Positions 1 through 64,000 of a stretch of DNA of 64,000 nucleotides are shown one piece after another. Positions within the stretch are counted from its first letter, which is position 1. Each line of letters starts with the position of its first letter. The notes under the pieces were generated by a model. That model was given only the letters and a program-made list of their open reading frames with translations, ran no database searches and was not told the DNA's origin. A program made the translations under genes and the position numbers. Source of the DNA: an uncultured Synergistaceae bacterium (GTDB lineage: Bacteria > Synergistota > Synergistia > Synergistales > 79-D21); contig CAZFSR010000001.1 of NCBI GenBank assembly GCA_964521575.1, positions 368,470 through 432,469 on the forward strand. Direction: 5' to 3'.

Positions 1-80
1 GGCCCGTACCGGCAGCGGAGAGCGGGGCTCCTTCGGAGGAGTCCTCCAGAAGCCGTGAAAGAAGGAAAGCCCCGGTCGGT

Positions 81-1001
81 TCAGCCTTCCACGCGGTTTC
101 GCCCGCGGGACTTCGCTTTGTAAAGGGCCTTGTCGGTCCTCGCGATGAAATCTTCCAGGGTTTCGTCCGCCAGGAACTCGGTGACCCCGAAGCTGGCGCG
201 GATGCCTTCCTCGAGACCCGGGATAGCGAGCTTCTCCGTGTTTTCGCGAAGTCGTTCGGCGATGGCGCGTGACGGGACGAGCGGGGTTCCGGGCAGGAGG
301 ACGAGGAATTCCTCTCCGCCATAACGGCAGACCGTGTCCTCGAACCGGCAGGAGTTGAAGAGCATTTGGGCAAAGGCGACGAGGACCTCGTCTCCCATGG
401 CGTGGCCGAAACGGTCGTTGAACTGCTTGAAATGGTCGATGTCGGCCATGATGAGGGACATGGGGATGCCCTGCCTCCGGCTGAAGGCGAGGGCCTTCTC
501 GGCGACGCTTACGAACTGCCGGCGGTTCGCGATCCCCGTCAGGGGGTCGGTGTTCATGAGCCGGGTGATGGTGGCGTTGGCTTCCTCCAGCTCGTGGTTC
601 TTTCGCGCCAGTTCCCCGGCCAGGCGGGCCGTCTCCAGGTTCAAGAGGGACATCCTGGCGACGAGGCTTTCCTCCTGGGGGGCACCGATGGGCGCAAAAA
701 GAAGGGTCCGTTCGGGCCCGCCGCCGAGATAGGCGTCCAGGGAAACGGTCGTTCCGTCGGAAGCCGAGAGGAGAACGGCCGTTTTTTCGGGTGCCGCGGG
801 TCCGGTCCTGATCCTTTCGAGAAGGGCGTCCTGTCCCGGGAGCAGGAAGAGGGACAGGGGCCGGCCGACAGGGGATTCCCCAAGCTTCAGGAGGTCGGGG
901 AAGGCTTTGTTGCACTCGATGATGGTGCCCTCGGCGGAGAGCGCCAGGCCGACAATGAAGTCGCACTCGGACAGGGATGAAGGCAGGAATTCGCTTTTCA
1001 T
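81..1001 (-). CDS. Diguanylate cyclase (N-terminal PAS-like sensor + GGDEF domain)
   Basis: 306 aa ORF. Active-site RYGGEEF with an RFED (RxxD) I-site exactly 5 residues upstream. DIDHFKQFND stretch typical of GGDEF domains. The start overlaps the stop of ORF 998..1402 by 4 nt. Confidence 0.9.
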   Translation of the reverse strand: MKSEFLPSSLSECDFIVGLALSAEGTIIECNKAFPDLLKLGESPVGRPLSLFLLPGQDALLERIRTGPAAPEKTAVLLSASDGTTVSLDAYLGGGPERTLLFAPIGAPQEESLVARMSLLNLETARLAGELARKNHELEEANATITRLMNTDPLTGIANRRQFVSVAEKALAFSRRQGIPMSLIMADIDHFKQFNDRFGHAMGDEVLVAFAQMLFNSCRFEDTVCRYGGEEFLVLLPGTPLVPSRAIAERLRENTEKLAIPGLEEGIRASFGVTEFLADETLEDFIARTDKALYKAKSRGRNRVEG

Positions 1002-1402
1002 TTGAATCTCACGTCCAGTTCGTACTGGAAGTCTGGGCGGATCGCGCTTTTCCTGAGCCAGGCGATCAGGGTGGAGGATTCGCCCGGCCGGATCGGCATG
1101 AGGGTCAGGACTGAATGGTCGAGGACGACCCCGTTGATCTCCCGGGAAGAGACGACGATCTTGCCGTCGAAGGTCCTGGCGGAACCGTTCTTCAGGAGAA
1201 CGTAAACCTGGGTTTTCCCGTCGGAGCGGGTTTCCTTCGTTTCGGAAAGCGTCACGGTCACTTTCTTCAGTTCTTCAAGGAACGCGGGTGAGGTTTTCCT
1301 GTCGAAATCGCGCCGCTGCAGGTAAAACCATCCTCCGACGATCGTCGCCAGAAGCAGGAGGATGACGACCGAACAGTCTCCGCGGTGGCGTTTCAGAGGC
1401 AA
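998..1402 (-). CDS. Hypothetical membrane-anchored protein
   Basis: 134 aa with one N-terminal hydrophobic helix (VVILLLLATIVGGWFYL). Translationally coupled to the downstream GGDEF gene. No recognisable domain. Confidence 0.5.
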   Translation of the reverse strand: MPLKRHRGDCSVVILLLLATIVGGWFYLQRRDFDRKTSPAFLEELKKVTVTLSETKETRSDGKTQVYVLLKNGSARTFDGKIVVSSREINGVVLDHSVLTLMPIRPGESSTLIAWLRKSAIRPDFQYELDVRFK

Positions 1403-1478
1403 TGCCGGACCCCCCCTTCAACGGTTCATCAATGACAAACCATTATAACACGGGCCATCCCGGTTTTTCGTCCTGTCC

Positions 1479-2648
1479 TTAAAAGCCAAGGAATCTTCGG
1501 GTCGGAGCGTTCGAGGCGAATGGCGGGTTGTCGTCCTCCAGGTCCACGGACCGCTGGAGGAGAGAGAGGGTTTCCACGTGCCGGGTCTGGGGAAAAAAGT
1601 CGTAGGGGGTGATCGAGACGGCCACGTAGCCGTTTGAGGAAAGAGTTTCCAGGTCCCGGGCCAGTGTCCCGGCGCTGCAGGAAAGGTAGGCGATCCGGGC
1701 CGGCCGGCAGGTTTTCGCGAGCCATTCCGTGATTTCCGGTTCCAGGCCGGTCCGGGGCGGGTTCGCGTAAACGAGCCGGGAAGACCTTGGAACCCCCCGG
1801 ATCCATTCCTCTGCCTGCGGGATGCGGAGGGCGCACCGTCCCCTGAGGAGGCTCGCGCCAGGGGCGTTCAGGCGGGCATTGTCCAAGGCTTCCCCGGATA
1901 GCTCGATCCCGAGGGCCCTGGCACCACGGGCCGTCCATCGGGCAAGGGTGGCCCCGCCGCCGCAATAGAGGTCGATCACCGCCGTCTCCGGGCCGGGATC
2001 GAGGAATGTTTCCGCTTCGTCCAACGACCGGGCGTGAAGGGAAGGGACCAGTTGCTGGAATCCCTGCGGGCCGTGCAAAAGGCCGAGAGGGTTCCGGGAC
2101 AGGGGCTTTCCCCACAAAAGCCGCATGGGGCCCGCGCCGAAAAGGTGCCGCCCCGCGCAAGGGAACAGGTGAAGCCACAGTCCCTCTAGGCCGGTCCGGG
2201 CCAGGGCCTCCGTTTTGCCGGCCATCCAGCCGTCCCCGGGGTCGTTTCGCGTTTTCAGGATGAGGGACGCCTGGGCGCCGACCACCGAAACGATGGCTAG
2301 CGGAAAGGCCCCGGAAGGAGGCAGGGATTCCGCGAGCCAGGCCAGGACGGCCCGGACGCGTTTGCTCTGGACCGGGCAGCGTTCCAGCGGGACGAGCGCA
2401 TCCCGGACCTCCATGCCGAACCGCCATCCGGCCTGGGAATCCCACCGGGCCTTGAGGACCGCCTTGTCGCGGTAACCCCACCTTTCGGCACCCCTCAGGG
2501 CCTCGATACGGCGAAGCGCGCCCGCCCACGGGGCGAGCCTCTCGGCCAGCCAGGATTCCTTCTGGGCGAGGCTGGCGGCTTCGTCCAGGTGACGATGGCT
2601 GCACCCGCGGCATTCAGCCGGGCATCCTTGAGCGGTAAACTCCCCCAT
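1479..2648 (-). CDS. SAM-dependent RNA (uracil-5)-methyltransferase, TrmA/RlmD(RumA) family
   Basis: 389 aa. N-terminal Cys cluster CPAECRGCSHRH, SAM-binding IDLYCGGG, and family motifs VYANPPRTG and YLSCSAGTLARD. Confidence 0.8.
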   Translation of the reverse strand: MGEFTAQGCPAECRGCSHRHLDEAASLAQKESWLAERLAPWAGALRRIEALRGAERWGYRDKAVLKARWDSQAGWRFGMEVRDALVPLERCPVQSKRVRAVLAWLAESLPPSGAFPLAIVSVVGAQASLILKTRNDPGDGWMAGKTEALARTGLEGLWLHLFPCAGRHLFGAGPMRLLWGKPLSRNPLGLLHGPQGFQQLVPSLHARSLDEAETFLDPGPETAVIDLYCGGGATLARWTARGARALGIELSGEALDNARLNAPGASLLRGRCALRIPQAEEWIRGVPRSSRLVYANPPRTGLEPEITEWLAKTCRPARIAYLSCSAGTLARDLETLSSNGYVAVSITPYDFFPQTRHVETLSLLQRSVDLEDDNPPFASNAPTRRFLGF

Positions 2649-2760
2649 CGACGGACTCCTCCTTGAAGTAAGGATGATACTGTAACGGACTGTAGTCAGG
2701 CAAGGCCATTCATGCTAAAGTAACAAAATAGTCTGTTCCTCCTTTGCGAGGTGCCGGACC

Positions 2761-5700
2761 GTGGCTTTTTCCTTTCTTCGCGGGTGTTCATGCTTTCGCG
2801 GCGTATCGCCCGCCCTGTTCCATGGAGGGAACCCGGGGGTCCCTTCACGGCGGGCTGTGTTCGCCTGCCTGCGAAACGCCCGCTTCCAGGTTTTTCTCCC
2901 GTTTTCTCTTTTCTTCCTCTTCTCCGTTTTAGTTTTCGAGGCGCCGGCCCATGCCGCCGCGGCGGGTTCCCCGTCCCACGGCCTGAGCCTGCCCCTGGCC
3001 GGGGGACTGGTCTTTGCCGCCGCCTTCGCGGCCTTTCTTGCCGGCAGGCAGACGGCCCCGCGAAAGGAGCAGTCCAGAAGCGGACAGGCGGAGCCGCCCG
3101 CCTCCAGGGAACCGGAGCTTCCGGAAGCAACGGTCCAGGCCCAACGGGTCCAGCCTGGCGAGAACGAAAGCCTCCTTTCCGAAGCCCAGGAATTGGCCAG
3201 GATCGGTTTCTTCCGGGCGGACCTCCAGACCGGCTCGGTCGAGGCGTCGCCTTTCCTTCGGGATCTCTTCGGCTTTGGCCCGGAAGAGCCGCTCTCCTTC
3301 CAGGACTACGAGAGACGGATTCACCCCGAAGACCTTTCCCGCGTCAGGGCGGCGAGGGAACAGGCTTTCGCCGGGAAGGACGACCTGTACGAAATCCGTT
3401 ACCGGGTGTCGCCCGGCTCCCGCGTCGTCAGGCAGGTCTCCGCAAGGATCCATGTCGTCCGCGGCGACGAAGGGAGGCCGATGGGGCTTTTCGGCGTCAT
3501 CCAGGACCTGACCGACCGGCTTGAGGTGGAAAGCCGCCTGCGGATCAGCCAGGAACTGTTCCGCCAATACATGGAGAACGCGCCGAGCGCGGTGATCATG
3601 GCTTCCGCACAGGGACGCATACAGGACGCCAGCCCTTCGGCCGAGCGTCTTTTCCGCCTCTCCAGGGAACAGCTGCTCGGGATGGTCCTCCTGGACCTTT
3701 TCCCGACGGACTATGTTGACGAAGGGCGAAAACGGCTCCGAGAACTGGCTGGGCGCGGACACCTGAGCGTGGAGGCCCCCTTCCGCACCGCCGCCGGGAA
3801 AGTCGGCTGGGGGAGATGGGATGCCGTGAGCCTCTCCCAGGGGGCCTACATGGTTTTCCTGACCGACCTGACCCAGGAGCACGAGACGCAGGAGGCCCTG
3901 CTCCACAGCGAGGAAGCCTTCAAGAGGCTGGCGGAGAACCTTCCCACCCTGATCTTCAGGGTCGACGAGGATTTCCGGATGGTTTACCTCAACCCCAGCA
4001 CAGAGCGGTTTTTCGGACGGACGATGGAGGAGCTGCAGTGCAAGCCCCTGGAGGACTCCGGCCTGCCGGTTGTTTTCATCCGGCAATGGCTGGACCGGCT
4101 GAAGGATGTCTTCCGGACGGCTCAGGGAATGCGTTTCGAGGTCACCCTGGACACGGGGGCGATGGTCCGCCACCTCCAGACCGCCCTCGTCCCCGAGAAG
4201 GCGGACCTGGGGATCGTACGCTCCGTCCTGGCGGTGTCCACGGACATCACCGACATCAAGCGGCAGGAGGCCCGGACCCAGCAGCAGAGGGACTTCCTGG
4301 ACACCCTCATACGGAACGCCGGGGACGGGATCGCCGTGTTCGATTCCACGGGCCGGTTTCTCGTCTTCAACCCGGCGATGGAGGCGATGACGGGCTGGAA
4401 ACTCGAGGAGCTCCAGCCTCCCGCGATCTCCTATTCCTTTTCCCGCGGGGAGGGAGCCGCGGCGGCGATGGCCGGGATCCTGAAAGCCCTCGAAGGGGTG
4501 GATTCGGAGGAAGAGCGCTTCCTGCCGTGCCGGGGGGACGTGGTGAAGACGGTCATGGTCTCGTCCAGCCCCCTGTCGGGCAACCCCGATAAGCTGACCC
4601 TGGTCATCGTCAGGGACATCACGGAGCAAAAGCGGGCGACCGAGGCCCTGGCCAGGGAGCGGGCATACCTTGACATGCTCTTCGAAAACGCCCCGGACGG
4701 AATGGTCGTGACGGACCGATTCGGGCAGATCCTCCGCGTGAACCGCCGTTTTTCGGAGATGTTCGGTTACGAGCGCCAGGAGGCGATGGGGCGGCAGATC
4801 GACACCCTCGTGGCCCAGGGCGGCTACGCGCGGGAGGGGATGACCCTGACGCGCCAGGTGGCTTCCGGAAGGGCGGTCAGCGTCGAGACGGAACGTGTCC
4901 GCAAGGACGGGACGCTTTTCCCCTGCCGGGCCATCGGGATCCCGATCCGTCTCGAGGGAGGGGATGTCCATCTTTACATCCTGTACCACGACCTGACCGA
5001 GATCCGCCAGCGGGAGGCCGAGCTCCGGCTGGCGAACGAGGTCGTCAAGAGCAGCCCGGTCATTCTCTTCAGGTGGGGGAACGAGCAGGGATCCCCGATC
5101 GACTATGTCTCCGAGAACGTCCGCCTGTGGGGATACGAGCCCGGGGAGCTGGTCTCGGGCCGCAAGCCCTACGCGGAACTGATCCACCCCGAGGACCGGG
5201 AGAAAACCCTCCAGGAAGTGCGGGACTTCGTGGAGGAAAGCCGGGACGAGTTCCAGCAGGAATACCGGGTCGTGATGAAGGACGGGGAGACGATCTGGGT
5301 CAACGACCAGACGCGGGTCGTCAGGACGGAGGCAGGGAGCATCGCCTTCTACCAGGGGGTTGTCCTGGACATCACGGAGAAGAAGCGCTTCGAGATCCTC
5401 CTGGAGGAGAACTACCGGACGATGAGGCGGGCCTGGGACGAAACGATCGAGGTGCTTTCCACCACCGTCGAGATGCGCGATCCCTACACGGCCGGCCACC
5501 AGCGGAGGGTGGCCCGGCTTGCGGGGGCCATCGCCAGGAAGCTCGGGGTTCCCGAGCAGTCCCTCTTTGCCGTTGAAAGGGCTTCGCTCCTCCACGACGT
5601 CGGGAAGATCGAGGTGCCGGCGGAGATCCTCAGCAAGCCCGGCAGCCTGTCTCCCATCGAGATGGGGATCGTGAAGCAGCACGTGGAGGCCGGGTGGAAG

Positions 5701-6006
5701 ATCCTGAAGAACATCGCCCTTCCCTGGCCGCTGGCGGAGATCGTCTACCAGCACCACGAACTCCTTGACGGGAGCGGGTATCCCCGAGGGCTGAGGGGCG
5801 AGGAAATCTGCCTCGAGGCACGGATCATCACCGTGGCGGACATCGTGGAGGCCATGGCCTCCCACAGGCCGTTCAGGCCCTCCAGGGGGCTTGATGCGGC
5901 CCTGGAGGAAATCGGGCAGCAAAAAGGGAAGACCCTGGACTGGCAAGTCGTGGATGCCTGCCTCGAGCTTTTCCGAGGGGAAGGCTTCACGCTGGAAAAG
6001 CCCTGA
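2761..6006 (+). CDS. Membrane-anchored multi-PAS HD-GYP c-di-GMP phosphodiesterase/response protein
   Basis: 1081 aa ORF. N-terminal hydrophobic segments, then several PAS-like repeats (recurring ...DITE(Q/K)K... and IHPED motifs). C-terminal HD-GYP domain (LLHDVGKIEVP ... HHELLDGSGYPRGL). The true start within the first ~100 codons is uncertain. Confidence 0.85.
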   Translation: MAFSFLRGCSCFRGVSPALFHGGNPGVPSRRAVFACLRNARFQVFLPFSLFFLFSVLVFEAPAHAAAAGSPSHGLSLPLAGGLVFAAAFAAFLAGRQTAPRKEQSRSGQAEPPASREPELPEATVQAQRVQPGENESLLSEAQELARIGFFRADLQTGSVEASPFLRDLFGFGPEEPLSFQDYERRIHPEDLSRVRAAREQAFAGKDDLYEIRYRVSPGSRVVRQVSARIHVVRGDEGRPMGLFGVIQDLTDRLEVESRLRISQELFRQYMENAPSAVIMASAQGRIQDASPSAERLFRLSREQLLGMVLLDLFPTDYVDEGRKRLRELAGRGHLSVEAPFRTAAGKVGWGRWDAVSLSQGAYMVFLTDLTQEHETQEALLHSEEAFKRLAENLPTLIFRVDEDFRMVYLNPSTERFFGRTMEELQCKPLEDSGLPVVFIRQWLDRLKDVFRTAQGMRFEVTLDTGAMVRHLQTALVPEKADLGIVRSVLAVSTDITDIKRQEARTQQQRDFLDTLIRNAGDGIAVFDSTGRFLVFNPAMEAMTGWKLEELQPPAISYSFSRGEGAAAAMAGILKALEGVDSEEERFLPCRGDVVKTVMVSSSPLSGNPDKLTLVIVRDITEQKRATEALARERAYLDMLFENAPDGMVVTDRFGQILRVNRRFSEMFGYERQEAMGRQIDTLVAQGGYAREGMTLTRQVASGRAVSVETERVRKDGTLFPCRAIGIPIRLEGGDVHLYILYHDLTEIRQREAELRLANEVVKSSPVILFRWGNEQGSPIDYVSENVRLWGYEPGELVSGRKPYAELIHPEDREKTLQEVRDFVEESRDEFQQEYRVVMKDGETIWVNDQTRVVRTEAGSIAFYQGVVLDITEKKRFEILLEENYRTMRRAWDETIEVLSTTVEMRDPYTAGHQRRVARLAGAIARKLGVPEQSLFAVERASLLHDVGKIEVPAEILSKPGSLSPIEMGIVKQHVEAGWKILKNIALPWPLAEIVYQHHELLDGSGYPRGLRGEEICLEARIITVADIVEAMASHRPFRPSRGLDAALEEIGQQKGKTLDWQVVDACLELFRGEGFTLEKP

Positions 6007-6033
6007 GGAAATGACTGGCGAAAGGAAGGGGCC

Positions 6034-7305
6034 ATGGAGACTCTCAGGGAGATGCCAAGGGATGACCGGCTTCAGTACGGCATACTGGCGGGAACCTTCC
6101 TCTCGCTGGCCCTGGCGGGCCTCCTTTTCGACACCCCTTCGGAGATCGTGCTGGGGCTGGGGAGGATCATCACGGATCCGGACTACCTCATCACCGACTA
6201 CATGGGCGTGGGGGGGATGGGGGCCTCTTTTGTCAACAGCGGCCTCGTTTCCCTGCTTTGCATTGGCCTGCTTCTTCTCCTGAGGGTCCCGGCGACGGGC
6301 ATCACGATCGCAGCCGTCTGGACGGTCGCCGGGTTCTCCTTTTTCGGCAAGAACCTCCTTAACATCTGGTTCATCATCGCAGGCGTGTGGCTCTATGCGC
6401 TGTACCGGAAAGAACCGTTCAGCCGGTTCATCTACTCCGCCCTTTTCGGGACGGCCCTGGCTCCCCTCGTCACGCAGATCCTTTTCGGTTTCAGCGGCCC
6501 CCTTATCCTGAAAATTCCCCTCGCGGCGCTCGCAGGCCTTTCCGTGGGCTTTCTCCTTCCCCCGCTGGGGACCGCGATGATGCGCTTCCACCAGGGGTTC
6601 AACCTTTACAACATCGGGTTCGTCTCCGGGCTTGTCGGTTCGGTTTACCTTTCCCTGTTCCGCTCCTACGGGTTTGTCCCGGCCAGCCGGCTCATCTGGA
6701 CGACGGGGCACAACAGGATGCTCGCTCCCCTGTTCCTGGCCTTCTTCGCGGTTCTTTTCCTTTCCGGGCTCACGCTCAACGGGTTCCGCCTGTCCGGCCT
6801 TTCCGCCATCATGCGCTACCCGGGACGGATCGTCACGGACTTCCTGATGCTGGAGGGAACCGGACCGACCCTGATGAACATGGGGCTTGGAGGGGCGGCG
6901 TCGATCCTCTACCTTCTCGCCATCGGGGGCGACATCAACGGGCCGACCCTGGCCGGGGTCTTCACGGTGGTCGGCTTTTCCGCCTTCGGCAAGCATCTGC
7001 GGAACATGGCTCCCATCGTGACGGGCGTCGTGCTGGGAGGCATCACGAAGGTCTGGGGACTGAGCGATCCCCGCATCCAGCTAGCGGCCCTCTTCGGGAC
7101 AACCCTGGCCCCGGTGGCCGGGGAATTCGGCGTCCTCTGGGGAATCGCGGCGGGCTTCGTCCATTCCTCCCTGGTCCTGAACGTGGGGGCCCTGCACGGG
7201 GGGTTCAACCTTTACAACAACGGCTTCTCGGGCGGGGTGGTCGCCGCCGTCCTCGTTCCGGTCATCGAGGCCATCAGGACAGGGAGGGAACACCGTGATT
7301 CATGA
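6034..7305 (+). CDS. Polytopic membrane protein, DUF1576-like, with internal two-fold repeat
   Basis: 423 aa and very hydrophobic. The two halves share FFGKNLLNIW...FGTALAPLV...HQGFNLYNIGF versus AFGKHLRNMA...FGTTLAPVA...HGGFNLYNNGF. The DUF1576 family assignment is from memory. Confidence 0.75.
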   Translation: METLREMPRDDRLQYGILAGTFLSLALAGLLFDTPSEIVLGLGRIITDPDYLITDYMGVGGMGASFVNSGLVSLLCIGLLLLLRVPATGITIAAVWTVAGFSFFGKNLLNIWFIIAGVWLYALYRKEPFSRFIYSALFGTALAPLVTQILFGFSGPLILKIPLAALAGLSVGFLLPPLGTAMMRFHQGFNLYNIGFVSGLVGSVYLSLFRSYGFVPASRLIWTTGHNRMLAPLFLAFFAVLFLSGLTLNGFRLSGLSAIMRYPGRIVTDFLMLEGTGPTLMNMGLGGAASILYLLAIGGDINGPTLAGVFTVVGFSAFGKHLRNMAPIVTGVVLGGITKVWGLSDPRIQLAALFGTTLAPVAGEFGVLWGIAAGFVHSSLVLNVGALHGGFNLYNNGFSGGVVAAVLVPVIEAIRTGREHRDS

Positions 7306-7642
7306 GCATGAGCGGGTCGTCCGCATGGTTTCGGAGCTCCAGAATTTCCTCTTTTCCATGGGAGCCAGCGAGGTCTGCTCGGTCATTCGGGAGACCCGGG
7401 AGGCCTTCCTCGTCTCCATCCGGGGCAACAGCCGCGGGAACATCTGCCCGAAGGTGGACAAGCTCAGGAAACTTCTCCGCATGCCGCGCCGGGCCGACAT
7501 GGAAGAGGAGCTCTGGTCCCTGGCGGGGGCCGTGGACTACGATACGGAACTTTCCCTCGTCGGCATGATGACCGATAGCGCCGAGATCCGGTGCGACGAG
7601 GCGGCCGGACTGGTGGAGATCGAACTTGTAAGAAAAAAGTGA
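7295..7642 (+). CDS. Hypothetical small cytoplasmic protein
   Basis: 115 aa with a GTG start 4 nt after GGGAGGGA. Overlaps the end of the DUF1576-like gene by 11 nt. No recognisable motif. Confidence 0.45.
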   Translation: MIHEHERVVRMVSELQNFLFSMGASEVCSVIRETREAFLVSIRGNSRGNICPKVDKLRKLLRMPRRADMEEELWSLAGAVDYDTELSLVGMMTDSAEIRCDEAAGLVEIELVRKK

Positions 7643-7714
7643 ATCGGGGGATTTTGTTTATAATCGGTTTAGTTATTGGAAATATCCGCTTTTTTAGTGT
7701 TGTGAAGAGGGGGC

Positions 7715-7743
7715 TTGACAATGATCCTGAACCCCTTTATCAT
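7715..7743 (+). promoter_or_regulatory. Sigma70-like promoter of the ilv-leu leader
   Basis: TTGACA (7715-7720), 17-nt spacer, TATCAT (7738-7743). Lies about 70 nt upstream of the leader ORF in an AT-rich patch. Confidence 0.5.
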
Positions 7744-7813
7744 ACCCCCCAATAAAGATTAACCGGACGGCGAAAGCCAAAAACCGGCATCCTGAAAAAG
7801 GAGGGGAATTCCG

Positions 7814-7906
7814 TGAAGCCGAGCAACCGAGTCAGCAAGCAGCTCGTCCTGGTACTGGCGCTGATTATTGGACACGGGTTCCCTCCTGGGGCAGCCGGTG
7901 CCTAAG
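7814..7906 (+). CDS. ilv-leu leader peptide (30 aa) MKPSNRVSKQLVLVLALIIGHGFPPGAAGA
   Basis: GTG start 9 nt after AAGGAGG (7798-7804). Nine consecutive branched-chain/Ala codons LVLVLALII. Stop TAA at 7904-7906, followed 21 nt later by a terminator. Not in the ORF track because it is under 60 aa. Confidence 0.7.
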
Positions 7907-7927
7907 CGCCGCGCGAGCTGAAACCCA

Positions 7928-7968
7928 GGCCGGGACCCGCGAAAACCAGCGGGTCCCGGCCTTTTTTT
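7928..7968 (+). terminator. Intrinsic terminator (attenuator) upstream of ilvN
   Basis: GGCCGGGACCCGC (7928-7940), loop GAAAACCA, GCGGGTCCCGGCC (7949-7961), then T7 (7962-7968). Confidence 0.8.
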
Positions 7969-8047
7969 ATACGCGAAAGCACTTCAGGCCATCGAATTCA
8001 AGAATATTTCCAGAGACAGAGAGAGAACGTTTCAGGGAGGTGTCGAT

Positions 8048-8605
8048 ATGATGAGAAGGACATTGAGCGTCATCTCGGAGGACAACCCGGGCGTGCTGAC
8101 CCGGCTGGCGGGGCTGATCTACCGGCGCGGGTACAACGTGGAAAGCCTGAGCGTGGGACGTACCGACATTCCCGGCTTTTCACGCTTCACGGTGGTCGTG
8201 AACGGGGACGACGGCGTGATCGACCAGGTCGCCAAGCAGCTGGACAAGCTGATCGAGGTCGTGTCCGTCCGGCGGCTTTCTCCCGGGCGTTCTGTGGAAC
8301 GGTGGCTCCTGCTGATGAAGGTCAAGGCTCCCGTCCACATGAGGCCGCAGGTTCTGCAGGCGGCCGAAATCTTCCGCTGCCGGGTCGTCGACGTGGGCGC
8401 GGAGGCGGTCGTCCTCGAACTGACGGGCGACAAGGGGAAGGTCGAAGCCTGCGTGGAGGCCCTCCGCCCTTACGGGATCCTGGAGATGACCTCCAGCGGC
8501 TCCGTGGCGATGGAGCGCGCCGGTTTCGCGGAGGCGCAGGGCGAGCCGGGAGAAAAGGCGTATTCTTCCGCGGACAGTTTTTCATCCGTGGCATTCACAT
8601 TCTGA
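8048..8605 (+). CDS. ilvN: Acetolactate synthase small (regulatory) subunit
   Basis: 185 aa. ACT-domain N-terminus RRTLSVISEDNPGVLTRLAGLIYRRGYNVESLSVG, typical of IlvN/IlvH. Confidence 0.9.
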   Translation: MMRRTLSVISEDNPGVLTRLAGLIYRRGYNVESLSVGRTDIPGFSRFTVVVNGDDGVIDQVAKQLDKLIEVVSVRRLSPGRSVERWLLLMKVKAPVHMRPQVLQAAEIFRCRVVDVGAEAVVLELTGDKGKVEACVEALRPYGILEMTSSGSVAMERAGFAEAQGEPGEKAYSSADSFSSVAFTF

Positions 8606-8626
8606 TTCGAGGGGAGAGGTTGGGAA

Positions 8627-9637
8627 ATGGCTAAGGTTCTTTACGAGAAGGACGCAAACCCGCAAGTGCTGAAGAGCAGGAAGGTGGCCATCCTGGGGTA
8701 CGGAAGCCAGGGGCACGCCCACGCCCAGAACCTGAAGGAAAGCGGCGTCTCCGTCGTGGTCGGCCTGCATGCCGGCAGCCGGTCGAAGGCGGTCGCCGAA
8801 AAAGACGGCTTTGTCGTGAAAAGCGTTTCCGAGGCGGTGGCCGAGGCCGACGTCGTCATGTTCCTGATGCCCGACCACGTCCAGGCAAAGGTTTTCGAGA
8901 CCGAGGTCCGCCCGGCGCTGAAACCCGGGACGACCCTGGGCTTCTCTCACGGCTTCACGATCCACTACGGCCAGATCGTTCCCCCGAAGACCGCTGATGT
9001 CTTCATGGTGGCCCCCAAGAGCCCGGGGCATCTCGTCCGGCGGATGTACACCGAGGGCAAGGGCGTGCCGGGACTCCTGGCCGTCTACCAGGATGCCACC
9101 GGTATGGCCCGCGAAATCGGCATGGCCTACGCGGCGGCCATCGGTTGCGCCCGGGCGGGCGTCATCGAGACGACCTTCGCCGAGGAGACGGAAACCGACC
9201 TGTTCGGCGAGCAGGCCGTCCTCTGCGGCGGCGTGACCGAGCTCGTAAAGGCGGGTTTCGACACGCTCGTCGACGCCGGATACCAGCCGGAGATCGCCTA
9301 TTTCGAGTGCCTGAACGAGCTCAAGCTCATCGTGGACATGATGTTCGAGGGCGGCATGGGCTGGATGCGCTACTCCGTCAGCGACACGGCCAAGTACGGC
9401 GACTGCGTCGCGGGGCCGAAGGTCGTGGATGCCCGGACCCGGGAGACGATGAGGGAATTGCTGAAGGCCGTGCAGGACGGGACCTTCGCGAAGGACTGGA
9501 TCCTCGAGAACCAGTGCGGACGGCCGCGGATGCGGGCCTGGGAGGCCCGCGAGAGATGCCACCTCATCGAGAAGGTGGGCAGCGAGCTCCGCGACATGAT
9601 GCCCTGGCTCGAGGCGAAAAGACCGCCCGAGGCCTAG
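8627..9637 (+). CDS. ilvC: Ketol-acid reductoisomerase
   Basis: 336 aa. [25 protein letters not shown]-binding motif and class I KARI length. Confidence 0.95.
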
Positions 9638-9649
9638 GGGGGACTTCCG

Positions 9650-11206
9650 ATGCCGGAGGACTGGGTACGAATTTTCGACACGACCCTCAGGGACGGCGAA
9701 CAGTCCGCGGGGGTCAACCTGAACACCGCTGAAAAGATCCAGATCGCCCACCAGCTGGCGAAGATGAAGGTGGACGTCATCGAGGCGGGCTTCCCAGCCG
9801 CCTCGCCCGGCGACATGGAGGCCGTCTCCACGATCGCCCGGGAGGTCAAGGGGCCCATCATCGCGGGGCTGGCCCGGACCCGGGCCGGGGATATCGAGGC
9901 GGCCGCCGGGGCCGTGAAGCATGCGGCGAAACCCCGTATTCACACGTTCATCGCCACGAGCCCGATCCACATGGAGCACAAGCTGAAGATGACGCCCGGG
10001 GAGGTCCTCGAAGAGGTCCGGCGTGGCGTCACGCAGGCACGGTCTTTCGTTTCGGACGTGGAGTTCTCCGCCGAGGACGCCAGCCGCAGCGACGTCGATT
10101 TCCTGGTGAAGGTGTTTTCCCTGGCGATCGAGTGCGGGGCCACGACCCTGAACATCCCCGACACGGTGGGCTACGCGGCCCCCGAGGAGTTCGGCCGCTT
10201 CGTGAAGGCCATCCTCGACGGCGTGAAGGCCCCTCCGGGCGTGATCTGGTCGGTTCACTGCCACAACGACCTGGGCCTGGCGGTGGCGAACTCCCTTGAA
10301 GCGGTCAGGGCCGGCGTGCGGCAGGTCGAGTGCACGGTGAACGGCCTGGGCGAAAGGGCGGGCAACGCCTCCATGGAGGAGGTCGTCATGGCCCTGCGGA
10401 CGCGGCCCGATCGTTACGGGGTGGCTTCAAGGCTGGAGACGCCGCGGCTTTACGCCACGAGCAAGCTGGTGTCACGCCTGACGGGCGTCCTGGTGCCGCC
10501 GAACAAGGCCATCGTGGGGGAGAACGCCTTTGCCCACGAGGCGGGCATCCACCAGCACGGGATGCTCTGCAACAGGGCCACCTACGAGATCATGAAGCCC
10601 GAGGACGTGGGATCCCCCGGGACGGCGCTGGTCCTGGGCAAGCACTCGGGCCGCCACGCCTTCCTGAAGCGCCTGGAGTCCCTGGGCTTCGAGCTGGACG
10701 CTTACCAGAAGGAAAAGGCCTTCCTTGTCTTCAAGGAACTCTGCGACCGCAAGAAGACGGTTTCCGACGGCGACATCGAGGCCCTCGTCGTGGACGAGGT
10801 GCTGGTGGTGGTTCCCGAGCGCCGCTTCGAGCTGAAGGAGTATTCCGTCCAGGTTGCAGGCCGGGGACGGGCCTCCGCCTCCATCACCCTGAGGGACGGA
10901 ACGGGCGAGGTGACCGATGCGGCGGCCGGCAACGGCCCCGTCGATGCGGCCTACAGCGCCATCCGGCGCCTCGTGGGGATTTCCCCGGAGCTGTCCAGCT
11001 ACCGGATCCAGGCGACCAGCGAACGTTCTGACGCCATGGGAGAGGCCGTCATCACGCTGCGGCTGAACGGCCTGAAGGCGCAGGGGCGGGGGGCCAGCAC
11101 CGACGTCATCGAATCGAGCATCAAGGCCTACGTCAACGCCGTGAACAGGCTTTACGCCCTCGCGGCGGCAAAGGGGGAAACGCTCAATGGCGAGAACGCT
11201 GGCTGA
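9650..11206 (+). CDS. leuA: 2-isopropylmalate synthase
   Basis: 518 aa. [12 protein letters not shown] and [17 protein letters not shown] motifs, plus a C-terminal LeuA regulatory domain. Confidence 0.95.
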
Positions 11207-12479
11207 AGCCCTCATCGCCTCCCACACGGAGGATCGCGTCGAACCCGGGGCCATCTGCCGGGTTCGCGTGGATTTCGCCTTCGCCAACGACATCACGGGG
11301 GCCCCGGCCATCGCCGAATTTTCACGCATGGGGGCGGAAAAAGTCTTCGACCCGAACCGGTGCGCGATCGTGCCGGACCATTTCACGCCCAACAAGGATA
11401 TCGCCTCTGCCCGGCAGGTCCAGGCCGCCCGGAAGTTCGCGCGGGAACAGGGGATGCTTTTCTGGGAGGTGGGCCGTGCAGGCGTGGAGCACGCCTTCCT
11501 GCCCGAAAAGGGACTGATCCTCCCCGGGGAGGTGATCCTGGGGGCAGACAGCCACACCTGCACGGGCGGAGCCCTCGGGGCCTTCGCCACGGGAGTCGGC
11601 TCCACCGATCTCGCTGGGGCATGGGCCCTTGGGGAAACGTGGTTCAGGGTTCCCGAGACGATCCGGGTCGAGGTGGAGGGACAGCCTTCCCCCTGGGTAA
11701 CGGGAAAAGACCTGGTCCTCTCCCTGATCGGAAGGATCGGCGTGGAGGGGGCCCGCTACTCGGCCCTGGAGTTCGGGGGCGAGGGGATTGCCGCCCTGCC
11801 CATGGACGACCGGTTCACCGTGGCGAACATGGCCGTCGAGGCGGGTGCCAAGGCCGGCCTTTTCGTCCCCGACGAGCGAACACTGGCCTATGCGCGCGCA
11901 AGGGCGGCCCGGCCGTTCGATCCGGTTTACCCGGATCCCGGGGCTTCCTACGGACAGATCGTCCGGATCGGCGCGGGTTCCCTCGAGCCGGTGGTCGCCC
12001 TGCCTCACCTGCCGTCGAACGTGAAGGCCGCAGGCGAGTGCGGGTCCATCGAGATCGACCAGGTCTTCATCGGAAGCTGCACGAACGGTCGCCTTCGGGA
12101 CCTCGAGCTGGCGGCGGCCGTCCTGAAGAACCGCTCGGTCCACGAGCGGGTGAGGCTGGTCGTCATCCCCGCCACGGCGGAGGTTTTCTCCGAGGCCCTG
12201 AAGCGTGGCTACATCGAAACCTTCCTCGAGGCCGGCGCGTCGGTGAGCACCGCGACCTGCGGTCCCTGCCTGGGGGGACACTACGGCATCCTGGCTCCCG
12301 GCGAGAGGTGCCTTTCCACCAGCAACCGCAATTTCGTCGGGAGGATGGGGCACACGGGAAGCGAGGTTCTCCTTTCCGGTCCCCTCGTGGCGGCCGCCTC
12401 CGCGGTGACGGGGCGCGTGACGGACCCGAGGGAAATCCTCGGCCTCGACGATCTCCCGGAAGGAGGAAAAGGGGAATGA
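11187..12479 (+). CDS. leuC: 3-isopropylmalate dehydratase large subunit
   Basis: 430 aa. Aconitase-family GADSHTCTGGALG and GSCTNGR Fe-S ligand motifs. Overlaps leuA by 20 nt and leuD by 4 nt. Confidence 0.9.
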   Translation: MARTLAEALIASHTEDRVEPGAICRVRVDFAFANDITGAPAIAEFSRMGAEKVFDPNRCAIVPDHFTPNKDIASARQVQAARKFAREQGMLFWEVGRAGVEHAFLPEKGLILPGEVILGADSHTCTGGALGAFATGVGSTDLAGAWALGETWFRVPETIRVEVEGQPSPWVTGKDLVLSLIGRIGVEGARYSALEFGGEGIAALPMDDRFTVANMAVEAGAKAGLFVPDERTLAYARARAARPFDPVYPDPGASYGQIVRIGAGSLEPVVALPHLPSNVKAAGECGSIEIDQVFIGSCTNGRLRDLELAAAVLKNRSVHERVRLVVIPATAEVFSEALKRGYIETFLEAGASVSTATCGPCLGGHYGILAPGERCLSTSNRNFVGRMGHTGSEVLLSGPLVAAASAVTGRVTDPREILGLDDLPEGGKGE

Positions 12480-12994
12480 GCGACCGTTTTTCGGGGAAAG
12501 CCTGGGTTTACGGGGACAACGTGGACACGGACGTCATCATCCCGGCCCGCTACCTTTCGACAAGCGACCCGGCCGAACTGGCTCCCCACTGCCTGGAGGA
12601 CCTGGATCCCGGTTTTGTGAAAGGGATGGAACCGGGAGACCTCATTGTCGCGGGGGGCAACTTCGGCTGCGGGTCGAGCCGAGAACACGCGCCCCTGGCC
12701 ATCAAGGGAGCGGGGGTTTCCTGCGTGATCGCGGTTTCGTTCGCCCGCATTTTCTTCCGGAACGCCCTGAACATCGGCCTGCCGATCCTGGAATGCCCCG
12801 AGGCGGTTTCGGGGATCGAGTCCGGGCAGACGGTGGAAGTGGACCTGGCGGAAGGACGGATCCTGAACCTGGACACGGGGAAAGCCTTTTCCGCGAAGCC
12901 CTTCCCGCCGTTCCTGCGGGACCTGGTGGCCCGCGGCGGGCTTGTCCCGGCCGTGAGGGCCCGCCTTGAAGAGAGAAGGAGGAACGCACGTTGA
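12476..12994 (+). CDS. leuD: 3-isopropylmalate dehydratase small subunit
   Basis: 172 aa starting at the ATGA overlap with the leuC stop. MSDRFSGKAWVYGDNVDTDVIIPARYL and GNFGCGSSREHAP motifs. In the ORF track it appears only as the tail of the artefactual ORF 11360..12994. Confidence 0.9.
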   Translation: MSDRFSGKAWVYGDNVDTDVIIPARYLSTSDPAELAPHCLEDLDPGFVKGMEPGDLIVAGGNFGCGSSREHAPLAIKGAGVSCVIAVSFARIFFRNALNIGLPILECPEAVSGIESGQTVEVDLAEGRILNLDTGKAFSAKPFPPFLRDLVARGGLVPAVRARLEERRRNAR

Positions 12995-14139
12995 CCGAGA
13001 ATAGGTATCGAGTGGCCGTCATCCCGGGTGACGGGATCGGCATCGAGGTGACGGCCGAGGCAAGGAAAGTCGTCGAGGCGGCAGGCCGGAAGTTCGGGTT
13101 TGCCGTCGATTGGACCCACTACCCCTACGGGGCTGAACATTACCTTGCCACGGGAGAAATCCTGCCGGAAACCTTCCTGGAAGAGGCGAAAGGGTTTGAC
13201 GCCCTGCTTCTGGGGGCCATCGGGGATCCCCGGGTAAAACCCGGGATCCTGGAGCGCGGAATCCTGCTGACGCTTCGCTTCACGTTCGACCAGTACGTGA
13301 ACCTTCGTCCCGCGAAGGCCTTCCCGAAGGTCCCCCTTCCCGTACCGACGGGGGGAAAGAAATTCGACACGGTTGTCGTCCGGGAAAACACCGAGGATTT
13401 CTACATGGGGATCGGCGGCGTCTCCAGGGGCGGCCGGGTCGATTTCCCCATGTCCTGCCTGCGGGGGGCCTATGCCCTGGGCGGTTCGGTCTCCGCGGTG
13501 ACGGACCCGGCCGTACCCCTGGCGGTCCAGCTGGGCATCGCCACGAAACCGGGAATCGAGCGGATCGCCCGTTATGCGGGGAACACTGCACGCAAGCGGG
13601 GCGAAAACCGGGTGACCCTCGTGACGAAATCCAATGCGCTTCCGCAGATCTACGGTTTCTGGGAAGAAGTGGCGGGCGCCCTTTTCGCGGCGGAATTCCC
13701 CGACCTGGCCCTCGAGAAGGCGAACGTGGACGCCCTCTGCTACCACCTGGTGAGAAACCCCTGCGCGTATGGGGTCCTCCTCTGCCCCAACATGTTCGGC
13801 GACATCGTCAGCGACCTGCTGGCGGGGCTTTCCGGCGGCCTGGGCATGGCGGCCGGAGCCGACATCGGTGAGGGGCTTTCCATGTTCGAACCTGTTCATG
13901 GGTCGGCCCCGGACATCGCGGGGCAGGGGAAGGCGAATCCCCTGGCGGCCATCCTGACGGCCTCCCTGATGCTGGACCACCTGGGGCAGGCGGAGGCGGC
14001 CGCCGCGGTGGAAAGGGCGGTTGAAGTGCACCTGGCCTCTGCCGGGGCGGAGGGATTGCCGCCGGAGCTCGGCGGCAAGGCGTCCACCTCCGAGGTGGCC
14101 CTTGGCGTGATCCGCGCCCTAGAGGCCCTGGAGGGGTAA
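12991..14139 (+). CDS. leuB: 3-isopropylmalate dehydrogenase
   Basis: 382 aa with a TTG start overlapping the leuD stop. IPGDGIGIEV and NMFGDIVSDL...GGLGMAAGA motifs of the isocitrate/isopropylmalate dehydrogenase family. Confidence 0.9.
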   Translation: MTENRYRVAVIPGDGIGIEVTAEARKVVEAAGRKFGFAVDWTHYPYGAEHYLATGEILPETFLEEAKGFDALLLGAIGDPRVKPGILERGILLTLRFTFDQYVNLRPAKAFPKVPLPVPTGGKKFDTVVVRENTEDFYMGIGGVSRGGRVDFPMSCLRGAYALGGSVSAVTDPAVPLAVQLGIATKPGIERIARYAGNTARKRGENRVTLVTKSNALPQIYGFWEEVAGALFAAEFPDLALEKANVDALCYHLVRNPCAYGVLLCPNMFGDIVSDLLAGLSGGLGMAAGADIGEGLSMFEPVHGSAPDIAGQGKANPLAAILTASLMLDHLGQAEAAAAVERAVEVHLASAGAEGLPPELGGKASTSEVALGVIRALEALEG

Positions 14140-14144
14140 CGCGC

Positions 14145-15824
14145 ATGGATAGCCTGACCGGTGCCGAGATGGTGGTGCGCTCCCTGCAGGCCGAGGGCGT
14201 CGAGGTGGTCTTTGGCCTCCCGGGGGGAACCGTCATTCCTCTCTACGATGCCTTCCATGATGCTGAAAAACCCCTGCACGTCCTGGTCCGTCACGAACAG
14301 GCGGCCGCCCATGCCGCAGACGGCTATGCGAGAGCATCGGGCCGCCCGGGAGTTTGCCTGGCGACTTCGGGTCCGGGAGCCGCAAACCTGGTGACCGGAC
14401 TGGCGACGGCCTGGGCGGATTCCGTGCCCGTCGTGGCGGTGACAGGCCAGACGGCAACTGCCGTGATCGGGACGGACGCCTTCCAGGAAGCCGACATGAT
14501 CGGCATGACCCTGCCCATCCTGAAGCACAGTTTCCCCGTCCGGGAAGTGGACCGCCTTCCCTTTGCCATGAAGGGAGCCTTCACCATCGCCTCGACCCGC
14601 CGGCCGGGACCCGTCCTCGTGGACGTGCCCATCGACGTCCAGCGGGCAAGGGCTCCCTTTGCCTACCCGGAGAGGGTCTTCTTCCCGGGGTATCGCCCCG
14701 ATATCCCGGAACGCCTTGACGACCTTCCGGCGGTGCTTTCAGCCCTGCAGGCCGCCGAAAGGCCCCTCCTGCTTGCCGGTGGGGGAGCCAACGATCCGGA
14801 ATCAGCCAGGATCCTGCTGGAGCTGGCGGAAAGACACGATTTTCCCGTTGCCGTTTCCCTGAGGGGCAAGGGCAGCTTTCCGGAAGCCCACAGGCTTTTC
14901 CTGGGCCTGTGCGGGATGCACGGGACGCTTGCCGCCAATCGAGCGGCCCAGGAGGCCGATTTCATCCTGGCGGTGGGAACCCGGTTCAGCGAAAGGACGA
15001 CCGGCAGGGCCGACCGGTTCGCCCCCTCGGCCAAGGTCGCCCACGTGGACCTGGACCCGGCCGAAATCGGGAAGAACGTGCCTTCCGATTGGTCCCTCGT
15101 GGGCCCCTCCCATGTGGTGCTGAAGCATGTCCAGGATTCGCTCGCGGGCTGGGGCAAAGCCGGGGCCGAATGGCTCCGGACCCTGGAGGGCTGGAAGGAA
15201 GAGGACGCGGCCAGGCTGGCCCTGGAATCCCTGGGGTTTTCGCCTCGTCGGATCCTCGCGGCCATCCGGTCGGCCATGGGCGACAAGGCCCTCGTCACGA
15301 CCGACGTAGGGCAGCACCAGATGTGGGCGGCCCAGCATTTCGAGTCCTGCGGTCCAAGGAGCTTCATTTCTTCGGCCGGGCTCGGGACCATGGGTTTCGG
15401 CCTCCCGGCGGCCATGGGCGCGGCCTTCGCCGCACCTGGTCGTCCGCTGGCCTGCCTGACGGGTGACGGGAGCTTCCTGATGAACATCCAGGAACTCGAC
15501 ACCTGTGCCCGCTACGCGATACCGGTGAAGATCTTCCTTTTCAACAACGGGTCCCTGGGGATGGTCCGTCAATGGCAGGAGCTCTTCTACAAGGAACGCT
15601 ACGCCCACACGGTGACGGACGGGCGGGTCGACTTTGCGCGGATTGCCGATGCTTTCGGGGTTCCGGGAACCAGGGTCGAGCGGGAAAAGGAAATCGACGG
15701 GGCGATCGAGAAGGCCCTTTCCACGGATGGCCCGGCCCTTGTGGAATTTCGCATCGCCATGGAGGAAAAGGTGTTTCCCATGGTTCCGCCCGGGGCGGGG
15801 ATGGACGAGATGATCGAAGGGTAG
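14145..15824 (+). CDS. ilvB: Acetolactate synthase large (catalytic) subunit
   Basis: 559 aa. ThDP-enzyme motifs GPGAANLVTGLATAWADSVPVVAVTGQ and GDGSFLMNIQELDT. Confidence 0.95.
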   Translation: MDSLTGAEMVVRSLQAEGVEVVFGLPGGTVIPLYDAFHDAEKPLHVLVRHEQAAAHAADGYARASGRPGVCLATSGPGAANLVTGLATAWADSVPVVAVTGQTATAVIGTDAFQEADMIGMTLPILKHSFPVREVDRLPFAMKGAFTIASTRRPGPVLVDVPIDVQRARAPFAYPERVFFPGYRPDIPERLDDLPAVLSALQAAERPLLLAGGGANDPESARILLELAERHDFPVAVSLRGKGSFPEAHRLFLGLCGMHGTLAANRAAQEADFILAVGTRFSERTTGRADRFAPSAKVAHVDLDPAEIGKNVPSDWSLVGPSHVVLKHVQDSLAGWGKAGAEWLRTLEGWKEEDAARLALESLGFSPRRILAAIRSAMGDKALVTTDVGQHQMWAAQHFESCGPRSFISSAGLGTMGFGLPAAMGAAFAAPGRPLACLTGDGSFLMNIQELDTCARYAIPVKIFLFNNGSLGMVRQWQELFYKERYAHTVTDGRVDFARIADAFGVPGTRVEREKEIDGAIEKALSTDGPALVEFRIAMEEKVFPMVPPGAGMDEMIEG

Positions 15825-15825
15825 G

Positions 15826-15854
15826 TTGGTGGCACCGGTTTAACCTGCTATACT
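15826..15854 (+). promoter_or_regulatory. Candidate promoter of the pilin-like gene
   Basis: TTGGTG (15826-15831), 17-nt spacer, TATACT (15849-15854). Located immediately after the ilvB stop. Confidence 0.4.
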
Positions 15855-15897
15855 GAAAAGCGTTCAAAAAACGCTTGGAAGGGCGGGGGGAAAAGGG

Positions 15898-16773
15898 ATG
15901 GCGGGATTTCGAGCCAGGGAAGACCGGAAATGGAAGAGCGAAGGCTTCACTCTTGTCGAACTGCTGGTTGCCCTGGTCATCGTCGGGATCTTGGCCGGAG
16001 CCCTTCTCCTGGTTTCTTCGGCCGGGGCGGACAAGGCCCAGGCGGCTCGGGTGGTGAGCGATCTTCGGAACCTGAAGGCCGCGGCGGTGGAGTTCAACGC
16101 GTCCTCCGGGCGCTGGCCCTCGGCGGTGGCCGACCTTTCCGGCTACCTGGACGGCCCCCTGGAGTGCAAGGGGCCTGTCTGCTACGAGGTGGCATCGGGG
16201 GAAACCGGGACTTTCATCGGCTTCACAGCCGATCTCGCCAGGGCAGGAGCGGGTTTGAAGGACCGGTTGAAGGGAATGGCGGGATCCGTTGCCCTCTACT
16301 CCGACACGGCCCTGACGAAGACCTATGCGGGTGAGGCCCTGGCAATCTACCCGGTGTCTTACGCAGGAAGCGGGACGGTGGCCACCGCAGGGGGGACATC
16401 GGGAACAGGCGGAACATCGGAAACAAGCGGAACATCGGGAACAGGCGGAACATCCGAAACAGGCGTACCGAGTGGTGCGGGATCGGGAGAAACCTCTCCG
16501 GATGGCGGTTCCTCTGGTCCCTCTTCGGATCCTGCCTTTTGGGCGACCGAGAAGGACGGGCTGACGATCACACGGACGGCCGAAGGCATATGGGTCCGGC
16601 CCCAGGCCGGGTACCAGATCAAGGGGAGCACGCTCGACGGCAAGAGTTTCACCCTCACGAACGGTTCCGGGTTTGCCCTTTTCTACAAGGGTGCCGACGG
16701 CAACTGGTATTACGAAAAGAACGGCAAGGAAACCCCCGTCGACATCGGAAGCCTGCAGATCATAAAAACCTGA
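15898..16773 (+). CDS. Type IV pilin-like protein (prepilin-type N-terminal cleavage/methylation domain) with Gly/Thr/Ser linker and extra C-terminal domain
   Basis: 291 aa. Class III signal peptide ...KSEG|FTLVELLVALVIVGILAG with G-1, F+1 and E+5. Low-complexity GGTSGTGGTSETSGTSGTGGTSETG linker, then a roughly 90-aa C-terminal domain. Confidence 0.8.
   Translation: MAGFRAREDRKWKSEGFTLVELLVALVIVGILAGALLLVSSAGADKAQAARVVSDLRNLKAAAVEFNASSGRWPSAVADLSGYLDGPLECKGPVCYEVASGETGTFIGFTADLARAGAGLKDRLKGMAGSVALYSDTALTKTYAGEALAIYPVSYAGSGTVATAGGTSGTGGTSETSGTSGTGGTSETGVPSGAGSGETSPDGGSSGPSSDPAFWATEKDGLTITRTAEGIWVRPQAGYQIKGSTLDGKSFTLTNGSGFALFYKGADGNWYYEKNGKETPVDIGSLQIIKT
16396..16467 (+). repeat. 18-nt tandem repeat x4 inside the pilin-like gene
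   Basis: ACATCGGGAACAGGCGGA / ACATCGGAAACAAGCGGA / ACATCGGGAACAGGCGGA / ACATCCGAAACAGGCGTA. In frame, encoding TSGTGG/TSETSG/TSGTGG/TSETGV. Confidence 0.9.
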
Positions 16774-16792
16774 CGGTCGGTTGAAAGACAAC

Positions 16793-16828
16793 AAAAGGCC
16801 CGGCCCCCGTTTCGGGGCCGGGCCTTTT
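16793..16828. terminator. Bidirectional intrinsic terminator between the pilin-like gene and the symporter
   Basis: AAAA, GGCCCGGCCCC (16797-16807), loop CGTTTC, GGGGCCGGGCC (16814-16824), TTTT. Confidence 0.8.
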
Positions 16829-16836
16829 GTTGCACC

Positions 16837-18291
16837 CTACTCGGCTGCGGAAACCGATTCTTTCTCCCCGGACCACTGGCCCACCAGGAGGCCCAGGAGG
16901 TAGAGGCCCGCCGAGAAGGCGATCCCCACGAAGAAAGGGTGAAGGGCGGAAAGCGAGGGCGGGACTTGCACGCCCAGGAGCCCCTTGGCGGTAGGGGCGA
17001 ATCCCGCCGCGTACCAGAGGCTTGCGGCGGCGAGTCCCCCGAGGGAGGAGGCCCATGTTGCCAACCGGTCGGCCTTTCCCGCAAGAAGCGCCAGGTAAGG
17101 GACGAGGATCGCCGAGGCGATGAGGCTCCAGCTGGTCGTGCAAAGAAGGGCGATGATCGTTCCGCTTTTCGCCGCGAAGAGCCCCGAAGCGACGGCACAA
17201 GTCGCGGTGGCGCCTTTCCAGGCCGCCCCTTCGAGTCGACGGCCCGTCAGGTCGTGCCCCAGGCTGCCTGCGGCGATGTGGAGCAGGGCCGATGCGGTGG
17301 AAAGTGAAGCCGAGACGATGGCCATGGCGAAGAGCTGCTGCCCGGGAAGCGAAAGCAGCCTTGAGACGAGCAACGGAATGACGGCATCGGGGGAAGCGAC
17401 CTCGTCGGGGTTGATCAGAAGCCGCGAGAGGCCTCCTGCCAGGTAGGTGCCGCCGACGAGGAGGGCGATGACCAGCATGGCCACTGGAGCGGCCTTTTTG
17501 GCCTCATCGCGGGACGAGAGGGCGAAGTGCCGCTGGATCAGCTGGGGCTGGGCCCAGACCCCGATGGAGGTGACCGCGGCCAGGGTCAGGACGAAGAGGC
17601 CTTGCGGTCCCTCGCTGAGCCGGGTGAATCCCCTGTTGGCCAGTTCCGTCGGGGGAAGGGCAGCCAGCGCCTGCAGGCCGGAGGGCAGGCCCCCGACAGC
17701 CTTGAACACCGCAAAGAGGAGAAGGCCCACGCCCACGGCCATGATTCCGCCCTGCAGGGCTTCCGTGTAGAGGACTCCCCTGAGGCCGCCCCAGGTGACG
17801 CTCACCGCGACGATGAGGACCAGGATCCAAAGGGAAGCGGAAAACGGCAGCGGCGTCACCCCCGAGAGCATCATCGCGGCTCCCTTGAAAACGGCTGAGG
17901 CGTAGACGACCAGCAGTCCTCCCGTCAAAAGGCCGGCGAATACCCGGAAAGAGTTGGAACCGATGGCGGCCCCAAGCAATGCCCCCGGGGTTTTTGCGTT
18001 CAGGCGGCGCTGCCAGAGGCGCGTGGGCCAGGCCAGGAAGCGGTAGGCGAACCAGGTCCCGAACCAGATATTTCCCGCGGCGATCAGGAGCATCTGCAGG
18101 CCGTAACGATGGCACAGTCCCCCGAACCCCACGAGGGCCACGGCCGAAACGTAGGTGGCCACGTAGGCCAGGGCCTGGATGGCCGAACCGACACGGCCGG
18201 GAAGCAAATGGTCCTTCCCCCTTGCCCAGCGGGCAAGGGCGACCAGCAGCAACGCGTAGGCACACCACAGAAGAATAAAACCGAAATTCAT
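16837..18291 (-). CDS. Sodium:solute symporter (SSF) family transporter
   Basis: 484 aa with about 12-13 hydrophobic segments. The N-terminal region resembles PutP/PanF/SSF architecture. Substrate unknown. Confidence 0.8.
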   Translation of the reverse strand: MNFGFILLWCAYALLLVALARWARGKDHLLPGRVGSAIQALAYVATYVSAVALVGFGGLCHRYGLQMLLIAAGNIWFGTWFAYRFLAWPTRLWQRRLNAKTPGALLGAAIGSNSFRVFAGLLTGGLLVVYASAVFKGAAMMLSGVTPLPFSASLWILVLIVAVSVTWGGLRGVLYTEALQGGIMAVGVGLLLFAVFKAVGGLPSGLQALAALPPTELANRGFTRLSEGPQGLFVLTLAAVTSIGVWAQPQLIQRHFALSSRDEAKKAAPVAMLVIALLVGGTYLAGGLSRLLINPDEVASPDAVIPLLVSRLLSLPGQQLFAMAIVSASLSTASALLHIAAGSLGHDLTGRRLEGAAWKGATATCAVASGLFAAKSGTIIALLCTTSWSLIASAILVPYLALLAGKADRLATWASSLGGLAAASLWYAAGFAPTAKGLLGVQVPPSLSALHPFFVGIAFSAGLYLLGLLVGQWSGEKESVSAAE

Positions 18292-18392
18292 CCTCTAGCC
18301 CTCCTTTGGCTTGCAAGCGCCCAGCATGACCACAGGACGCTCGCGATCATGGAAACCACGGCGGTTCCGACCCACATGTCAAATCCTCCCAT
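18288..18392 (-). CDS. 34-aa small membrane protein, translationally coupled to the symporter
   Basis: MGGFDMWVGTAVVSMIASVLWSCWALASQRRARG. ATG lies 7 nt after GGAGGTG, and its stop TGA overlaps the symporter ATG (ATGA). Resembles the small accessory subunits found upstream of some SSF transporters. Below the ORF-track length cut-off. Confidence 0.5.
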   Translation of the reverse strand: MGGFDMWVGTAVVSMIASVLWSCWALASQRRARG

Positions 18393-18405
18393 TGCGATCA
18401 CCTCC

Positions 18406-18442
18406 AAAAAAATAAGGCCGCCAGCCCTGGGGGCTGACGGCC
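18406..18442 (-). terminator. Intrinsic terminator directly upstream of the small ORF/symporter RBS
   Basis: On the minus strand: GGCCGTCAGCC CCCAG GGCTGGCGGCC TTATTTTTTT. The T-run ends 5 nt before the GGAGGTG Shine-Dalgarno (14 nt before the ATG). Confidence 0.7.
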
Positions 18443-18654
18443 TTGAACCTTCTCACGGGTTGCGGATCAGGCGGTGAGAGGACAGGACCGGGCACCTCCG
18501 GGGCGATGCTGCGCCGGAGCGGTGGTATAGAGATAAGCCTGGCCCGTCCTGTTTCCGATGAAGTTATGGATGCCGTTTTGTCGCTTCATCAATTGGAAGC
18601 CTCACCTTTTGGAAAATTTGCGTCATCTTACAGGGGAAATCCCTGCCTTGTCAA
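18443..18654 (-). promoter_or_regulatory. Promoter plus ~180-nt structured leader of the symporter operon (class unknown)
   Basis: TTGACA (18654-18649), 18-nt spacer, TAAGAT (18630-18625). The leader can fold as a long nested rod: GGTGAGG/CCTCTCACC, ACAGGACGGGC/GCCCGGTCCTGT, CACCGCTCCGG/CCGGAGGTG. It contains a 40-codon ORF (18589..18467). Confidence 0.4.
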
Positions 18655-18665
18655 GACCGCCAAGG

Positions 18666-19544
18666 TTAATTCGATTGTGAACGCGAGGGCATGACGCGGG
18701 ACTCGGTCCCGAATGGAGGCGTGATGGCTTCCTCCGCCTGGAGCCGTGCGTCCTCGGCGAGTTTTTTGGCTTGCGTGGATGCGGCGCAAACGGCCTTCAT
18801 GAAGGCCGTCCGGACGCGCCCCTCTTCCAGTTCGTAGAGTCCCTCGATGGTGACCCCGCCGGGCGTGACGACGCTGTCGCGCAGTTCCGCAGGGTGCTTT
18901 CCCGAGGCCAAAAGGAGCTCGGAGGCCCCGATGAGGGTGTGGGCCGCCGACCGGAGGGCCAGGTCACGGGGCAGTCCCATGCGGAGGGCGCCGTAGACCA
19001 GGGCCTCGACCACCGTGTAGAGGTAGGCTGGCCCGCTCCCGGCCATGGCGGTCAGGACGTCCAGGTGGGATTCGTCCACCGGCTGGATCTCTCCCGTCCG
19101 CTCCATGATGGTCTCGGCCAGCTTCCGGTCCGCTTCCGTCACCCGGTTTGAGCAGGCGTAGACGGTGTAGCCTTTGCGGATTTCGACCGCGGTGTTGGTC
19201 ATCGCGCGGATGAAACGCGTTCCAGGGGCAGCCCGGTTCATGATGTCCAGCGATATGGCAGCCGCAAAGGAAATGACCGGCTTGCCGTCCGTGAAGGGCG
19301 CGATTTCCTGGAGCACCGGGACGATCTGGCGCGGTTTCACGGCCAGCAGGACGATGTCGGCCCAGGCTGCGGCCTCGGTGTTGTCCGTCGACAGGGCGAC
19401 ACCGAGCCCCTCCAAGGGTCGGGCCTTATTCAGTTCCCTGCGGGTGGCCGTGACGGGCCACTCCGGGGCGAGGGCCCTGGCCAGGGCTCCCCCGATGGTT
19501 CCTGCCCCGATGATGGCGATTCGAGCGCGTTCCTGCCTCTCCAT
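18666..19544 (-). CDS. proC: Pyrroline-5-carboxylate reductase
   Basis: 292 aa. IAIIGAGTIGGALARAL Rossmann motif and C-terminal VVTPGGVTIEGLYELEEGRVRTAFMKAV, typical of ProC. Confidence 0.85.
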   Translation of the reverse strand: MERQERARIAIIGAGTIGGALARALAPEWPVTATRRELNKARPLEGLGVALSTDNTEAAAWADIVLLAVKPRQIVPVLQEIAPFTDGKPVISFAAAISLDIMNRAAPGTRFIRAMTNTAVEIRKGYTVYACSNRVTEADRKLAETIMERTGEIQPVDESHLDVLTAMAGSGPAYLYTVVEALVYGALRMGLPRDLALRSAAHTLIGASELLLASGKHPAELRDSVVTPGGVTIEGLYELEEGRVRTAFMKAVCAASTQAKKLAEDARLQAEEAITPPFGTESRVMPSRSQSN

Positions 19545-19579
19545 GATGCATTCCTCCCCTTGACGGATGGTTGAAGGAT

Positions 19580-19613
19580 AAAAAAGGGCCGCCGACCCGA
19601 AGGTCGGCGGCCC
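19580..19613 (-). terminator. Intrinsic terminator 36 nt upstream of the proC start
   Basis: On the minus strand: GGGCCGCCGACC TTCG GGTCGGCGGCCC TTTTTT. The proC RBS AAGGGGAGG follows. Confidence 0.75.
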
Positions 19614-19635
19614 GAAATCCCTGGAATTGACTGAA

Positions 19636-19731
19636 TCAGGCTCCAGGACACGGCCAGCCTTCCCCGGGCTTGAAGCTCACGGGGCGAGGGCTGCACGGGA
19701 GGGCCATGTCAAGACGCCGATTCATGGACAT
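19636..19731 (-). CDS. Candidate 31-aa leader ORF upstream of proC (weak call)
   Basis: MSMNRRLDMALPCSPRPVSFKPGEGWPCPGA. ATG lies 7 nt after AAGGAAG. It has 6 Pro codons but no tandem run. It ends 22 nt before the terminator stem. Confidence 0.25.
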   Translation of the reverse strand: MSMNRRLDMALPCSPRPVSFKPGEGWPCPGA

Positions 19732-19796
19732 GCGGATCTTCCTTTCGCTGAAGCGATGAGAATTTCGCGAAACGATAACCTTTTTTCGCCCGGAAG

Positions 19797-21002
19797 TCAA
19801 GCCGTTGTCGACGAGGGGCCTGGCGCCGCCTGTCCCGGGGCCAGCACGTACGAGGCGGCTTCCCTGATTTTCCCCATGTCGGGGGAACGGAGAAGATAGC
19901 AGGTGTCTCCCATGGCCGGGCTGAAAACATCCGGGACCCGTTCGTGGTGGACAAGGAGGTTCCCGTAGGCCCGCAGGATGCTGTCGTGGTCGTGGGCATA
20001 GGCCCGGCCGTCCCTCCTGCCGAGGAAGGTACAGTGGTATTTCCGTTCGTAGGAAAGCGGGGCATAGGCCGGGTTGGTCAGCATCTCGGCCCACTCCGCG
20101 AAAAGGTCGATGTCCGAGGAGAAGTTGTACATGTCCAGGATCAGGCCTCCGGGAGGCCGGACGTTGATCTCCAGGGCGATCAGGCGGCCGTCGGCCGAGG
20201 TCCGGAAAAACTCGAGGTGGAAAAACCGCTCTTTCAGGCCGAACGCGGCGACGGCCCTGCTCCCCGCTTCGACGAGATCCGCCGGAAGTTCGCGGAGGGT
20301 GTGCAGGAAGATGTCGAGGCGGTCGTTGACCATCTCCATCATGCCGTCGGCATATCTCAGGGAGGCGTAAAACACGATCCTGCCGTCACGGTCTGCGAGG
20401 CCGTCGAAGGTGACAATGCTCCCCGTGATGAATTCCTCCATGAACATGTCCACGGGCGGCTTTTGGGCGAAAAAGCGTTTCATCCCGTCCCGGTCGGCGA
20501 TCTTCCAGGTTCCCGTTGCCCCGACCCCCTGGTCGGGCTTGAGCACGACCGGGTAGCCCACTTCCGAAACCATCTCGAGGGCTTCTTCGAGTCCGTGAAC
20601 GACCTTTCCCCTCGCCACGCGAAGACCGGCGCGGGAAAAAACTTCCTTCATCAGCGACTTCCGCCGCATGGGGGCCAGGTCCTCCGGCTTCAGGCCGGGG
20701 ATGCCGAATTCCTGCCTCAGGCGGGCGTCGCTGTCGAGCCAGTGCTCGTTATGCGACTCCAGGCGGTCGATGGGCCCGAACCGGTCCCGGAAACGGCCGA
20801 CCGCAGCGGACATTTGGTCGGCCCGGTGAAGGTCGTCGACCCGGATGACGTCCGTCAGGGCCGCCCGCAGGGCGGGGGCCAGGCCTTCGGGAGCCTGGTC
20901 CACGATGCCGAGGACATTCGCCCCCCGCCGGCGGAGGGCGACTGAAAAGTTCACGTAGTTGGGCGGGAAATGCGGGGAAACCAGGACGATGTTCAAGGGC
21001 AA
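19797..21002 (-). CDS. ATP-grasp domain protein (carboxylate-amine ligase-like), product unknown
   Basis: 401 aa. ATP-grasp core ...GYPVVLKPDQGVGATGTWKI...MEEFITGSIVTFDGL...LEINVRPPGG. Confidence 0.8.
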   Translation of the reverse strand: MPLNIVLVSPHFPPNYVNFSVALRRRGANVLGIVDQAPEGLAPALRAALTDVIRVDDLHRADQMSAAVGRFRDRFGPIDRLESHNEHWLDSDARLRQEFGIPGLKPEDLAPMRRKSLMKEVFSRAGLRVARGKVVHGLEEALEMVSEVGYPVVLKPDQGVGATGTWKIADRDGMKRFFAQKPPVDMFMEEFITGSIVTFDGLADRDGRIVFYASLRYADGMMEMVNDRLDIFLHTLRELPADLVEAGSRAVAAFGLKERFFHLEFFRTSADGRLIALEINVRPPGGLILDMYNFSSDIDLFAEWAEMLTNPAYAPLSYERKYHCTFLGRRDGRAYAHDHDSILRAYGNLLVHHERVPDVFSPAMGDTCYLLRSPDMGKIREAASYVLAPGQAAPGPSSTTA

Positions 21003-21040
21003 TCACTCCCTTCAGGGTGAAAAAGGCTTCGCGGAGGCGC

Positions 21041-21778
21041 TCAATAGCCCAGCTTTCCGAGAAAATAGGGCATCTGCCGCTGCCACCAGGGCCAATCGTG
21101 GTCCGCGTCGGGCCCCCAGAGATCCACCCAGGCCGGTACTCCCTTGGATTCCAGGATGGATTTCACGGCCAGGGTCTCCCGGATGGACTCCTCCTCCCAT
21201 GCTCCTTGCCCGGTACAGAGAACGATCCGGCTTTGCCTGTAGAGATCCAGGTACCACGGATCTTCCAGGGAGGGAAGGAAATCGAGGGGCGAGTGAAAAT
21301 ACGAGCCGTCCTCGAGGTTGTTTCCCAGGCTGAACGATAGACTGTACACACCGCTGAGGCCGATGACCGTATCGAAAACGTCGGGGTGCCGGAAGAATAT
21401 GTTTGCGGCGTGGTAGGCCCCCAGGCTGCAACCGGTAACCGAGATTCTCTTTCCTTCGGCGGGATTGCACCCGATGAACGGCAGGACTTCTTCGAGGATG
21501 TAGCGCTCGTAGGCTTCATGCCTGGCAACCTTCTCGAAGGTCGAAGCCCTTGCGTTCAGCCAGGATTGCCAATCCACGCTGTCCACCGTGAAGAGCCTGA
21601 GACGCCCCTCGTCGATGAAAGGACTCAGGGCCCCGGTCATCCCGAAGTCCTCGTATTCGTGGAATCTGCCTCCCGAAGTCGGAAAGACGAGGACATCCCG
21701 GCCTGCATGCCCGTAGACCTTGAGTTCCATGTCCTGCCCCAGGGAAGGGCTGTACCAGGTTTTGTACTCCGTCTGCAT
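21041..21778 (-). CDS. Esterase family protein (alpha/beta hydrolase, esterase-D-like)
   Basis: 245 aa. Nucleophile elbow GCSLGA and putative-esterase-type N-terminus. Lies 38 nt upstream of the ATP-grasp gene on the same strand. Confidence 0.75.
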   Translation of the reverse strand: MQTEYKTWYSPSLGQDMELKVYGHAGRDVLVFPTSGGRFHEYEDFGMTGALSPFIDEGRLRLFTVDSVDWQSWLNARASTFEKVARHEAYERYILEEVLPFIGCNPAEGKRISVTGCSLGAYHAANIFFRHPDVFDTVIGLSGVYSLSFSLGNNLEDGSYFHSPLDFLPSLEDPWYLDLYRQSRIVLCTGQGAWEEESIRETLAVKSILESKGVPAWVDLWGPDADHDWPWWQRQMPYFLGKLGY

Positions 21779-21906
21779 TCGGGCTCCCCCGGTGTAAAAT
21801 TGGTATGACTATTGAAAGCTATAGCGAAGCAGAATAATGGTTATCCCGCTCGATGTCAAGATAAACCCGTTCCATGCTTGCGGGAAAAATGAACGGGGGG
21901 ATGAAA

Positions 21907-22698
21907 ATGAAGAACATGCTGCTGCTTGTGGATCCCCAGAACGACTTTTGCGATCCGGAAGGCGCCCTGTTCGTTCCAGGAGCGGCGGGGGACGCTCGCC
22001 GGACGGCCGAGATGATCGATCGCGTTTCACCCGTTCTCGACGACCTTGTTGTCACGCTCGACTGCCATCATGTCCTCGACGTCGCCCACCCCCTGATGTG
22101 GGTGGACCGTGAAGGGAAGCATCCGATGCCCTTCACGCAGATCTCGCTGGAAGACCTTGAAAGCGGCACCTGGAACGCGGTCCGGCCGGAATGGCGGGAC
22201 AGGCTCCGGCAGTATGTTTCCGACCTCGAGGCTTTCGGGCGCTACCGGCTGACCATCTGGCCCGAGCACTGCCTCGTCGGCGGCTGGGGTTTCGGGGTCG
22301 TCCCCTGCGTATTCAAGGCCGTCACGGGATGGGAAAGGAGGCATGCGGCGTCGGCAACGCTTGTCCTCAAGGGGGAAAACCCCTGGACCGAACATTACTC
22401 GGCGGTCAGGGCCGAGGTTCCTGACCCGGGGGATCCACGGACCGCGATCAACCGCGTCCTCCTGGAAAGAATCCTCTCGAGCGACTGTTGCGCGGTGGCG
22501 GGCCAGGCCCTTTCGCACTGCGTGGCCAACACGGTCCGTGATCTCGTCGAACCTCTTGGGGGCGACCTGTCCAGGCTGGTTCTCATCCGTGATGCGACTT
22601 CGAGCGTTCCCGGTTTCGAGTCCATCGGCGAAGCGTTCCTGGAAGAGATGGCGGCACTGGGCATGCGGCTCGAGTCCAGCACCGCCTTCCTGTCCTGA
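21907..22698 (+). CDS. Isochorismatase-family cysteine hydrolase (nicotinamidase-like)
   Basis: LLLVDPQNDF (catalytic Asp region) and AGQALSHCVANTV (nucleophile Cys). The start is chosen 6 nt after the GGGGGG run. In-frame ATGs at 21901 and 21874 are alternatives. Confidence 0.75.
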   Translation: MKNMLLLVDPQNDFCDPEGALFVPGAAGDARRTAEMIDRVSPVLDDLVVTLDCHHVLDVAHPLMWVDREGKHPMPFTQISLEDLESGTWNAVRPEWRDRLRQYVSDLEAFGRYRLTIWPEHCLVGGWGFGVVPCVFKAVTGWERRHAASATLVLKGENPWTEHYSAVRAEVPDPGDPRTAINRVLLERILSSDCCAVAGQALSHCVANTVRDLVEPLGGDLSRLVLIRDATSSVPGFESIGEAFLEEMAALGMRLESSTAFLS

Positions 22699-22709
22699 AG
22701 CCCGGTTTT

Positions 22710-23984
22710 TCAAGCGCCCGATGTGACCCGGACCCGCTTTGCCTTGCCCTCGAACCGTTCCAGGCTGCCTGGGAGGAGGACCTTCACCGCGACGCGCAGC
22801 CCCAGCGCCTCGTGGAGGGCCCGCACGGCCTCTTTCTCGAGCCGCTCCATCTCCAGTTCGCCCAGGCCCGAAACGCTTTCGACCAATACGGCCAGGTCCT
22901 TCACATAGTTCTTTTCCGACACCTCCAGGGCATAGTTCATCGAAAGCCCCGCCACGTGTCCCAGCGCCGCTTCGACCTGGGTGGGGAAGACGTTGACCCC
23001 CTTGATGATGAGCATATCGTCGGACCGTCCCCTGATGCGGGCGATCCGGGTGGCCTGCCGCCCGCAGGCGCAGGTGCCGGGGATGATCCGGGTCAGGTCG
23101 CGTGTCCGGTAGCGGGCAAGCGGCAGGGCTTCCTTCGTCAGGGTCGTGATGACGAGCTCTCCCTCTTCCCCGTCCGGCAGGAGTTCTCCTGAAACGGGAT
23201 CGATGATTTCAGCGATGAAATGGTCCTCGTTGAGGTGAAGCCCGTCCTGGCAGCGACACTCGATCGCCACGCCGGGCCCCATGACCTCGGAGAGGCCGTA
23301 GATGTCGAGGGCGGGGACTCCCAGGCCCGCCTGGACCGTCTGCCTCAGGGCCTCAGTCCAGGGTTCGGCGCCGAGGATCGCGACCTTGAGGGAATGGCCG
23401 GGGCCGTGCGGGTTTTCTTGTTTCGATGCCAGGACTTCGGAGAGATGAACGGCGTAGGAAGGCGTGCAGGCGATCGCTGTGCTGCCGAGGTCCTGCATCA
23501 GCTGGATCTGTCGCTCGGTGAAGCCGGTCCCGGAAGGGATGACCGTCGCCCCGAGGTGTTCCCCCCCGTAATGGAAGCCGAGTCCCCCCGTGAACAGCCC
23601 GTAGCCGAACATGACCTGCAGGGTGTCACGGTTCGTGACCCCCGCGATGGCCAGGCAATTCGCCATGCAGTCTTTCCAGGCCTCGAGGTCGTTTTTCGTG
23701 TAGGCCACGATGGTCATCTTGCCGGTCGTTCCTGAGGAGGCGTGGACCCGGAGCAGTTCCTCCCTGTCACAGGCCAGAAGACCGAAGGGATAGGCGTCCC
23801 GCAGGTCCTGCTTCGTGGTGAAGGGAAGTTTCTGCAAGTCTTCTGCTGCCCGGATGTCCGACGGGGCGACACCGGCCTTTGCCATCTTCTCCCGGTAGTG
23901 GGGAACCCGGTCCCAAAGCCGTTTCACGGTATCCTGCAGCTTTTCCGCCTTCATGCTGTTTCCCTTCCGGTTCGTTCCTTCCAT
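22710..23984 (-). CDS. paaK: Phenylacetate-CoA ligase
   Basis: 424 aa from the ATG preceded by AAGGAGGAGAGAAAA. PaaK-type N-terminus (VPHYREKMAKAGV...LPFTTKQDLRDAYPFG) and AMP-binding motif SSGTTGK. The track start at 24053 adds 23 unlikely residues. Confidence 0.9.
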   Translation of the reverse strand: MEGTNRKGNSMKAEKLQDTVKRLWDRVPHYREKMAKAGVAPSDIRAAEDLQKLPFTTKQDLRDAYPFGLLACDREELLRVHASSGTTGKMTIVAYTKNDLEAWKDCMANCLAIAGVTNRDTLQVMFGYGLFTGGLGFHYGGEHLGATVIPSGTGFTERQIQLMQDLGSTAIACTPSYAVHLSEVLASKQENPHGPGHSLKVAILGAEPWTEALRQTVQAGLGVPALDIYGLSEVMGPGVAIECRCQDGLHLNEDHFIAEIIDPVSGELLPDGEEGELVITTLTKEALPLARYRTRDLTRIIPGTCACGRQATRIARIRGRSDDMLIIKGVNVFPTQVEAALGHVAGLSMNYALEVSEKNYVKDLAVLVESVSGLGELEMERLEKEAVRALHEALGLRVAVKVLLPGSLERFEGKAKRVRVTSGA

Positions 23985-24006
23985 TTTTCTCTCCTCCTTT
24001 GGCAAT

Positions 24007-24041
24007 AAAAAAGGCCGGGGCCCCTTTTGGGGACCCCGGCC
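24007..24041 (-). terminator. Intrinsic terminator (attenuator) abutting the paaK RBS
   Basis: On the minus strand: GGCCGGGGTCCCC AAAA GGGGCCCCGGCC TTTTTT. The T-run ends 22 nt before the paaK ATG, so there is no room for a promoter. Confidence 0.8.
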
Positions 24042-24059
24042 TCGAATCGGCACGGACGC

Positions 24060-24140
24060 CTAGGCGTCGGCCCTCCGAGGGGGTCCCACGCCGGTAAAAA
24101 AGAAGCGGACGGACATCTTTGAGTTAGTTGGATTCATCAT
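24060..24140 (-). CDS. Candidate Phe-codon leader peptide (26 aa) MMNPTNSKMSVRFFFTGVGPPRRADA
   Basis: Three consecutive Phe codons TTC TTT TTT (24104-24096). The stop TAG sits inside the palindrome GACGCCTAGGCGTC. GGGACCCC within the ORF is perfectly complementary to GGGGTCCC in the terminator 5-prime arm. No clear Shine-Dalgarno. Confidence 0.55.
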   Translation of the reverse strand: MMNPTNSKMSVRFFFTGVGPPRRADA

Positions 24141-24180
24141 TTTGTCATCTCGCGATTTTATAGGGATAAATTAGTGAGAA

Positions 24181-24210
24181 CTTATACCATGCCTCTCCGC
24201 TTTTCGTCAA
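24181..24210 (-). promoter_or_regulatory. Candidate promoter of the paaK leader
   Basis: TTGACG (24210-24205), 18-nt spacer, TATAAG (24186-24181). Lies 10 nt downstream of the murE stop. Confidence 0.45.
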
Positions 24211-24219
24211 GGTCTTATC

Positions 24220-25716
24220 TCACGGGACGACCTGAATGCCCCTAAAGCGGCTCCACTCCAGCACGCTCTCCTCGTCGTTGTAGGGAACGGGACCCTGGGC
24301 GAGGATCATGGTCGTCTCCGGCCCCTTCCCCGCCAAAAGGACGACGTCGCCGGGACGTGCGGCATCGAGTGCGGCATGGACCGCATCCCGCCGGTCCAGG
24401 ATGACGGAATGGGACCGGATCCGCGGTCCGTCCAACCCTTCCTCGATCTGCAGAGCGATGCGCATGGGGTCTTCGCTTCGGGGATTGTCCATGGTGAGCA
24501 CCACATGGTCGGCATGGGTCGCCGCGACTCGGCCCATGAGAGGCCGGTTTTCGACCGTCCTCTCCCCTCCGAGTCCGAAAACCGCGTGGACGGAACCGCG
24601 ACAGTTTTCCCCGACGGCCTTGAGAGCTTTCTCGAGCCCGTCGGGGGTGTGGGCATAATCGATGAAGCAGGAAACGCCGTTTTCGAAACGGAAGCGCTGC
24701 AGCCTGCCGGGCACGGGGGGTGCGTTCTCGATGCCCAGCCGGATCGGTTCCGGTCCCATCCCAAGGATCATGCCGAGGGCCGCCGCGGCGAGAACGTTCG
24801 ACACATTGTGAAGGCCCACGAAGGGGCTTTTGACGCGCAATGAAGCGCCGGATCCCGGAAGGGTGAGGTCGAGATCCGTCCCCTCGAGGTCCGCGGCAAG
24901 GACCCGGCCCCTGACCCCCGGCCCCTCCCCGACCCCGTAGGGAACCGTCCTCTCCGGGAAGAGTCCCGCGAGCCGCCGGCCCCAGGGGTCGTCGACGTTG
25001 AAGCAGAAGCGCGCCTCAGGGCGCGGATACTCGGAGAAGAGCCTGAGCTTGGCCTGGAAATAGCTTTCCATGTCGCCGTGGAAATCCAAATGTTCCGGGG
25101 TCAGGTTCGTGAAAGCCAGGGCGTCGAAGCGGCACCCTTCTAGCCGGTGAAGGTCCAGCCCGTGGGAAGAGGCCTCCATGACGCAGGCGGGCACCTTGTT
25201 TGCGACCATTCGCGAAAGCCAGCGCTGGACCGATGGGCCGTCGGGAGTGGTTCGGACGCCGGGTTCCTCGGATTTGCCGTCGTCGTAGACGATGGTTCCC
25301 AGGAGCCCGCAGGGCACCCCCCCATGGCGAAGGATCGACCGGGTGATCCAGGCGGTGGTGCTTTTCCCGTTTGTACCGGTGACGGCGGCAAGGCGCAGCC
25401 GGCTCGCCGGGAAACCGTGAACCGCTGCGGCTGCGGTTGCGGCCGCCTTTCGGACGTCGTTCACGCAGATCACGGGCAAAGAGGTGTCCAGGGAACGCTC
25501 AGCGAGAAAGGCTGCGGTGCCTTTCTTTTCCGCCGTGCCCGCGAAGGCGTGCCCGTCGGACTTGAAGCCCCTGACGCAGCAGTAGAGGGCGCCGGCCTTG
25601 ACGTCGTCCGTTCGGGTGCAGACGTCCGTAACGGTGGGATCGTCAGAGGCAGACCGGGCGAAAGCCGGGTCAAGCCTGGCCGATTCAAGGATCTGGAAAA
25701 TTCGCGAAAGTTTCAT
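24220..25716 (-). CDS. murE: UDP-N-acetylmuramoyl-L-alanyl-D-glutamate--2,6-diaminopimelate ligase
   Basis: 498 aa. VTGTNGKSTT P-loop and the DNPRSEDP (DNPR) motif associated with meso-DAP-specific MurE. Confidence 0.9.
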   Translation of the reverse strand: MKLSRIFQILESARLDPAFARSASDDPTVTDVCTRTDDVKAGALYCCVRGFKSDGHAFAGTAEKKGTAAFLAERSLDTSLPVICVNDVRKAAATAAAAVHGFPASRLRLAAVTGTNGKSTTAWITRSILRHGGVPCGLLGTIVYDDGKSEEPGVRTTPDGPSVQRWLSRMVANKVPACVMEASSHGLDLHRLEGCRFDALAFTNLTPEHLDFHGDMESYFQAKLRLFSEYPRPEARFCFNVDDPWGRRLAGLFPERTVPYGVGEGPGVRGRVLAADLEGTDLDLTLPGSGASLRVKSPFVGLHNVSNVLAAAALGMILGMGPEPIRLGIENAPPVPGRLQRFRFENGVSCFIDYAHTPDGLEKALKAVGENCRGSVHAVFGLGGERTVENRPLMGRVAATHADHVVLTMDNPRSEDPMRIALQIEEGLDGPRIRSHSVILDRRDAVHAALDAARPGDVVLLAGKGPETTMILAQGPVPYNDEESVLEWSRFRGIQVVP

Positions 25717-25870
25717 CGAATGGGGTCCCCTCTTTCTGGAAACGCTCGATTGTCTATTCTAAAGCGTTTAAACGGCAGCGCAAGAGTTCATCAGGGACGA
25801 GCGGTATTGCGGAGGGGAACCCTTTTGCTGTTTAATGGCGGAAATCTGATGTTTCTGCGGAGGCGCACCG

Positions 25871-26542
25871 ATGGAAGAATTCACGGACAACCTGAAGTCC
25901 TTGCGGGAAAAGGTGTACCAATACCTCAGGAAAGGCCTGAACGAAGGGCGCCTCAGGCAAGGCGCCTTCCTCAACCTGAACGCCATCAGCGCGGAGCTGG
26001 GCATGAGCCGCACGCCCCTTAGGGACGCCCTTTTCCAGCTCGAGGCCGAAGGGTACGTGACGATCTTCCCGAGGCGCGGAGTCATGGTCAACCGGCTCGA
26101 CCTGGAGAAGATCCGCAATATCTACGAGATCAGCGGGGCCCTGGAAAGCACGGTGATTGCCCATTCCGGGCGCAAGCTCACCGATGCGGACCTCGCTGCG
26201 ATGGAAGAACTGAACGAGCAAATGCGGGTGGCAGTTGAAACACAGGACATCGACGGCTACTACGAAAAGAACACGGCTTTCCACAACATCTATCTGAACC
26301 TCTCCCAGAACGGGGACCTGATCCGGACGATCCACACGATGCGCGAACGGCTCTACGATTTCCCCAGGAGCAAGGCGTTCATCAAGGATTGGGAACTTGC
26401 CGCGATCGAGGAACACGAAGAGCTCATCCGCCGGCTCAGGGCAAAGGACTTCAACGGGGCTGCGGAACACCTTCGGGACGTTCATTGGTCCTTCGAGGTC
26501 CAGGAACGGTATGCGCGGCTGTACTACTTCGGGCAGGAATGA
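25871..26542 (+). CDS. GntR-family transcriptional regulator (FadR/FCD subfamily)
   Basis: 223 aa. N-terminal winged HTH (LNAISAELGMSRTPLRDALFQLEAEGYV) and a helical FCD-like C-terminal domain. Confidence 0.85.
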   Translation: MEEFTDNLKSLREKVYQYLRKGLNEGRLRQGAFLNLNAISAELGMSRTPLRDALFQLEAEGYVTIFPRRGVMVNRLDLEKIRNIYEISGALESTVIAHSGRKLTDADLAAMEELNEQMRVAVETQDIDGYYEKNTAFHNIYLNLSQNGDLIRTIHTMRERLYDFPRSKAFIKDWELAAIEEHEELIRRLRAKDFNGAAEHLRDVHWSFEVQERYARLYYFGQE

Positions 26543-26569
26543 CGGTGCCTTCCTCCACAGGCATGGGCC

Positions 26570-26602
26570 GGCCGGGCGGGATTTTTCCCGCCCGGCCGTT
26601 TT
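26570..26602 (+). terminator. Intrinsic terminator after the GntR gene
   Basis: GGCCGGGCGGG (26570-26580), loop ATTTTT, CCCGCCCGGCC (26587-26597), GTTTT. Confidence 0.7.
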
Positions 26603-26612
26603 GTGCGCAAGA

Positions 26613-26642
26613 TTGACATTGCCAGACTCTTCCAGCTAATAT
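26613..26642 (+). promoter_or_regulatory. Strong sigma70-like promoter of the DUF3798-like/M24 operon
   Basis: TTGACA (26613-26618), 18-nt spacer, TAATAT (26637-26642), followed by an AT-rich 5-prime UTR and a GAGGGGGG RBS. Confidence 0.55.
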
Positions 26643-26685
26643 ATCAGAGATATTTTTATCATATTTTTAGAGGGGGGTTTGAAGC

Positions 26686-27879
26686 ATGCGGAAGTCTTGG
26701 ATTGTCCTGCTGGCAGGGTTGGCGCTGTTCGCCCTGATGGCGGGGACGGCGATGGCGGAAGCGCCGTTCCATATCGGCGTCGTGACCCTGACCGTTTCAC
26801 AGGCGGAAGACACTTACCGCGGTGCCGAACGGCTGACCAAGGAATACGGGGACGTGGCCAAGGGCGGGTACATCAAGCACATCACGCTTCCCGACAGCTT
26901 CATGTCGGAGATGGAAACGAGCATCAGCCAGATCGCCGGTCTCGCCGACGACCCGAAAATGAAGGTCATCGTCGTGGACGACGCGGTTCCGGGAACGACC
27001 GAGGGGTTCCGGCGGGTCAAGGAAAAGCGCCCCGACATTCTCTGCTTCGCCGGTGAACCGCAGGAAGACCCGAACGTCATCACCTCGGTGGCCGACCTCG
27101 CCATCGGAGTGGACAACGTGCTCCGCGGCTACCTCATCATCAACACCGCGAAGAAGATGGGCGCGGACACTTTCGTCCACATCTCCTTCCCCCGCCACAT
27201 GAGCTACGAGCTTCTTTCAAGGCGGCGCAACATCATGGAGCAGGCCTGCAAGGACCTGGGCATGAAATTCGCCTTCGAGACCGCTCCCGACCCCACCAGC
27301 GACGTCGGCGTGGCGGGTGCCCAGCAGTACATCCTTGAAAAGGTTCCGGCCTGGGTCCAGAAATACGGCAAGAAAGCGGCCTTCTTCTGCACGAACGACG
27401 CGCAGACGGAACCCCTTCTCCGGCAAGTCGCGAAATACGGCGCTTTCTTCGTGGAGCCCGACCTCCCCTCCCCGCTGATGGGTTATCCCGGAGCCTTCGG
27501 GATCGATCTTTCCAAGGAGAAGGGCAACTGGCCGGCCATCCTGAAGAAGGTCGAGCAGGTCGTCATCAAGGCCGGCGGCAAGGGCCGCATGGGCACCTGG
27601 GCCTATTCCTACGGCTACGCCACCACCGCGACGCTGGGCGAGTACGGCAAGCGCATCGTCGAGAAGAAGGCAAAGCTCGGGAACATGAAGGACCTGATGG
27701 TTGCCTACGAGAAATACACCCCGGGTGCCAAGTGGAACGGCAGCAATTACGTCGACATGGGTACCGGCGTCAAGAAGAAGAACTTCATCCTCGTCTACCA
27801 GGACACCTACGTGTTCGGTAAGGGGTACATGGGCGCCACCAGCGTCAAGGTTCCCGAGAAATACCTGAAAATCAAGTAG
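26686..27879 (+). CDS. Secreted periplasmic-binding-protein-like protein (DUF3798-like)
   Basis: 397 aa. Signal peptide MRKSWIVLLAGLALFALMAGTAMAEA. The body resembles DUF3798/type I PBP-fold lipoproteins; the family call is from memory. Confidence 0.7.
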   Translation: MRKSWIVLLAGLALFALMAGTAMAEAPFHIGVVTLTVSQAEDTYRGAERLTKEYGDVAKGGYIKHITLPDSFMSEMETSISQIAGLADDPKMKVIVVDDAVPGTTEGFRRVKEKRPDILCFAGEPQEDPNVITSVADLAIGVDNVLRGYLIINTAKKMGADTFVHISFPRHMSYELLSRRRNIMEQACKDLGMKFAFETAPDPTSDVGVAGAQQYILEKVPAWVQKYGKKAAFFCTNDAQTEPLLRQVAKYGAFFVEPDLPSPLMGYPGAFGIDLSKEKGNWPAILKKVEQVVIKAGGKGRMGTWAYSYGYATTATLGEYGKRIVEKKAKLGNMKDLMVAYEKYTPGAKWNGSNYVDMGTGVKKKNFILVYQDTYVFGKGYMGATSVKVPEKYLKIK

Positions 27880-27982
27880 GAACGGTTGGACGGGAAAGGA
27901 AATGGAAGGGACCGGGGGATTTGCTTTCCCCCGGTTTTTTTCGGGAGCCTGTCTCCCGCGCAAGAAGAAGGAGGAATCACCC

Positions 27983-29080
27983 TTGCTGAAGGATCACCTG
28001 CAAAACCTCACGGAGCGCCTCCGGAAGGGGAATCTCGACGCGATTCTCCTGGGTCCGTCGCCTGACCTGGAATACCTCGCCGGGCTTAGCCTCTTTGCCG
28101 ACGAGCGTTTCAAGGGGCTCGTCGTCCTGGCCGACGGTCGGATGTTCTCCATCGTGCCGAAGCTCTACCGGGAGCAGATGGAGTCCGTACTCGGACCGGA
28201 ATGTCCCGCCTGCGTCTGGGACGACGCAGAGGGTTTCCTGGAGAAGGTGACGGCCGCATGGAAGGGTTTTGGCCTTGCCGGCAAAACCGTGGCCGTGAAC
28301 GACGGAATTCGTGCCGTGGACTTGATCGACCTGGAGCGGGGCGTTCCCGGGACGAGTTTCGTCAACGGGCACCACGTGGTGGAAGCCATGCGGCTGATCA
28401 AGTCACCGGGGGAGATGGATATCTTGCGAAAGGCGGCCCGCATCGCCGACGAGGCTTTCGGGGAGCTGGTGGCGTTCATCCGCCCTGGGGTCCGCGAAGG
28501 CGAAGTGGCCAAGCGCCTCGAGGAGCTGCTTTTCGAGAAGGGGGCAGACGGCCTGTCCTTCCCCACGATCGTCGCTTCCGGCCCGAACGGCTCCAACCCC
28601 CACTACATGGGAACGAGCCGCGTGCTCTGCGAGGGCGACCCCGTGGTCATCGACTTCGGGTGCACTTACCGGGGCTATTGCTCCGACACGACCCGCACCG
28701 TTTTCGTCGGGAAGGCTTCCGAGGAGGACCGGGAGATCTACCGGATCGTCCTGGAGGCGAACCTTGCCGGGGAGGCGGCCGTGCGGGAAGGGGCGACCGC
28801 CCAGGACGTGGACAGGGCGGCGAGGGCGGTCATCGAGAAAGCGGGGTACGGTGAGTATTTCATCAACCGGACCGGGCACGGGATCGGAGTGGCGGTTCAC
28901 GAAGCCCCCTACATCATGGAGGGGAACCGGCAGGAACTGAAAGAAGGGATGGCCTTCAGCGTGGAGCCCGGCATCTACATCCCGGGGCGCCTGGGCATCC
29001 GGATCGAGGACATCGTCCTGGTGACGGACAAGGGAGGGGAACCCCTGAGCGCTTTTACCAAGGACCTCACGATCGTCTAA
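27983..29080 (+). CDS. M24-family Xaa-Pro dipeptidase/aminopeptidase
   Basis: 365 aa from TTG 27983, 6 nt after AAGGAGGA. Pita-bread metal ligand regions DFGCTYRGYCSDTTRT, GHGIGVAVHE and VEPGIY...IRIEDIV. Confidence 0.85.
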   Translation: MLKDHLQNLTERLRKGNLDAILLGPSPDLEYLAGLSLFADERFKGLVVLADGRMFSIVPKLYREQMESVLGPECPACVWDDAEGFLEKVTAAWKGFGLAGKTVAVNDGIRAVDLIDLERGVPGTSFVNGHHVVEAMRLIKSPGEMDILRKAARIADEAFGELVAFIRPGVREGEVAKRLEELLFEKGADGLSFPTIVASGPNGSNPHYMGTSRVLCEGDPVVIDFGCTYRGYCSDTTRTVFVGKASEEDREIYRIVLEANLAGEAAVREGATAQDVDRAARAVIEKAGYGEYFINRTGHGIGVAVHEAPYIMEGNRQELKEGMAFSVEPGIYIPGRLGIRIEDIVLVTDKGGEPLSAFTKDLTIV

Positions 29081-29104
29081 ACCCTTAGGGAACAGGAAAG
29101 ATCA

Positions 29105-29138
29105 GCCGGGGGCGCGAGCAGCGCCCCCGGCTTTTTTT
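29105..29138 (+). terminator. Intrinsic terminator after the M24 peptidase gene
   Basis: GCCGGGGGCGC (29105-29115), loop GAGCA, GCGCCCCCGGC (29121-29131), T7. Confidence 0.8.
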
Positions 29139-30082
29139 CAGGCCTTCGGCACGAACAGGTCCGAAGCCCCGTGCGGGGAGAGGCGGACGTCCGGTTCGTT
29201 CGTCGCGACATGGTGAATGACCCATTCGGCCCACTTGACCTTCTTTTCCATCAGCCGGACGTGTTCCTCCTCCGAGTTGAAGGGGTTGTAGAACCCGGCG
29301 GCGGGGGCCGGCTCGAACTTGAAGTAGCAGGGGCCGTAGATCTTCGCCACCTCCGGAGCGTCGTAGAGGCGGTTGGCGCCGCCGTAGGAATCGAAGGTCC
29401 AGATGTAAAAGTCGATGGGGATGTCGACGACCTTCCGGATTGCGGCCATCTGGGGCAGGGTCAGGTCCGAGACGGGGTTGAAGGAACTGGCCCCGAGGTC
29501 CTGGGCGAGCTTGGCCCCGGCTGCGGAGGAAACGCCGGCCCAGACCGAGAGCTTGATGGCGATGTCCTTCGGGAAGTTTCCCTGCTCCTGCATGGTCTTC
29601 ACGAGGGAAAGGACGCCCCGGTCCACGAGCATGAAGCCCCGGAAACCGATCTCGTACATGCGGAACATGTCGGCGATCACCTTGCGGATTTCGTCGGATC
29701 CCCGGTGGTTCAAGCCGCCGCAGCGCTGTCCGTCCGCGGTCACGAACTGCCTCCCGATGTCCCAGGCATTCCGGGGCCCCGGGATGGCAATGACCTCCAT
29801 CTTGTCCTCGGCGGCCATCTGGGCGAAGTCCTTCAGTTCCGCGTCATCGTAAAGGGTGCCGCCCTGGCAGAAGGACACGAGGCGATGGATGGGGATATTC
29901 CTCCTGCGGCGTTCGGCGATGAGGGCTTCAAGCACCTTAGGTCCTTCGACACCGGACATCTCGATGCGGTAGTGCCCTCCATCGGGGAAGCTTTTTCCGC
30001 TTGCGGGCCGATCATAGAGATCGCGACCGGGGATTCCCGCCTGTTCCATGAATTGGGAAACCTTCTCCAGGCTGACTGGCAT
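29138..30082 (-). CDS. Conserved-looking hypothetical protein, function unknown
   Basis: 314 aa with non-repetitive composition and an RBS AAGGAGGGAAAGA before the ATG. No motif I can assign. The alternating pattern could be a TIM-barrel-like fold, but that is speculation. Confidence 0.6.
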   Translation of the reverse strand: MPVSLEKVSQFMEQAGIPGRDLYDRPASGKSFPDGGHYRIEMSGVEGPKVLEALIAERRRRNIPIHRLVSFCQGGTLYDDAELKDFAQMAAEDKMEVIAIPGPRNAWDIGRQFVTADGQRCGGLNHRGSDEIRKVIADMFRMYEIGFRGFMLVDRGVLSLVKTMQEQGNFPKDIAIKLSVWAGVSSAAGAKLAQDLGASSFNPVSDLTLPQMAAIRKVVDIPIDFYIWTFDSYGGANRLYDAPEVAKIYGPCYFKFEPAPAAGFYNPFNSEEEHVRLMEKKVKWAEWVIHHVATNEPDVRLSPHGASDLFVPKA

Positions 30083-30177
30083 GTCTTTCCCTCCTTGTCC
30101 CGGTAGCCAAAAGAGCGAGTTGAAAAGGCATGAAAATTAGTAGCATGGGCTTCCCGGGGTGTCAATCGCGCGAAGGC

Positions 30178-30207
30178 TTGACAGGGCCGGAAGGTCCGTG
30201 GTAAATT
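30178..30207 (+). promoter_or_regulatory. Candidate promoter of the trp leader
   Basis: TTGACA (30178-30183), 18-nt spacer, TAAATT (30202-30207). The predicted start site falls at or just before ATG 30215. A divergent TTGACA (30165-30160) with TACTAA could serve the gene at 29138..30082. Confidence 0.45.
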
Positions 30208-30214
30208 CCTCGCC

Positions 30215-30283
30215 ATGATGAATCGATATAGCGACAACATGACCGCAACGAACGTGAAGGCACTTTGGTGGTGGGGGTCCTAG
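30215..30283 (+). CDS. Trp-codon leader peptide MMNRYSDNMTATNVKALWWWGS (or 14 aa from ATG 30239)
   Basis: Three consecutive TGG codons at 30266-30274 and stop TAG at 30281-30283. A terminator follows 30 nt downstream. Not in the ORF track because it is under 60 aa. Confidence 0.75.
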   Translation: MMNRYSDNMTATNVKALWWWGS

Positions 30284-30312
30284 GCCCCCGCCCACCTTGG
30301 CATGTGCTGAGA

Positions 30313-30349
30313 GGGCCGCGGGGAAATCAATACCCGCGGCCCCTTTTTT
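30313..30349 (+). terminator. Intrinsic terminator 1 (attenuator) upstream of trpB
   Basis: GGGCCGCGGG (30313-30322), 10-nt loop, CCCGCGGCCC (30333-30342), C, T6 (30344-30349). Confidence 0.8.
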
Positions 30350-30361
30350 ACCCGGAAACCG

Positions 30362-30392
30362 GCGGGGGCCCGAAGGGCCTCCCGCTATTTTT
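30362..30392 (+). terminator. Second terminator-like hairpin upstream of trpB
   Basis: GCGGGGGCCC GAA GGGCCTCCCGC (one mismatch) followed by TATTTTT. Lies 35 nt before the trpB ATG. Confidence 0.5.
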
Positions 30393-30426
30393 GTTCCCAA
30401 AACCCATTTTCGAGGAGGAAGATGAG

Positions 30427-31683
30427 ATGAGGCAGACGAGCGCAACACAGGCGAGCACGAGAGGGTTTTACGGCGAATACGGGGGAAGGTTCGTGCCGGA
30501 GGCGATCGGAACCCTGCTGGACGAACTCGAGGCGGCTTTTGACGCGGCCATGGCCGACGGGGCCTTTGTCGCGGAGATGGACCGCCTGCTGGGGGAATAC
30601 GTGGGACGCCCCTCCCCCATCACGGAGTGCGCCAACCTGTCCAGGGAGCTGGGGGGAGGCCGTCTCTTCCTGAAGAGGGAAGACCTGAACCATACCGGGG
30701 CGCACAAGATCAACAACGCCCTGGGGCAGGCTCTCCTGGCGAAGCGCATGGGCAAGACCCGGCTGATCGCCGAAACGGGGGCGGGGATGCACGGAACCGC
30801 CAGTGCCACCGCGGCGGCCCTGATGGGGATGGAATGCACGGTCTACATGGGAGCCGTGGACGTGGCGAGACAGGCGCCGAACGTTTCCCGCATGAAGGCC
30901 CTGGGGGCCAGGGTCGTTGCGGTGCATGAAGGACAGGCGACCCTCAAGGAGGCCGTCGACGCGGCCCTGGCCGCCTGGATCGAGGATACCGGGGCCTTCT
31001 ACCTTCTGGGTTCCGTCGTCGGGCCATCGCCCTACCCGGAGATCGTCAGGACTTTTCAGTCGGTCATCGGCCGGGAGGCCCGGCAGCAGTTCCTTGAAAG
31101 GGAAGGCCGCTTGCCCGAGGAAGTGGCGGCCTGCGTGGGAGGTGGTAGCAACGCCATGGGCCTCTTTTCGGGTTTCCTGGATGACCCGTCGGTTTTGATC
31201 ACCGGCGTCGAACCCGGCGGGAAAGGGGTCGAGAAGGGACTGGGAGCCCATGCCGCCACGTTATGCGCGGGAACGAGGGGCATCGTTCACGGCTTCCGTA
31301 CGGTGGTCCTCTCTGATGCTTCGGGGGACCCGGCGCCTGTCCACTCGGTCGCGGCCGGGCTGGATTATCCCGGAGTGGGCCCCGAACACGCCCACCTGAG
31401 GGACACGGGGCGCGCCCGTTACGTGGCGGTGACCGATGACGAGGCCCTCGATGCCTTTGGAAGGATGTGCCGTCTTGAAGGGATTATCCCGGCCCTGGAG
31501 AGTTCCCATGCACTGGCCTACGCGATGAAGCGCCTTCCGGGGATGGCCCGTGACCAAGCTATCCTGGTCAACCTGTCCGGGCGCGGCGACAAGGACCTCG
31601 ACACGGTGTTTTCCGAGAAGGAGAAAAAAGCCGCCGCCGGGAGCCTCAAGGGAATCCAGTCGAGGGGGTTGTTTTACGTCTAG
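30427..31683 (+). CDS. trpB: Tryptophan synthase beta chain (orphan; no trpA in window)
   Basis: 418 aa from the ATG 7 nt after GAGGAGGAAG. FYGEYGGRFVPE, the HTGAHKINN PLP-lysine motif and GGGSNAMG. The track start at 30265 would read through the attenuator. Confidence 0.9.
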   Translation: MRQTSATQASTRGFYGEYGGRFVPEAIGTLLDELEAAFDAAMADGAFVAEMDRLLGEYVGRPSPITECANLSRELGGGRLFLKREDLNHTGAHKINNALGQALLAKRMGKTRLIAETGAGMHGTASATAAALMGMECTVYMGAVDVARQAPNVSRMKALGARVVAVHEGQATLKEAVDAALAAWIEDTGAFYLLGSVVGPSPYPEIVRTFQSVIGREARQQFLEREGRLPEEVAACVGGGSNAMGLFSGFLDDPSVLITGVEPGGKGVEKGLGAHAATLCAGTRGIVHGFRTVVLSDASGDPAPVHSVAAGLDYPGVGPEHAHLRDTGRARYVAVTDDEALDAFGRMCRLEGIIPALESSHALAYAMKRLPGMARDQAILVNLSGRGDKDLDTVFSEKEKKAAAGSLKGIQSRGLFYV

Positions 31684-32459
31684 GAGCGGATTTCCCTGGA
31701 TTTCCGGGCGATAAGGGCCGCCCCGACGGCTCCGGCATACGGGGCATCCGGGGAGGTGACCACGGGGCGTCCAAGGCGCTTCTCCAGGAGCCGGACTAGG
31801 TTGCGGCTCCTGGAGACCCCTCCCGTGAAGGCGACGGGCCCGGATCCTCCCAGCTTTTGAAGCATCGCGCAGGCACGGCCCGCGATGGAATCGAGAAGTC
31901 CCAGTGCCAGCGAGTGCTTGTCTACCCCTCGGGCCAGGAGACTGACCACCTCGGATTCTGCGAAGACCGTGCACATGCTGGAAATGGGCTGAGGGGGCAA
32001 ATCTTCCGGCAGCCGGCTGAAATCGTCCAGTTCCATTTCCAGCAAGGCAGCCATGACCTGGAGGAACCGTCCCGTTCCTGCGGCGCATTTGTCGTTCATC
32101 AAAAAATCGTTGACGGTCCCTCCCCTACCGAGGGAGATGGCCTTGCTGTCCTGCCCTCCGATGTCCAGGACGGTTTCCGACCCGGGGTACAGGAAAGCGG
32201 AACCGGCTGCATGACAGGTGATTTCGGTCACCGGCGTGCCGATCCCCTTGAGGCTTTTCCGCCCGTATCCCGTGAGCACGATCCCGGCTGCTTCCGATGG
32301 GTCTATCCTGTTACGGGCCAGTATTTCCCTGAGGGCTTGTTCGCCCGTTTCCCGAGGGTTCCAGCCCGAGGGCACCATGAGCCGGTCCACGACGGATTCG
32401 TCGAAGAGGACGATCTTGATGCCCATGGAGCCCAGGTCGACGCCGACGCTCAGGCTCAC
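31680..32459 (-). CDS. HgdC/BcrAD-type ATP-dependent activase (CoA-substrate-specific enzyme activase)
   Basis: 259 aa from GTG 32459 (GTGA overlap with the DUF3343 stop). ASKHA motifs VGVDLGSMGIKIV, DIGGQDSKAI and NDKCAAGTGRFL (cluster-bridging Cys). The 94 P/R-rich residues upstream in the track ORF are rejected. Confidence 0.85.
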   Translation of the reverse strand: MSLSVGVDLGSMGIKIVLFDESVVDRLMVPSGWNPRETGEQALREILARNRIDPSEAAGIVLTGYGRKSLKGIGTPVTEITCHAAGSAFLYPGSETVLDIGGQDSKAISLGRGGTVNDFLMNDKCAAGTGRFLQVMAALLEMELDDFSRLPEDLPPQPISSMCTVFAESEVVSLLARGVDKHSLALGLLDSIAGRACAMLQKLGGSGPVAFTGGVSRSRNLVRLLEKRLGRPVVTSPDAPYAGAVGAALIARKSREIRS

Positions 32460-32677
32460 GGCTGCTGCACCACCAGTTCGACGGGGATGGCAAGACTTGC
32501 TGCAGCCTCCCTGACGACTTCGGACTGTACGGCGTCGAAGCGCAGGGCGATTCCGCAACTGTCCGCCAGGTGGCGAGGGGTGGGGCAGATTTCGTCCCGC
32601 AGCCCCAGGACTCTCAGGTGCCGGTGAAGGATCATCCCGTCGGTCGCAGTCTTGAAGAGAGCGTACGCAAAGGTCAA
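32456..32677 (-). CDS. DUF3343-like small protein (putative Se/S carrier-like fold)
   Basis: 73 aa with a TTG start overlapping the upstream stop. Pattern ...ILHRHLRVLGLRDEICPTPRHLADSCGIALRF matches my memory of DUF3343 (xPxPRxxSSxCGxxxxF). Confidence 0.65.
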   Translation of the reverse strand: MTFAYALFKTATDGMILHRHLRVLGLRDEICPTPRHLADSCGIALRFDAVQSEVVREAAASLAIPVELVVQQP

Positions 32678-33222
32678 GTCCGTTTTCCTTTCGCAAGCCT
32701 TTCCCGGGTTTCTTCCCAGCAGGCGGTTTCGGGGTCCCCATTGTCCGCGTCGGTCATGGCGAGGTCAAGGCCCCGGGCGGAAAGTCCCTGGCGAAGGACC
32801 TCGATGAAAACGCCAGGTCCCTCCCCTCGCCGGGCCTCCTGGCTGCCGCGGGCGGTTCCGCCGCGACAGCCGAGGCAGGTCTCGCGGACACCGCAACTGG
32901 GACTTCCCTTGACGCCGACGATTCCCAGGATCTCGACGCCGTTTTCAAGCGCATCCTCGACCTGGTCGATAAACGGTTCGAGGATGGAGGCACAGTGCCG
33001 CCGGAAAGCCGGTGTGTCGTACTGCTCTGAAGTCATGCCCCACCGTTTCAGGCCCAGGAACGTACTTTCCGGGCATGGAAGCTGAATGATCCCGAGTCCG
33101 TCCCGGGCTATGGGAAGGAGCAGGTTTTCCAGGGCTCCCGTATAGGCGGCTTCGCCTTCCACGATCGCGCTGGCGTTCAGGATGCAGTGACAGAGAACGA
33201 CTATCCGGCGGCTGCGCTTCAT
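32674..33222 (-). CDS. Cys-rich protein, TudS(DUF523)-related putative desulfidase (CD3072-like; from memory)
   Basis: 182 aa with RBS AGGAGG. Conserved-looking Cys positions: VVLCHCILN, QLPCPE, GSPSCGVRETCLGC. Confidence 0.55.
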   Translation of the reverse strand: MKRSRRIVVLCHCILNASAIVEGEAAYTGALENLLLPIARDGLGIIQLPCPESTFLGLKRWGMTSEQYDTPAFRRHCASILEPFIDQVEDALENGVEILGIVGVKGSPSCGVRETCLGCRGGTARGSQEARRGEGPGVFIEVLRQGLSARGLDLAMTDADNGDPETACWEETRERLAKGKRT

Positions 33223-33232
33223 GGATGTCCTC

Positions 33233-33811
33233 CTATTGACCGGTTGTTCCCTTTAGAAACGGGTTGCCGCCCTTCGCCAGTGTCTGCGGAGGGAGCTTGG
33301 GCAGGATCAGCGCCACGAGGACCGAACAGGCGACCTTGTCCACCAGGTTCCCGGTGATGCGGGGGATGAAAGCGGAGGTGAAGATCGAGTTGCCGCTCTT
33401 CAAGAGCCAGAGGAAAAGCAGGTCCGTGCCGCCCCCCGTGAGGCCGCCGTAAATCCAGACGGCGATGGGCGTGCCGATCAAAGGGGCGATGACGGCCAGG
33501 GCCAGGCCCGTGGCAATGGCGACCGGGAGGGTAAAGCGGAACTTTCGGGCGACAAGGCCGGCAACCAGCCCGATCGCCATGTTGACCAGGGCGAAGGGGA
33601 TGTCCCGCGGGTTGGTCAGGATTCCCTGGACGACGTTCGTGACGAGGCCGATGAGGACGCCGTGGAAAGGCCCGAGCAGGACCGCGCCGAAAATCGTCCC
33701 GAGGGTGTCCAGGAAGATAAGGGGGATGTGAAGCATCTGGACGAATGTCCCGAGGGCCAGGTTGACAACCACGCAGATGGCGCTGAAGGTCAGCGCAAAG
33801 TTCTTGTTCAT
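33233..33811 (-). CDS. ECF-transporter S-component-like membrane protein (CD3073-like; from memory)
   Basis: 192 aa with about 6 TM helices and an RBS AAGGAG. No EcfA/EcfT genes in the window. Confidence 0.65.
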   Translation of the reverse strand: MNKNFALTFSAICVVVNLALGTFVQMLHIPLIFLDTLGTIFGAVLLGPFHGVLIGLVTNVVQGILTNPRDIPFALVNMAIGLVAGLVARKFRFTLPVAIATGLALAVIAPLIGTPIAVWIYGGLTGGGTDLLFLWLLKSGNSIFTSAFIPRITGNLVDKVACSVLVALILPKLPPQTLAKGGNPFLKGTTGQ

Positions 33812-33844
33812 CTGTTTTCTCCTTTTTCTTCTCTCCGGCCTGCT

Positions 33845-35125
33845 CTAGCGTCCCAGGCTTTCGACGAAAGCTTCGATCCGGGTGCGAAGCTGTCCCTCGT
33901 CGCCGGAAGCATAGTCGGTCTCGAGAGGCAGGAAGGGAATGCCCTCGTCCTGGAGGCGCTTTCTCAATTTTTCGTTTTCCACCTGGTACGTGGTGCAGAA
34001 GCTCAGGTTCAGGCCCACGACCCCGTCCACGCCATATTCCCGGACCAGCCTGGCCACGTCGTCTGCGCGTCCCTCGTTCGGGGAGAAGCAGGCGCAGTGG
34101 ATCCGGTCGAAATAGCGGTGCGCGATCGCGTCGACCAGATCTTCGACCGTGGAGGCACCTGACGTGTCCACTCGGCTTTCGAAGTACCGTGTGCCGGTGC
34201 AGTTTTCCTCGACGACCACGGCGGCGCCGCTGGTTTCGATGATTTTGTGGACCTTCCAGTTGGGGACAACGATGGGGGTTCCGGTAACCAGAAGACGCTT
34301 CGTTCCCTCCGGGAAGATGGCCTTTCCGGTTTTGATTCTTTCTTCGCATTCCTCCGCCAGGGCGGTCGCCTGTGAAATGAAGCGATCGGCGTCGTCGTAA
34401 AACGCGACCTGGCTGGCCAGGAGCATGTCCAGCCCGCTGATGGGGACTTTCGGGGCCTTTCGGGTTTCATACAATCGCTGAAGGATGGCACGCTTCCGAT
34501 CCACCGTCTCGATGGCGGAAAGCAGCCGGTCGAAAGTGAGGCGATTGCCGGTGACTTCTTCCAGTTTTGTCACGAGATCGGTCATGGATTTCCTGAAAAG
34601 GGCAAAGCCGGCTTCACTCTTGGTGTTGGGCAGGTCCATCACGTAGGTGGGAGCCATGTCACCCAGGACTTCCCAGGCCTTCTTCTTGCCGTCGCAGGTG
34701 TTTTCCCCGACGACCAGGTCGACGGACTGGAAATAGGGGCAGGTTCTCGAGACCTTTGCCCCGATACCCGCCTTGATCAGGGGGCAGAGGTTCCGGGGAA
34801 GGACCTGTTCCCCCGCGGGCACCCAGAACTCGGAGCCGGCACACAGGCCGACCATGATCCCGTCCAGGGCCATGACGATCTCCTCGGGAACGTAGATGCA
34901 GAAACTCCCGACGATTTTTCCGCCGCGGGCCTTGTGGTCCAGCAGTTCCTGGATCCGGAGGCCGTGGACCTCGGCGATCACCATGTTGAAGTAATCCATT
35001 CCCAGGGGACGGTCCGGCTGGGTCAGGAAGACCTGTTCAAACGCGGGGGGCAGAGCGGCGCAAAGCTGGTCGTGGGTGGCCAGGTCCATGCCCAGTCCTT
35101 CCCACATCTTGTGATAATCGGCCAT
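33845..35125 (-). CDS. 2-hydroxyacyl-CoA dehydratase / benzoyl-CoA reductase family protein, single-subunit (double-cubane-cluster-protein-like)
   Basis: 426 aa from the ATG 8 nt after GAGGAGG. Multiple conserved-type Cys (GSFCIYVPEE, GLCAGSE, NLCPLIKAG, ENTCDGKKK, EENCTGTRY, HCACFSPN). Encoded in one operon with an HgdC-type activase. Confidence 0.8.
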   Translation of the reverse strand: MADYHKMWEGLGMDLATHDQLCAALPPAFEQVFLTQPDRPLGMDYFNMVIAEVHGLRIQELLDHKARGGKIVGSFCIYVPEEIVMALDGIMVGLCAGSEFWVPAGEQVLPRNLCPLIKAGIGAKVSRTCPYFQSVDLVVGENTCDGKKKAWEVLGDMAPTYVMDLPNTKSEAGFALFRKSMTDLVTKLEEVTGNRLTFDRLLSAIETVDRKRAILQRLYETRKAPKVPISGLDMLLASQVAFYDDADRFISQATALAEECEERIKTGKAIFPEGTKRLLVTGTPIVVPNWKVHKIIETSGAAVVVEENCTGTRYFESRVDTSGASTVEDLVDAIAHRYFDRIHCACFSPNEGRADDVARLVREYGVDGVVGLNLSFCTTYQVENEKLRKRLQDEGIPFLPLETDYASGDEGQLRTRIEAFVESLGR

Positions 35126-35427
35126 AAGGCAATCCTCCTCTGAAAAATCGGCAACAGGCAAGAGTTCCCGGCGGGAGTGCCGGAACGCCTGCCGTCATGT
35201 CTGAAAGCCGTTTTGCCGTAGGAGTGCCCTGGGGGGAGGGGTTGTGTCAGAAGGTACCGGAAAAGCAGGCTGGTCGATCCGGTCCTTTGGCGCCGTCCTC
35301 GCTGCCCTGGGCGATCCCCGACTGCGGTGCAGACCCTGCACCGCCCGTTCTGCAGTCTCAGTGGCGCTCCTTCCGGATCATCTCCAACCCTCCTTTCGCG
35401 GAAAAGGCTTTACTGACAAGGATGATA
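35126..35427 (-). promoter_or_regulatory. Promoter plus ~290-nt structured leader; candidate riboswitch (possibly cobalamin-like, uncertain)
   Basis: TTGCCC (35450-35445), 17-nt spacer, TATCAT (35427-35422). The leader contains AAAGGAGGGTTGGAGATGATCCGGAAGGAGCGCCACTGAGA (GCCACTG box), nested GC helices, ACCAGCCTGC and a long 3-prime hairpin followed by GATTTTT before the RBS. Confidence 0.4.
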
Positions 35428-35482
35428 AGGTATTAACCGAAAACGGGCAACGGAACAAGGCTTTAGGGAGCCGTTTCCCCCT

Positions 35483-36370
35483 TCAGGCCGTTGCCTTCCA
35501 GTGTTTGAAGCCCTTGCCGAAAACCTCCGTGGCGTCGGTCTGGATCAGGAAGGCGTTCGGGTCGTGCTCGGCCAGGAAGAGTTTCAGGTCGGCCACCTGG
35601 CGGGGCAGGAGAAGGGACATGACGATCGGGCGTTCCCTGCCCGTGTAGGCTCCCTCGCTGTGGATCACCGAAGCCCCGCGGCGGAGTTCCTCCAGGATGT
35701 ACCGCCTCACCTCGAGGTGCTTGTCGGAGATGATGAAGACCTGCACGCAGCGATCAAAGGATCGGAGCGCGCCGTCCAGGAAGGTGGAACCGGCGAACAG
35801 CATCGCCACCGCGTAAAGCGTGTTCTCGATCCCGACGATGAAGATCGCGGGGATTAGGACGAAGGAGTTGATCCAGAAGGTGAACTTTCCGATCTCCATG
35901 CCGGTCTTCCTGCGGACGATGGCGGCGAGGATGTCCGTCCCCCCCATGGACCCGCCCGCGTTGAAGACGAGTGCCCCGCTGATCCCGTTGATCGCGGCGG
36001 CCGTAAGGACGGCAAGAAGCTTGTCCTGCAGGGGCGGGGGAGGAAGCATCCTGAACAGGTCGAGCGAGCCCGAGAAGAGAAGGACCGAATAAGCGGTGAG
36101 GTACAGGAAGCGCCGCGGCAGGACCCTCCAGCCGAGGGCGAAAAGGCCGATGTTGAAGACCAGGTTGACGAGGCCGACAGGGAGCCCCAGGGTGTAGTTC
36201 AGCAGGATGGAAATGCCGGTGAACCCGGTACTGGGAAACCGGTAGGGCAGGACGAGCAACGAGATGGCCAGGGCGTAGAGAACGGTTCCGACCGTCACTC
36301 TCAGGACCCCCGGCGCCTCCCTTTTCACGGTTCTCCTGGTCAGAAGGGTCAAGCGGGTGAGAAGGCGCAT
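35483..36370 (-). CDS. YitT-family membrane protein (with DUF2179-like C-terminal domain)
   Basis: 295 aa. N-terminal 5-6 TM region with GGTDIL-type motif (GGSMGGTDILAAIV) and a soluble C-terminal domain. Confidence 0.8.
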   Translation of the reverse strand: MRLLTRLTLLTRRTVKREAPGVLRVTVGTVLYALAISLLVLPYRFPSTGFTGISILLNYTLGLPVGLVNLVFNIGLFALGWRVLPRRFLYLTAYSVLLFSGSLDLFRMLPPPPLQDKLLAVLTAAAINGISGALVFNAGGSMGGTDILAAIVRRKTGMEIGKFTFWINSFVLIPAIFIVGIENTLYAVAMLFAGSTFLDGALRSFDRCVQVFIISDKHLEVRRYILEELRRGASVIHSEGAYTGRERPIVMSLLLPRQVADLKLFLAEHDPNAFLIQTDATEVFGKGFKHWKATA

Positions 36371-36534
36371 CGGGAAACCTCCATCGCGCAGTTTTCTGGA
36401 TGCCGTACCCGTAGTTTAAGGCAAATTTGCCGTTTTGGGCCGCCGGCTTCAAGAAGGACCGTGACCAATATTGACCAAAGGTGTAAAATACCTCACCGGG
36501 AAACCGAATACAAGAACCGGGAGGTCGATTCACC

Positions 36535-38454
36535 TTGAGCGAAGGCAGGACGAAGGAACACCTTTCTTTCCAGGCGGAGGCGAAGCAGGTTCTGGACCTG
36601 ATGATCCACGCCGTCTACTCGAACAAGGATGTTTTCCTGCGGGAACTCGTCAGCAACGCCTCGGACGCGCTGGACAAACTTCGCCTGGAAGCCCTGACGA
36701 ACGACGCGTTACGGGATGCGGTCCAGGCTCCCGCGATCACGATCGAGAGGGACGTGCAAAGCCGGACCCTTTCCGTCTCCGACAACGGGATCGGCATGAC
36801 GAAGGAAGAGATGGTCCGGTTTCTCGGGACCATCGCCAAGTCCGGGACGAAGGAGTTTTTGCGGATCCTGAAGGAATCCGGTCGCGGGAACGATCCGGAA
36901 GCCCTCATCGGGCAGTTCGGTGTCGGGTTTTACGCTTCTTTCATGGTGGCGGACCGGGTGACGGTCACCAGCCGGAAGGCGGGAACGGACGAGGCCTGGA
37001 AGTGGGAATCGGAGGGCGACGGCGGTTATTCCCTGGAACCGGCCGAAAGGGCGGGCTCGGGGACGACGGTGACGCTGTCCCTCCGCCCCGCCGATGAGGA
37101 GGACGGGCTTCGGGATTACACGGACGAATGGGTCCTGAAGGAGATTGTCAGGAAATACTCGGATTTCGTGGCCTATCCCATCCGGTTCGGTGAAGAGACC
37201 CTCAACAGCATGAAGGCGATCTGGGCCCGGCCGAAATCGGAGGTCAAGGATGCCGATTACGACGAGTTCTACCGGCATGTCAGCCACGACTGGAACCCTC
37301 CCCTTAAGCGGATCGCCTGGAAGGCGGAGGGGACGGTCACCTTCGACGCGCTCCTCTTCATTCCCTCCAAGGCTCCTCTTGACCTCTTCATCCGCGACGT
37401 GGACCGAGGGCTGCAGCTCTACGTCAAGCGGGTGTTCATCAAGAGTGACTGCCGCGAGCTGCTGCCCGACTACCTCCGTTTCATCCGGGGCGTGGTGGAC
37501 AGCGAGGACCTGTCGCTCAACATGTCGAGGGAAATTCTCCAGCAGAACCGGCAGATGGAGCTGATCCAGGCGGGCCTGACCCGGCGGATCCTGTCCACCC
37601 TCGAGGAGATGCGTTCCAGTGACCCGGAAAGCTACCGGACCTTCTGGAGGGAGTTCGGGCGGGTGCTGAAGGAGGGGCTCTTCCTGGACGGGAAGAACCG
37701 CGAGAAGCTTCTCGAACTCTGCCTTTTCAAGTCCTCCATCTCCGGGGAGGAGTGGGTCACCCTGGAGGAGGCGGCCTCGCGCCTTGCCGACGGCAGGAAG
37801 GAGATCTTCTATCTCGTCGGCGAGGACCGGTCGGTGCTGGAACGGTCTCCCATCCTGGAGGCTTTCCGCTCTCGCGGGATCGAAGTCCTGTTCATGACGG
37901 ACCCGGTCGACGAAATCTGGCTCCAGGCCGTGGACGGATTCAGGGAATTCGGCCTGAGGGATGCGGGCAAGGGCGACCTGGATCTCGAAAGTGAAGCGGA
38001 GAAGGAAAAGGCCAGGGAAGTTCGTGATGCCGCCGAGAAGAGCCTGAGGCCGCTGATGGACTACCTGAAGAACCGTCTTTCCGAGCGGGTGCGGGAGGTC
38101 CGCCTATCGGGGCGCCTGACGGATTCCCCGGCATGCCTGGTCCAGGACGAAAGGGACCCGTCGCCCCAGTTTGCCCGTGTCCTGGCCTCCCTGGGTCGTG
38201 ACGTTCCGCATTCCAGGCCGGTTCTGGAACTCAACCCCGGGCATCCCATCATCAGGGGCATGTCCGACCTGTTGGAGAAAGCCCCGGCAAGCCCTGCCCT
38301 GGAGGCCTACGCAGAACTTCTCTGCGGGATGGCGGCACTGGCGGAAGGCAGCCTGCCGCAAGATGCCCCCGGTCTCTCCAGGAGGCTGGCCGAACTTCTC
38401 GAGGAGAAGGTGGGCTCGGCGAGAGATTCCAGGGTGGAAGTCTTGCCAGAATAA
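36535..38454 (+). CDS. htpG: Molecular chaperone HtpG (Hsp90)
   Basis: 639 aa with a TTG start. [37 protein letters not shown] and [18 protein letters not shown] ATPase motifs. Confidence 0.95.
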
Positions 38455-38526
38455 ACCGCTAAGGTTATATTTTGATAAAGGGAGGGGCCTGAAAGGCTCG
38501 GCCGTCATCCCAACAGGGGAGGTGTC

Positions 38527-38700
38527 GTGGGCGTGCTGACAAACCGTCATGTGGAGTGCCCGCACTGCGGGACCGAGTTCAATGTCTACCTGAACTTCAA
38601 GGAAGGCAAACTGGTCTGCCCCGGTTGTTCCAAGAATTTCGTGCCGGAATACTTCAACCTCGATTTCAAGCAGCTGGAGGAAGGTTGCAAGAAAGAATGA
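38527..38700 (+). CDS. Small zinc-ribbon protein (57 aa)
   Basis: VGVLTNRHVECPHCGTEFNVYLNFKEGKLVCPGCSKNF..., with a CxxC-x17-CxxC pattern. GGGGAGG lies 4-10 nt upstream of GTG 38527/38533, and a strong terminator follows. Not in the track, where ORF 38556..38798 is a different frame. Confidence 0.5.
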   Translation: MGVLTNRHVECPHCGTEFNVYLNFKEGKLVCPGCSKNFVPEYFNLDFKQLEEGCKKE

Positions 38701-38722
38701 CGGCAGGAAGGACAGGAAGGAA

Positions 38723-38763
38723 GGGCCCGGCCTTCGCGCGAAGGCCGGGCCCTTTTGTTTTTT
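38723..38763 (+). terminator. Intrinsic terminator after the zinc-ribbon ORF
   Basis: GGGCCCGGCCTTCG / CGAAGGCCGGGCCC, a near-perfect 13-14 bp stem, followed by TTTTGTTTTTT. Confidence 0.85.
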
Positions 38764-38775
38764 CGCCGCGGCGTG

Positions 38776-40050
38776 CTACAGGAGGTACCTCAGCGTGATG
38801 TAGATCGATGAGGCTACCAGGGTCAGGGCGGTGATGGGAATTCCCTTCCGGAGGAAGTTGCCGAAGGAGATCGGGCGACCCGCCTTCTCGGCAAGACCTG
38901 CCATGACGAGGTTGGCCGAGGCTCCCACGAGCGTCGCGTTTCCGCCGAGGCACGCGCCGAGTGAAAGGGCCCACCAGAGGGGACGGGCGTCAAGGTGGGC
39001 GAGGTTCGCCATATCCTTGACGAGCGGGATGACGGCCGCAGCGTAGGGCACGTTGTCCACGACGGCTGAAATCGCTCCCGATCCCCAAACGAGGAACATC
39101 GCCAGGATCTTGGGGTGCTCGCCGGCCGCTCCGGCAAGGAAGCGGGCGGCAATCCCGATGATGTCCAGGTGTTCCAGGGTTCCCACGAGCATGAAAAGGG
39201 TCGAGAAGAAAAGGATGGTGACCCAGTCGATCTCTTCGAGGGCGGTTTCCACCTTGACGGGGCAGATGACGAGGCCGAGGGTGGCTCCGGCCAGGGCGAT
39301 GGTTGCCGCTTCCAGGTGCAGCCATCCGTGGAGGAAGAAGGCCAGAAGGACCAGTCCTAAAACGGACAGGACCCTTACGGCCAGGGGCTTGTCGAGGTGC
39401 TTCCTGAGGGTGTGGAAACCCTCGATCAGGTCTTCGATGGGCCGGTTTTGGGAAAGTTCCCGGGCGTAGAAAAAGTGGAGACCGAGGTACATGGCTCCGA
39501 GCGAAAGGGCTGCGGCGGGTCCCACGTTCAGCAGGAAGTCGTTGAAGGACAACCCGGCGGCAGAACCGATCAGGATGTTCGGCGGATCCCCGATCAGGGT
39601 GGCGGTTCCGCCGATGTTCGAAGCGAAAACCTCCGCGAAGATGAACGGCAGGGGGTCCAGGTCGAGCGTTTCGCAAACCGCCAGCGCGACAGGGCCGATC
39701 AGGAGAACCGTGGTGACGTTGTCCAGGAAGGCGGAAACGACCGCCGTGAGAAGGGAAAGGGAAACGAGGAGCCGCCAGGGATTGCCCTTGCTCTCCCTGA
39801 TGGCGATCAGGGCGGTATACTGGATCAGCCCGGTCTGCTTGACGATCCCCACGAGGATCATCATGCCGATCAGAAGGCCGATGGTGTTGAAGTCGATGAA
39901 GCTGAAGGCGTCGTGCTGCTCGACGAGCCGCAGCAGGAGGATCCCGGAAAGGCCCACCAGGGCGGCCTTCAGGCGGTGCATGCGCTCCGTGACGATAAGG
40001 GTATAGGTGAAGACGAAAAGGCCCAAAGCACTCCATTGAGTTGCCGACAT
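38776..40050 (-). CDS. ArsB/NhaD-superfamily anion permease (CitMHS/YbiR-like)
   Basis: 424 aa from ATG 40050 (GGGAG 9 nt upstream). Motifs AFLDNVTTVLL and NIGGTATLIGDPPNI. Confidence 0.8.
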   Translation of the reverse strand: MSATQWSALGLFVFTYTLIVTERMHRLKAALVGLSGILLLRLVEQHDAFSFIDFNTIGLLIGMMILVGIVKQTGLIQYTALIAIRESKGNPWRLLVSLSLLTAVVSAFLDNVTTVLLIGPVALAVCETLDLDPLPFIFAEVFASNIGGTATLIGDPPNILIGSAAGLSFNDFLLNVGPAAALSLGAMYLGLHFFYARELSQNRPIEDLIEGFHTLRKHLDKPLAVRVLSVLGLVLLAFFLHGWLHLEAATIALAGATLGLVICPVKVETALEEIDWVTILFFSTLFMLVGTLEHLDIIGIAARFLAGAAGEHPKILAMFLVWGSGAISAVVDNVPYAAAVIPLVKDMANLAHLDARPLWWALSLGACLGGNATLVGASANLVMAGLAEKAGRPISFGNFLRKGIPITALTLVASSIYITLRYLL

Positions 40051-40318
40051 TTTTCCCGTCTCCCTTTGGCGGTCTTCCATTCGCCAGATGACGGCGTATT
40101 CTATCAGCAACGGGGACGGCATGCAATGGGATTTTGAAAAGACAACCTAATTCAGAAAAGACAGAAAAGACCGTCATTATGGCGGGGAGATGAAAGGGGG
40201 AGGTTCCCATGAACCTGCGGGGTTTCCTGTCCAAGTGCCCGCCTTGAATACTGCTTTGGGGGGGCGTGGCTCTCGCACTCGTGCTGTTGTGGATTTTTAG
40301 GGTCCTGAAGGGCTAGGG

Positions 40319-40361
40319 AAAACCGGGAAGGGGCCCGGGACCTGTCCGGGCCCCTTCCCGG
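40319..40361 (-). terminator. Intrinsic terminator after the coiled-coil protein gene
   Basis: On the minus strand: CCGGGAAGGGGCCCGG ACAG GTCCCGGGCCCCTTCCCGG TTTT. Confidence 0.75.
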
Positions 40362-40366
40362 GGACT

Positions 40367-41320
40367 TCATTTCCTGAAGAGGTAAGAATAGCGTCTCACT
40401 CCGGATTTTGGGTCCGCCGGAGGGGCGGGCTTCGGTTTTGGCGAAACGTCCTGCCTGAAACCCGCCAGGGAAAGGGCATCCTCGGCGAGAGCTTCCTCCG
40501 AGGCCTTGCCGATCAGGGCGAAGACGCGGCCGGTCGCGACCTGTATGTTTTCCCTGACCGATTCCCGCAACGTTTCGGACAGGGCCTTGATTTGCCTGTC
40601 GAGGTCGTCCGACTTCTGGAGCGCTCCACCGACCTGCTGGTAGAATTCGTTGAGGCGGCTTTCGAAATGGCTCCTGAGGTCGCGTTCGAGGGCGCCGAAC
40701 TGCGCGACGAGTTCCGACGAGATCCCCTGGAGGTCGCGACGGTCCCTGAGGAGCGCTTCCTCGAAGGATGAAAGCCGGAGGGCTTGCTCTTGAAATAGCT
40801 TTTCCACGGCCAGGAGCCTTTCTCCCGCATCCTGGGGAATCGCCCTTGTCACGGTGGCGAGCCGGTTCATCTCCAAAGCGAGGGTTTTGAGGGTTTCCTG
40901 GACCTGCTCGTTCTGTTCCACGGATTTCCTGGACCTTTCCTCGAGCCCGGCCAGAAGCTCCTTGCGGGTGGATTCGACCATGTTGCCGAAGAAGGTCAGC
41001 CGCTTTTCCTGGTCGTCCTTTCCGCTTTCGGCTTCCTGGAGAATCCGCTTGCGGGCCTCCTCCAGGGTGTCGTTCACCTCGTCCTGGACCCGGGTCATGC
41101 GCTCGTTGAGAGACATGGTGGAATCGCGCAGTGCCCGGGTTTCCGATGAGAGTCGATCCTGGGCCTCGTTCACCCGCCGATCCAGGTTCTCCTGCATGCG
41201 TGCGGCGGTTTCACGGATTTCCCGTGCGGTTTCCGAGATGCGGCTATGGCATACAAGAAGGCCCACCGCTCCGATGCCGAACAGGATGAGCAGGGTCAGC
41301 GTGTTGAACTCAAAATTCAT
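40367..41320 (-). CDS. Membrane-anchored coiled-coil protein, function unknown
   Basis: 317 aa. N-terminal TM helix (LTLLILFGIGAVGLLV), then a long heptad-like E/R/L/Q-rich region. Confidence 0.6.
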   Translation of the reverse strand: MNFEFNTLTLLILFGIGAVGLLVCHSRISETAREIRETAARMQENLDRRVNEAQDRLSSETRALRDSTMSLNERMTRVQDEVNDTLEEARKRILQEAESGKDDQEKRLTFFGNMVESTRKELLAGLEERSRKSVEQNEQVQETLKTLALEMNRLATVTRAIPQDAGERLLAVEKLFQEQALRLSSFEEALLRDRRDLQGISSELVAQFGALERDLRSHFESRLNEFYQQVGGALQKSDDLDRQIKALSETLRESVRENIQVATGRVFALIGKASEEALAEDALSLAGFRQDVSPKPKPAPPADPKSGVRRYSYLFRK

Positions 41321-41445
41321 GACCGGTGCCTCCTATACGTGTGGGATCCGTCACGAATGGTTGTTTTTTTAACAGCGTTCCTATCATAACATGCTTTTCG
41401 ATTTGGTGACCTGCTTGCCGAGTCAACTGAACATCGTTTTTTTTG

Positions 41446-42759
41446 ATGAAAGCGAGTGAAGACGGATTGGAGAACCCCAACTTGGGCCGGAACCCTGTAA
41501 ACATCCTGCTGCATTTTCTTTTCGGGCTGCTCGTCATGGCCTACTTCCTCACCTTTTTCTTCCGCGTCTCGGCTGCGGTCGTGCTGCCCCGCCTGGCTTC
41601 GGAAATGGGCATGACGGCGGGGATGACCGGTTTTGTCTCCAGCCTCTACTATTACGCCTATGCTTCGATGCAGCCCCTGTGCGGTTCCATGAACGACCGG
41701 TGGGGACCGCTGAGGGTCGTGGGAGCCGGTTTGGTTGTGACTGCGGCGGGCTCCGCGCTCTTCATGTCCGCCTCGACTCCATGGACCCTTGCGGCCGGCC
41801 GCCTTCTGACCGGGCTTGGCCTGGCGCCGATGTTCTCGGGGGCGCTCGTCTACCAGGCCACCGCCTTCCCGGCTCATCGCTACGCTTTCTACTCATCGGT
41901 CACGATCGCCATCGGAAACCTTGGAGCCGTCGTTTCCGTCGGGCCTCTCGGAGCGGCGATCGACCGATGGGGCCGCGCTTCCGTCTTCCTTGCCCTCTCG
42001 GTTGCCAGCCTTGGCCTGGCCGGCATTCTTTTCGCAAAGGCAAAATCGGATCCCGTGAGGCAGTCGGTGAGTGGAGGACGCCGGAGCGGGATTCCTTTTA
42101 CGGCACACCTCCGTGCGGGTTTTTCAGCCCTCCTGTCTTCGAGGGAATGCCGGTGCCTTACGGTGCTTTGGGGTGTCTCCGTCGCAGCCATGCTGGCCTT
42201 CCAGGGCCTCTGGTCCGTAACCTGGTACCAGACCGCGTACGGGGTCGAGGCCTCAACCGCCCGGAATTGGGCGAGTGCCGTCGGCATCGGGATCATGATG
42301 GGGACACTATTGGGAGGCCGTTTCTCCGAGGGGCCCGGGGGGCGGATGAAAGCCATCGGGCTGGGGTTGTCCCTGAATCTCGGGGCCTGGCTGGCTCTGT
42401 GGGCCGGAATTGTCCTTCGCCTCCCCCTGGCGTTGACCGGAAGTCTCGGTTTCCTTCTCGGCGGGGCCACCGGTTTTCTCGTCGTCCATTTCGCTTCCGC
42501 CCTCAACGAGATGACGCCCCGCTCGAGGGCCGGATCCGTGCTGGGGGTGGTCAACATGCTGGTCATGGTGAGCGTGATCCTCTTCCAATGGGGTACCGGC
42601 AGCATCCTGGGACTATTCCCCGGACCGGGAGCCGGTTCCTATTCCTCCTTCGGATTCCTGGTGACGTTCGGGGTGGTGATCGGCCTTGTGGCGGCAAGCG
42701 CTATTGCGCTCCGGGGCATGCGGGGTTTTCCGGAAGCGGTGAAGAGGGCATCGGAATGA
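41446..42759 (+). CDS. MFS transporter
   Basis: About 437 aa with 12 predicted TM segments and an MFS loop motif GSMNDRWGPLRV between TM2 and TM3. The stop overlaps the next gene start (ATGA). Confidence 0.8.
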   Translation: MKASEDGLENPNLGRNPVNILLHFLFGLLVMAYFLTFFFRVSAAVVLPRLASEMGMTAGMTGFVSSLYYYAYASMQPLCGSMNDRWGPLRVVGAGLVVTAAGSALFMSASTPWTLAAGRLLTGLGLAPMFSGALVYQATAFPAHRYAFYSSVTIAIGNLGAVVSVGPLGAAIDRWGRASVFLALSVASLGLAGILFAKAKSDPVRQSVSGGRRSGIPFTAHLRAGFSALLSSRECRCLTVLWGVSVAAMLAFQGLWSVTWYQTAYGVEASTARNWASAVGIGIMMGTLLGGRFSEGPGGRMKAIGLGLSLNLGAWLALWAGIVLRLPLALTGSLGFLLGGATGFLVVHFASALNEMTPRSRAGSVLGVVNMLVMVSVILFQWGTGSILGLFPGPGAGSYSSFGFLVTFGVVIGLVAASAIALRGMRGFPEAVKRASE

Positions 42760-44072
42760 AAAGAAGGGTTTTGCTGCTTGGTTTCGTGTTTCTGCTTTCC
42801 CTTTTCATGCGTGCCGATGCGGGCGTGATCCGTTCGGAGAAGGCCGACGAATGGGGAGGGATGGCCGGCCTCGGGAAGAAATCCTTCCGCTTCGTGGTGT
42901 TTGGAGACACCCAGCCGCTGGGTCCCGGCAGGGCTCTTTCACCTCTCGTGGAGAGGTTGTTGACGGAAGCTTCCTGGCTCGGGCCGGATTTCGTCATCCA
43001 CCTGGGAGACTCCGTCTCCGGCTACGGGGATTCGCTGGAGGAGGCCCGGACCGGATTTTCCGCCCTGAAGGAAAAAATCGACCGGCTGCTGCCTGGCGTT
43101 CCGTTTTTCGCCGTGCCGGGCAACCATGACCAGGCGACTCCCGGAGCGCTGGCAGCCTACCGCGAAACCTTCGGGTCGCTGCTCTACTACGATTTTCCCT
43201 ACGGCAACGCCCGTTTCGTGATCCTCAACGGCAACTTCCCGGCCTGGATGGCCCCCAAGGGGAAAGACTACGGATTTTTCAACCTGAACGACGGCATGCA
43301 TGTCCTGCCCATGGCCGACTGGGCGAACGAGGCCTTCAGCCGGGGTGGGAAACTTCTTTTCGTCTTCCTCCACACTCCGCCCTTCCCGGCGTATACGCCG
43401 CCTCCCGGCAAAGGAACCCACGGTTTCCTCACGACGGCCAACCGCGACGCCTTTGTCGCCGCGTTGCCGAAGGGCAGGACCAGGGCGGTGTTCTCCGGTC
43501 ACGAGCACCTCTTCTACGTGGAGGAACACGGAGGGATCAAGTTCTTCACCGTCGGCACGGGAGGGGGGCCTCTTTCCGGCCCTGTGACGGGACCCGCAGG
43601 GGTCAATGCGGGAATTCCCCCGAAATTCAACCTGCTGAAGGGGGATCCCGATATCGACCGTGGAGGGGGGTATTCGAAAGGACTTTTCCGATCGGGCGCT
43701 CTCGGTATCTTTGGCTTCCTGGTCGTGAAGGTGGACGGGGACAAGGTGGCCTATGAGTTCGCGGTTCCCTTTACCCTGGAAGTTTCGTACCCGGAGGGAA
43801 ACGACGGGATGTCGGCGACGGCGCATGCCGTCCTGGAAAACCGCGGACGTTTCGTCCAGGTCCTGAAGGGGGTGACTTTCCTGATGCCCGTTTCTCCCGG
43901 GGGGTACGCCCTGAAGTCCACGGCCAGGAACGGGGACCGGACGGTCGTCGAGCTGGGGCCGGTTCCCGAAGTGCTGGAAACAGTTCCCGCGGATCCCGGG
44001 AAGGTTTTCGTGCGGGTCCAGGTGACGGTGCCTCCTGCCATGGCCATCGATCTCCGGATCGAGGCGAAATAA
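42756..44072 (+). CDS. Secreted calcineurin-like metallophosphoesterase
   Basis: 438 aa. Signal peptide MKRRVLLLGFVFLLSLFMRADA. Motifs VVFGDTQ, HLGDSV, VPGNHD and SGHEHLF. The track shows it only as the tail of ORF 41679..44072. Confidence 0.85.
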   Translation: MKRRVLLLGFVFLLSLFMRADAGVIRSEKADEWGGMAGLGKKSFRFVVFGDTQPLGPGRALSPLVERLLTEASWLGPDFVIHLGDSVSGYGDSLEEARTGFSALKEKIDRLLPGVPFFAVPGNHDQATPGALAAYRETFGSLLYYDFPYGNARFVILNGNFPAWMAPKGKDYGFFNLNDGMHVLPMADWANEAFSRGGKLLFVFLHTPPFPAYTPPPGKGTHGFLTTANRDAFVAALPKGRTRAVFSGHEHLFYVEEHGGIKFFTVGTGGGPLSGPVTGPAGVNAGIPPKFNLLKGDPDIDRGGGYSKGLFRSGALGIFGFLVVKVDGDKVAYEFAVPFTLEVSYPEGNDGMSATAHAVLENRGRFVQVLKGVTFLMPVSPGGYALKSTARNGDRTVVELGPVPEVLETVPADPGKVFVRVQVTVPPAMAIDLRIEAK

Positions 44073-44077
44073 AGGCA

Positions 44078-44104
44078 GAGACCCCCTTTCGGGGGCCTCT
44101 TTTC
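44078..44104 (+). terminator. Intrinsic terminator after the metallophosphoesterase gene
   Basis: GAGACCCCC TTTC GGGGGCCTC (one mismatch) followed by TTTT. Confidence 0.6.
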
Positions 44105-44170
44105 CGTTAGCCAGGCCTTGCCGGCGGGACTTGCGCCCCGAAACGGGGACTGCCGGCCGGGCAGGGCGGG

Positions 44171-44356
44171 CTAGAAACCTTCGGCCGAAAAGCGGGGCGA
44201 AGCGCTTTTCAGCATCTGCTCGAGGGTGACCTGCCTGCGAAGCTCGGGATTTTTCCGGGACAGGTCGCCATCGCAAAGGCGTTCGATCTGGTGCGCGGAA
44301 AGCCGCGAAGGATGGAGTCCGCTTCTTCTGCCGAGGAAAGAAAGGATTCGTTTCAT
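44171..44356 (-). CDS. Hypothetical small protein (61 aa)
   Basis: MKRILSFLGRRSGLHPSRLSAHQIERLCDGDL.... ATG lies 9 nt after GAGGAGG. No family recognised. Confidence 0.4.
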   Translation of the reverse strand: MKRILSFLGRRSGLHPSRLSAHQIERLCDGDLSRKNPELRRQVTLEQMLKSASPRFSAEGF

Positions 44357-44446
44357 ACGGTAAGCCTCCTCGATAAATGATGACATAGAGAAATCTATCG
44401 AGGCCTATGATGACATGGAGCGGATGATTTGTCAACTATATGTATT

Positions 44447-45160
44447 CTATCCAGTGATCCCGCTATCTTTTAGTTCGGAAAGCTGTCCCAGGGCCTCTTC
44501 CAGGTGCCGCCTGAGGGCCCCCATGGCTCCTTCGGGATCCTTCCGGGCAATCGAATCCACAAGGAGCTCGTGCTCTTCCAGGATTTTTCCCGACATGCCC
44601 GAGTAGCGCAGCAGGAGCCCACGGCTCGTGACGATCTGTTTTTCCATCGTCGAAGTCAACCCTTCGTAAACGCGCGTGAGGACGGGGTTATGGGCGGCGC
44701 CGACCACAAGTGCGTGCAGGAGGGAGTCCCACGTGGCTCCCGAGGAGGCTCCCCCGTCAGGGGAGGAGTGGACTTCTTCCAGGTGTTTCACGCATTTTCG
44801 CATCTGTTCCAGTTCGCCTTCCGTCCTCCGCCGGGCTGCGAGACCGGCCGCCGGCACCTCGACGACCAGGCGCATCTCCATCAGGTGGATGAGAAGTTCC
44901 TCCGGCCACAGGGACAGCGTCTTCAGGCTCACGGCGAAATCCTCGCTCCGCAGGGCCTTGACGAAGATCCCCTGCCTTTCCCTTACTTCCAGTACCCCGA
45001 GCGCTTCCAGCGTGATGACGGCTTCCCTGAGCAGGGTTCGGCTGACCCCCATCTCCCGCGCCAGGTCCCGCTCCGGCGGGAGTTTCCCGCCGGGAAAGCG
45101 GCCCGGGTCGTCGACCCATTCCGAGAGTTTGCGGACAACCTCTCCTCTCTTCCCTTCCAT
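44447..45160 (-). CDS. GntR-family transcriptional regulator (FadR/FCD subfamily)
   Basis: 237 aa. HTH LPPERDLAREMGVSRTLLREAVITLEALGVL and a helical C-terminal FCD-like domain. Divergent from dctP. Confidence 0.85.
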   Translation of the reverse strand: MEGKRGEVVRKLSEWVDDPGRFPGGKLPPERDLAREMGVSRTLLREAVITLEALGVLEVRERQGIFVKALRSEDFAVSLKTLSLWPEELLIHLMEMRLVVEVPAAGLAARRRTEGELEQMRKCVKHLEEVHSSPDGGASSGATWDSLLHALVVGAAHNPVLTRVYEGLTSTMEKQIVTSRGLLLRYSGMSGKILEEHELLVDSIARKDPEGAMGALRRHLEEALGQLSELKDSGITG

Positions 45161-45241
45161 CGAAATCCTCCTCGTTAACAGAAAAACAATATCCAGGCCC
45201 CTTTCACGTCAACAAAGCTAATGATAAACTATCTTTCGTAG

Positions 45242-45270
45242 AATTGGTAGGTCCTTGGTTGGACCAAATT
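45242..45270 (+). promoter_or_regulatory. Candidate GntR-type operator in the dctP 5-prime region
   Basis: Imperfect inverted repeat AATTGGTAGGTCC-TTGGTT-GGACCAAATT (GGTCC/GGACC core, TTGGT...ACCAA arms). Ends 3 nt before the dctP RBS. Confidence 0.3.
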
Positions 45271-45287
45271 CAAGGAGGTGTGCAGTG

Positions 45288-46256
45288 ATGAAAAGGTTTT
45301 TTTCCGTTTTCCTGGTGGCGCTGTTCCTGCTCTCCATGGCCGCGTCCGCGTTCGCCCTGGAGATCAAGCTGGCCCACGTCGTGAACGAGAAGGACTCGTT
45401 CCACCTGGCTGCCGAGAAGTTCAAGGCCCTGACCGAGAAGTACACGAACGGCTCGGTGACGGTCACGATCTTCCCCAACGCCAAGCTCGGCGACGAGAGG
45501 ACGCTGCTCGAGCGCATGAAGATGGGCATCGTCGACGCGGGGATCATCACGAACGGGCCCATCATCAACTTCGTTCCCCGTTTCGGGGCCATCGACCTGC
45601 CTTTCCTTTTCAGGAGCCCGGAGCACGCCTACAAGGTCCTTGACGGGCCGATCGGCAACCTGCTGTTCGCCGACCTGGAGAAGCAGGGGTGGAAGGGGCT
45701 GGCCTGGGCCGAGCGCGGATTCCGTAACCTGACCAACAGCAAGAAGGACGTGAACTCTCCAGACGACATCAAGGGCCTGAAGATCCGCGTCATGCAGAAC
45801 CCGGTTTACGTCGATTCATTCAAGGCTCTCGGCGCCAACGCCGTGCCCATGGCCTGGACCGAAGCCCTCACGGCCCTCCAGCAGGGAACCATCGACGGCC
45901 AGGAGAACCCTCTCAACGTCATCGTGGCCTTCAAGCTGAACGAAAGCCAGAAATACATGTCCATTACCCGTCATGCCTACGCCCCGGCCCCGATCCTCAT
46001 GAGCATGGTCACGTGGAAGAAGCTCAACCCCGAACAGCAGAAGGCCGTCCTGAAGGCCGCCCAGGAAGCCGCCGTCTACGAACGGGCTTTCAACAACGCC
46101 AGCGAGAAGCTGTGGGTGAAGGAACTGGAGAGCAAGGGAATGAAGGTCACGACTCCCGACCTGAAGCCTTTCCTCGCGGCCGTGAAGCCGGTTTACGACA
46201 CCTATACCCCGAAATTCGGGAAGGATTTCATCGCGGCGATCCAGAACACCAAGTAG
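45288..46256 (+). CDS. dctP: TRAP transporter substrate-binding protein
   Basis: 322 aa from the ATG after AAGGAGG. Signal peptide MKRFFSVFLVALFLLSMAASAFA. DctP-family motifs (IKLAHVVNEKDS..., RGFRNLTN). Confidence 0.9.
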   Translation: MKRFFSVFLVALFLLSMAASAFALEIKLAHVVNEKDSFHLAAEKFKALTEKYTNGSVTVTIFPNAKLGDERTLLERMKMGIVDAGIITNGPIINFVPRFGAIDLPFLFRSPEHAYKVLDGPIGNLLFADLEKQGWKGLAWAERGFRNLTNSKKDVNSPDDIKGLKIRVMQNPVYVDSFKALGANAVPMAWTEALTALQQGTIDGQENPLNVIVAFKLNESQKYMSITRHAYAPAPILMSMVTWKKLNPEQQKAVLKAAQEAAVYERAFNNASEKLWVKELESKGMKVTTPDLKPFLAAVKPVYDTYTPKFGKDFIAAIQNTK

Positions 46257-46265
46257 GTGTAAACC

Positions 46266-46775
46266 TTGAACGGGACAACGCAACAGGAGGGGGCTTCCCG
46301 CCCCCTCCTGCAAGTTCTCAGCGATTCGGTGAACCGGCTTAGCGAACGTCTTCTGTTCTTCCTGATGCTCCTGATGATCGGCGTGACGACGGCCCAGGTG
46401 TTCTTCCGCTTCTTTTTCGAAGCCCTCACCTGGTCGGAGGAACTCTCCTGCTTTCTCCTCGTGCTGGCTTCCCTCCTGGGGGCTGCAGTGGCCTTCAAGC
46501 GGGGCAGCCACATCGCCGTGACTTTCGTGACGCAGAAGCTTCCGCCGAGCCTGCAGAAAGGGACGGCGACCCTCGTGAACCTGCTCGGGATCCTCTTTTT
46601 CGCCATCGTGGCGTATTACGGTGCGGTCCTCATGAAAACCGAGGCGAGCCAGACCACTCCCGCCATGATGATCTCCATGTCATGGATCTACGCGATGTAC
46701 CCGGTCCTGGGGGCGGTCATCATCCTCCACCTCGCCGCAGGCATGGGTGAGATCCTGAAGGGAGGGCGTTCCTGA
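46266..46775 (+). CDS. dctQ: TRAP transporter small permease
   Basis: 169 aa with 4 TM segments. Stop/start overlap with dctM. Confidence 0.85.
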   Translation: MNGTTQQEGASRPLLQVLSDSVNRLSERLLFFLMLLMIGVTTAQVFFRFFFEALTWSEELSCFLLVLASLLGAAVAFKRGSHIAVTFVTQKLPPSLQKGTATLVNLLGILFFAIVAYYGAVLMKTEASQTTPAMMISMSWIYAMYPVLGAVIILHLAAGMGEILKGGRS

Positions 46776-48058
46776 TGGGCTGGGTTATCTTCGGGTCCTT
46801 CTTCCTCCTGATGCTCATCGGGGTTCCCATCGGCCTTTCCATCGGGCTCGCGGCCCTCGTCGTCTTCCTGGTGAGCGGGATTCCGCTGCAAATGGTTCCC
46901 CAGACGCTCCTGGAAGGAAACAATTCCTTCGCCCTCGTGGCGGTTCCCTTCTTCGTCCTTGCGGGTGACATCCTGGCCAGGGGCGGAATTTCCGAGCGCA
47001 TCGTCGCGTTTGCGGAAGCCACCCTGGGGCGGATCCGGGGCGGGCTTTCCATCGTGTCGGTCCTGGCGTCCATGTTCATCGCGGCGATCTCTGGTTCCGG
47101 CGCGGCCACGACGGCTGCCGTCGGATCGGCGCTTTTGCCCGAACTCAAAACGAAAAAATACGACGTCGATTTTTCCGCGGCCCTCATCGCCTCCGCGGGC
47201 ACGATCGGGGTGGTCATTCCGCCCAGCGTCCCGATGGTCCTTTACGCGGTCATCGCCGGGGAGTCCGTCGCCAAGCTTTTCATGGCCGGCTTCATCCCCG
47301 GTGCCCTCATGGGAGGCGGGCTCATCGCCTATGCCCTGTGGATCGCCAACAGGAGGGGCTACCCGGCGGGTGAAAAGCTGCCGGGTGCGGAGGTGGGGAG
47401 ACGTTTCGTCTCGGCCCTCTGGGGGCTGATGACGCCGGTCATCATCCTGGGAGGCATCTTCACGGGCGTGTTCACCCCGTCCGAGGCGGCGGCCATCGCG
47501 GTGGATTACACGCTCCTGGTTGCCTGGCTGGTCTACAGGTCGCTGGACTTCAAGAAGTTCTACGAACTCGTGGTCAACGCGGGCGTCACCTCCGCCCTGA
47601 TCATGTTCATCATCGCCACGGCGAAGCTGTTCGGCTGGGGGCTGGCCTTCTACCAGATCCCGGAGGCCATCGCGCAGACCCTCATGTCGGTCGCGGGCAA
47701 CAACACCTTCATGATCTACCTGATGATCAACGTCATCATCCTGCTCGCCGGGATGTTCATGGAGACGGCCTCGGCCCTGATCATCCTCACGCCGATCTTT
47801 CTTCCGGCGATCCTTGGGATCGGCGGGAACCTCATCCACTTTGGCCTCCTGATCACCGTCGGCCTGGCGATCGGGATGGCGACCCCGCCGGTGGCGATCG
47901 ACATCTACGTGGCCAGCGCCATAACGGGGCTTTCCATGGAAGAGGTCAGCAAGCCGATCCTGCCGATGGTCCTGATCCTGGTCGCGGTCCTGTTCATTTG
48001 CACCTATGTCCCGTCGCTTGTCCTGATGCTGCCCCGGCTGTTCATGGCGGGCGTCTGA
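46775..48058 (+). CDS. dctM: TRAP transporter large permease
   Basis: 427 aa, polytopic. DctM-type N-terminus and PFFVLAGDILARGGIS motif. Confidence 0.9.
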   Translation: MGWVIFGSFFLLMLIGVPIGLSIGLAALVVFLVSGIPLQMVPQTLLEGNNSFALVAVPFFVLAGDILARGGISERIVAFAEATLGRIRGGLSIVSVLASMFIAAISGSGAATTAAVGSALLPELKTKKYDVDFSAALIASAGTIGVVIPPSVPMVLYAVIAGESVAKLFMAGFIPGALMGGGLIAYALWIANRRGYPAGEKLPGAEVGRRFVSALWGLMTPVIILGGIFTGVFTPSEAAAIAVDYTLLVAWLVYRSLDFKKFYELVVNAGVTSALIMFIIATAKLFGWGLAFYQIPEAIAQTLMSVAGNNTFMIYLMINVIILLAGMFMETASALIILTPIFLPAILGIGGNLIHFGLLITVGLAIGMATPPVAIDIYVASAITGLSMEEVSKPILPMVLILVAVLFICTYVPSLVLMLPRLFMAGV

Positions 48059-48084
48059 TTTCGAGAAAGGAAGCGTGAGAAAGA

Positions 48085-49755
48085 ATGAGAAGCGACAGTG
48101 CCAAGAAAGGCATCGAGCGGGCTCCGCACCGCTCCCTCATGAAGGCTTCGGGCTATACCGACTGGGAGATCGAACGCCCGTGGGTCGGGGTGGTCAACGC
48201 CTACAACGCGATCATTCCCGGGCATGTCCACCTGAACCGCCTGGCCGCCGCCGTCAAGGCGGGTGTCTACGCCGCCGGGGGACTGCCCATCGAATTTCCC
48301 GTTATCGGGGTTTGCGATGGAATCGCCATGAACCACGCCGGGATGAAGTTCTCCCTCCCGAGCCGCGAGTTGATCATGGATTCCATCGAGGTCATGGCGG
48401 AGGGGCATGCCCTGGACGCCCTCGTCATGGTGACGAACTGCGACAAGATCATCCCGGGGATGGCGATGGCCGCCGCCCGTTTGAACATCCCCACCGTCGT
48501 CATCAGCGGAGGTCCCATGATGGCAGGACTCCTGAAAGGACGGGAGGTGGACCTCAACACGGTCTTCGAGACGGTCGGCAAGTGCATCGCCGGCAGTGCG
48601 ACAGAGGAGGAGCTGGCGGAGGTCGAGAACGCGGCCTGCCCCGGCTGCGGTTCTTGCGCGGGGATGTTCACGGCCAACACGATGAACTGCATGATGGAGG
48701 CCCTGGGGCTCGCGCTGCCGGGCAACGGCACGATCCCGGCCGTCCTGGCCGAGCGGGAGCGCCTGGCCAAGGATGCGGGACGGGCCATCATGACCCTTCT
48801 CGAGAAAAACATCCGGCCGCGTGACATCCTCACGAAGGAAGCCTTCGAGAACGCCGTCTCCGTGGACCTGGCCCTCGGCGGGTCCACGAACACGGCCCTT
48901 CACCTGCCGGCCATCGCTCACGCCGCCGGTCTCGAACTGCCCCTGGACCTTTTCAACTCGATCGGGCAGAAGGTTCCCCATCTCTGCAGCATGAGCCCGG
49001 CGGGGCCTCACCACATCCAGGATCTTTACCGTGCAGGCGGGGTGCAGGCCGTGATGTCCCGGCTTTCCGAAAAAGGGCTCATCGAGGGCAGCTGCATCAC
49101 CGCCACGGGGCGGACCGTCTCGGAAAACCTCAGGAAGGCCTCCGTGCAGGACGACACCGTGATCAGGCCACTAGAGAACCCCTACCATGCTCAGGGGGGA
49201 CTCGCCTTCATCAAGGGTTCCCTCGCTCCTGGCGGAGGCATCGTCAAGCAGTCCGCCGTGTCGGAGGAGATGCTGCGCCATACGGGCCCGGCACGGGTTT
49301 TCGACGGGGAGGAAGCGGCTTTCAAGGCGATCCGCGGACAACAGATCAGGCCTGGCGACGTGATCGTGATCCGGTATGAGGGGCCAAAGGGGGGCCCGGG
49401 GATGCGGGAAATGCTCACCCCCACATCCTCCCTTGCCGGAATGGGCTTGGACAAGTCGGTTGCCTTGATTACCGACGGCCGGTTTTCCGGGGCAAGCCGG
49501 GGTGCGGCCATTGGGCACGTTTCCCCTGAAGCGGCCGCGGGGGGGCCCATCGCCCTGGTCCGCGAGGGGGACACCATCTCCATCGACATTCCCGGGAAAC
49601 GCCTGGATCTTTTGGTGGACGAAGCGGAGCTGGAGCGCAGGAAGGCGGAGTGGAAGCCCTGGGTACAGCCTGTCCAGAGCGCTTTCCTGAACCGCTACCG
49701 GGCCTTCGTGACATCGGGGGTGACCGGCGCGGTCCTTCAGGATGGGCACGAATAG
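48085..49755 (+). CDS. ilvD: Dihydroxy-acid dehydratase (IlvD/Edd family)
   Basis: 556 aa. [44 protein letters not shown] (Fe-S ligands) and [11 protein letters not shown]. Starts 26 nt after dctM. Confidence 0.9.
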
Positions 49756-49775
49756 CGGGCAGTCCGCGAAAGTAA

Positions 49776-49810
49776 CGGGGGGGCCGCTTAGGCGGCCTCC
49801 CCGCTTTTTT
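49776..49810 (+). terminator. Intrinsic terminator after ilvD
   Basis: CGGGGGGGCCGC TTA GGCGGCCTCCCCG C TTTTTT. Confidence 0.75.
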
Positions 49811-49854
49811 GGGACCGGTCGGCGAGGGGGCTTACAATACGATCAGGCCGGGAG

Positions 49855-50415
49855 GTGGTCTTCTTGGACGAAGCGAAAAAAGAAACACCGGTGCTGGAAA
49901 AGGGATTGCTCCAGGTCTACACGGGAAACGGCAAGGGAAAGACGACGGCTGCCCTGGGGTTGGCGCTCCGCATGGCGGGCCAGGGGGGACGGGTGGCCTT
50001 TATCCAGTTCATGAAGGGCTGGGATTTCTACGGGGAGATAGAGGGGCTGAAGAACCTCCCCGGCCTGCGTCACGAGAGAACCGGAACTCCCGATTACGTT
50101 TATCGCGGCCATGAAAGCCCCACCGACCGAAGCGAGGCTGAAAGGGGTTTCGAGCTGGCCCGTGAATGCATCGGCAGCGGTTCCTATGACCTGGTGGTGC
50201 TGGACGAGCTGAACGTCGTCCTGGATTATGGCCTTCTCGAAATCGAACCGGTCCTGGAGCTTTTCCGAAAACGCCCTGCCCACGTGGAAGTCCTCTCCAC
50301 GGGCAGGGGAGCGCCGCAGGCCCTGCTCGATGCCGCCGACCTCGTGACCGAGATGCGGGAGGTTCGGCATCCCTACACGAAGGGAGTCGTTTCCAGGCGG
50401 GGGATCGATTATTGA
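49855..50415 (+). CDS. cobO: Cob(I)yrinic acid a,c-diamide adenosyltransferase
   Basis: 186 aa with a GTG start after GGGAGG. P-loop YTGNGKGKTTAALG, VVLDELN and HPYTKGVVSRRGIDY, typical of CobA/CobO/BtuR. Confidence 0.9.
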   Translation: MVFLDEAKKETPVLEKGLLQVYTGNGKGKTTAALGLALRMAGQGGRVAFIQFMKGWDFYGEIEGLKNLPGLRHERTGTPDYVYRGHESPTDRSEAERGFELARECIGSGSYDLVVLDELNVVLDYGLLEIEPVLELFRKRPAHVEVLSTGRGAPQALLDAADLVTEMREVRHPYTKGVVSRRGIDY

Positions 50416-50435
50416 GGAGGAAAAAGCCGGGGGAT

Positions 50436-50479
50436 AAAAAGAGGGAGGGAACCGGCTTAGCCGGTTCCCTCCCTCTTTT
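50436..50479. terminator. Bidirectional intrinsic terminator between cobO and tctA
   Basis: AAAAA GAGGGAGGGAACCGG CTTAG CCGGTTCCCTCCCTC TTTT, a perfect 15-bp stem. Confidence 0.85.
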
Positions 50480-50489
50480 CCGATTAACG

Positions 50490-52016
50490 CTAATCGATGG
50501 GGATGTCCACCGATTTTTCCCGTTTCTTACGGGCGCGCCAGTCGGAGATGAAGGGCCACGCCAGGGAAAGGAAGGCTGCGATCAAAAGCCCGTTGGAGAT
50601 CCCGGAGCGGAAGAAAATCGAAAGCGACCCGTCCGAAAGCATGAGGGACTGGCGGAAGGACGACTCCATCGATGCGCCCACCACCGAGGCCAGGATGAGG
50701 GGCGCGGTCGGGACCTTGTATTTCTTCATCAGGTACCCCACGAAACCCAGGCCGACCAGGAGGTAGAAATCCATGATGCTGAAGTTGATCGTGTAGACCC
50801 CCAGGAAGGCGAGAACCACCACCAGGGGATAGAGAATTTTCGGGGGGATCGAAAGAACCCTCACCAGCAGGCCTGCAAGCGGAATGTTGATGAACGCGCA
50901 GGCGATATTCCCCAGGAACATGCTGGCGATGACGCCCCAGGCGACGTCCGGATGCTGCTCGAAAAGGAGGGGTCCGGGCTGAAGGCCCAGGATCAGGAGG
51001 GCGCCCAGCATGACGGCGGTCGTTCCGGATCCGGGGACCCCCAGGGTCATCATCGGGATCATGGCCCCGACCGAGCAGGAGTTGTTTGCCGCTTCCGGGG
51101 CGGCCAGGCCCTCGATGGCGCCCTTACCGAACTCCTCGGGGTGCTTCGAGATCTGCTTCTCGTTGTTGTAGGCCATCAGCGCCGCGATGGTTGCCCCTGC
51201 GCCGGGAAGAACCCCTACGAAGAACCCGACCGGGGTCTGCCGCAGGATCGGGCCGATGCTGCGTTTCCACTGGGCCATGGAGATCCAGATCCTGCCGAAC
51301 TTGGTCTGGACCGGCCGGGTAATCTGCTGGGCGATATGCTCAAGGTTGACGAAGACCTCGCTGATCCCGTAGATGCCGATGATGACGACCACGAAGTCGA
51401 TTCCCATCTGGAGCTCGACTGATCCGAAGGTGAAGCGCGGCACGCCGGACTGGAAGTCCAGTCCCACCGTGGTGAGCATCAGGCCGAGGACAAGGGAAAT
51501 GACGCCCTTGAGCAGGGCTTCCTTGGAAATGGCGGCCGTTGCCGCCAGGGCGAAGACCATCAGGCAGAAATACTCGGGCGGCCCGAAACGAAGGGCGAAC
51601 CGGGCCACCGGCAGGGCGACGAGGACGAAGGCGATCGTGGCGATGAGGCCGCCGATGAACGAGGCGATTGCCGAGATGGCCAGGGCGGCTTCCGCCTGGC
51701 CGTTTCGCGCCATGGGGTAACCGTCGAAGCAGGAGGCGACGGCTGCCCCGTCACCGGGGACGTTCAGGAGGATGGAGCTCCGCGAACCGCCGAACATGGC
51801 CCCGTAGTAGATGGCGGCCATGGCGATCAGGGCCGTGTCGGGGCGCATCCCGAAGGTCATGGGCAGAAGCAGGGCAATGCCCGTGGAGGGTCCAAGCCCC
51901 GGCAGCATCCCCAGGACGGTCCCCAGGATGGAGCCGCCGAGCAGCCAGATCAGGTTCAGGGGGGTCAGGGCGACGGCGAAGCCTTGCATCAGGTGATTGA
52001 AAATTTCCATGTCCAA
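50490..52016 (-). CDS. tctA: Tripartite tricarboxylate transporter permease
   Basis: 508 aa, polytopic. TctA-type N-terminus (MLPGLGPSTGIALLLP). Confidence 0.9.
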   Translation of the reverse strand: MDMEIFNHLMQGFAVALTPLNLIWLLGGSILGTVLGMLPGLGPSTGIALLLPMTFGMRPDTALIAMAAIYYGAMFGGSRSSILLNVPGDGAAVASCFDGYPMARNGQAEAALAISAIASFIGGLIATIAFVLVALPVARFALRFGPPEYFCLMVFALAATAAISKEALLKGVISLVLGLMLTTVGLDFQSGVPRFTFGSVELQMGIDFVVVIIGIYGISEVFVNLEHIAQQITRPVQTKFGRIWISMAQWKRSIGPILRQTPVGFFVGVLPGAGATIAALMAYNNEKQISKHPEEFGKGAIEGLAAPEAANNSCSVGAMIPMMTLGVPGSGTTAVMLGALLILGLQPGPLLFEQHPDVAWGVIASMFLGNIACAFINIPLAGLLVRVLSIPPKILYPLVVVLAFLGVYTINFSIMDFYLLVGLGFVGYLMKKYKVPTAPLILASVVGASMESSFRQSLMLSDGSLSIFFRSGISNGLLIAAFLSLAWPFISDWRARKKREKSVDIPID

Positions 52017-52026
52017 CTCCCCTCCC

Positions 52027-52476
52027 CTACGGCAGGTTGATCTGGAAAAGCTTGACGAAGGTGTACCAGGCTCCGAAGGTGAAGCCCACTGTCAGGACCG
52101 TGTTGAGTTTCCAGGCCCTGGGGCCGTTGATCAAGAACAGGAGGGCACCCAGGAAGATCAGCGTGGAGAGGATGAAGCCCAGGTTTTCGAAAATCAGGGC
52201 ATAAAGGATGCAGAGAGCGGCCGCACCGAAAATCAGCTTGAGGCTGGAAGCCTGGAATTTTGGGCGCTTGACGCCTTCCAGGTTTGTCAGGCCCTTGCGG
52301 GCCTCGAGAACCACCATGAGAAGACCGAGGGCTGCCATGAGAACGCCCAGCCCGATGGGGAAATAGACGGGGGCCCAGGGGTTCCCGATCATGGCTTTCG
52401 GAAGGTGGAAAGCCTGGACCGCGTAGACGATGCCGACGAAGATGGCGGTGAATCCGACCAGTGCATTGGGTCGCAT
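52027..52476 (-). CDS. tctB: Tripartite tricarboxylate transporter small membrane protein
   Basis: 149 aa with 4 TM segments, located between tctC and tctA. Confidence 0.8.
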   Translation of the reverse strand: MRPNALVGFTAIFVGIVYAVQAFHLPKAMIGNPWAPVYFPIGLGVLMAALGLLMVVLEARKGLTNLEGVKRPKFQASSLKLIFGAAALCILYALIFENLGFILSTLIFLGALLFLINGPRAWKLNTVLTVGFTFGAWYTFVKLFQINLP

Positions 52477-52500
52477 GGGATCACTCCTTGAATTGAAAGG

Positions 52501-52530
52501 AGGGCGAGCCCGGCCTGACGGGCTCGCCCT
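52501..52530 (-). other. Intercistronic stem-loop between tctC and tctB
   Basis: AGGGCGAGCC (52501-52510) and GGCTCGCCCT (52521-52530) form a perfect 10-bp stem. No U-tract. Confidence 0.5.
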
Positions 52531-52545
52531 TGCAGGTCAAGTTTT

Positions 52546-53544
52546 TTACTGGGCCTTCAGCATGCCGATCTCGGCCAGCAGGGCTTTGTATTCGGCGTTG
52601 GTCTTGTCCAGGAACTTCGCAAAGTCGGCCGCGTTCATGTAGACCTGGGTCCAGCCGTTGCGCTGCGCGATTTCCTTCCATTCGGGGGTCTTCACCATCT
52701 TGGCCAGGGCGTCTTCCATGTACTTCACGGCAGGGGCCGGCATAGCCTCGGGGCCGAAGATCCCGCGCCAGTTGATGAACTCGGCGTCGACACCGGATTC
52801 CTTAAGCGTCGGGACGGTCATCATGGGGCCGGACTTGATGCGGTTGGGCGAGGAAACGGCCAGGACCCTGATGTCTCCGGACTGCATGGGGCCGACGGTT
52901 TCGGCCATGCCGGTGGAAAGCAGGTCGATGTGCCCGCCCATGAGGGCCGCGATGCCTTCACCGCCCTGGAAGGCGATGTACTGGATGGCCTTCAGGTCCT
53001 TCACTCCTGCCGCCTTGGCCGCCACGAGGAACTGGATGTGGTCCATGCTGCCCATGGCGGAGGTGCCGCCGATCTTCACGCTCTTAGGGTCTTTCTTGAT
53101 CGCTTCCAGGACGTCCTTGATGGTCTTGTACTTCGAGTTCTTGGGAACGGCGTAAGCCCCGAAGTCGTTGATCAGCATGGAAATGGGAGTGACGTTCTTG
53201 TAGCTCAGCGGGGTGGAGCCGGTCAGGTTGATCAGGAGCAGCGGCGGGGAGTAGACGACGAGCGTGTCGTCCTTTCCCTTCTTCTTCTGCAGGTAGGCCA
53301 GGGCGACGCCGCCGCCGCCGCCGGGCTTGTTGATGACCGGCATGGGGACGGTCACGAATTTCTTCTCAGTCAGGACCTTGGTGACCATCCGCATCGTCGT
53401 GTCCCAGCCGCCGCCTGGGCCGGCAGGGGCGATGCATTCGAACGGCTTCGTGGGATAGGCCGCCGAGGCCACGCCGGCGAAAAAGCCGGCCAAAAGCAGC
53501 GCTGCAATCATCGGGAACAGGGCCTTGCGCATCGTGTTCTTCAT
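52546..53544 (-). CDS. tctC: Tripartite tricarboxylate transporter substrate-binding protein (Bug/TctC family)
   Basis: 332 aa with a signal peptide. Bug-family motifs (YPTKPFECIAPAGPGGGWDT, PGGGGGVA). Confidence 0.9.
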   Translation of the reverse strand: MKNTMRKALFPMIAALLLAGFFAGVASAAYPTKPFECIAPAGPGGGWDTTMRMVTKVLTEKKFVTVPMPVINKPGGGGGVALAYLQKKKGKDDTLVVYSPPLLLINLTGSTPLSYKNVTPISMLINDFGAYAVPKNSKYKTIKDVLEAIKKDPKSVKIGGTSAMGSMDHIQFLVAAKAAGVKDLKAIQYIAFQGGEGIAALMGGHIDLLSTGMAETVGPMQSGDIRVLAVSSPNRIKSGPMMTVPTLKESGVDAEFINWRGIFGPEAMPAPAVKYMEDALAKMVKTPEWKEIAQRNGWTQVYMNAADFAKFLDKTNAEYKALLAEIGMLKAQ

Positions 53545-53640
53545 CAGGATACCCCCCTCTATCTGTCTTGGTATGGAAAAGCCGCTTGGGTGCGCCGCGA
53601 TGGTTCGCTCTCTCGGCCAGGTCTTCTTCCATCCCCCCGT

Positions 53641-54351
53641 TCATCGGCCCGGGTGGGCCTGGCGGTTCCGGTGCCCCGAAAAACTCTTGAGGTAAGCTTC
53701 GAGGGCTCCCCGAATATGTTCGCGGGTCAGGGCCTCGGCCCGCTTTTCGTCCCGGTCGCGGATCGCTTCGAGGATTCCCCGGTGCTCCCGCCGGACGAGT
53801 TCCCTTCGGGAAGGACCCGCCAGGGTGACGCGCCGGAACCGTTCGAGGTATTCCTTGTAGGTGTTGATGACCTGGATCAGCCGGGGCATGTGGCAGGCCG
53901 CGATAACGCCTTCCGAGAAAACGCGGTTGGCCTCGAAGACTTCGGCGGCGTCTGCCTTTTCCCCCAGGTCGCAAAGCCGGTCGATCTCGTCCATGGCCTT
54001 TTCCAGCCTGCGGATTTCTTCCTCGGTTGCCCTGCGGACTGCCTGGACGGCCGCAAGGGCTTCCATGGCTTCCCGCAAAGTGTAGATCTCGAGGATGTCT
54101 TCCTCGCTGAACGTCTTCACGACGGCGCCCTTCCGGGGCTGGTGCTCCACGAGCCCCTCGGCCTCCAGCTTCCGGATGGCTTCCCGGACCGGCATCCGGC
54201 TGACGTTGAGGGTTTCCGCCAGCTCGCTCTCGACCAGGCGTTCGCCGGGAGGAATGGAACCATCCAATATTGCCTGCCGGAGAGAGTCGTAGACGACGTT
54301 GCGAATGGGAGTGAGCAGGCTCGGGTCGATGGCTTGGAGATCGGTTACCAT
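53641..54351 (-). CDS. GntR-family transcriptional regulator (FCD subfamily)
   Basis: 236 aa. HTH ESELAETLNVSRMPVREAIRKLEAEGLV plus an FCD-like domain. Lies between tctCBA and the divergent citDEF. Confidence 0.85.
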   Translation of the reverse strand: MVTDLQAIDPSLLTPIRNVVYDSLRQAILDGSIPPGERLVESELAETLNVSRMPVREAIRKLEAEGLVEHQPRKGAVVKTFSEEDILEIYTLREAMEALAAVQAVRRATEEEIRRLEKAMDEIDRLCDLGEKADAAEVFEANRVFSEGVIAACHMPRLIQVINTYKEYLERFRRVTLAGPSRRELVRREHRGILEAIRDRDEKRAEALTREHIRGALEAYLKSFSGHRNRQAHPGR

Positions 54352-54365
54352 GCAGGGAGCCTCCT

Positions 54366-54386
54366 TTTGGGATACGGGATCCCAAA
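54366..54386. promoter_or_regulatory. Inverted repeat TTTGGGAT-N5-ATCCCAAA next to the GntR RBS (candidate operator)
   Basis: Perfect 8-bp arms at 54366-54373 and 54379-54386, in the cit/GntR divergent intergenic region. Confidence 0.3.
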
Positions 54387-54457
54387 TCCAGGATCCTATG
54401 GTAAAATTTACTCGGTTTTCCCCGGATTGTCAATTTTAAGAAGCCTATTCAGGGGCG

Positions 54458-54730
54458 GTGGTCGAATTGGTTTTACGGATGGCGCAAGCGGGAACCCTGG
54501 AATCCGCCGATTGCCTGGTGACGGTGGTCCCGGCGGAAGAATTCAGGCTGGATTACAGGGGAGTGAACCGGAAGCTTTTCGGGGAACGGACCCGGAAGCT
54601 GGTGCTGGAAACCCTCGAGAGGACGGGCTTTTCGGGAGCGCAGGTCACCATTCAGGACCAGGGGGCCCTGGAGCTGGTGATCCGGGCACGGCTCGAAACC
54701 GCTCTCAGGCGGGCGGCGGGGGAGGTTTGA
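54458..54730 (+). CDS. citD: Citrate lyase acyl carrier protein (gamma subunit)
   Basis: About 90 aa. The AGTLESAD motif contains the prosthetic-group Ser. Start uncertain (GTG 54458 or ATG 54479). Confidence 0.85.
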   Translation: MVELVLRMAQAGTLESADCLVTVVPAEEFRLDYRGVNRKLFGERTRKLVLETLERTGFSGAQVTIQDQGALELVIRARLETALRRAAGEV

Positions 54731-54734
54731 TCCC

Positions 54735-55622
54735 ATGAGGGGCATGAGGTCGATGCTCTACATCCCGGGTAACGCCCCGGGAATGATCCAGAACGCGGCG
54801 GTTTTCGGGGCGGACATGGTCATGATCGACCTGGAGGACGCGGTCGCGCTGTCCGAGAAGGATGCGGCCAGGGATATCGCGGCCGGTTTCTTGAGGCATT
54901 ACGATTTCGGCGATCTCCCGGTCGTCGTCAGGATCAACGGGGCGGATACGCCCTTTTTCGAGGAGGACCTCGAGGCGATCGTTCCCCTCAAGCCTTTTGC
55001 GATTCGCCTTCCCAAGTGCCAGGATCCCTCCGATGTCCTGCTGGCCGATACGAGAATGACGGAGATCGAGAAAAGGCACGGCTTGTCCGGGGGCATCGTC
55101 CCCATCCACGCCATGCTCGAATCCGCCCGGGGCATCGAAAACGCCTACGCGATCGCCACGGCGAGCCCCCGTGTGACGGCCCTGACCCTCGGCGGGCAGG
55201 ACCTGACCGCCGACATGGGTATCCAGAAAACGCGAGACGGTTGGGAGTTCTTCTACGCCCGCAGCCGGGTGATCATGGCGGCCAAGGCGGCCGGCATCGC
55301 GGCCTTCGACACGGTATGGACCGATTTCAACGACCCGGAAGGGCTCTTCCGGGAGGCGAGGCAGATCGTGGAACTGGGTTTCACCGGCAAGGCGGCCATT
55401 CACCCGAGCCAGGTGGAGGTCATCCACCGGGCTTTCCGTCCCGACGCGAAGGAAGTCCGGAAGGCGGAACGCATCGTCGCGGCGGCTGCCGAGGCGGAGC
55501 GCCAGGGACGGGGCGTGGTGGCCGTAGACGGGAAGATGGTTGACGGGCCCATCATCGTGCGGGCCCGCCACCTCATCAGCCTGGCCGGGCTTTACGGCAT
55601 GGAAGGGGGGGAAGCCCAATGA
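54735..55622 (+). CDS. citE: Citrate (pro-3S)-lyase beta subunit (citryl-CoA lyase)
   Basis: 295 aa. HpcH/CitE motifs SMLYIPGN, IDLEDAV and HPSQV. Confidence 0.9.
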   Translation: MRGMRSMLYIPGNAPGMIQNAAVFGADMVMIDLEDAVALSEKDAARDIAAGFLRHYDFGDLPVVVRINGADTPFFEEDLEAIVPLKPFAIRLPKCQDPSDVLLADTRMTEIEKRHGLSGGIVPIHAMLESARGIENAYAIATASPRVTALTLGGQDLTADMGIQKTRDGWEFFYARSRVIMAAKAAGIAAFDTVWTDFNDPEGLFREARQIVELGFTGKAAIHPSQVEVIHRAFRPDAKEVRKAERIVAAAAEAERQGRGVVAVDGKMVDGPIIVRARHLISLAGLYGMEGGEAQ

Positions 55623-57184
55623 ACCTCGTTAAGAACGCCCTGGGACGGCTGGTTCCTGTCGGGGTCGACGGAGTGGGGGCCTTCAGCCCCTATGAGGGAG
55701 CCTTTGCCCGCGTCCTGAAAGGGGCCCCATGGCCCGCAGCCTACCCGGTCCGGAAGCCCGAACCGCCAAGCCGGAGCAAGGTGGCGCCGAGCCTGAAGAC
55801 GGCGATCGAGCGTTCGGGCCTCGAGAACGGCATGACCGTCTCGTTCCATCATCACCTGAGAAACGGCGACGAGGTCATCCCCCTGGTGCTCGAAACGCTC
55901 CTCCAAATGGGATTCAGGGACCTCACCTTCGCACCGAGCTCGATTCCCGACTCGCACGACTGTGTCGCGGATTACGTCCGAAAGGGGCTCATTCGCCGGA
56001 TCTGGACCTCCGGGGCACGCGGCGAAGTGGGCCGCATGATCTCCAGGGGAGAAATGGAAGAGACGGTCATCATCCGGAGCCACGGCGGAAGGGCCAGGGC
56101 CATCGAGGAGGGGTCCATCGCGATCGATGTGGCCTTCCTGGCCGCACCGGCCTGCGACGCGCTGGGCAACAGCGCAGGCTGCTCCGGGAAATCCGCCTGC
56201 GGGTCGCTGGGTTACGCGATCACCGACGCGCGTTTCGCGCGGCACGTCATCGCCGTGACGGACAACTTGGTCGAGTATCCCCTCCATCCCCATATCTCGG
56301 TTCCCCAGCACCTGGTGAACCAGGTCGTCGTCGTCGACAGCCTTGGGGATCCGGCGAAGATCGCATCCGGGGCTGCGCGCATCACGCGAAACCCGCTTGA
56401 CTTGAAGGTCGCGGAGAATGCCTATCGCCTTCTTTCCGCCTCGGGGATCCTCGCTCCGGGCTGCTCGTTCCAGGTGGGGGCCGGGGGCGCGAGCCTTGCG
56501 GTCGCGGCTTTCGTCAGGGATCACCTGAAGGCGAAGGGGATCCAGGGCGGGTTCGGGTTGGGCGGCATCTCGGGTTACATGGCCCAGATGCTGGAAGAAG
56601 GGCTCTTTCGGGGGCTTTTCGACGTCCAGAGTTTCGATTCGGCAGTAACCGGCTCGATGGTCAAGAACCGCGCCCACATGGAGATCGATCCCTCATGGTA
56701 TGCCAACCCGATGAACCAGGGATGCCTGGTTCACAACCTGGACGTCGTTATCCTGGCGGCTCTGGACGTGGACACGGACTTCAACGTGAATGTCATGACC
56801 GGCAACGACGGCGTGCTGCGCGGGGCTTCCGGGGGGCATAGCGACACCGCGGCCGGTGCGAAGATGGCCATCGTGGTGGCCCCTTCCTTCCGGGGCGGGG
56901 TCCCGACGATCAAGGACCGGGTCCAGACCCTCGTCACTCCCGGAGAGACGGTGGATGCCATCGTCACGGAACGCGGTATCTGCATCAACCCCAACCGGGC
57001 GGATCTCTGGGATGCGGCGAAGAAGGCCAACCTGCCCCTGAAGGAGATAACGGACCTGAAGAAGGAAGTCGAGCGGTTCACCGGTGTCCCGGAGCCTGTC
57101 GAGATGGACATGGACCGGGTCGTAGCCGTTGTGGAATACCGTGACGGGACCCTGCTCGACAGCATCTACCGGGTCAAGGAATAA
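55619..57184 (+). CDS. citF: Citrate lyase alpha subunit (citrate CoA-transferase)
   Basis: 521 aa with CitF-type length. Overlaps citE by 4 nt. FHHHLRNGD motif near the N-terminus. Confidence 0.9.
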   Translation: MNLVKNALGRLVPVGVDGVGAFSPYEGAFARVLKGAPWPAAYPVRKPEPPSRSKVAPSLKTAIERSGLENGMTVSFHHHLRNGDEVIPLVLETLLQMGFRDLTFAPSSIPDSHDCVADYVRKGLIRRIWTSGARGEVGRMISRGEMEETVIIRSHGGRARAIEEGSIAIDVAFLAAPACDALGNSAGCSGKSACGSLGYAITDARFARHVIAVTDNLVEYPLHPHISVPQHLVNQVVVVDSLGDPAKIASGAARITRNPLDLKVAENAYRLLSASGILAPGCSFQVGAGGASLAVAAFVRDHLKAKGIQGGFGLGGISGYMAQMLEEGLFRGLFDVQSFDSAVTGSMVKNRAHMEIDPSWYANPMNQGCLVHNLDVVILAALDVDTDFNVNVMTGNDGVLRGASGGHSDTAAGAKMAIVVAPSFRGGVPTIKDRVQTLVTPGETVDAIVTERGICINPNRADLWDAAKKANLPLKEITDLKKEVERFTGVPEPVEMDMDRVVAVVEYRDGTLLDSIYRVKE

Positions 57185-57206
57185 CGAACGAGGGAACCTG
57201 GACACA

Positions 57207-57243
57207 AGAGGGGGATCCGCACCGGGTGCGGATCCCCCTCTTT
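57207..57243. terminator. Hairpin terminator between citF and the convergent GNAT gene (weak U-tract)
   Basis: AGAGGGGGATCCGCA CCGGG TGCGGATCCCCCTCT, a perfect 15-bp stem, followed by only TTT. Confidence 0.55.
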
Positions 57244-57257
57244 GATAATGTTCTGTT

Positions 57258-57743
57258 TCAGTCCAGCGGCAGTTCCAGGAGAGGGAGGACGTGGCTTTCC
57301 CCTCCCGCGACCGTCGGCTTGCCGCCGATGCGGACCGCACCCATCTTCAGGTAGAATCCCTCCGCCCTGGGTTCAGCCGTGATCGTCATCCTGCGTGCCC
57401 CGGCCTTTCGCGCTTCAAGGACCGCCCGTTCGAACATGAACCGTCCTACACCCTTGCCCTGAGCTTCGGGCAGGACCCAGAAATGGTCGAGATCCAGGGT
57501 GTCGGGCCTTTCGACCGGCATAAGGGAGAAGAAGCCGACCGGGACGAACCGGCCGTCCCTTTCCTCCTCGGCGACGAAATAGGCCTCTTCGCGAAGATGT
57601 TCCTCAAGGACCGTGAGAGGGCCATTCCATTCGTCCAAAGTTTCCTCGGGGTATCCCCAGGTTCGTTTCGAGGCGTAGGCGAGTTCCGTCAGCATCGGCC
57701 CCTCGTTCGGTCTTGCGGGCCTGATTTCCAGGCGGTCACTCAT
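57258..57743 (-). CDS. GNAT-family N-acetyltransferase
   Basis: 161 aa. Acetyl-CoA motif VLPEAQGKGVGRFMFE. The start overlaps the yedF stop (ATGA). Confidence 0.8.
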   Translation of the reverse strand: MSDRLEIRPARPNEGPMLTELAYASKRTWGYPEETLDEWNGPLTVLEEHLREEAYFVAEEERDGRFVPVGFFSLMPVERPDTLDLDHFWVLPEAQGKGVGRFMFERAVLEARKAGARRMTITAEPRAEGFYLKMGAVRIGGKPTVAGGESHVLPLLELPLD

Positions 57744-58336
57744 GCGACCGTCAGCACCTTCGGAGCCGCCAGCAGGGCGTCGGTGATCTCCATCATGTTC
57801 GAGATGCAGCCGGCCCCGACCTTCTCTGTCACGCCGAAATGCTTCGTGCAGGTTCCGCAGACGAGGACCGTTACCCCTTTCTCCTCGATTTTTTTCAGGG
57901 TTTCGCAGGTCGAGGTTCCCTCGAGGGCAAGGAGAACCCCGCCGTTCATGAGGGCGATGACCATGGGAGCCTCCTCCCTGTCGGCCAGGTTGCTCAGGAA
58001 AGCTTTCACCAGGCCCTCCCCGAGAGTTGCGTCCGGGGAGCCCAGGACATTATTCTGCAGGAAGACCGCATAGCCCTTTTCGGGGGCCGGGACCTTATCG
58101 GGCCTTGCCGCCGGAGCGAAGTTGGGAGAACCGGTTCCCCTGATGATGAAGTCCGCGCCGTGCAGCTCTTCCGCGACCGAAAACCCCTGGCTTTCCAGAA
58201 AGCGCTTGACGTTGGAAGCCGAAACGGCGTTGTCAACCAGGATTTCAATCTTCGATGCCCCGTCCTCCAACGCTTTGCGAACCATCACGACAGGCTGGGG
58301 ACAGGCTTTCCCTCTTGCGTCGATCATTTTTTCCAT
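57740..58336 (-). CDS. yedF: YedF-type sulfurtransferase-like selenium metabolism protein (TusA-like + DsrE-like domains)
   Basis: 198 aa. N-terminal TusA motif DARGKACPQPVV and a C-terminal DsrE/F-like half with VCGTCTKHFG. Confidence 0.75.
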   Translation of the reverse strand: MEKMIDARGKACPQPVVMVRKALEDGASKIEILVDNAVSASNVKRFLESQGFSVAEELHGADFIIRGTGSPNFAPAARPDKVPAPEKGYAVFLQNNVLGSPDATLGEGLVKAFLSNLADREEAPMVIALMNGGVLLALEGTSTCETLKKIEEKGVTVLVCGTCTKHFGVTEKVGAGCISNMMEITDALLAAPKVLTVA

Positions 58337-58551
58337 GGGTGGGGTCCTCCTTTATCTCAAGGCTCTTCGGATTGTGCAGGTTGTATGGTACCAGTTTACC
58401 CCTGAATCATCCTGACGTTCCTACTATATCAGGGACCCGGGGGGTGAGAAATTGAAAAGGCTCATTCCGGGTCCAACCCACGTTCAAACGACCAAAGGAC
58501 AGCTTCCCTCCAGCCTGTTAAAATTCTTGGGAAGTGTTGGGGAGGTTCTGG

Positions 58552-59610
58552 ATGGACTGGTTGATCGGTTTCCTGCATCTTTTTGCCATTGGAGTCCCGG
58601 GCTGGCTTCTTCTACGGTTTTTCCATGTCCCTGCCGCTGCAATGATGGGCGCCATGATTTCCGCAGGATTCTTTGCCGTGAAGGGTTGGGGCCTGCCGGA
58701 CGTCCCGGGAGGGGCGAACCTGGTCCTGCAGGTCGTTTTGGGCCTTTTTATCGGCGTGCGGGTGACGCGGGAAGCCCGTGCCGAGTTCGGGAGGAGCGCA
58801 CCGGTGGCCCTTCTGGCGGGGATCTGGTGGCTCCTGCTGCCTCTCGGTCTCGGGATGCTGGTGACGAGGTGGTTCGGCCTGGACCTTCCCACTTCCCTCC
58901 TGGGGACCGTTCCGGGAGGGATCGCAGAGATGAGCCTGCTGGCCCTGACCTTGAACGCGGATGCCGCACTCGTTGCGCTGATGCAGTTTTGCCGCCTGGC
59001 GGCCGTGCTTGTCGGCATGCCTTTCCTGTCCGCCTGGATCAACCGGCGGATGGGGGACGGGGAATCGAGCCGGCCGAAACCCGCTTGCGGGCCGGGGGCC
59101 GGGAAAGGCCCCGCCGCAACACGGCATGGAATGGCTGCGGCCCTTGTGCTGGCTGTCCTGGGAGGGCTTGCGGGTTCCCGGGCGGGGCTTCCTGCGGGAG
59201 CTTTCGTGGGAGCGATGGTCCTGACCGGGATTGCGTCGGTTTCGGGCTTGCGGCTTTGCCCTTTGCCCGTCGCTTTCCGGACCGGTGCCCAGGTGGGGCT
59301 TGGGGGCCTGATCGGGCTGAATGTCACCCCGGAGGTGATCGGGGTCTTTCGGGCCATGCTTCTCCCCACCCTGGCAGTGACGGTCGCCATGGTGGCCTGG
59401 GGAATCCTGCTGGCCTTCATGGTGAGGAAGAGGACCGGCTGGAACCTCATGACCTGCCTCATCGCCACTTGTCCCGGAGGGATCACCCAGCTTGCTTCAA
59501 TTGCGGACGAACTTGGCGCTGATCCCTTGCGGGTGAGCCTTCTCCACCTTGTCCGCCTCTTCACGATCTTCCTTGTCCTCCCTCCCCTCATCAACCGCAT
59601 CCTGGCCTAG
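58552..59610 (+). CDS. AbrB-family duplicated membrane protein (putative transporter/regulator)
   Basis: 352 aa from the ATG 7 nt after GGGGAGG. Two homologous halves carry TVPGGIAEMSLLA and TCPGGITQLASIA. Confidence 0.75.
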   Translation: MDWLIGFLHLFAIGVPGWLLLRFFHVPAAAMMGAMISAGFFAVKGWGLPDVPGGANLVLQVVLGLFIGVRVTREARAEFGRSAPVALLAGIWWLLLPLGLGMLVTRWFGLDLPTSLLGTVPGGIAEMSLLALTLNADAALVALMQFCRLAAVLVGMPFLSAWINRRMGDGESSRPKPACGPGAGKGPAATRHGMAAALVLAVLGGLAGSRAGLPAGAFVGAMVLTGIASVSGLRLCPLPVAFRTGAQVGLGGLIGLNVTPEVIGVFRAMLLPTLAVTVAMVAWGILLAFMVRKRTGWNLMTCLIATCPGGITQLASIADELGADPLRVSLLHLVRLFTIFLVLPPLINRILA

Positions 59611-59635
59611 GTTCAAAAGCGGGGCCGGGTTGCGA

Positions 59636-59739
59636 TAAAATGAACCCGGCTGTTCTCACAAGGCACGGAGAAGGAGGAGCGTTCCCGGGGCCGCTGGATG
59701 GTGCGCGGGCCTGACCCGGGGGGAAACCCATCCTGGCCG
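59636..59739 (+). promoter_or_regulatory. Conserved promoter-leader module, copy A (upstream of the M20 gene)
   Basis: TAAAAT (59636-59641), 36 nt, then AGCGTTCCCGGGGCCGC-N8-GCGCGGGCCTGACC-C-GGGGGGAA-N3-CATCCTGGCCG (59678-59739). Matches copy B block for block. Confidence 0.6.
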
Positions 59740-59877
59740 GTTCATTTCGTGAACCGGCGCGACCGAGGTGAGGATCATGCGCAAGCTGGACGCGCCCATC
59801 CCCCCGGAAGGGGATTCCGGCTCCTGTATCTCACGGTTTTTGAGCCCCTGCCCGATTCCGGAAAGGGGGCACGCCCG

Positions 59878-61530
59878 ATGACCTGGCAACTCGGGAACGC
59901 CCCGGAGGAACTCTATCGGCTGCTCCTCGATCTTGTGAGGGTTCCCAGCGTGTCCCTGACGCTGGGTGAAGTTGAAATCGCCGAGCGAATCGAGGCGTCC
60001 CTGGGGGCTCTCCCCTATTTCCGTTCCAACCCGGACGACCTCCGTTTCATTCCCATTCCTGACGACCCCATGGGCCGTAAAAGCGTGATGGCCCTTGTCC
60101 GGGCAAAACCGGCGACGCGAAGGACGATCATCGTGATCGGCCATGCGGATGTCGTCGGGCCCGAACCCTACGGGAACCTCGCGGAGCTGGCATTCGACCC
60201 GGTTGCCCTGACGGCCCGGATGAAGGAAGAAGACCTGCCCCCGGAAGTCCGGGCAGACCTTGAAAGCGGGGATTTCCTTTTCGGCCGGGGTGTCGGTGAC
60301 ATGAAGGCCGGGGTGGCTCTCGGGATGGGCCTTGTGGCGGAGCGCTCCGCCGACACCTCCTCGATGGGCGCGAACCTGCTTTTTCTTGCCCTCGTGGACG
60401 AGGAGATCAGCTCGGGCGGCATGCGGGCGGCCGTTCCCGTGCTGGCCGGCCTGCAGGAAGAACTCGACTTCGTCGCCTGCATGAACACGGAGCCGTCGGA
60501 CCCGGGTTTTTCCCAGGGGCGGAACCATTGCTTCTCGCTGGGTTCCGCGGGCAAGCACAACCTGTTTTTCCTCTTCGCGGGCCGGGCCTCCCACAGCACC
60601 GCCTATTTCGAGGGTTTCAACGCGATCCTGCCGGCTGCGCACCTTGCGGTCCTGCTGGAAGGGAACGATTCCCTGACCGACCGATCCCCCAGGGACACCT
60701 TTTCGCCCATGGGGTGCCTCAAGCTGAAAGATCTCAGGACCACCTATTCGGGAACCCTTCCGGAAACGGCCGCTGTCTATGTCAACCTGAACCCGGTCCA
60801 CAGGATGCCCGGGGAGATCCTCTCGTCCCTGGAGAGGTTTTCCAGGGAGGCACTGGACCGCTCCATCCGCCAGGTCAGGGATGCCTACCTCCGCTACGGG
60901 GAAAACATCGGTCAGTGGCCGCCTCGCGGTGAATGGCATGGGAAAGTCCTGCCCTTCTCGGAGCTGGCCGCAGCTGCGGAAAAGCAAGTGGGCCCAGGTT
61001 TCGACGGGATCATGCGAAAGTTTGTCGCGGAACTGCCGACCGGGATGGAGGAGCAGGACCGCTGCATTGCCGTGGCGGAGGAAACCCTGCGCAGGTCTGG
61101 GATGGAAGGGCCCCTTGTCGTTTACGGTTTTCTCCCGCCCTATTACCCTCAAAGGATCACCACAGGCAGGACCCGGACCGAAAAGAACCTGCTCGGTGCC
61201 GTCGACTGGGCCATCCGGGAAGGGCGGGACCGGTACGGGGTCAAGATCGACGTGAACGACTACTTCGGCGGGGTCTCCGACCTGAGTTTTTTCGGATTCC
61301 AGGGAACGGCTTCCGACATGGAAGCGCTTTCCGGCAACCTCCCCGGGTGGGGAACGGTTTTCCCTTTCCCGGACAAGGACTTGCCCAGGCTGGACGTCCC
61401 GGTGGCGAATATCGCCCCGGCAGGGAAAGACAGCCACAAGAAGACGGAAAGACTGGAAATCTCCTATTCGCTAGAGGTGGTGCCCCGCCTTTTGGCCGGG
61501 GTTTTCGACAGGCTGGCGGCCGGAAATTAG
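59878..61530 (+). CDS. M20-family metallohydrolase (RocB-like, ~550 aa)
   Basis: 550 aa from the ATG after GAAAGGGGG. M20 motifs IVIGHADVV and GRGVGDMKAG. The length and N-terminus recall RocB-type proteins (from memory). The track start 59698 would translate the conserved leader. Confidence 0.75.
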   Translation: MTWQLGNAPEELYRLLLDLVRVPSVSLTLGEVEIAERIEASLGALPYFRSNPDDLRFIPIPDDPMGRKSVMALVRAKPATRRTIIVIGHADVVGPEPYGNLAELAFDPVALTARMKEEDLPPEVRADLESGDFLFGRGVGDMKAGVALGMGLVAERSADTSSMGANLLFLALVDEEISSGGMRAAVPVLAGLQEELDFVACMNTEPSDPGFSQGRNHCFSLGSAGKHNLFFLFAGRASHSTAYFEGFNAILPAAHLAVLLEGNDSLTDRSPRDTFSPMGCLKLKDLRTTYSGTLPETAAVYVNLNPVHRMPGEILSSLERFSREALDRSIRQVRDAYLRYGENIGQWPPRGEWHGKVLPFSELAAAAEKQVGPGFDGIMRKFVAELPTGMEEQDRCIAVAEETLRRSGMEGPLVVYGFLPPYYPQRITTGRTRTEKNLLGAVDWAIREGRDRYGVKIDVNDYFGGVSDLSFFGFQGTASDMEALSGNLPGWGTVFPFPDKDLPRLDVPVANIAPAGKDSHKKTERLEISYSLEVVPRLLAGVFDRLAAGN

Positions 61531-61547
61531 CCAGGCAGGAACAAGAA

Positions 61548-61573
61548 GGGGGGCGGACCACGGTCCGCCCCCC
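61548..61573. other. GC hairpin between the convergent M20 and kamA genes
   Basis: GGGGGGCGGACC / GGTCCGCCCCCC arms. No clear U-tract on either strand. Confidence 0.4.
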
Positions 61574-61588
61574 TTCATCGTGAAAAAA

Positions 61589-62863
61589 TCAGTTTTTCCC
61601 TTCGGCCCGCCTTTTCCTGGCGGTCGTCTCAGGCTGGATGGAAACCCGCTCCCCCTCGAAGAGGGGGATCATTCCTTCCCGGGAAAAGGCCTTCTGCCTT
61701 TCGCAAATCCTGCCGCAGTGCTCGGGGCAGCGACTGGTCTTGTCCTCGGGTTCCGTGTAGGTCGTGAAGGTTCCCTCGTAGTTACGCAGGATGACCTTTC
61801 GGTCCGACATGGAAACGAGGTAGTTGGGCAGGATCGGGATCTTGCCTCCACCTCCCGGGCTGTCGATGATGTAATAAGGGACCGCCAGGCCGGACGTGTG
61901 TCCCCGCAGGTATTCCATGATCTGGATCCCCTTGCCCACGGCGGTCCGGAAGTGCTCGATGCCCGGCGAAAGGTCGCACTGGTAGATGTAGTAGGGGCGC
62001 ACCCGGATCGTCAACAGTTTCTGGTTCAGCTCCCGGAAGATGTACGGGCAGTCGTTCACTCCTTTCAGGAGGACCGACTGGTTTCCCAGGGGAACGCCGG
62101 CCCGCGCCAGCCGGTCGCAGGCGGCTTTCGACTCCGGGGTGATTTCGTTCGGGTGGTTGAAGTGGGTGTTGATCCAGACGGGCGGGTATTTTTCCAGGAT
62201 GCGGCAGAGGCTGTCCGTGATGCGCTGGGGCATGACGACCGGCGTTCGGGTGCCGAAGCGGACGATCTCCAGGTGAGGGATGCTCCAGGCCTCTTCCAGG
62301 AGCCACTCGATCGTTTCGTCATCGACCGTGAAGGGGTCCCCTCCCGTGAAAAGGAGATCCCGGAAGCCAGGGTTGTTTCGGATGTACTCGAAACAGGCCT
62401 CCATCTGGGTCCGGGAGAAGGGGCGGTCGGTTTCCCCGGCCATCCTCCTTCTCGTGCAGTGGCGGCAGTACATGGAACACTGGTCGGTCACCAGGATAAT
62501 GCCCCGGTCCGGGTAAAGCTGGGTCAGCCCGGGAACGGGCGAGTGATGAACCTCAGCCTGCTGGTCAATCAGGTCGTAGGCCTTGATGTCGGTTTCGGCG
62601 ATCGTCGGGACCGCCTGCCTGCGGATCGGGTCGTCAGGGTTTTCCGGGTCGATGAGGGATGCGTAGTAGGGGGTGACCGCCATCCTCAGGCGGTTCAGGC
62701 TCCTGTCGAGGACCTCGGTTTCCGCGGGAGCCAGGGGGAGAACCCTTTCGAGGGCCTCGCGCGTCGTGAGCCGGTTCGCGATCTGCCAGCGCCAGTCATT
62801 CCATTGCTCGTCGGGAACGTCTTTCCATGGGGTTTCCATTCGCGCGTCACGCATGGTGTTCAC
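61589..62863 (-). CDS. kamA: Lysine 2,3-aminomutase family radical SAM enzyme
   Basis: 424 aa. CSMYCRHCTRR (CxxxCxxC), GGDP, YYIYQCDLSPGIEHFR and IIDSPGGGGK. Both Asp positions that I recall as lysine-specific are retained. Confidence 0.85.
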   Translation of the reverse strand: MNTMRDARMETPWKDVPDEQWNDWRWQIANRLTTREALERVLPLAPAETEVLDRSLNRLRMAVTPYYASLIDPENPDDPIRRQAVPTIAETDIKAYDLIDQQAEVHHSPVPGLTQLYPDRGIILVTDQCSMYCRHCTRRRMAGETDRPFSRTQMEACFEYIRNNPGFRDLLFTGGDPFTVDDETIEWLLEEAWSIPHLEIVRFGTRTPVVMPQRITDSLCRILEKYPPVWINTHFNHPNEITPESKAACDRLARAGVPLGNQSVLLKGVNDCPYIFRELNQKLLTIRVRPYYIYQCDLSPGIEHFRTAVGKGIQIMEYLRGHTSGLAVPYYIIDSPGGGGKIPILPNYLVSMSDRKVILRNYEGTFTTYTEPEDKTSRCPEHCGRICERQKAFSREGMIPLFEGERVSIQPETTARKRRAEGKN

Positions 62864-62939
62864 CTCGATGCGGACCTCCGGGCATACGGGAACCTCGCTG
62901 CAGCACCCCGCGGGTCCTTCTTGCCCGGATCGGCCAGGA

Positions 62940-63043
62940 TGAAATTCCCCCCAGGTCAGGCCCGCGCGTGCCGCGCGCGGCCCCGGGAACGCTCCCCCTT
63001 TCCCTTGCCTGCATAAAGAGACGGTTTTATTTTAGTGCATTGC
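62940..63043 (-). promoter_or_regulatory. Conserved promoter-leader module, copy B (upstream of kamA)
   Basis: On the minus strand: TAAAAT (63043-63038), 35 nt, then AGCGTTCCCGGGGCCGC-N9-GCGCGGGCCTGACC-T-GGGGGGAA-N3-CATCCTGGCCG (63002-62940). Confidence 0.6.
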
Positions 63044-63150
63044 GGGGCCTCGTCCGACCACTGTTTCGGCTCTTCCTTCATCCTGCGGAGGGGAGGTATG
63101 ATGGAATCAGCCGCAAGGAAAGGGCAACCTCATTTCACGGGGTAAAAACC

Positions 63151-64000
63151 ATGTCCTCGATGAAGATCCGGCACTGGGCCGAAAACCGTCCCTTCCTTTT
63201 CGCATCCGGGCTCGTGGGAACAGCCACCGTGCTTTTCCTTCCGGGAAGGGACCTGCTCGGGAAGGGGCACTGGGCCCTGCTCTACCTGCTCGTGATCTCG
63301 GTCGTCGCCTCGGTGGCCGGTTCCAGGCCCGCCCTGGTGGCGGCGCTGGTTTCGTTTTTGACCTGGAACGTCTTCTTCCTGCCGCCGTACAACACCTTCC
63401 GGGTGGACGACCCGAAAGACTGGATTTCCCTTGGAGTCTTCCTGGTCGTGGGAGTCCTGATCGGCCTGACCTCGGGTCGCCTGAGGGAAAGGGAAGCCCT
63501 GGCCGTTTCACAGGAAAGGGAAATGGCCCTCCTCAACCGCCTGACAGGACGCCTGCTGGCGATCCAGGGTCCCCTCGAGATGGCGGAAGTGCTCTGCGCC
63601 GAGATCGAGGGGGTCTTCTCACCGCGCTTCATCCGGTTCCACCTAGTCGAAAGCGGTGGGAGGAGAACGCTCCTGTTCGGCATGAAAGCCGAGCTCGAAA
63701 TGGATCCACTGGAAGAGGACTTTCTGGAATGGGTGGCCAGGAACGTCAAGGGAGTGGCTTCCCCGGCAGAGGATCCGTCGGGTGCAAACCGGCCGGGAGG
63801 AAGCGGGAGCCCTGTCCCCCACTCCACGCTTTTCCCAGCCGTTTCAAGAGGGGATGTCTTTCTCCCCGTTCTTTCCTCGTCGGGGCTCGAAGGCATCCTG
63901 CACGTAGGCGAGCGGCGCAACCAGGTGCCTTTCAGCTGGAGTGAAATCCAGCTTTTGTCGGCGGCTGCCCACATGGCGGGACTTTTTCTCGAAAGGAACC
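63151..64000 (+). CDS. Sensor histidine kinase N-terminal part (DUF4118 membrane domain + GAF-like region), truncated by window end
   Basis: My own translation from ATG 63151 stays open to the window end. MSSMKIRHWAENRPFLF...LTWNVFFLPPYNTFRVDDPKDWISLGVFLVVGVLIGLTSGRLRERE is the KdpD-type DUF4118 signature. Absent from the ORF track because no stop is reached. Confidence 0.75.
   Translation, partial: MSSMKIRHWAENRPFLFASGLVGTATVLFLPGRDLLGKGHWALLYLLVISVVASVAGSRPALVAALVSFLTWNVFFLPPYNTFRVDDPKDWISLGVFLVVGVLIGLTSGRLREREALAVSQEREMALLNRLTGRLLAIQGPLEMAEVLCAEIEGVFSPRFIRFHLVESGGRRTLLFGMKAELEMDPLEEDFLEWVARNVKGVASPAEDPSGANRPGGSGSPVPHSTLFPAVSRGDVFLPVLSSSGLEGILHVGERRNQVPFSWSEIQLLSAAAHMAGLFLERN

Follow-up and report, generated by a model that had tools for sequence, protein, structure and literature searches.

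What is the role of the 357-nt intergenic region that lies 5' of a double-cubane-cluster protein (DCCP) gene on the minus strand of the DNA analysed here (the window, a stretch of 64,000 nt)? The initial annotation regarded it as a structured leader of riboswitch type, possibly responding to cobalamin. One half of this has held, as the region is indeed a long, conserved and uncatalogued regulatory leader; the cobalamin idea finds no match in Rfam. On balance and with modest confidence, we read the leader as a ribosome-mediated sensor of selenium status in which the UGA of a short leader ORF would be decoded as selenocysteine (Sec), tuning the operon. The features are collected in Table 1. All sequence features listed by the initial annotation are present at the minus-strand positions it had given.

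Table 1. Features of the leader and of the operon it precedes, in positions of the window.
Feature	Position	Strand	Remarks
Promoter-like site TTGCCC-17-TATCAT	35422..35450	-	sigma-70-like; predicted transcript start ~20 nt upstream of leader SD
Mini-ORF Shine-Dalgarno (SD) GGAGG	35389..35393	-	7 nt before ATG
Leader mini-ORF ATG ATC CGG AAG GAG CGC CAC TGA (MIRKERH-UGA)	35358..35381	-	7 codons; ATG 35381, TGA 35360-35358
SECIS-like stem-loop	35320..35357	-	directly after UGA; GACTGC/GCAGTC enclosing GGTGCAG/CTGCACC
Apical hairpin GCGGUGCAG-GGU-CUGCACCGC	35344-35324	-	loop GGU 35335-35333; UGA-loop spacing 22 nt
Read-through frame	35247..35357	-	36 codons after UGA; second stop TGA 35249-35247
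C-rich, G-poor tract	35218..35277	-	C 0.47, G 0.15; centred on second stop; composition resembles Rho-loading (rut) site
Anti-SD-like element CAACCCCUCCCCCC	35231..35244	-	starts 3 nt after second stop
Terminator-like hairpin and A-UUUUU	35143..35194	-	hairpin 35194-35149, A-UUUUU 35148-35143; just before DCCP RBS
DCCP-gene Shine-Dalgarno GAGGAGG	35134..35140	-	
Double-cubane-cluster protein (DCCP)	33845..35125	-	NF040772, 474.8 bits vs cut-off 350; PF06050
ECF transporter S component, CD3073 family	33233..33811	-	NF045596, 239 bits vs cut-off 180
TudS-related putative desulfidase, CD3072 family	32674..33222	-	NF045597, 165.7 bits vs cut-off 130
Small Se/S-carrier protein	32456..32677	-	PF11823 / DUF3343, 40.2 bits vs cut-off 25
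ATP-dependent activase	31680..32459	-	BcrAD_BadFG, TIGR00241

The promoter put forward in the initial annotation is the sole sigma-70-like site within 34900-35700 (0.1 expected from shuffled sequences). Its hexamers are kept in the close relatives L081-L088 (compared loci carry L numbers), and other lineages have a -10-like box at 25-45 nt 5' of their leader SD. The proposed structural elements were likewise recovered, namely the nested helices behind the UGA, the GCGCC...GGCGC closing helix, which shows compensatory changes in relatives, and the long distal hairpin followed by A-UUUUU ahead of the RBS. The distal hairpin has a predicted energy of -24.1 kcal/mol (z = -2.9). It is not called by a simple terminator scan; relatives of the window clade show hairpins at this position too, with U-runs of variable quality. 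The fold of the whole leader is only mildly better than that of shuffled sequences (z = -1.66). Folding energy alone is hence insufficient for a claim, and it is the comparison of relatives that carries it.

Aligning orthologous leaders, as the initial annotation had proposed, revealed conservation in five further distinct relatives together with covariation. Conservation is stronger in the core than in the promoter and the distal part. Compensatory changes within the clade fall into the apical hairpin, the GCGCC/GGCGC helix and the long-range helix that the leader SD forms with CAACCCCUCC. The layout of the leader recurs in at least six diverged lineages of the Synergistota and in one Chloroflexia MAG (L078). 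Searches of 80 genome loci with the leader using blastn and nhmmer gave no match; the diverged copies came to light only by visual inspection and with a structure-aware pattern. MAFFT applied to the full 5' unit over all lineages misaligns the UGAs, and only the segment from UGA to hairpin could be aligned usefully. A covariance model of this UGA-hairpin unit matches in 1.0 Mb only these leaders (E 2e-7 to 0.02), and it was a weak match of this model that led to L078. L031, itself one of the training sequences, reaches E = 0.1 only. The element is always located 5' of NF040772 double-cubane-protein operons. Orthologous DCCP operons without the element are those of L166, L089/L168/L169, L177, L178 and all Firmicutes loci. 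Loose pattern scans of the Firmicutes and other loci returned chance-like matches inside coding regions only.

What is shared across the lineages is a translational unit and not an aptamer junction, hence a metabolite-binding riboswitch is not the best reading. The unit starts with a mini-ORF. An SD at a spacing of 5-11 nt, an ATG or GTG, 4-12 codons and a TGA are found in 13/13 distinct leaders from six Synergistota lineages and in L078. The stretch before the UGA comprises 4-7 codons in the Synergistota leaders and 12 codons in L078. The first stop is invariably TGA, while second stops vary (TGA, TAG, TAA). In all leaders the UGA is predicted to lie in frame within an ORF with a plausible start, as would be required of a UGA served by a SECIS element. 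L175 additionally contains an alternative, out-of-frame mini-ORF (ATG ATG...TAA), and L078 has two in-frame UGAs, one codon apart.

The strings that had been compared with the cobalamin core and the B12 box belong to this mini-ORF: AAAGGAGGG is its Shine-Dalgarno and the "GCCACTG box" forms its last 7 nt (codons 6-7 plus the UGA stop), so that the supposed core and box are in fact an SD and the codons CGC CAC TGA. These strings are not kept in L001, L090, L170, L031 and L175. The Rfam scan suggested by the initial annotation, performed with Rfam 15 at gathering thresholds over the whole window, yielded no match including RF00174 and its variants, and at E<=10 there was no match on 35050-35550 either. 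For the diverged leaders L001 and L173, Rfam at E<=10 gave nothing meaningful, noise at most. A cobalamin riboswitch (AdoCbl or variant), which has the loose string resemblance (AAAGG, GCCACTG) in its favour, is hence refuted as far as sequence and structure models go, and we give it practically no chance.

The second part of the unit is the hairpin behind the UGA. Like bacterial SECIS elements, e.g. that of E. coli fdhF, the leaders have an in-frame UGA and, 18-23 nt behind it, a stem-loop in which G[G/U] opens a small apical loop. In the window the apex GGUGCAGGGUCUGCACC is nearly identical to the E. coli fdhF SECIS minihelix GGUUGCAGGUCUGCACC, whose sequence we confirmed at 100% in 5419/5426 E. 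coli genomes. Compared with this 17-nt SelB-binding minihelix, the apex of the window is without the bulged U and has one extra G, being otherwise the same. Its loop is located 4 nt further from the UGA than in fdhF; in three lineages the loop lies at nt 22-24 from the U of the UGA, like in fdhF.

The published model of the bacterial SECIS (PMC13188914, Fig 2A) comprises an apical loop of 3-9 nt, an upper stem of 4-16 bp, a G at loop position 1 or 2 that is usually followed by G/U, a UGA-to-loop distance of 16-37 nt and an MFE <= -7.5 kcal/mol. Across the leaders, loops measure 3-5 nt (GGU, GGA, GGC, GUC, CGGGA, GUU) and stems 5-9 bp, with 8 bp and a loop of 3 nt in L078. The spacing between UGA and loop is 18-23 nt (19 and 25 nt for the two UGAs of L078), and the hairpins have an MFE of -11.8 to -25.8 kcal/mol. 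All of these values agree with a model that is permissive, as 66% of random TGAs satisfy it; of the TGA triplets of the window, only 2.9% satisfy the stricter form common to all leaders. Moreover, the hairpin covaries across lineages, both sides having changed in 6/9 pairs. The covariation score was reached by 0/500 shuffles, and slid controls scored far lower than the real hairpin. Conservation is poor in the lower SECIS stem (58% paired). An authentic SECIS of a Synergistota selenoprotein gene was sought as comparator in the window and the loci, and none was found. A partial Coriobacteriaceae grdA was seen at a contig edge.

Unlike such bacterial SECIS elements, the putative element here does not reside inside the gene of a conserved enzyme; it belongs to a leader ORF of 4-12 codons at the 5' end of an operon transcript, and the peptide is not conserved. 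The read-through frame has a length of exactly 36 codons without indels in six distinct members of the window clade, the second stop being TAG in L087. Its variable columns are distributed over the codon positions as 21/18/16 of 44 within the clade; this lack of codon-position bias argues that the peptide sequence is not under selection. Between lineages, no conservation of amino acids is seen. What is kept across lineages is an open frame, its length (25-39 codons) and a second stop beside a CCUCC or C-rich tract. Taken individually, open read-through frames are unremarkable in such GC-rich sequence.

Two elements meet at the second stop. One is the anti-SD-like CAACCCCUCCCCCC, which constitutes the 3' arm of the long-range helix with the leader SD; the 5' arm is the leader SD region GGAGGGUUG (35393-35385). 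Within the window clade, 98% of the alignment cells of this helix between leader SD and CAACCCCUCC are paired, and two pairs show compensatory changes. The element is complementary to the SD of the DCCP gene as well. In L078, two alternative pairings of nearly equal energy are predicted for the anti-SD element AACCUCC: one with the leader SD (-14.8 kcal/mol), the other with a clean intrinsic terminator, at its loop and 5' arm (-14.7 kcal/mol). Outside the window clade, the energies of the duplex between leader SD and anti-SD are not significant against random segments, and a comparison of cognate with non-cognate pairings between the anti-SD element and SDs gave no signal. Constrained folding with ribosome positions masked had no consistent effect on the accessibility of the DCCP SD. 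The other element is the C-rich tract, which ranks in the top 0.08% of all 60-nt segments of the window. Rut-like tracts centred on the second stop likewise occur in L081-L088, L002 and L170; over the window clade and the latter two the values are C 0.47-0.62, G 0.08-0.18 and top 0.01-0.3%. The tract is not marked in L090 or L173. Judged by its composition, a C-rich, G-poor putative rut site adjoins the leader stop, as in leaders of the tnaC type.

The genes behind the leader point to selenium. In all Synergistota loci with downstream sequence, a PF11823 gene is located 3' of the DCCP gene, either adjacent to it or further along the operon, except for L082, where no gene was called at this position; the contigs of L085, L171, L172 and L178 are too short to include it. 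The operons of some lineages add YedE, YedF and a Sec-lyase-like gene, e.g. L180 with TIGR03527 YedF, TIGR04112 YedE and an SclA-like gene. DUF3343, YedE, YedF and HgdB-like/activase genes are described to cluster with sel genes (PMC5322559), SelD-positive genomes hold 955/970 NF040772 proteins (bioRxiv 10.1101/2022.07.06.499078), and few phyla are as rich in selenoproteins as the Synergistota (PMC13188914). There are no sel genes, tRNA-Sec or selenoprotein genes in the 64-kb window, and no sel genes or tRNA-Sec in the flanks examined. Given the phylum and the co-occurrence of DCCP with SelD, the host organism is presumably Sec-competent. The hint of the initial annotation at another reading of the operon is borne out, the link being one to selenium, not to corrinoids.

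From this anatomy we propose the following course of events. Transcription would begin ~20 nt upstream of the strong leader SD, and a ribosome would translate the mini-ORF of 7 codons until it reaches the UGA at 35360-35358, where the hairpin 22 nt downstream may act as a bacterial SECIS. If SelB-GTP-Sec-tRNA(Sec) is present, the UGA would be read as selenocysteine and the ribosome would run 36 codons further to the second stop, which abuts the CCUCC/C-rich tract. If the complex is absent, the ribosome would be released at the UGA. The two outcomes could leave the downstream leader in different states, which would set the expression of the operon for DCCP, ECF S component, TudS-like protein, Se/S carrier and activase. 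The states may differ in the pairing of the leader SD with CAACCCCUCC, in the exposure of the C-rich, rut-like tract and in an effect on the terminator-like hairpin or the DCCP SD; candidate output steps are Rho, the terminator or masking of the SD. A related case is Treponema primitia, in which translation through UGA/SECIS controls the downstream transcription of fdhF(Sec) (PMC3892789). As there, read-through of a UGA/SECIS would decide here whether downstream transcription continues; in T. primitia, however, the effect takes place within the selenoprotein gene itself, whereas here a dedicated leader ORF precedes genes without UGA. This precedent and the two alternative pairings of L078 make us lean towards read-through switching the operon on. 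The sign may also be the opposite: as in trp attenuation, starvation, here for selenium, would then turn the operon on.

Seen from the window clade alone, the leader might pass for a novel riboswitch that binds, e.g., a selenium or sulfur compound, the helices forming the aptamer and mini-ORF and UGA being incidental. The 5' 130 nt of the clade fold into a closed multi-helix domain with compensatory changes, the unpaired stretches AAGGA, AAAGGA and GAGGAC are very well conserved, and the hairpin ahead of the RBS resembles an expression platform. However, no Rfam model matches at E<=10, and both the junction and the conserved unpaired stretches are absent from the other lineages, which have in common the SD, the start, the in-frame UGA, the hairpin with G-rich loop at fixed distance and the second stop. 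As an aptamer has no need of a start codon whose frame runs into an invariant TGA, we consider this explanation unlikely. Equally unlikely is an operator that works independently of translation, whereby SelB-Sec-tRNA bound to the hairpin would alter folding or ribosome access. It draws on the strong conservation and covariation of the SECIS-like hairpin and has a precedent (PMC13449736), since a SECIS-like element in the E. coli selAB 5'UTR regulates selAB according to Thanbichler and Bock 2002 as cited there. The resemblance is that a SECIS-type hairpin would regulate selenium-related genes instead of making a selenoenzyme. The selAB element, though, is untranslated and located 3 nt from the SD of selA, whereas the hairpin here follows a UGA predicted to be translated and lies ~180 nt from the DCCP SD, so that an untranslated hairpin immediately beside the regulated SD is not what is found. 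Moreover, SD, start, UGA at SECIS distance and second stop would be conserved without purpose.

A ribosome that does read through could also be making a product. The leader would then hold the unannotated first gene of the operon, encoding a selenoprotein of ~44 aa. Compatible with such a gene are the SD and ATG, the UGA with its SECIS-like hairpin and a frame that stays open up to a fixed second stop; a U-x-C motif occurs in some lineages. This motif is lost even within the window clade, however, no peptide motif is shared between lineages beyond the residues imposed by the hairpin, and the variable columns are equally spread over the codon positions. The Sec would moreover fall at residue 5-8 (13 in L078). 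We rate a functional peptide as slightly less probable than either of the former explanations. The short 5' ORF, the rut-like tract and the terminator-like hairpin would, finally, also suit a generic leader-peptide or translation-coupled attenuator, with the UGA as plain stop or RF2 sensor and the hairpin as a pause or structural element. Yet this leaves unexplained why the TGA is invariant and followed by a G-rich loop at SECIS spacing, why the hairpin is nearly identical to the fdhF minihelix, why the read-through frame is kept and why the element is restricted to selenium-linked operons; it appears the least probable of the four just weighed. The reading of the leader as a selenium sensor that works by Sec decoding is the one we retain.

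Such a sensor would resemble the attenuators of trp, his and tna. There, too, a short, SD-led 5' ORF contains a diagnostic codon that needs a scarce charged tRNA (in the present leaders, the conserved UGA would be this codon), and the leader stop lies beside a regulatory RNA element with a terminator-like hairpin or rut-like tract downstream. In contrast to these systems, the sensing codon here would be a UGA with SECIS, depending on SelB and Sec-tRNA(Sec), and failure to decode it would lead to release, not to stalling on a sense codon. We know of no natural leader-peptide attenuator that uses UGA and SECIS, and the literature searched yielded no published description of a UGA/SECIS leader. 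Nor are we aware of a dedicated selenium sensor at the RNA level in bacteria; the cases of selenium control known to us are a LysR-type regulator, the SECIS-like operator of selAB and polarity inside selenoprotein genes. The chances are about even that the leader represents the first natural cis-regulatory element to gauge selenium by selenocysteine decoding, with release versus read-through as its two outcomes and control of a selenium-trafficking/double-cubane-reductase operon as the result. The element itself is found in no fewer than two phyla, the Synergistota and the Chloroflexota.

If this is true, selenocysteine would join the amino acids sensed by attenuation, and the leader would provide a compact, portable selenium-responsive switch. 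It also carries a warning for annotation, as SECIS-like hairpins can occur outside selenoenzyme genes. To our knowledge, no physiological substrate has been established for the NF040772 double-cubane proteins despite their near-perfect co-occurrence with SelD. An operon wired to the availability of Sec-tRNA would argue for a role in selenium metabolism of DCCP as well as of the CD3073 ECF component, the CD3072 TudS-like desulfidase and DUF3343.

The minus-strand gap between the stop codon of the YitT-family membrane protein gene and the ATG of the double-cubane-cluster protein (DCCP) gene is 357 nt long. TTGCCC-17-TATCAT is the only sigma-70-like site of the region, located exactly where the initial annotation had proposed a promoter, and all sequence strings quoted there are found in the leader. 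In frame, the leader reads AAAGGAGGG-N6-ATG ATC CGG AAG GAG CGC CAC TGA, i.e. a mini-ORF of 7 codons with a good SD at 7-nt spacing. The nested helix described previously lies directly 3' of the mini-ORF UGA, and 22 nt separate the UGA from the loop of the apical hairpin GCGGUGCAG-GGU-CUGCACCGC. Past the UGA, another 36 codons follow in frame before a second stop (TGA). CAACCCCUCCCCCC begins three nucleotides 3' of this stop, and a terminator-like hairpin with A-UUUUU sits 5' of the DCCP RBS. The fold energy of the entire leader is only mildly better than that of shuffles (z = -1.66), hence the case rests on relatives and not on folding energy. Coordinates are summarized below.

Positions of the features in the window and in the compared loci
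Sequence	Feature	Position	Strand
Window	YitT-family gene, stop	35483	-
Window	TTGCCC-17-TATCAT	35450-35422	-
Window	mini-ORF UGA	35360-35358	-
Window	apical hairpin	35344-35324	-
Window	second stop	35249-35247	-
Window	DCCP ATG	35125	-
Window	DCCP-to-activase operon	31680-35125	-
Window	trpB	30265-31683	+
Window	'tRNA-Gly(ccc)'	9480-9575	-
L082 (window clade)	PF11823 position of neighbours	8453-8668	
L173/L180 (Thermanaerovibrio-like)	leader and operon	4001-9299	
L175/L176 (AT-rich Synergistota)	leader and operon	300-3925	
L078 (Chloroflexia MAG)	leader	1290-1545	
L049 (Coriobacteriaceae)	partial grdA	1-120	

The 17-nt apex of the hairpin, GGUGCAGGGUCUGCACC, is nearly identical to the minihelix that SelB binds in the fdhF SECIS of E. 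coli, GGUUGCAGGUCUGCACC (the 45-nt fdhF query matched fdhF at 100% in 5419 of 5426 E. coli genomes). The hairpins of all leaders match the published bacterial SECIS model (PMC13188914), which is permissive as 66% of the window TGA triplets satisfy it; a tighter form common to all these leaders is satisfied by 2.9%. The leader unit displays every bacterial SECIS feature that can be tested in silico.

The same architecture recurs in other lineages. Within the window clade DCCPs are 90-93% identical; in lineages with 53-72% identity, sequence alignment with the window leader fails, yet the leaders share its architecture.

UGA-hairpin leaders by lineage
Locus	Codons before the UGA	Hairpin
L081, L082-85, L086, L087, L088 (window clade)	7 codons then TGA	as in window
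L001 / L002	MVRVFR / MTWAFR then TGA	AAUGCA-CGGGA-UGCAUU
L090 / L180	MRVM then TGA	CGCAU-GUC-AUGCG
L173	MRIL then TGA	CGCAU-GGC-AUGCG
L170	MAHRL then TGA	UGCAU-GGC-AUGCA
L031	MRCFVYT then TGA	GCAUGU-GGA-ACAUGC
L175 (AT-rich)	GTG AAA TAC ACA then TGA	UAAUGCA-CGGGA-UGCAUUG
L078 (Chloroflexia MAG)	10 codons then UGA CUU UGA	8-bp stem, GUU loop

An alternative out-of-frame mini-ORF also exists in L175. A loose scan for the whole pattern gave 67 matches in 3.4 Mb (both strands), about half of which are these leaders; the remainder amounts to roughly one chance match per 100 kb. In every lineage the true matches lie 190-370 nt 5' of where the operon begins. The unit is absent from the DCCP operons of L166, L089/L168/L169, L177, L178 and all Firmicutes loci. 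The Synergistota loci among these are orthologous DCCP / PF11823 operons of 61-72% identity with short, unrelated 5' regions, hence the leader is facultative and its distribution patchy.

In 13 sequences both sides of the apical hairpin changed in 6 of 9 pairs. The covariation score was reached by none of 500 shuffles, and slid controls scored far lower. In 1.0 Mb, a covariance model built on the UGA-hairpin unit matched these leaders alone; L031, one of its training sequences, gave an E of only 0.1. In the window clade, compensatory changes are also seen in the GCGCC/GGCGC helix and in the helix of the leader SD (GGAGGGUUG) with CAACCCCUCC; the lower SECIS stem is weakly kept (58% of cells paired).

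The initial annotation had suggested a cobalamin-type or novel riboswitch at 35126-35427. No known RNA family was recognized in the leader, and the cobalamin reading was rejected: Rfam 15 gave no match, RF00174-type models included, at gathering thresholds in the entire 64-kb window or at E<=10 in 35050-35550, and no meaningful match in the diverged leaders of L001 and L173; the leader did not qualify as a cobalamin riboswitch when compared with the features of that class. The proposed GCCACTG box does exist; it is no B12-type element and represents the last 7 nt of the mini-ORF. Nor did the leader pass as a selAB-type untranslated operator. A functional selenoprotein would be a further explanation of the UGA. 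The first stop is TGA in every leader. In the window clade the read-through frame is free of indels and exactly 36 codons long; elsewhere it has 25-39 codons. The position of the second stop is kept while its type varies (TGA to TAG in L087; TAA in L173, L031 and L175). In the window clade 21, 18 and 16 of 44 columns are variable at codon positions 1, 2 and 3, respectively, and no read-through peptide motif common to different lineages was found. Frame, length and stop position kept without peptide conservation fit a leader ORF translated for regulatory reasons, not a functional selenoprotein.

In its anatomy the leader corresponds to a leader-peptide attenuator. Its conserved geometry resembles that of the classical systems: the putative sensing codon comes early within a short ORF, and the stop codon of the leader coincides with a putative regulatory element. 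This anti-SD element, a CCUCC-type tract 3' of the second stop, could base-pair with the SD of the leader and, in principle, also with that of DCCP. The element is embedded in an extremely C-rich, G-poor tract in the window clade, L002 and L170 (within the top 0.01-0.3% of 60-nt windows), a Rho-loading-site-like composition next to the leader stop as known from tnaC. We propose that SelB-Sec-tRNA(Sec) availability would determine whether the ribosome is released at the UGA or reads on to the second stop, which would toggle the fold of the leader.

Of all the leaders, that of L078 lends itself best to in vitro dissection. Here one hairpin serves two in-frame UGAs; counted from the second of these, its loop G and U are nt 23 and 24, which matches the fdhF SECIS. 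The read-through frame spans 28 codons and is followed by a clean, textbook intrinsic terminator with the loop GGGAGGUU complementary to the anti-SD element. This element is predicted to pair about equally strongly with the leader SD (-14.8 kcal/mol) and with the terminator loop and 5' arm (-14.7 kcal/mol). In partial-transcript folds, UGA release favours SD:anti-SD pairing plus terminator, ribosome passage the anti-terminator pairing. Based on these folds and the T. primitia precedent (PMC3892789) we lean towards selenium ON as the sign of the response. A homeostatic logic, ON when starved, would suit an operon containing the putative selenium transporter YedE; constrained folding of the leaders other than L078 and duplex controls gave no signal either way. 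No UGA/SECIS leader ORF was described in the literature searched, and the T. primitia paper states that attenuation by rare-amino-acid incorporation had been unreported in nature (PMC3892789). The leader probably represents a form of ribosome-mediated attenuation in which selenocysteine would be the amino acid sensed, with translation, Sec insertion, SelB binding and regulation as predicted steps.

Neither sel genes nor tRNA-Sec or selenoprotein genes are found within the window, and ARAGORN detected no tRNA-Sec in the flanking sequences either. Its 96-nt 'tRNA-Gly(ccc)' in the window has no Rfam tRNA match even at E<=10 and is probably a spurious call within coding sequence. The sole authentic UGA/SECIS context among the compared sequences is a partial grdA at a contig edge of L049, a phylum different from Synergistota (Sec codon in …TGT TTC GTT TGA ACG GCA…).

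In the window, the leader is followed by DCCP (NF040772), an ECF S component (CD3073 family), a TudS-related desulfidase (CD3072 family), a 73-aa Se/S carrier (PF11823 / DUF3343) and an activase (BcrAD_BadFG). Judged by the relatives of its DCCP, the organism belongs to the Synergistota. The convergent trpB (TIGR00263) overlaps the activase gene end by 4 nt; its TTG-start ORF exceeds the TrpB domain by ~55 codons, which makes the internal ATG the probable true start. In Synergistota relatives with downstream sequence and a called gene, PF11823 follows DCCP directly or within the operon, the exceptions being the short contigs L085, L171, L172 and L178, and L082, where no gene is called (it may have been missed by the gene caller or be interrupted by an in-frame stop). 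The Thermanaerovibrio-like loci carry the same leader before DCCP, activase, PF11823 and four further genes, YedF (TIGR03527, above cut-off), an SclA-like cysteine desulfurase, YedE (TIGR04112, above cut-off) and a TusA-domain protein (PF01206), putatively a full selenium uptake and delivery operon. In the AT-rich lineage, which occurs in many samples (DCCP protein listed in 322 index blocks), the leader precedes a PstS-family ABC transporter (TIGR02136, 210 bits, cut-off 206), followed by DCCP, PF11823, an SsuA-like ABC system and a second HGD-D protein. The unit thus heads a longer operon, and the transporter could import an oxyanion, perhaps selenite or selenate. Clusters of selA, selB and selD with DUF3343, YedE, YedF and HgdB-like/activase genes have been described (PMC5322559), and 955 of 970 NF040772 proteins occur in SelD-positive genomes (bioRxiv 10.1101/2022.07.06.499078). 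Given the leader and this DCCP-SelD link, the ECF transporter and the 'desulfidase' of the window may have a selenium compound as substrate, the latter possibly being a deselenidase.

Follow-up and report, generated by a model that had tools for sequence, protein, structure and literature searches.

The genes for a lysine 2,3-aminomutase (kamA) and a RocB-like M20 metallohydrolase are preceded by two copies of one conserved module in the 64-kb stretch of Synergistaceae DNA analysed here (hereafter the window). Comparison with related loci leads us to suggest that this module is probably a structured cis-regulatory leader RNA, restricted to one clade and common to kamA and the M20 gene. The two copies are old, lie in the sense orientation before their genes and have been kept under strong purifying selection, and the duplication that created them also carried the translation start of kamA.

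The locus and its genes

The two genes converge on a terminator-like hairpin:
59878..61530, plus strand: M20/M25/M40 metallohydrolase gene, RocB-like, 550 aa (Pfam PF01546)
61545..61576, strand unassigned: terminator-like GC-rich hairpin of 14 bp between the convergent M20 and kamA genes
61589..62854, minus strand: kamA, lysine 2,3-aminomutase gene of the AblA/KamA type, 421 aa (NCBIfam TIGR03820)
62860..62866, minus strand: kamA ribosome-binding site GAGGTGA, invariant in 11 kamA leaders

The M20 protein gave weak matches to the ArgE/DapE family, and its orthologues (80-99% identity) carry the JGI name RocB. The start codon at 59878, already proposed in a first-pass annotation of this DNA, was confirmed by an N-terminus (MTW...) that is kept in nine lineages. 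The kamA product scored 545 bits against NCBIfam TIGR03820 (cut-off 525) and contains the Pfam domains LAM_C and Radical_SAM. Its start had been placed at GTG 62863; the comparison of lineages instead supports ATG 62854, since both this ATG and the ribosome-binding site before it are conserved. A gene for AblB adjoining kamA was considered and rejected, the nearby GNAT not being AblB-like. The neighbourhoods of relatives hold TrkH/TrkA and a KdpD-like kinase, an osmotic or potassium hint.

A duplicated module before both genes

Each of the two genes is preceded by one copy of the module:
59659..59740, plus strand: conserved leader module, copy A, 82 nt, before the M20 gene (covariance model, 97 bits; a row of alignment A4)
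62930..63012, minus strand: conserved leader module, copy B, 83 nt, before kamA (covariance model, 89 bits; a row of alignment A4)

Four blocks are identical in copies A and B (AGCGTTCCCGGGGCCGC, 17/17; GCGCGGGCCTGACC, 14/14; GGGGGGAA, 8/8; CATCCTGGCCG, 11/11), with spacers of 8 vs 9, 1 vs 1 and 3 vs 3 nt, and TAAAAT stands before each copy; all of this had been described in the first-pass annotation and can be read directly from the sequence. The coordinates given there for copy A (59636-59739, plus strand) were correct, whereas those for copy B (63043-62940) were shifted by 9 nt: the true interval is 63034-62931, with TAAAAT at 63034-63029 and the end of the last block at 62931. Once this shift and the kamA start are both corrected, the distance of 77 nt between module and kamA holds.

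The similarity of the two copies exceeds chance. The module halves are the longest inverted repeats in the window (I1, 37 nt, 89%; I2, 34 nt, 88%), and the next-best match of the covariance model in the window reached 14.8 bits, against 97 and 89 for the copies themselves. In a pairwise alignment of the copies, similarity is limited to ~110 columns.

Promoter-like boxes precede the module:
59612..59641, plus strand: promoter-like site of copy A, consisting of TTCAAA, an 18-nt spacer and TAAAAT (59636-59641), with TGCGA before the box
63029..63039, minus strand: -10-like box of copy B, TGCACTAAAAT (motif match and conservation)

The copy A promoter matches 9/12 sigma-70 positions and is the sole sigma-70-like match in 59500-63200, and the pattern TGSNNTANAAT occurs in the window at copies A and B only. 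Every M20 and kamA copy, whatever its lineage, keeps a TAnAAT box at the equivalent position; the -35 region shows no conservation in the kamA copies. The module begins ~17-20 nt downstream of the conserved -10-like box, and its location thus appears to be that of a leader and not the typical position of an operator. A sigma-54 promoter in the 3' block was rejected on inspection, as its spacing does not fit.

Distribution and selection

The module is present at both positions, M20 and kamA, in ~12 related Synergistales lineages and in every relative fetched except one. The first-pass annotation had proposed looking for conservation and for further copies; the module proved to be conserved in related genomes, but no copy was found before any other gene. 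A search with covariance model R1 over 215 kb (the window and 16 loci) gave no third copy, nothing exceeding 15 bits. Pattern scanning of species-representative genomes located the module in three genomes, at kamA/M20 only, and the genuine sites in metagenomes were likewise at kamA/M20 only, the ~30 other matches being chance and mostly coding. The same scan of viral contigs found no module. Neither the module nor an Rfam element was detected at outgroup kamA loci (L023 and L024, 68-71% identity) or at paralogous M20 loci (L013, L016 and L018, 41-46% identity). At locus L019 the promoter of the M20 gene is the same but the module is missing, which indicates that the module is dispensable for M20 expression; homology between the 3' part of this leader and other leaders was not significant.

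Alignment A4 comprises 21 distinct module copies from ~12 lineages of low sampled diversity (one clade, with M20 proteins 78-90% identical). In the two core blocks, 19/22 and 18/21 columns are invariant (37/43 in total), and ~55 positions are invariant across the 80 nt of the module, including the conserved unpaired junctions GACCYGGG and GAGCG. Identity falls to 32% in the loop of hairpin P2 and 46% in that of P3, and in these lineages only 16% of the four-fold sites of kamA are invariant, their pairwise identity being 60%. Because the blocks are near-invariant while four-fold sites and loop diverge, the module must be under strong purifying selection. Differences diagnostic of the two paralogues, such as AAUUUCA vs AAACCYA, are common across lineages, showing that the duplication is old and has not been homogenised by conversion. 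Since the loop varies in both length and sequence, a coding role for the module is ruled out. The earlier proposal of a selected, non-coding duplicated module, sense-oriented to both genes, is upheld.

Structure of the predicted leader RNA

The following helices are predicted in the two leaders of the window:
59686..59713, plus strand: central hairpin P2, copy A, CGGG.CCGC / GCGG.CCUG, with a variable loop
62957..62985, minus strand: central hairpin P2, copy B
59737..59757, plus strand: lineage-specific hairpin CCGGTTCA/TGAACCGG after module copy A, its 5' arm overlapping the 3' end of the module (sequence; predicted MFE fold)
62878..62928, minus strand: leader helix P4 of the kamA copy, CCGGGCA 62928-62922 / TGCCCGG 62884-62878, enclosing a variable hairpin (RNAalifold, 11 kamA leaders)

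The GGCCGC/GCGGGCC hairpin that had been noticed from the two copies alone gained support from the alignment. All cells of P2 are paired in 21/21 sequences, with one compensatory change from C-G to U-A (L009/L027), and its loop varies freely in sequence and length. A model with three hairpins pairs 418/420 cells (99.5%); in seven pairs a single side varies, in each case from G-C to G-U or from A-U to G-U, and one pair is compensatory. RNAalifold independently returned the same three hairpins from the M20 leaders. Nearly all substitutions leave pairing intact, often by way of G-U. The sense strand appears to be the structured one, because on the opposite strand each G-U pair would become a C-A mismatch.

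A long imperfect hairpin, which includes the previously suggested pairing of UUCCC with GGGAA, pairs 94% of cells; four of its pairs change on both sides, and its covariation score of 0.154 exceeds those of all 500 shuffles, for a model drawn after inspection of the data. UUCCC and GGGAA are invariant in all copies and form part of one of two mutually exclusive folds; as modelled, the module flanks are compatible with both. Most stem positions are invariant; the covariation events are few, and several are differences between the two paralogues. Folding of single sequences was no more stable than that of shuffled controls (z -1.0 to +1.8). Beyond the module, one pair of P4 changes from G-C to U-A on both sides in 2/11 kamA leaders, and L002 has an equivalent post-module hairpin of different sequence.

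Neither the M20 nor the kamA leader contains an intrinsic terminator, and accessibility of the ribosome-binding site and ATG showed no consistent predicted change when either fold was forced. In five M20 lineages, though not in the window, the 5' purine block is complementary to the stretch that immediately precedes the ribosome-binding site. The pyrimidine-rich 5' segment was also considered as an anti-RBS and rejected, with duplex energies no better than those of shuffles.

A co-duplicated translation start

The M20 gene is directly preceded by a short reading frame:
59765..59881, plus strand: upstream ORF of 34 codons (ATG 59777, TGA 59879-59881) with the kamA-derived ribosome-binding site GAGGTGA at 59765-59771

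The duplicated unit is longer than the ~100 nt originally described, extending over the ribosome-binding site, the ATG and ~12 kamA codons. Local alignments of this region scored 26-35 in L003, L011, L031 and L048, against 15 +/- 2 for shuffles; the window's own pair scored only 21, a value that the shuffles also reach. All nine lineages compared have an upstream ORF; in most of them its stop overlaps the M20 ATG or lies next to it, and in the window the two overlap as ATGA. Retention of the co-duplicated start as a coupled upstream ORF makes sense if control is exerted on the transcript or on the start of translation. No RNA constraint reaches into the kamA ORF, where synonymous identity over codons 1-20 (0.70) equals that of the rest of the gene.

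A model for the module and its alternatives

We propose that the module forms the core of a structured RNA in the 5' untranslated leader, transcribed from the TAnAAT promoter that would lie ~20-25 nt upstream. An ancestral kamA promoter, together with leader, ribosome-binding site and ~12 codons, was copied before the neighbouring M20 gene, where the kamA remnant survives as the short upstream ORF that ends in an overlap with the M20 start. Because the leader was copied, both genes carry the same one, and they may well answer to the same signal. The central P2 is solid, and the flanks can form either three short hairpins or one long imperfect hairpin. An effector, either a small molecule (making the module a riboswitch) or an RNA-binding protein, may shift the balance between the folds and thereby control the initiation of translation or the fate of the mRNA. 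Judging from the gene context, candidates are lysine, beta-lysine, acyl-beta-lysine or an osmotic signal; that the module binds lysine or beta-lysine is conjecture. A more specific version of the model, possible though doubtful, is that the module constitutes the aptamer of a previously undescribed riboswitch class in one Synergistales clade. Such an aptamer would sense beta-lysine, acyl-beta-lysine, lysine or an osmotic/ionic signal, toggle between the three-hairpin and long-hairpin folds, and have been transplanted with the translation start of kamA.

An RNA is favoured over a DNA operator. As an operator, the invariant blocks TTCCCGGGGCC and GGCCTGACCYGGGGGGAA would, at both genes, bind a transcription factor that sits downstream of the promoter and blocks or modulates RNA polymerase. 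Conservation of the blocks extends to their sequence, beyond what pairing requires, which would also fit recognition of DNA by a protein; they contain the palindrome CCCGGG and the near-repeat CCYGGGG, and the distance between them varies by ~2 nt only (spans of 40-42 nt, spacing of 17-19 nt). A candidate factor exists in the OmpR-type regulator near kamA, which with a DUF4118 histidine kinase flanks kamA in the window, L002, L009 and L011, but L001, L003 and L006 have the module with this two-component system absent from the neighbourhood. We consider an operator unlikely, because so many invariant positions at ~+20 to +100 from the -10 box would be atypical, and because the substitutions in paired arms all keep G-U or G-C pairs on the sense strand, with one compensatory, neither of which a protein-DNA site needs. 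Nor would an operator require the co-duplicated ribosome-binding site, ATG and first codons.

If the module is an RNA, it could still act constitutively, as a stabiliser, processing signal, ribosome standby site or translation enhancer that was copied because it gave suitable expression. The purine-rich AAGGAGGAG resembles a ribosome-binding site, and the strong RBS-like AAGGAGG inside the module has no start codon after it; the M20 gene of L019, lacking the module, and the failure to find either a terminator or a helix that would mask the ribosome-binding site are also consistent with such a role. A stabilising hairpin, however, needs neither ~55 invariant nucleotides nor two alternative conserved folds, and the conserved unpaired junctions suggest specific recognition, so that a constitutive element also seems improbable. 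We regard it as extremely improbable that the copies reflect a recent neutral duplication or gene conversion without function, their similarity being shared ancestry. Such an event would account for there being only two, adjacent copies per genome, but both persist in ~12 lineages with largely randomised synonymous sites, the blocks have stayed alike where loops and flanks have been free to diverge, and the paralogue-specific differences are common across lineages.

Should the leader RNA prove to be a sensor, it would represent a new ligand or effector class for RNA control of beta-lysine metabolism. Genes that share a leader usually act on a common metabolite, and the leader would therefore also hint at what the RocB-like M20 hydrolase does. 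Regardless of the effector, the locus clearly illustrates how a regulatory leader can move to a new gene, copied with its ribosome-binding site and first codons, the remnant being kept at the new gene as a translationally coupled upstream ORF. These conclusions apply to two genes in one narrow clade that is represented by uncultured genomes only.

Comparison with known systems

In the first-pass annotation the module had been assigned to no riboswitch class and held not to be L-box-like, and the covariance-model scan is in agreement. Rfam 15 gave no match at the gathering threshold in the whole window or five related loci, and only noise at E<=10 on 59400-63300 and the isolated leaders; Magnesium-II, which scored 17.9 bits within the upstream ORF, and STnc320, which fell at the terminator, were rejected as such. 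The lysine riboswitch RF00168 had no match in the window at the gathering threshold and none at E<=10 on 59400-63300 and the isolated leaders. The c-di-AMP riboswitch RF00379 (ydaO-yuaA) was not matched in the window, the isolated leaders or the related loci, and there was no Rfam match to the Na+-I riboswitch (DUF1646 motif). In the literature we found no described kamA or Synergistetes motif.

Like the lysine riboswitch, the module would be a cis-regulatory RNA linked to lysine metabolism, and in some Firmicutes and Fusobacteria kamA operons have been reported to be preceded by an L-box. The L-box is a five-helix junction of ~180 nt, however, whereas the element described here has 82 nt. The arrangement also recalls translationally coupled upstream ORFs, in that the stop of the 34-codon ORF overlaps the M20 ATG. 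It differs in that this ORF consists of the decayed first codons of a neighbouring gene, a remnant carried along with the kamA leader and no dedicated leader peptide.

Elsewhere, ablA/kamA genes are under riboswitch control by c-di-AMP or by tandem Na+ and c-di-AMP elements (PMC5737381, PMC9337991). The c-di-AMP leaders of ablA/kamA and the tandem Na+-I + c-di-AMP arrangement in Dehalobacter sp. CF share with the Synergistales module a structured 5' leader before an AblA-type gene and, in relatives, a gene neighbourhood suggestive of an osmotic or potassium role (PMC9337991, PMC5737381); unlike them, the module has no family match and no terminator and is found in one clade only. Orphan cis-regulatory motifs, as collected in a survey of 224 motifs (PMC5737381), are similarly defined only by conservation before a narrow set of genes, with a structure based on few covarying pairs and no assigned ligand. 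From these the Synergistales module differs in so far coming from uncultured genomes only, in being absent from Rfam 15, and in a duplication within the locus that took the gene's translation start along.

Two copies of a leader module in a convergent gene pair

The genes for lysine 2,3-aminomutase (kamA) and an M20 metallohydrolase converge, and each is preceded by a copy of a conserved leader module of ~80 nt, copy A before the M20 gene and copy B before kamA. The features of the locus in the window are as follows.

Upstream of the M20 gene: AbrB-duplication membrane protein gene
59777-59881 (+): upstream ORF of 34 codons, ATG at 59777, strong ribosome-binding site
59878-61530 (+): M20 metallohydrolase gene, named RocB by sources
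61589-62854 (-): kamA, AblA-type lysine 2,3-aminomutase (TIGR03820, 545 bits against a cut-off of 525)
Divergent from kamA: DUF4118 histidine kinase gene

Direct reading of 59300-64000 bore out the four identical blocks, spacers and TAAAAT boxes described in the first-pass annotation, while copy B was found to lie 9 nt from the position given there, with TAAAAT at 63034-63029 and the last block ending at 62931. No inverted repeat in the 64-kb window is longer than the two module halves, and similarity between the copies is confined to ~110 aligned columns.

The duplicated unit extends beyond what was initially reported. Past the module, each leader closes with GAGGTGA and then ATG. In the window, the stop of the upstream ORF and the M20 start share the sequence ATGA, and in most lineages this stop and the M20 ATG either overlap or abut. 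In several lineages the ORF's ribosome-binding site and ~12 codons align with the kamA 5' end (scores 26-35 versus 15 ± 2 for shuffles), and we therefore regard the upstream ORF as a degenerated duplicate of the beginning of kamA; the window's own pair scores 21, not above shuffles.

The surroundings of the pair were also inspected. The neighbour on the promoter side of kamA varies by lineage (window 63151-64000 (+); L006 7269-9344; L021 4886-6859; L numbers denote related contigs or lineages fetched for comparison), the types being a KdpD-like DUF4118 histidine kinase with an OmpR-type regulator, TrkH/TrkA potassium uptake, and serine acetyltransferase with cysteine synthase. The kinase/regulator and TrkH/TrkA neighbours are suggestive of an osmotic or potassium setting. 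Upstream of the AbrB-like gene, all relatives conserve two neighbours (window 57258-58336 (-)), a YedF-like sulfurtransferase of selenium metabolism and a small GNAT acetyltransferase; the latter was considered as AblB and rejected, being not AblB-like. Some relatives carry, directly downstream of kamA, a gene of 580-593 aa with a histone-deacetylase-type amidohydrolase domain (L003 5662-7443 (-); L008; L011), presumably under the same leader as kamA and missing from the window. Between the convergent stop codons lies a terminator-like 14-bp GC-rich hairpin (61545-61576) with a weak STnc320-type Rfam match. Elsewhere in the window, an 18-nt tandem repeat of 4.3 copies (CAGGCGGAACATCGGAAA; 16388-16465) sits within long ORFs on both strands.

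The module is clade-restricted

Orthologues of the M20 protein (80-99% identity) came from Synergistales metagenome-assembled genomes, and the order AbrB, M20, convergent kamA was the same in every contig fetched. The module proved conserved in these relatives, occupying both positions wherever a contig covers both, with the sole exception of L019. Scanning 185,579 species-representative genomes with a degenerate pattern gave three matches, all Synergistales; a looser scan of metagenome contigs added copies, each in front of kamA or M20, the other matches being chance, and viral contigs yielded none in the pattern scan. Scored with a covariance model derived from 21 distinct copies, all known copies reached 89-103 bits and nothing else exceeded 15 bits in 215 kb, so no third copy emerged; this search included the whole window and the nearest-outgroup kamA loci (68-71% identity) and paralogous M20 loci, both of which lack the module by this model. 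The element is clade-restricted and serves a two-gene regulon.

L019, a Synergistaceae contig, retains the module before kamA. In front of its M20 gene (4204-4310 (-)), the TGCGCTAGAAT promoter and the bases at the start of the transcript are as in the other lineages, but the leader is 85 nt long and has neither module nor upstream ORF. Within the set, the M20 protein of L019 diverges most, while its kamA protein falls inside the group formed by the others. Loss of the module before M20 is slightly favoured over an arrangement older than the duplication.

Across the 21 copies, 19/22 and 18/21 columns of the core blocks are invariant, and the central and second loops are 32% and 46% identical; at kamA four-fold degenerate sites in eight of the same lineages, only 16% are invariant and pairwise identity is 60%. 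Each module copy carries diagnostic differences that recur across lineages, and the duplication is therefore older than their radiation and not kept up by gene conversion. The varying loop lengths exclude a coding function; the first-pass annotation already took the kamA copy as non-coding. The leader element is real, selected and previously undescribed.

Alternative folds and possible modes of action

The central hairpin originally proposed, P2, has its stem paired throughout the alignment, its loop varies freely in both sequence and length, and it shows one compensatory change (C-G to U-A, in the L009/L027 lineage). Its flanks are ambiguous between two folds. A three-hairpin model, also recovered independently by RNAalifold from M20 leaders, pairs 418/420 cells; one-sided variation, in every case via G-U, affects seven pairs. 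A long imperfect hairpin, which incorporates the UUCCC/GGGAA pairing of the first-pass annotation, pairs 94% of cells; four of its pairs show two-sided changes, and none of 500 shuffles reached its covariation score, with the caveat that it was drawn only after inspection of minimum-free-energy folds and that the covariation is partly a difference between the paralogues. RNAalifold's own long hairpin from kamA leaders is broken in M20 copies. The kamA leader has an additional helix, CCGGGCA/UGCCCGG, with a two-sided change.

The favoured interpretation is a cis-acting leader RNA, which would switch between conserved alternative folds under some effector and act after transcription initiation; its main support is the co-duplicated translation start. 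A DNA operator is possible; the frequent G-U pairs argue for a structured sense RNA strand, not DNA. Single-sequence folding energies are unremarkable for such GC-rich sequence. A constitutive RNA element is likewise possible. Neither leader contains an intrinsic terminator, complementarity of the 5' segment to the ribosome-binding site is no better than in shuffles, forcing either fold gave no consistent change in predicted ribosome-binding-site accessibility, and synonymous sites at the kamA start are not unusually conserved. Five M20 lineages (L006 3860-3880 and equivalent positions in L003, L009, L011 and L048) carry, immediately ahead of the upstream ORF's ribosome-binding site, the sequence CCUUGCC, a perfect complement of the 5' purine block GGCAAGG (z -3 to -5.5); the window's own M20 leader lacks this complementarity. 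It could represent a long-range helix or third pairing partner.

Comparison with known RNA families

As anticipated, no Rfam 15 family matched at its gathering threshold, and relaxing to E<=10, isolated leaders included, brought up only noise; literature searches turned up no motif described for the kamA/M20 leader context. The module is a candidate for a previously undescribed structured cis-regulatory 5' leader or riboswitch. In other bacteria, c-di-AMP riboswitches, alone or in tandem with a Na+ riboswitch, control ablA/kamA (PMC5737381, PMC9337991).
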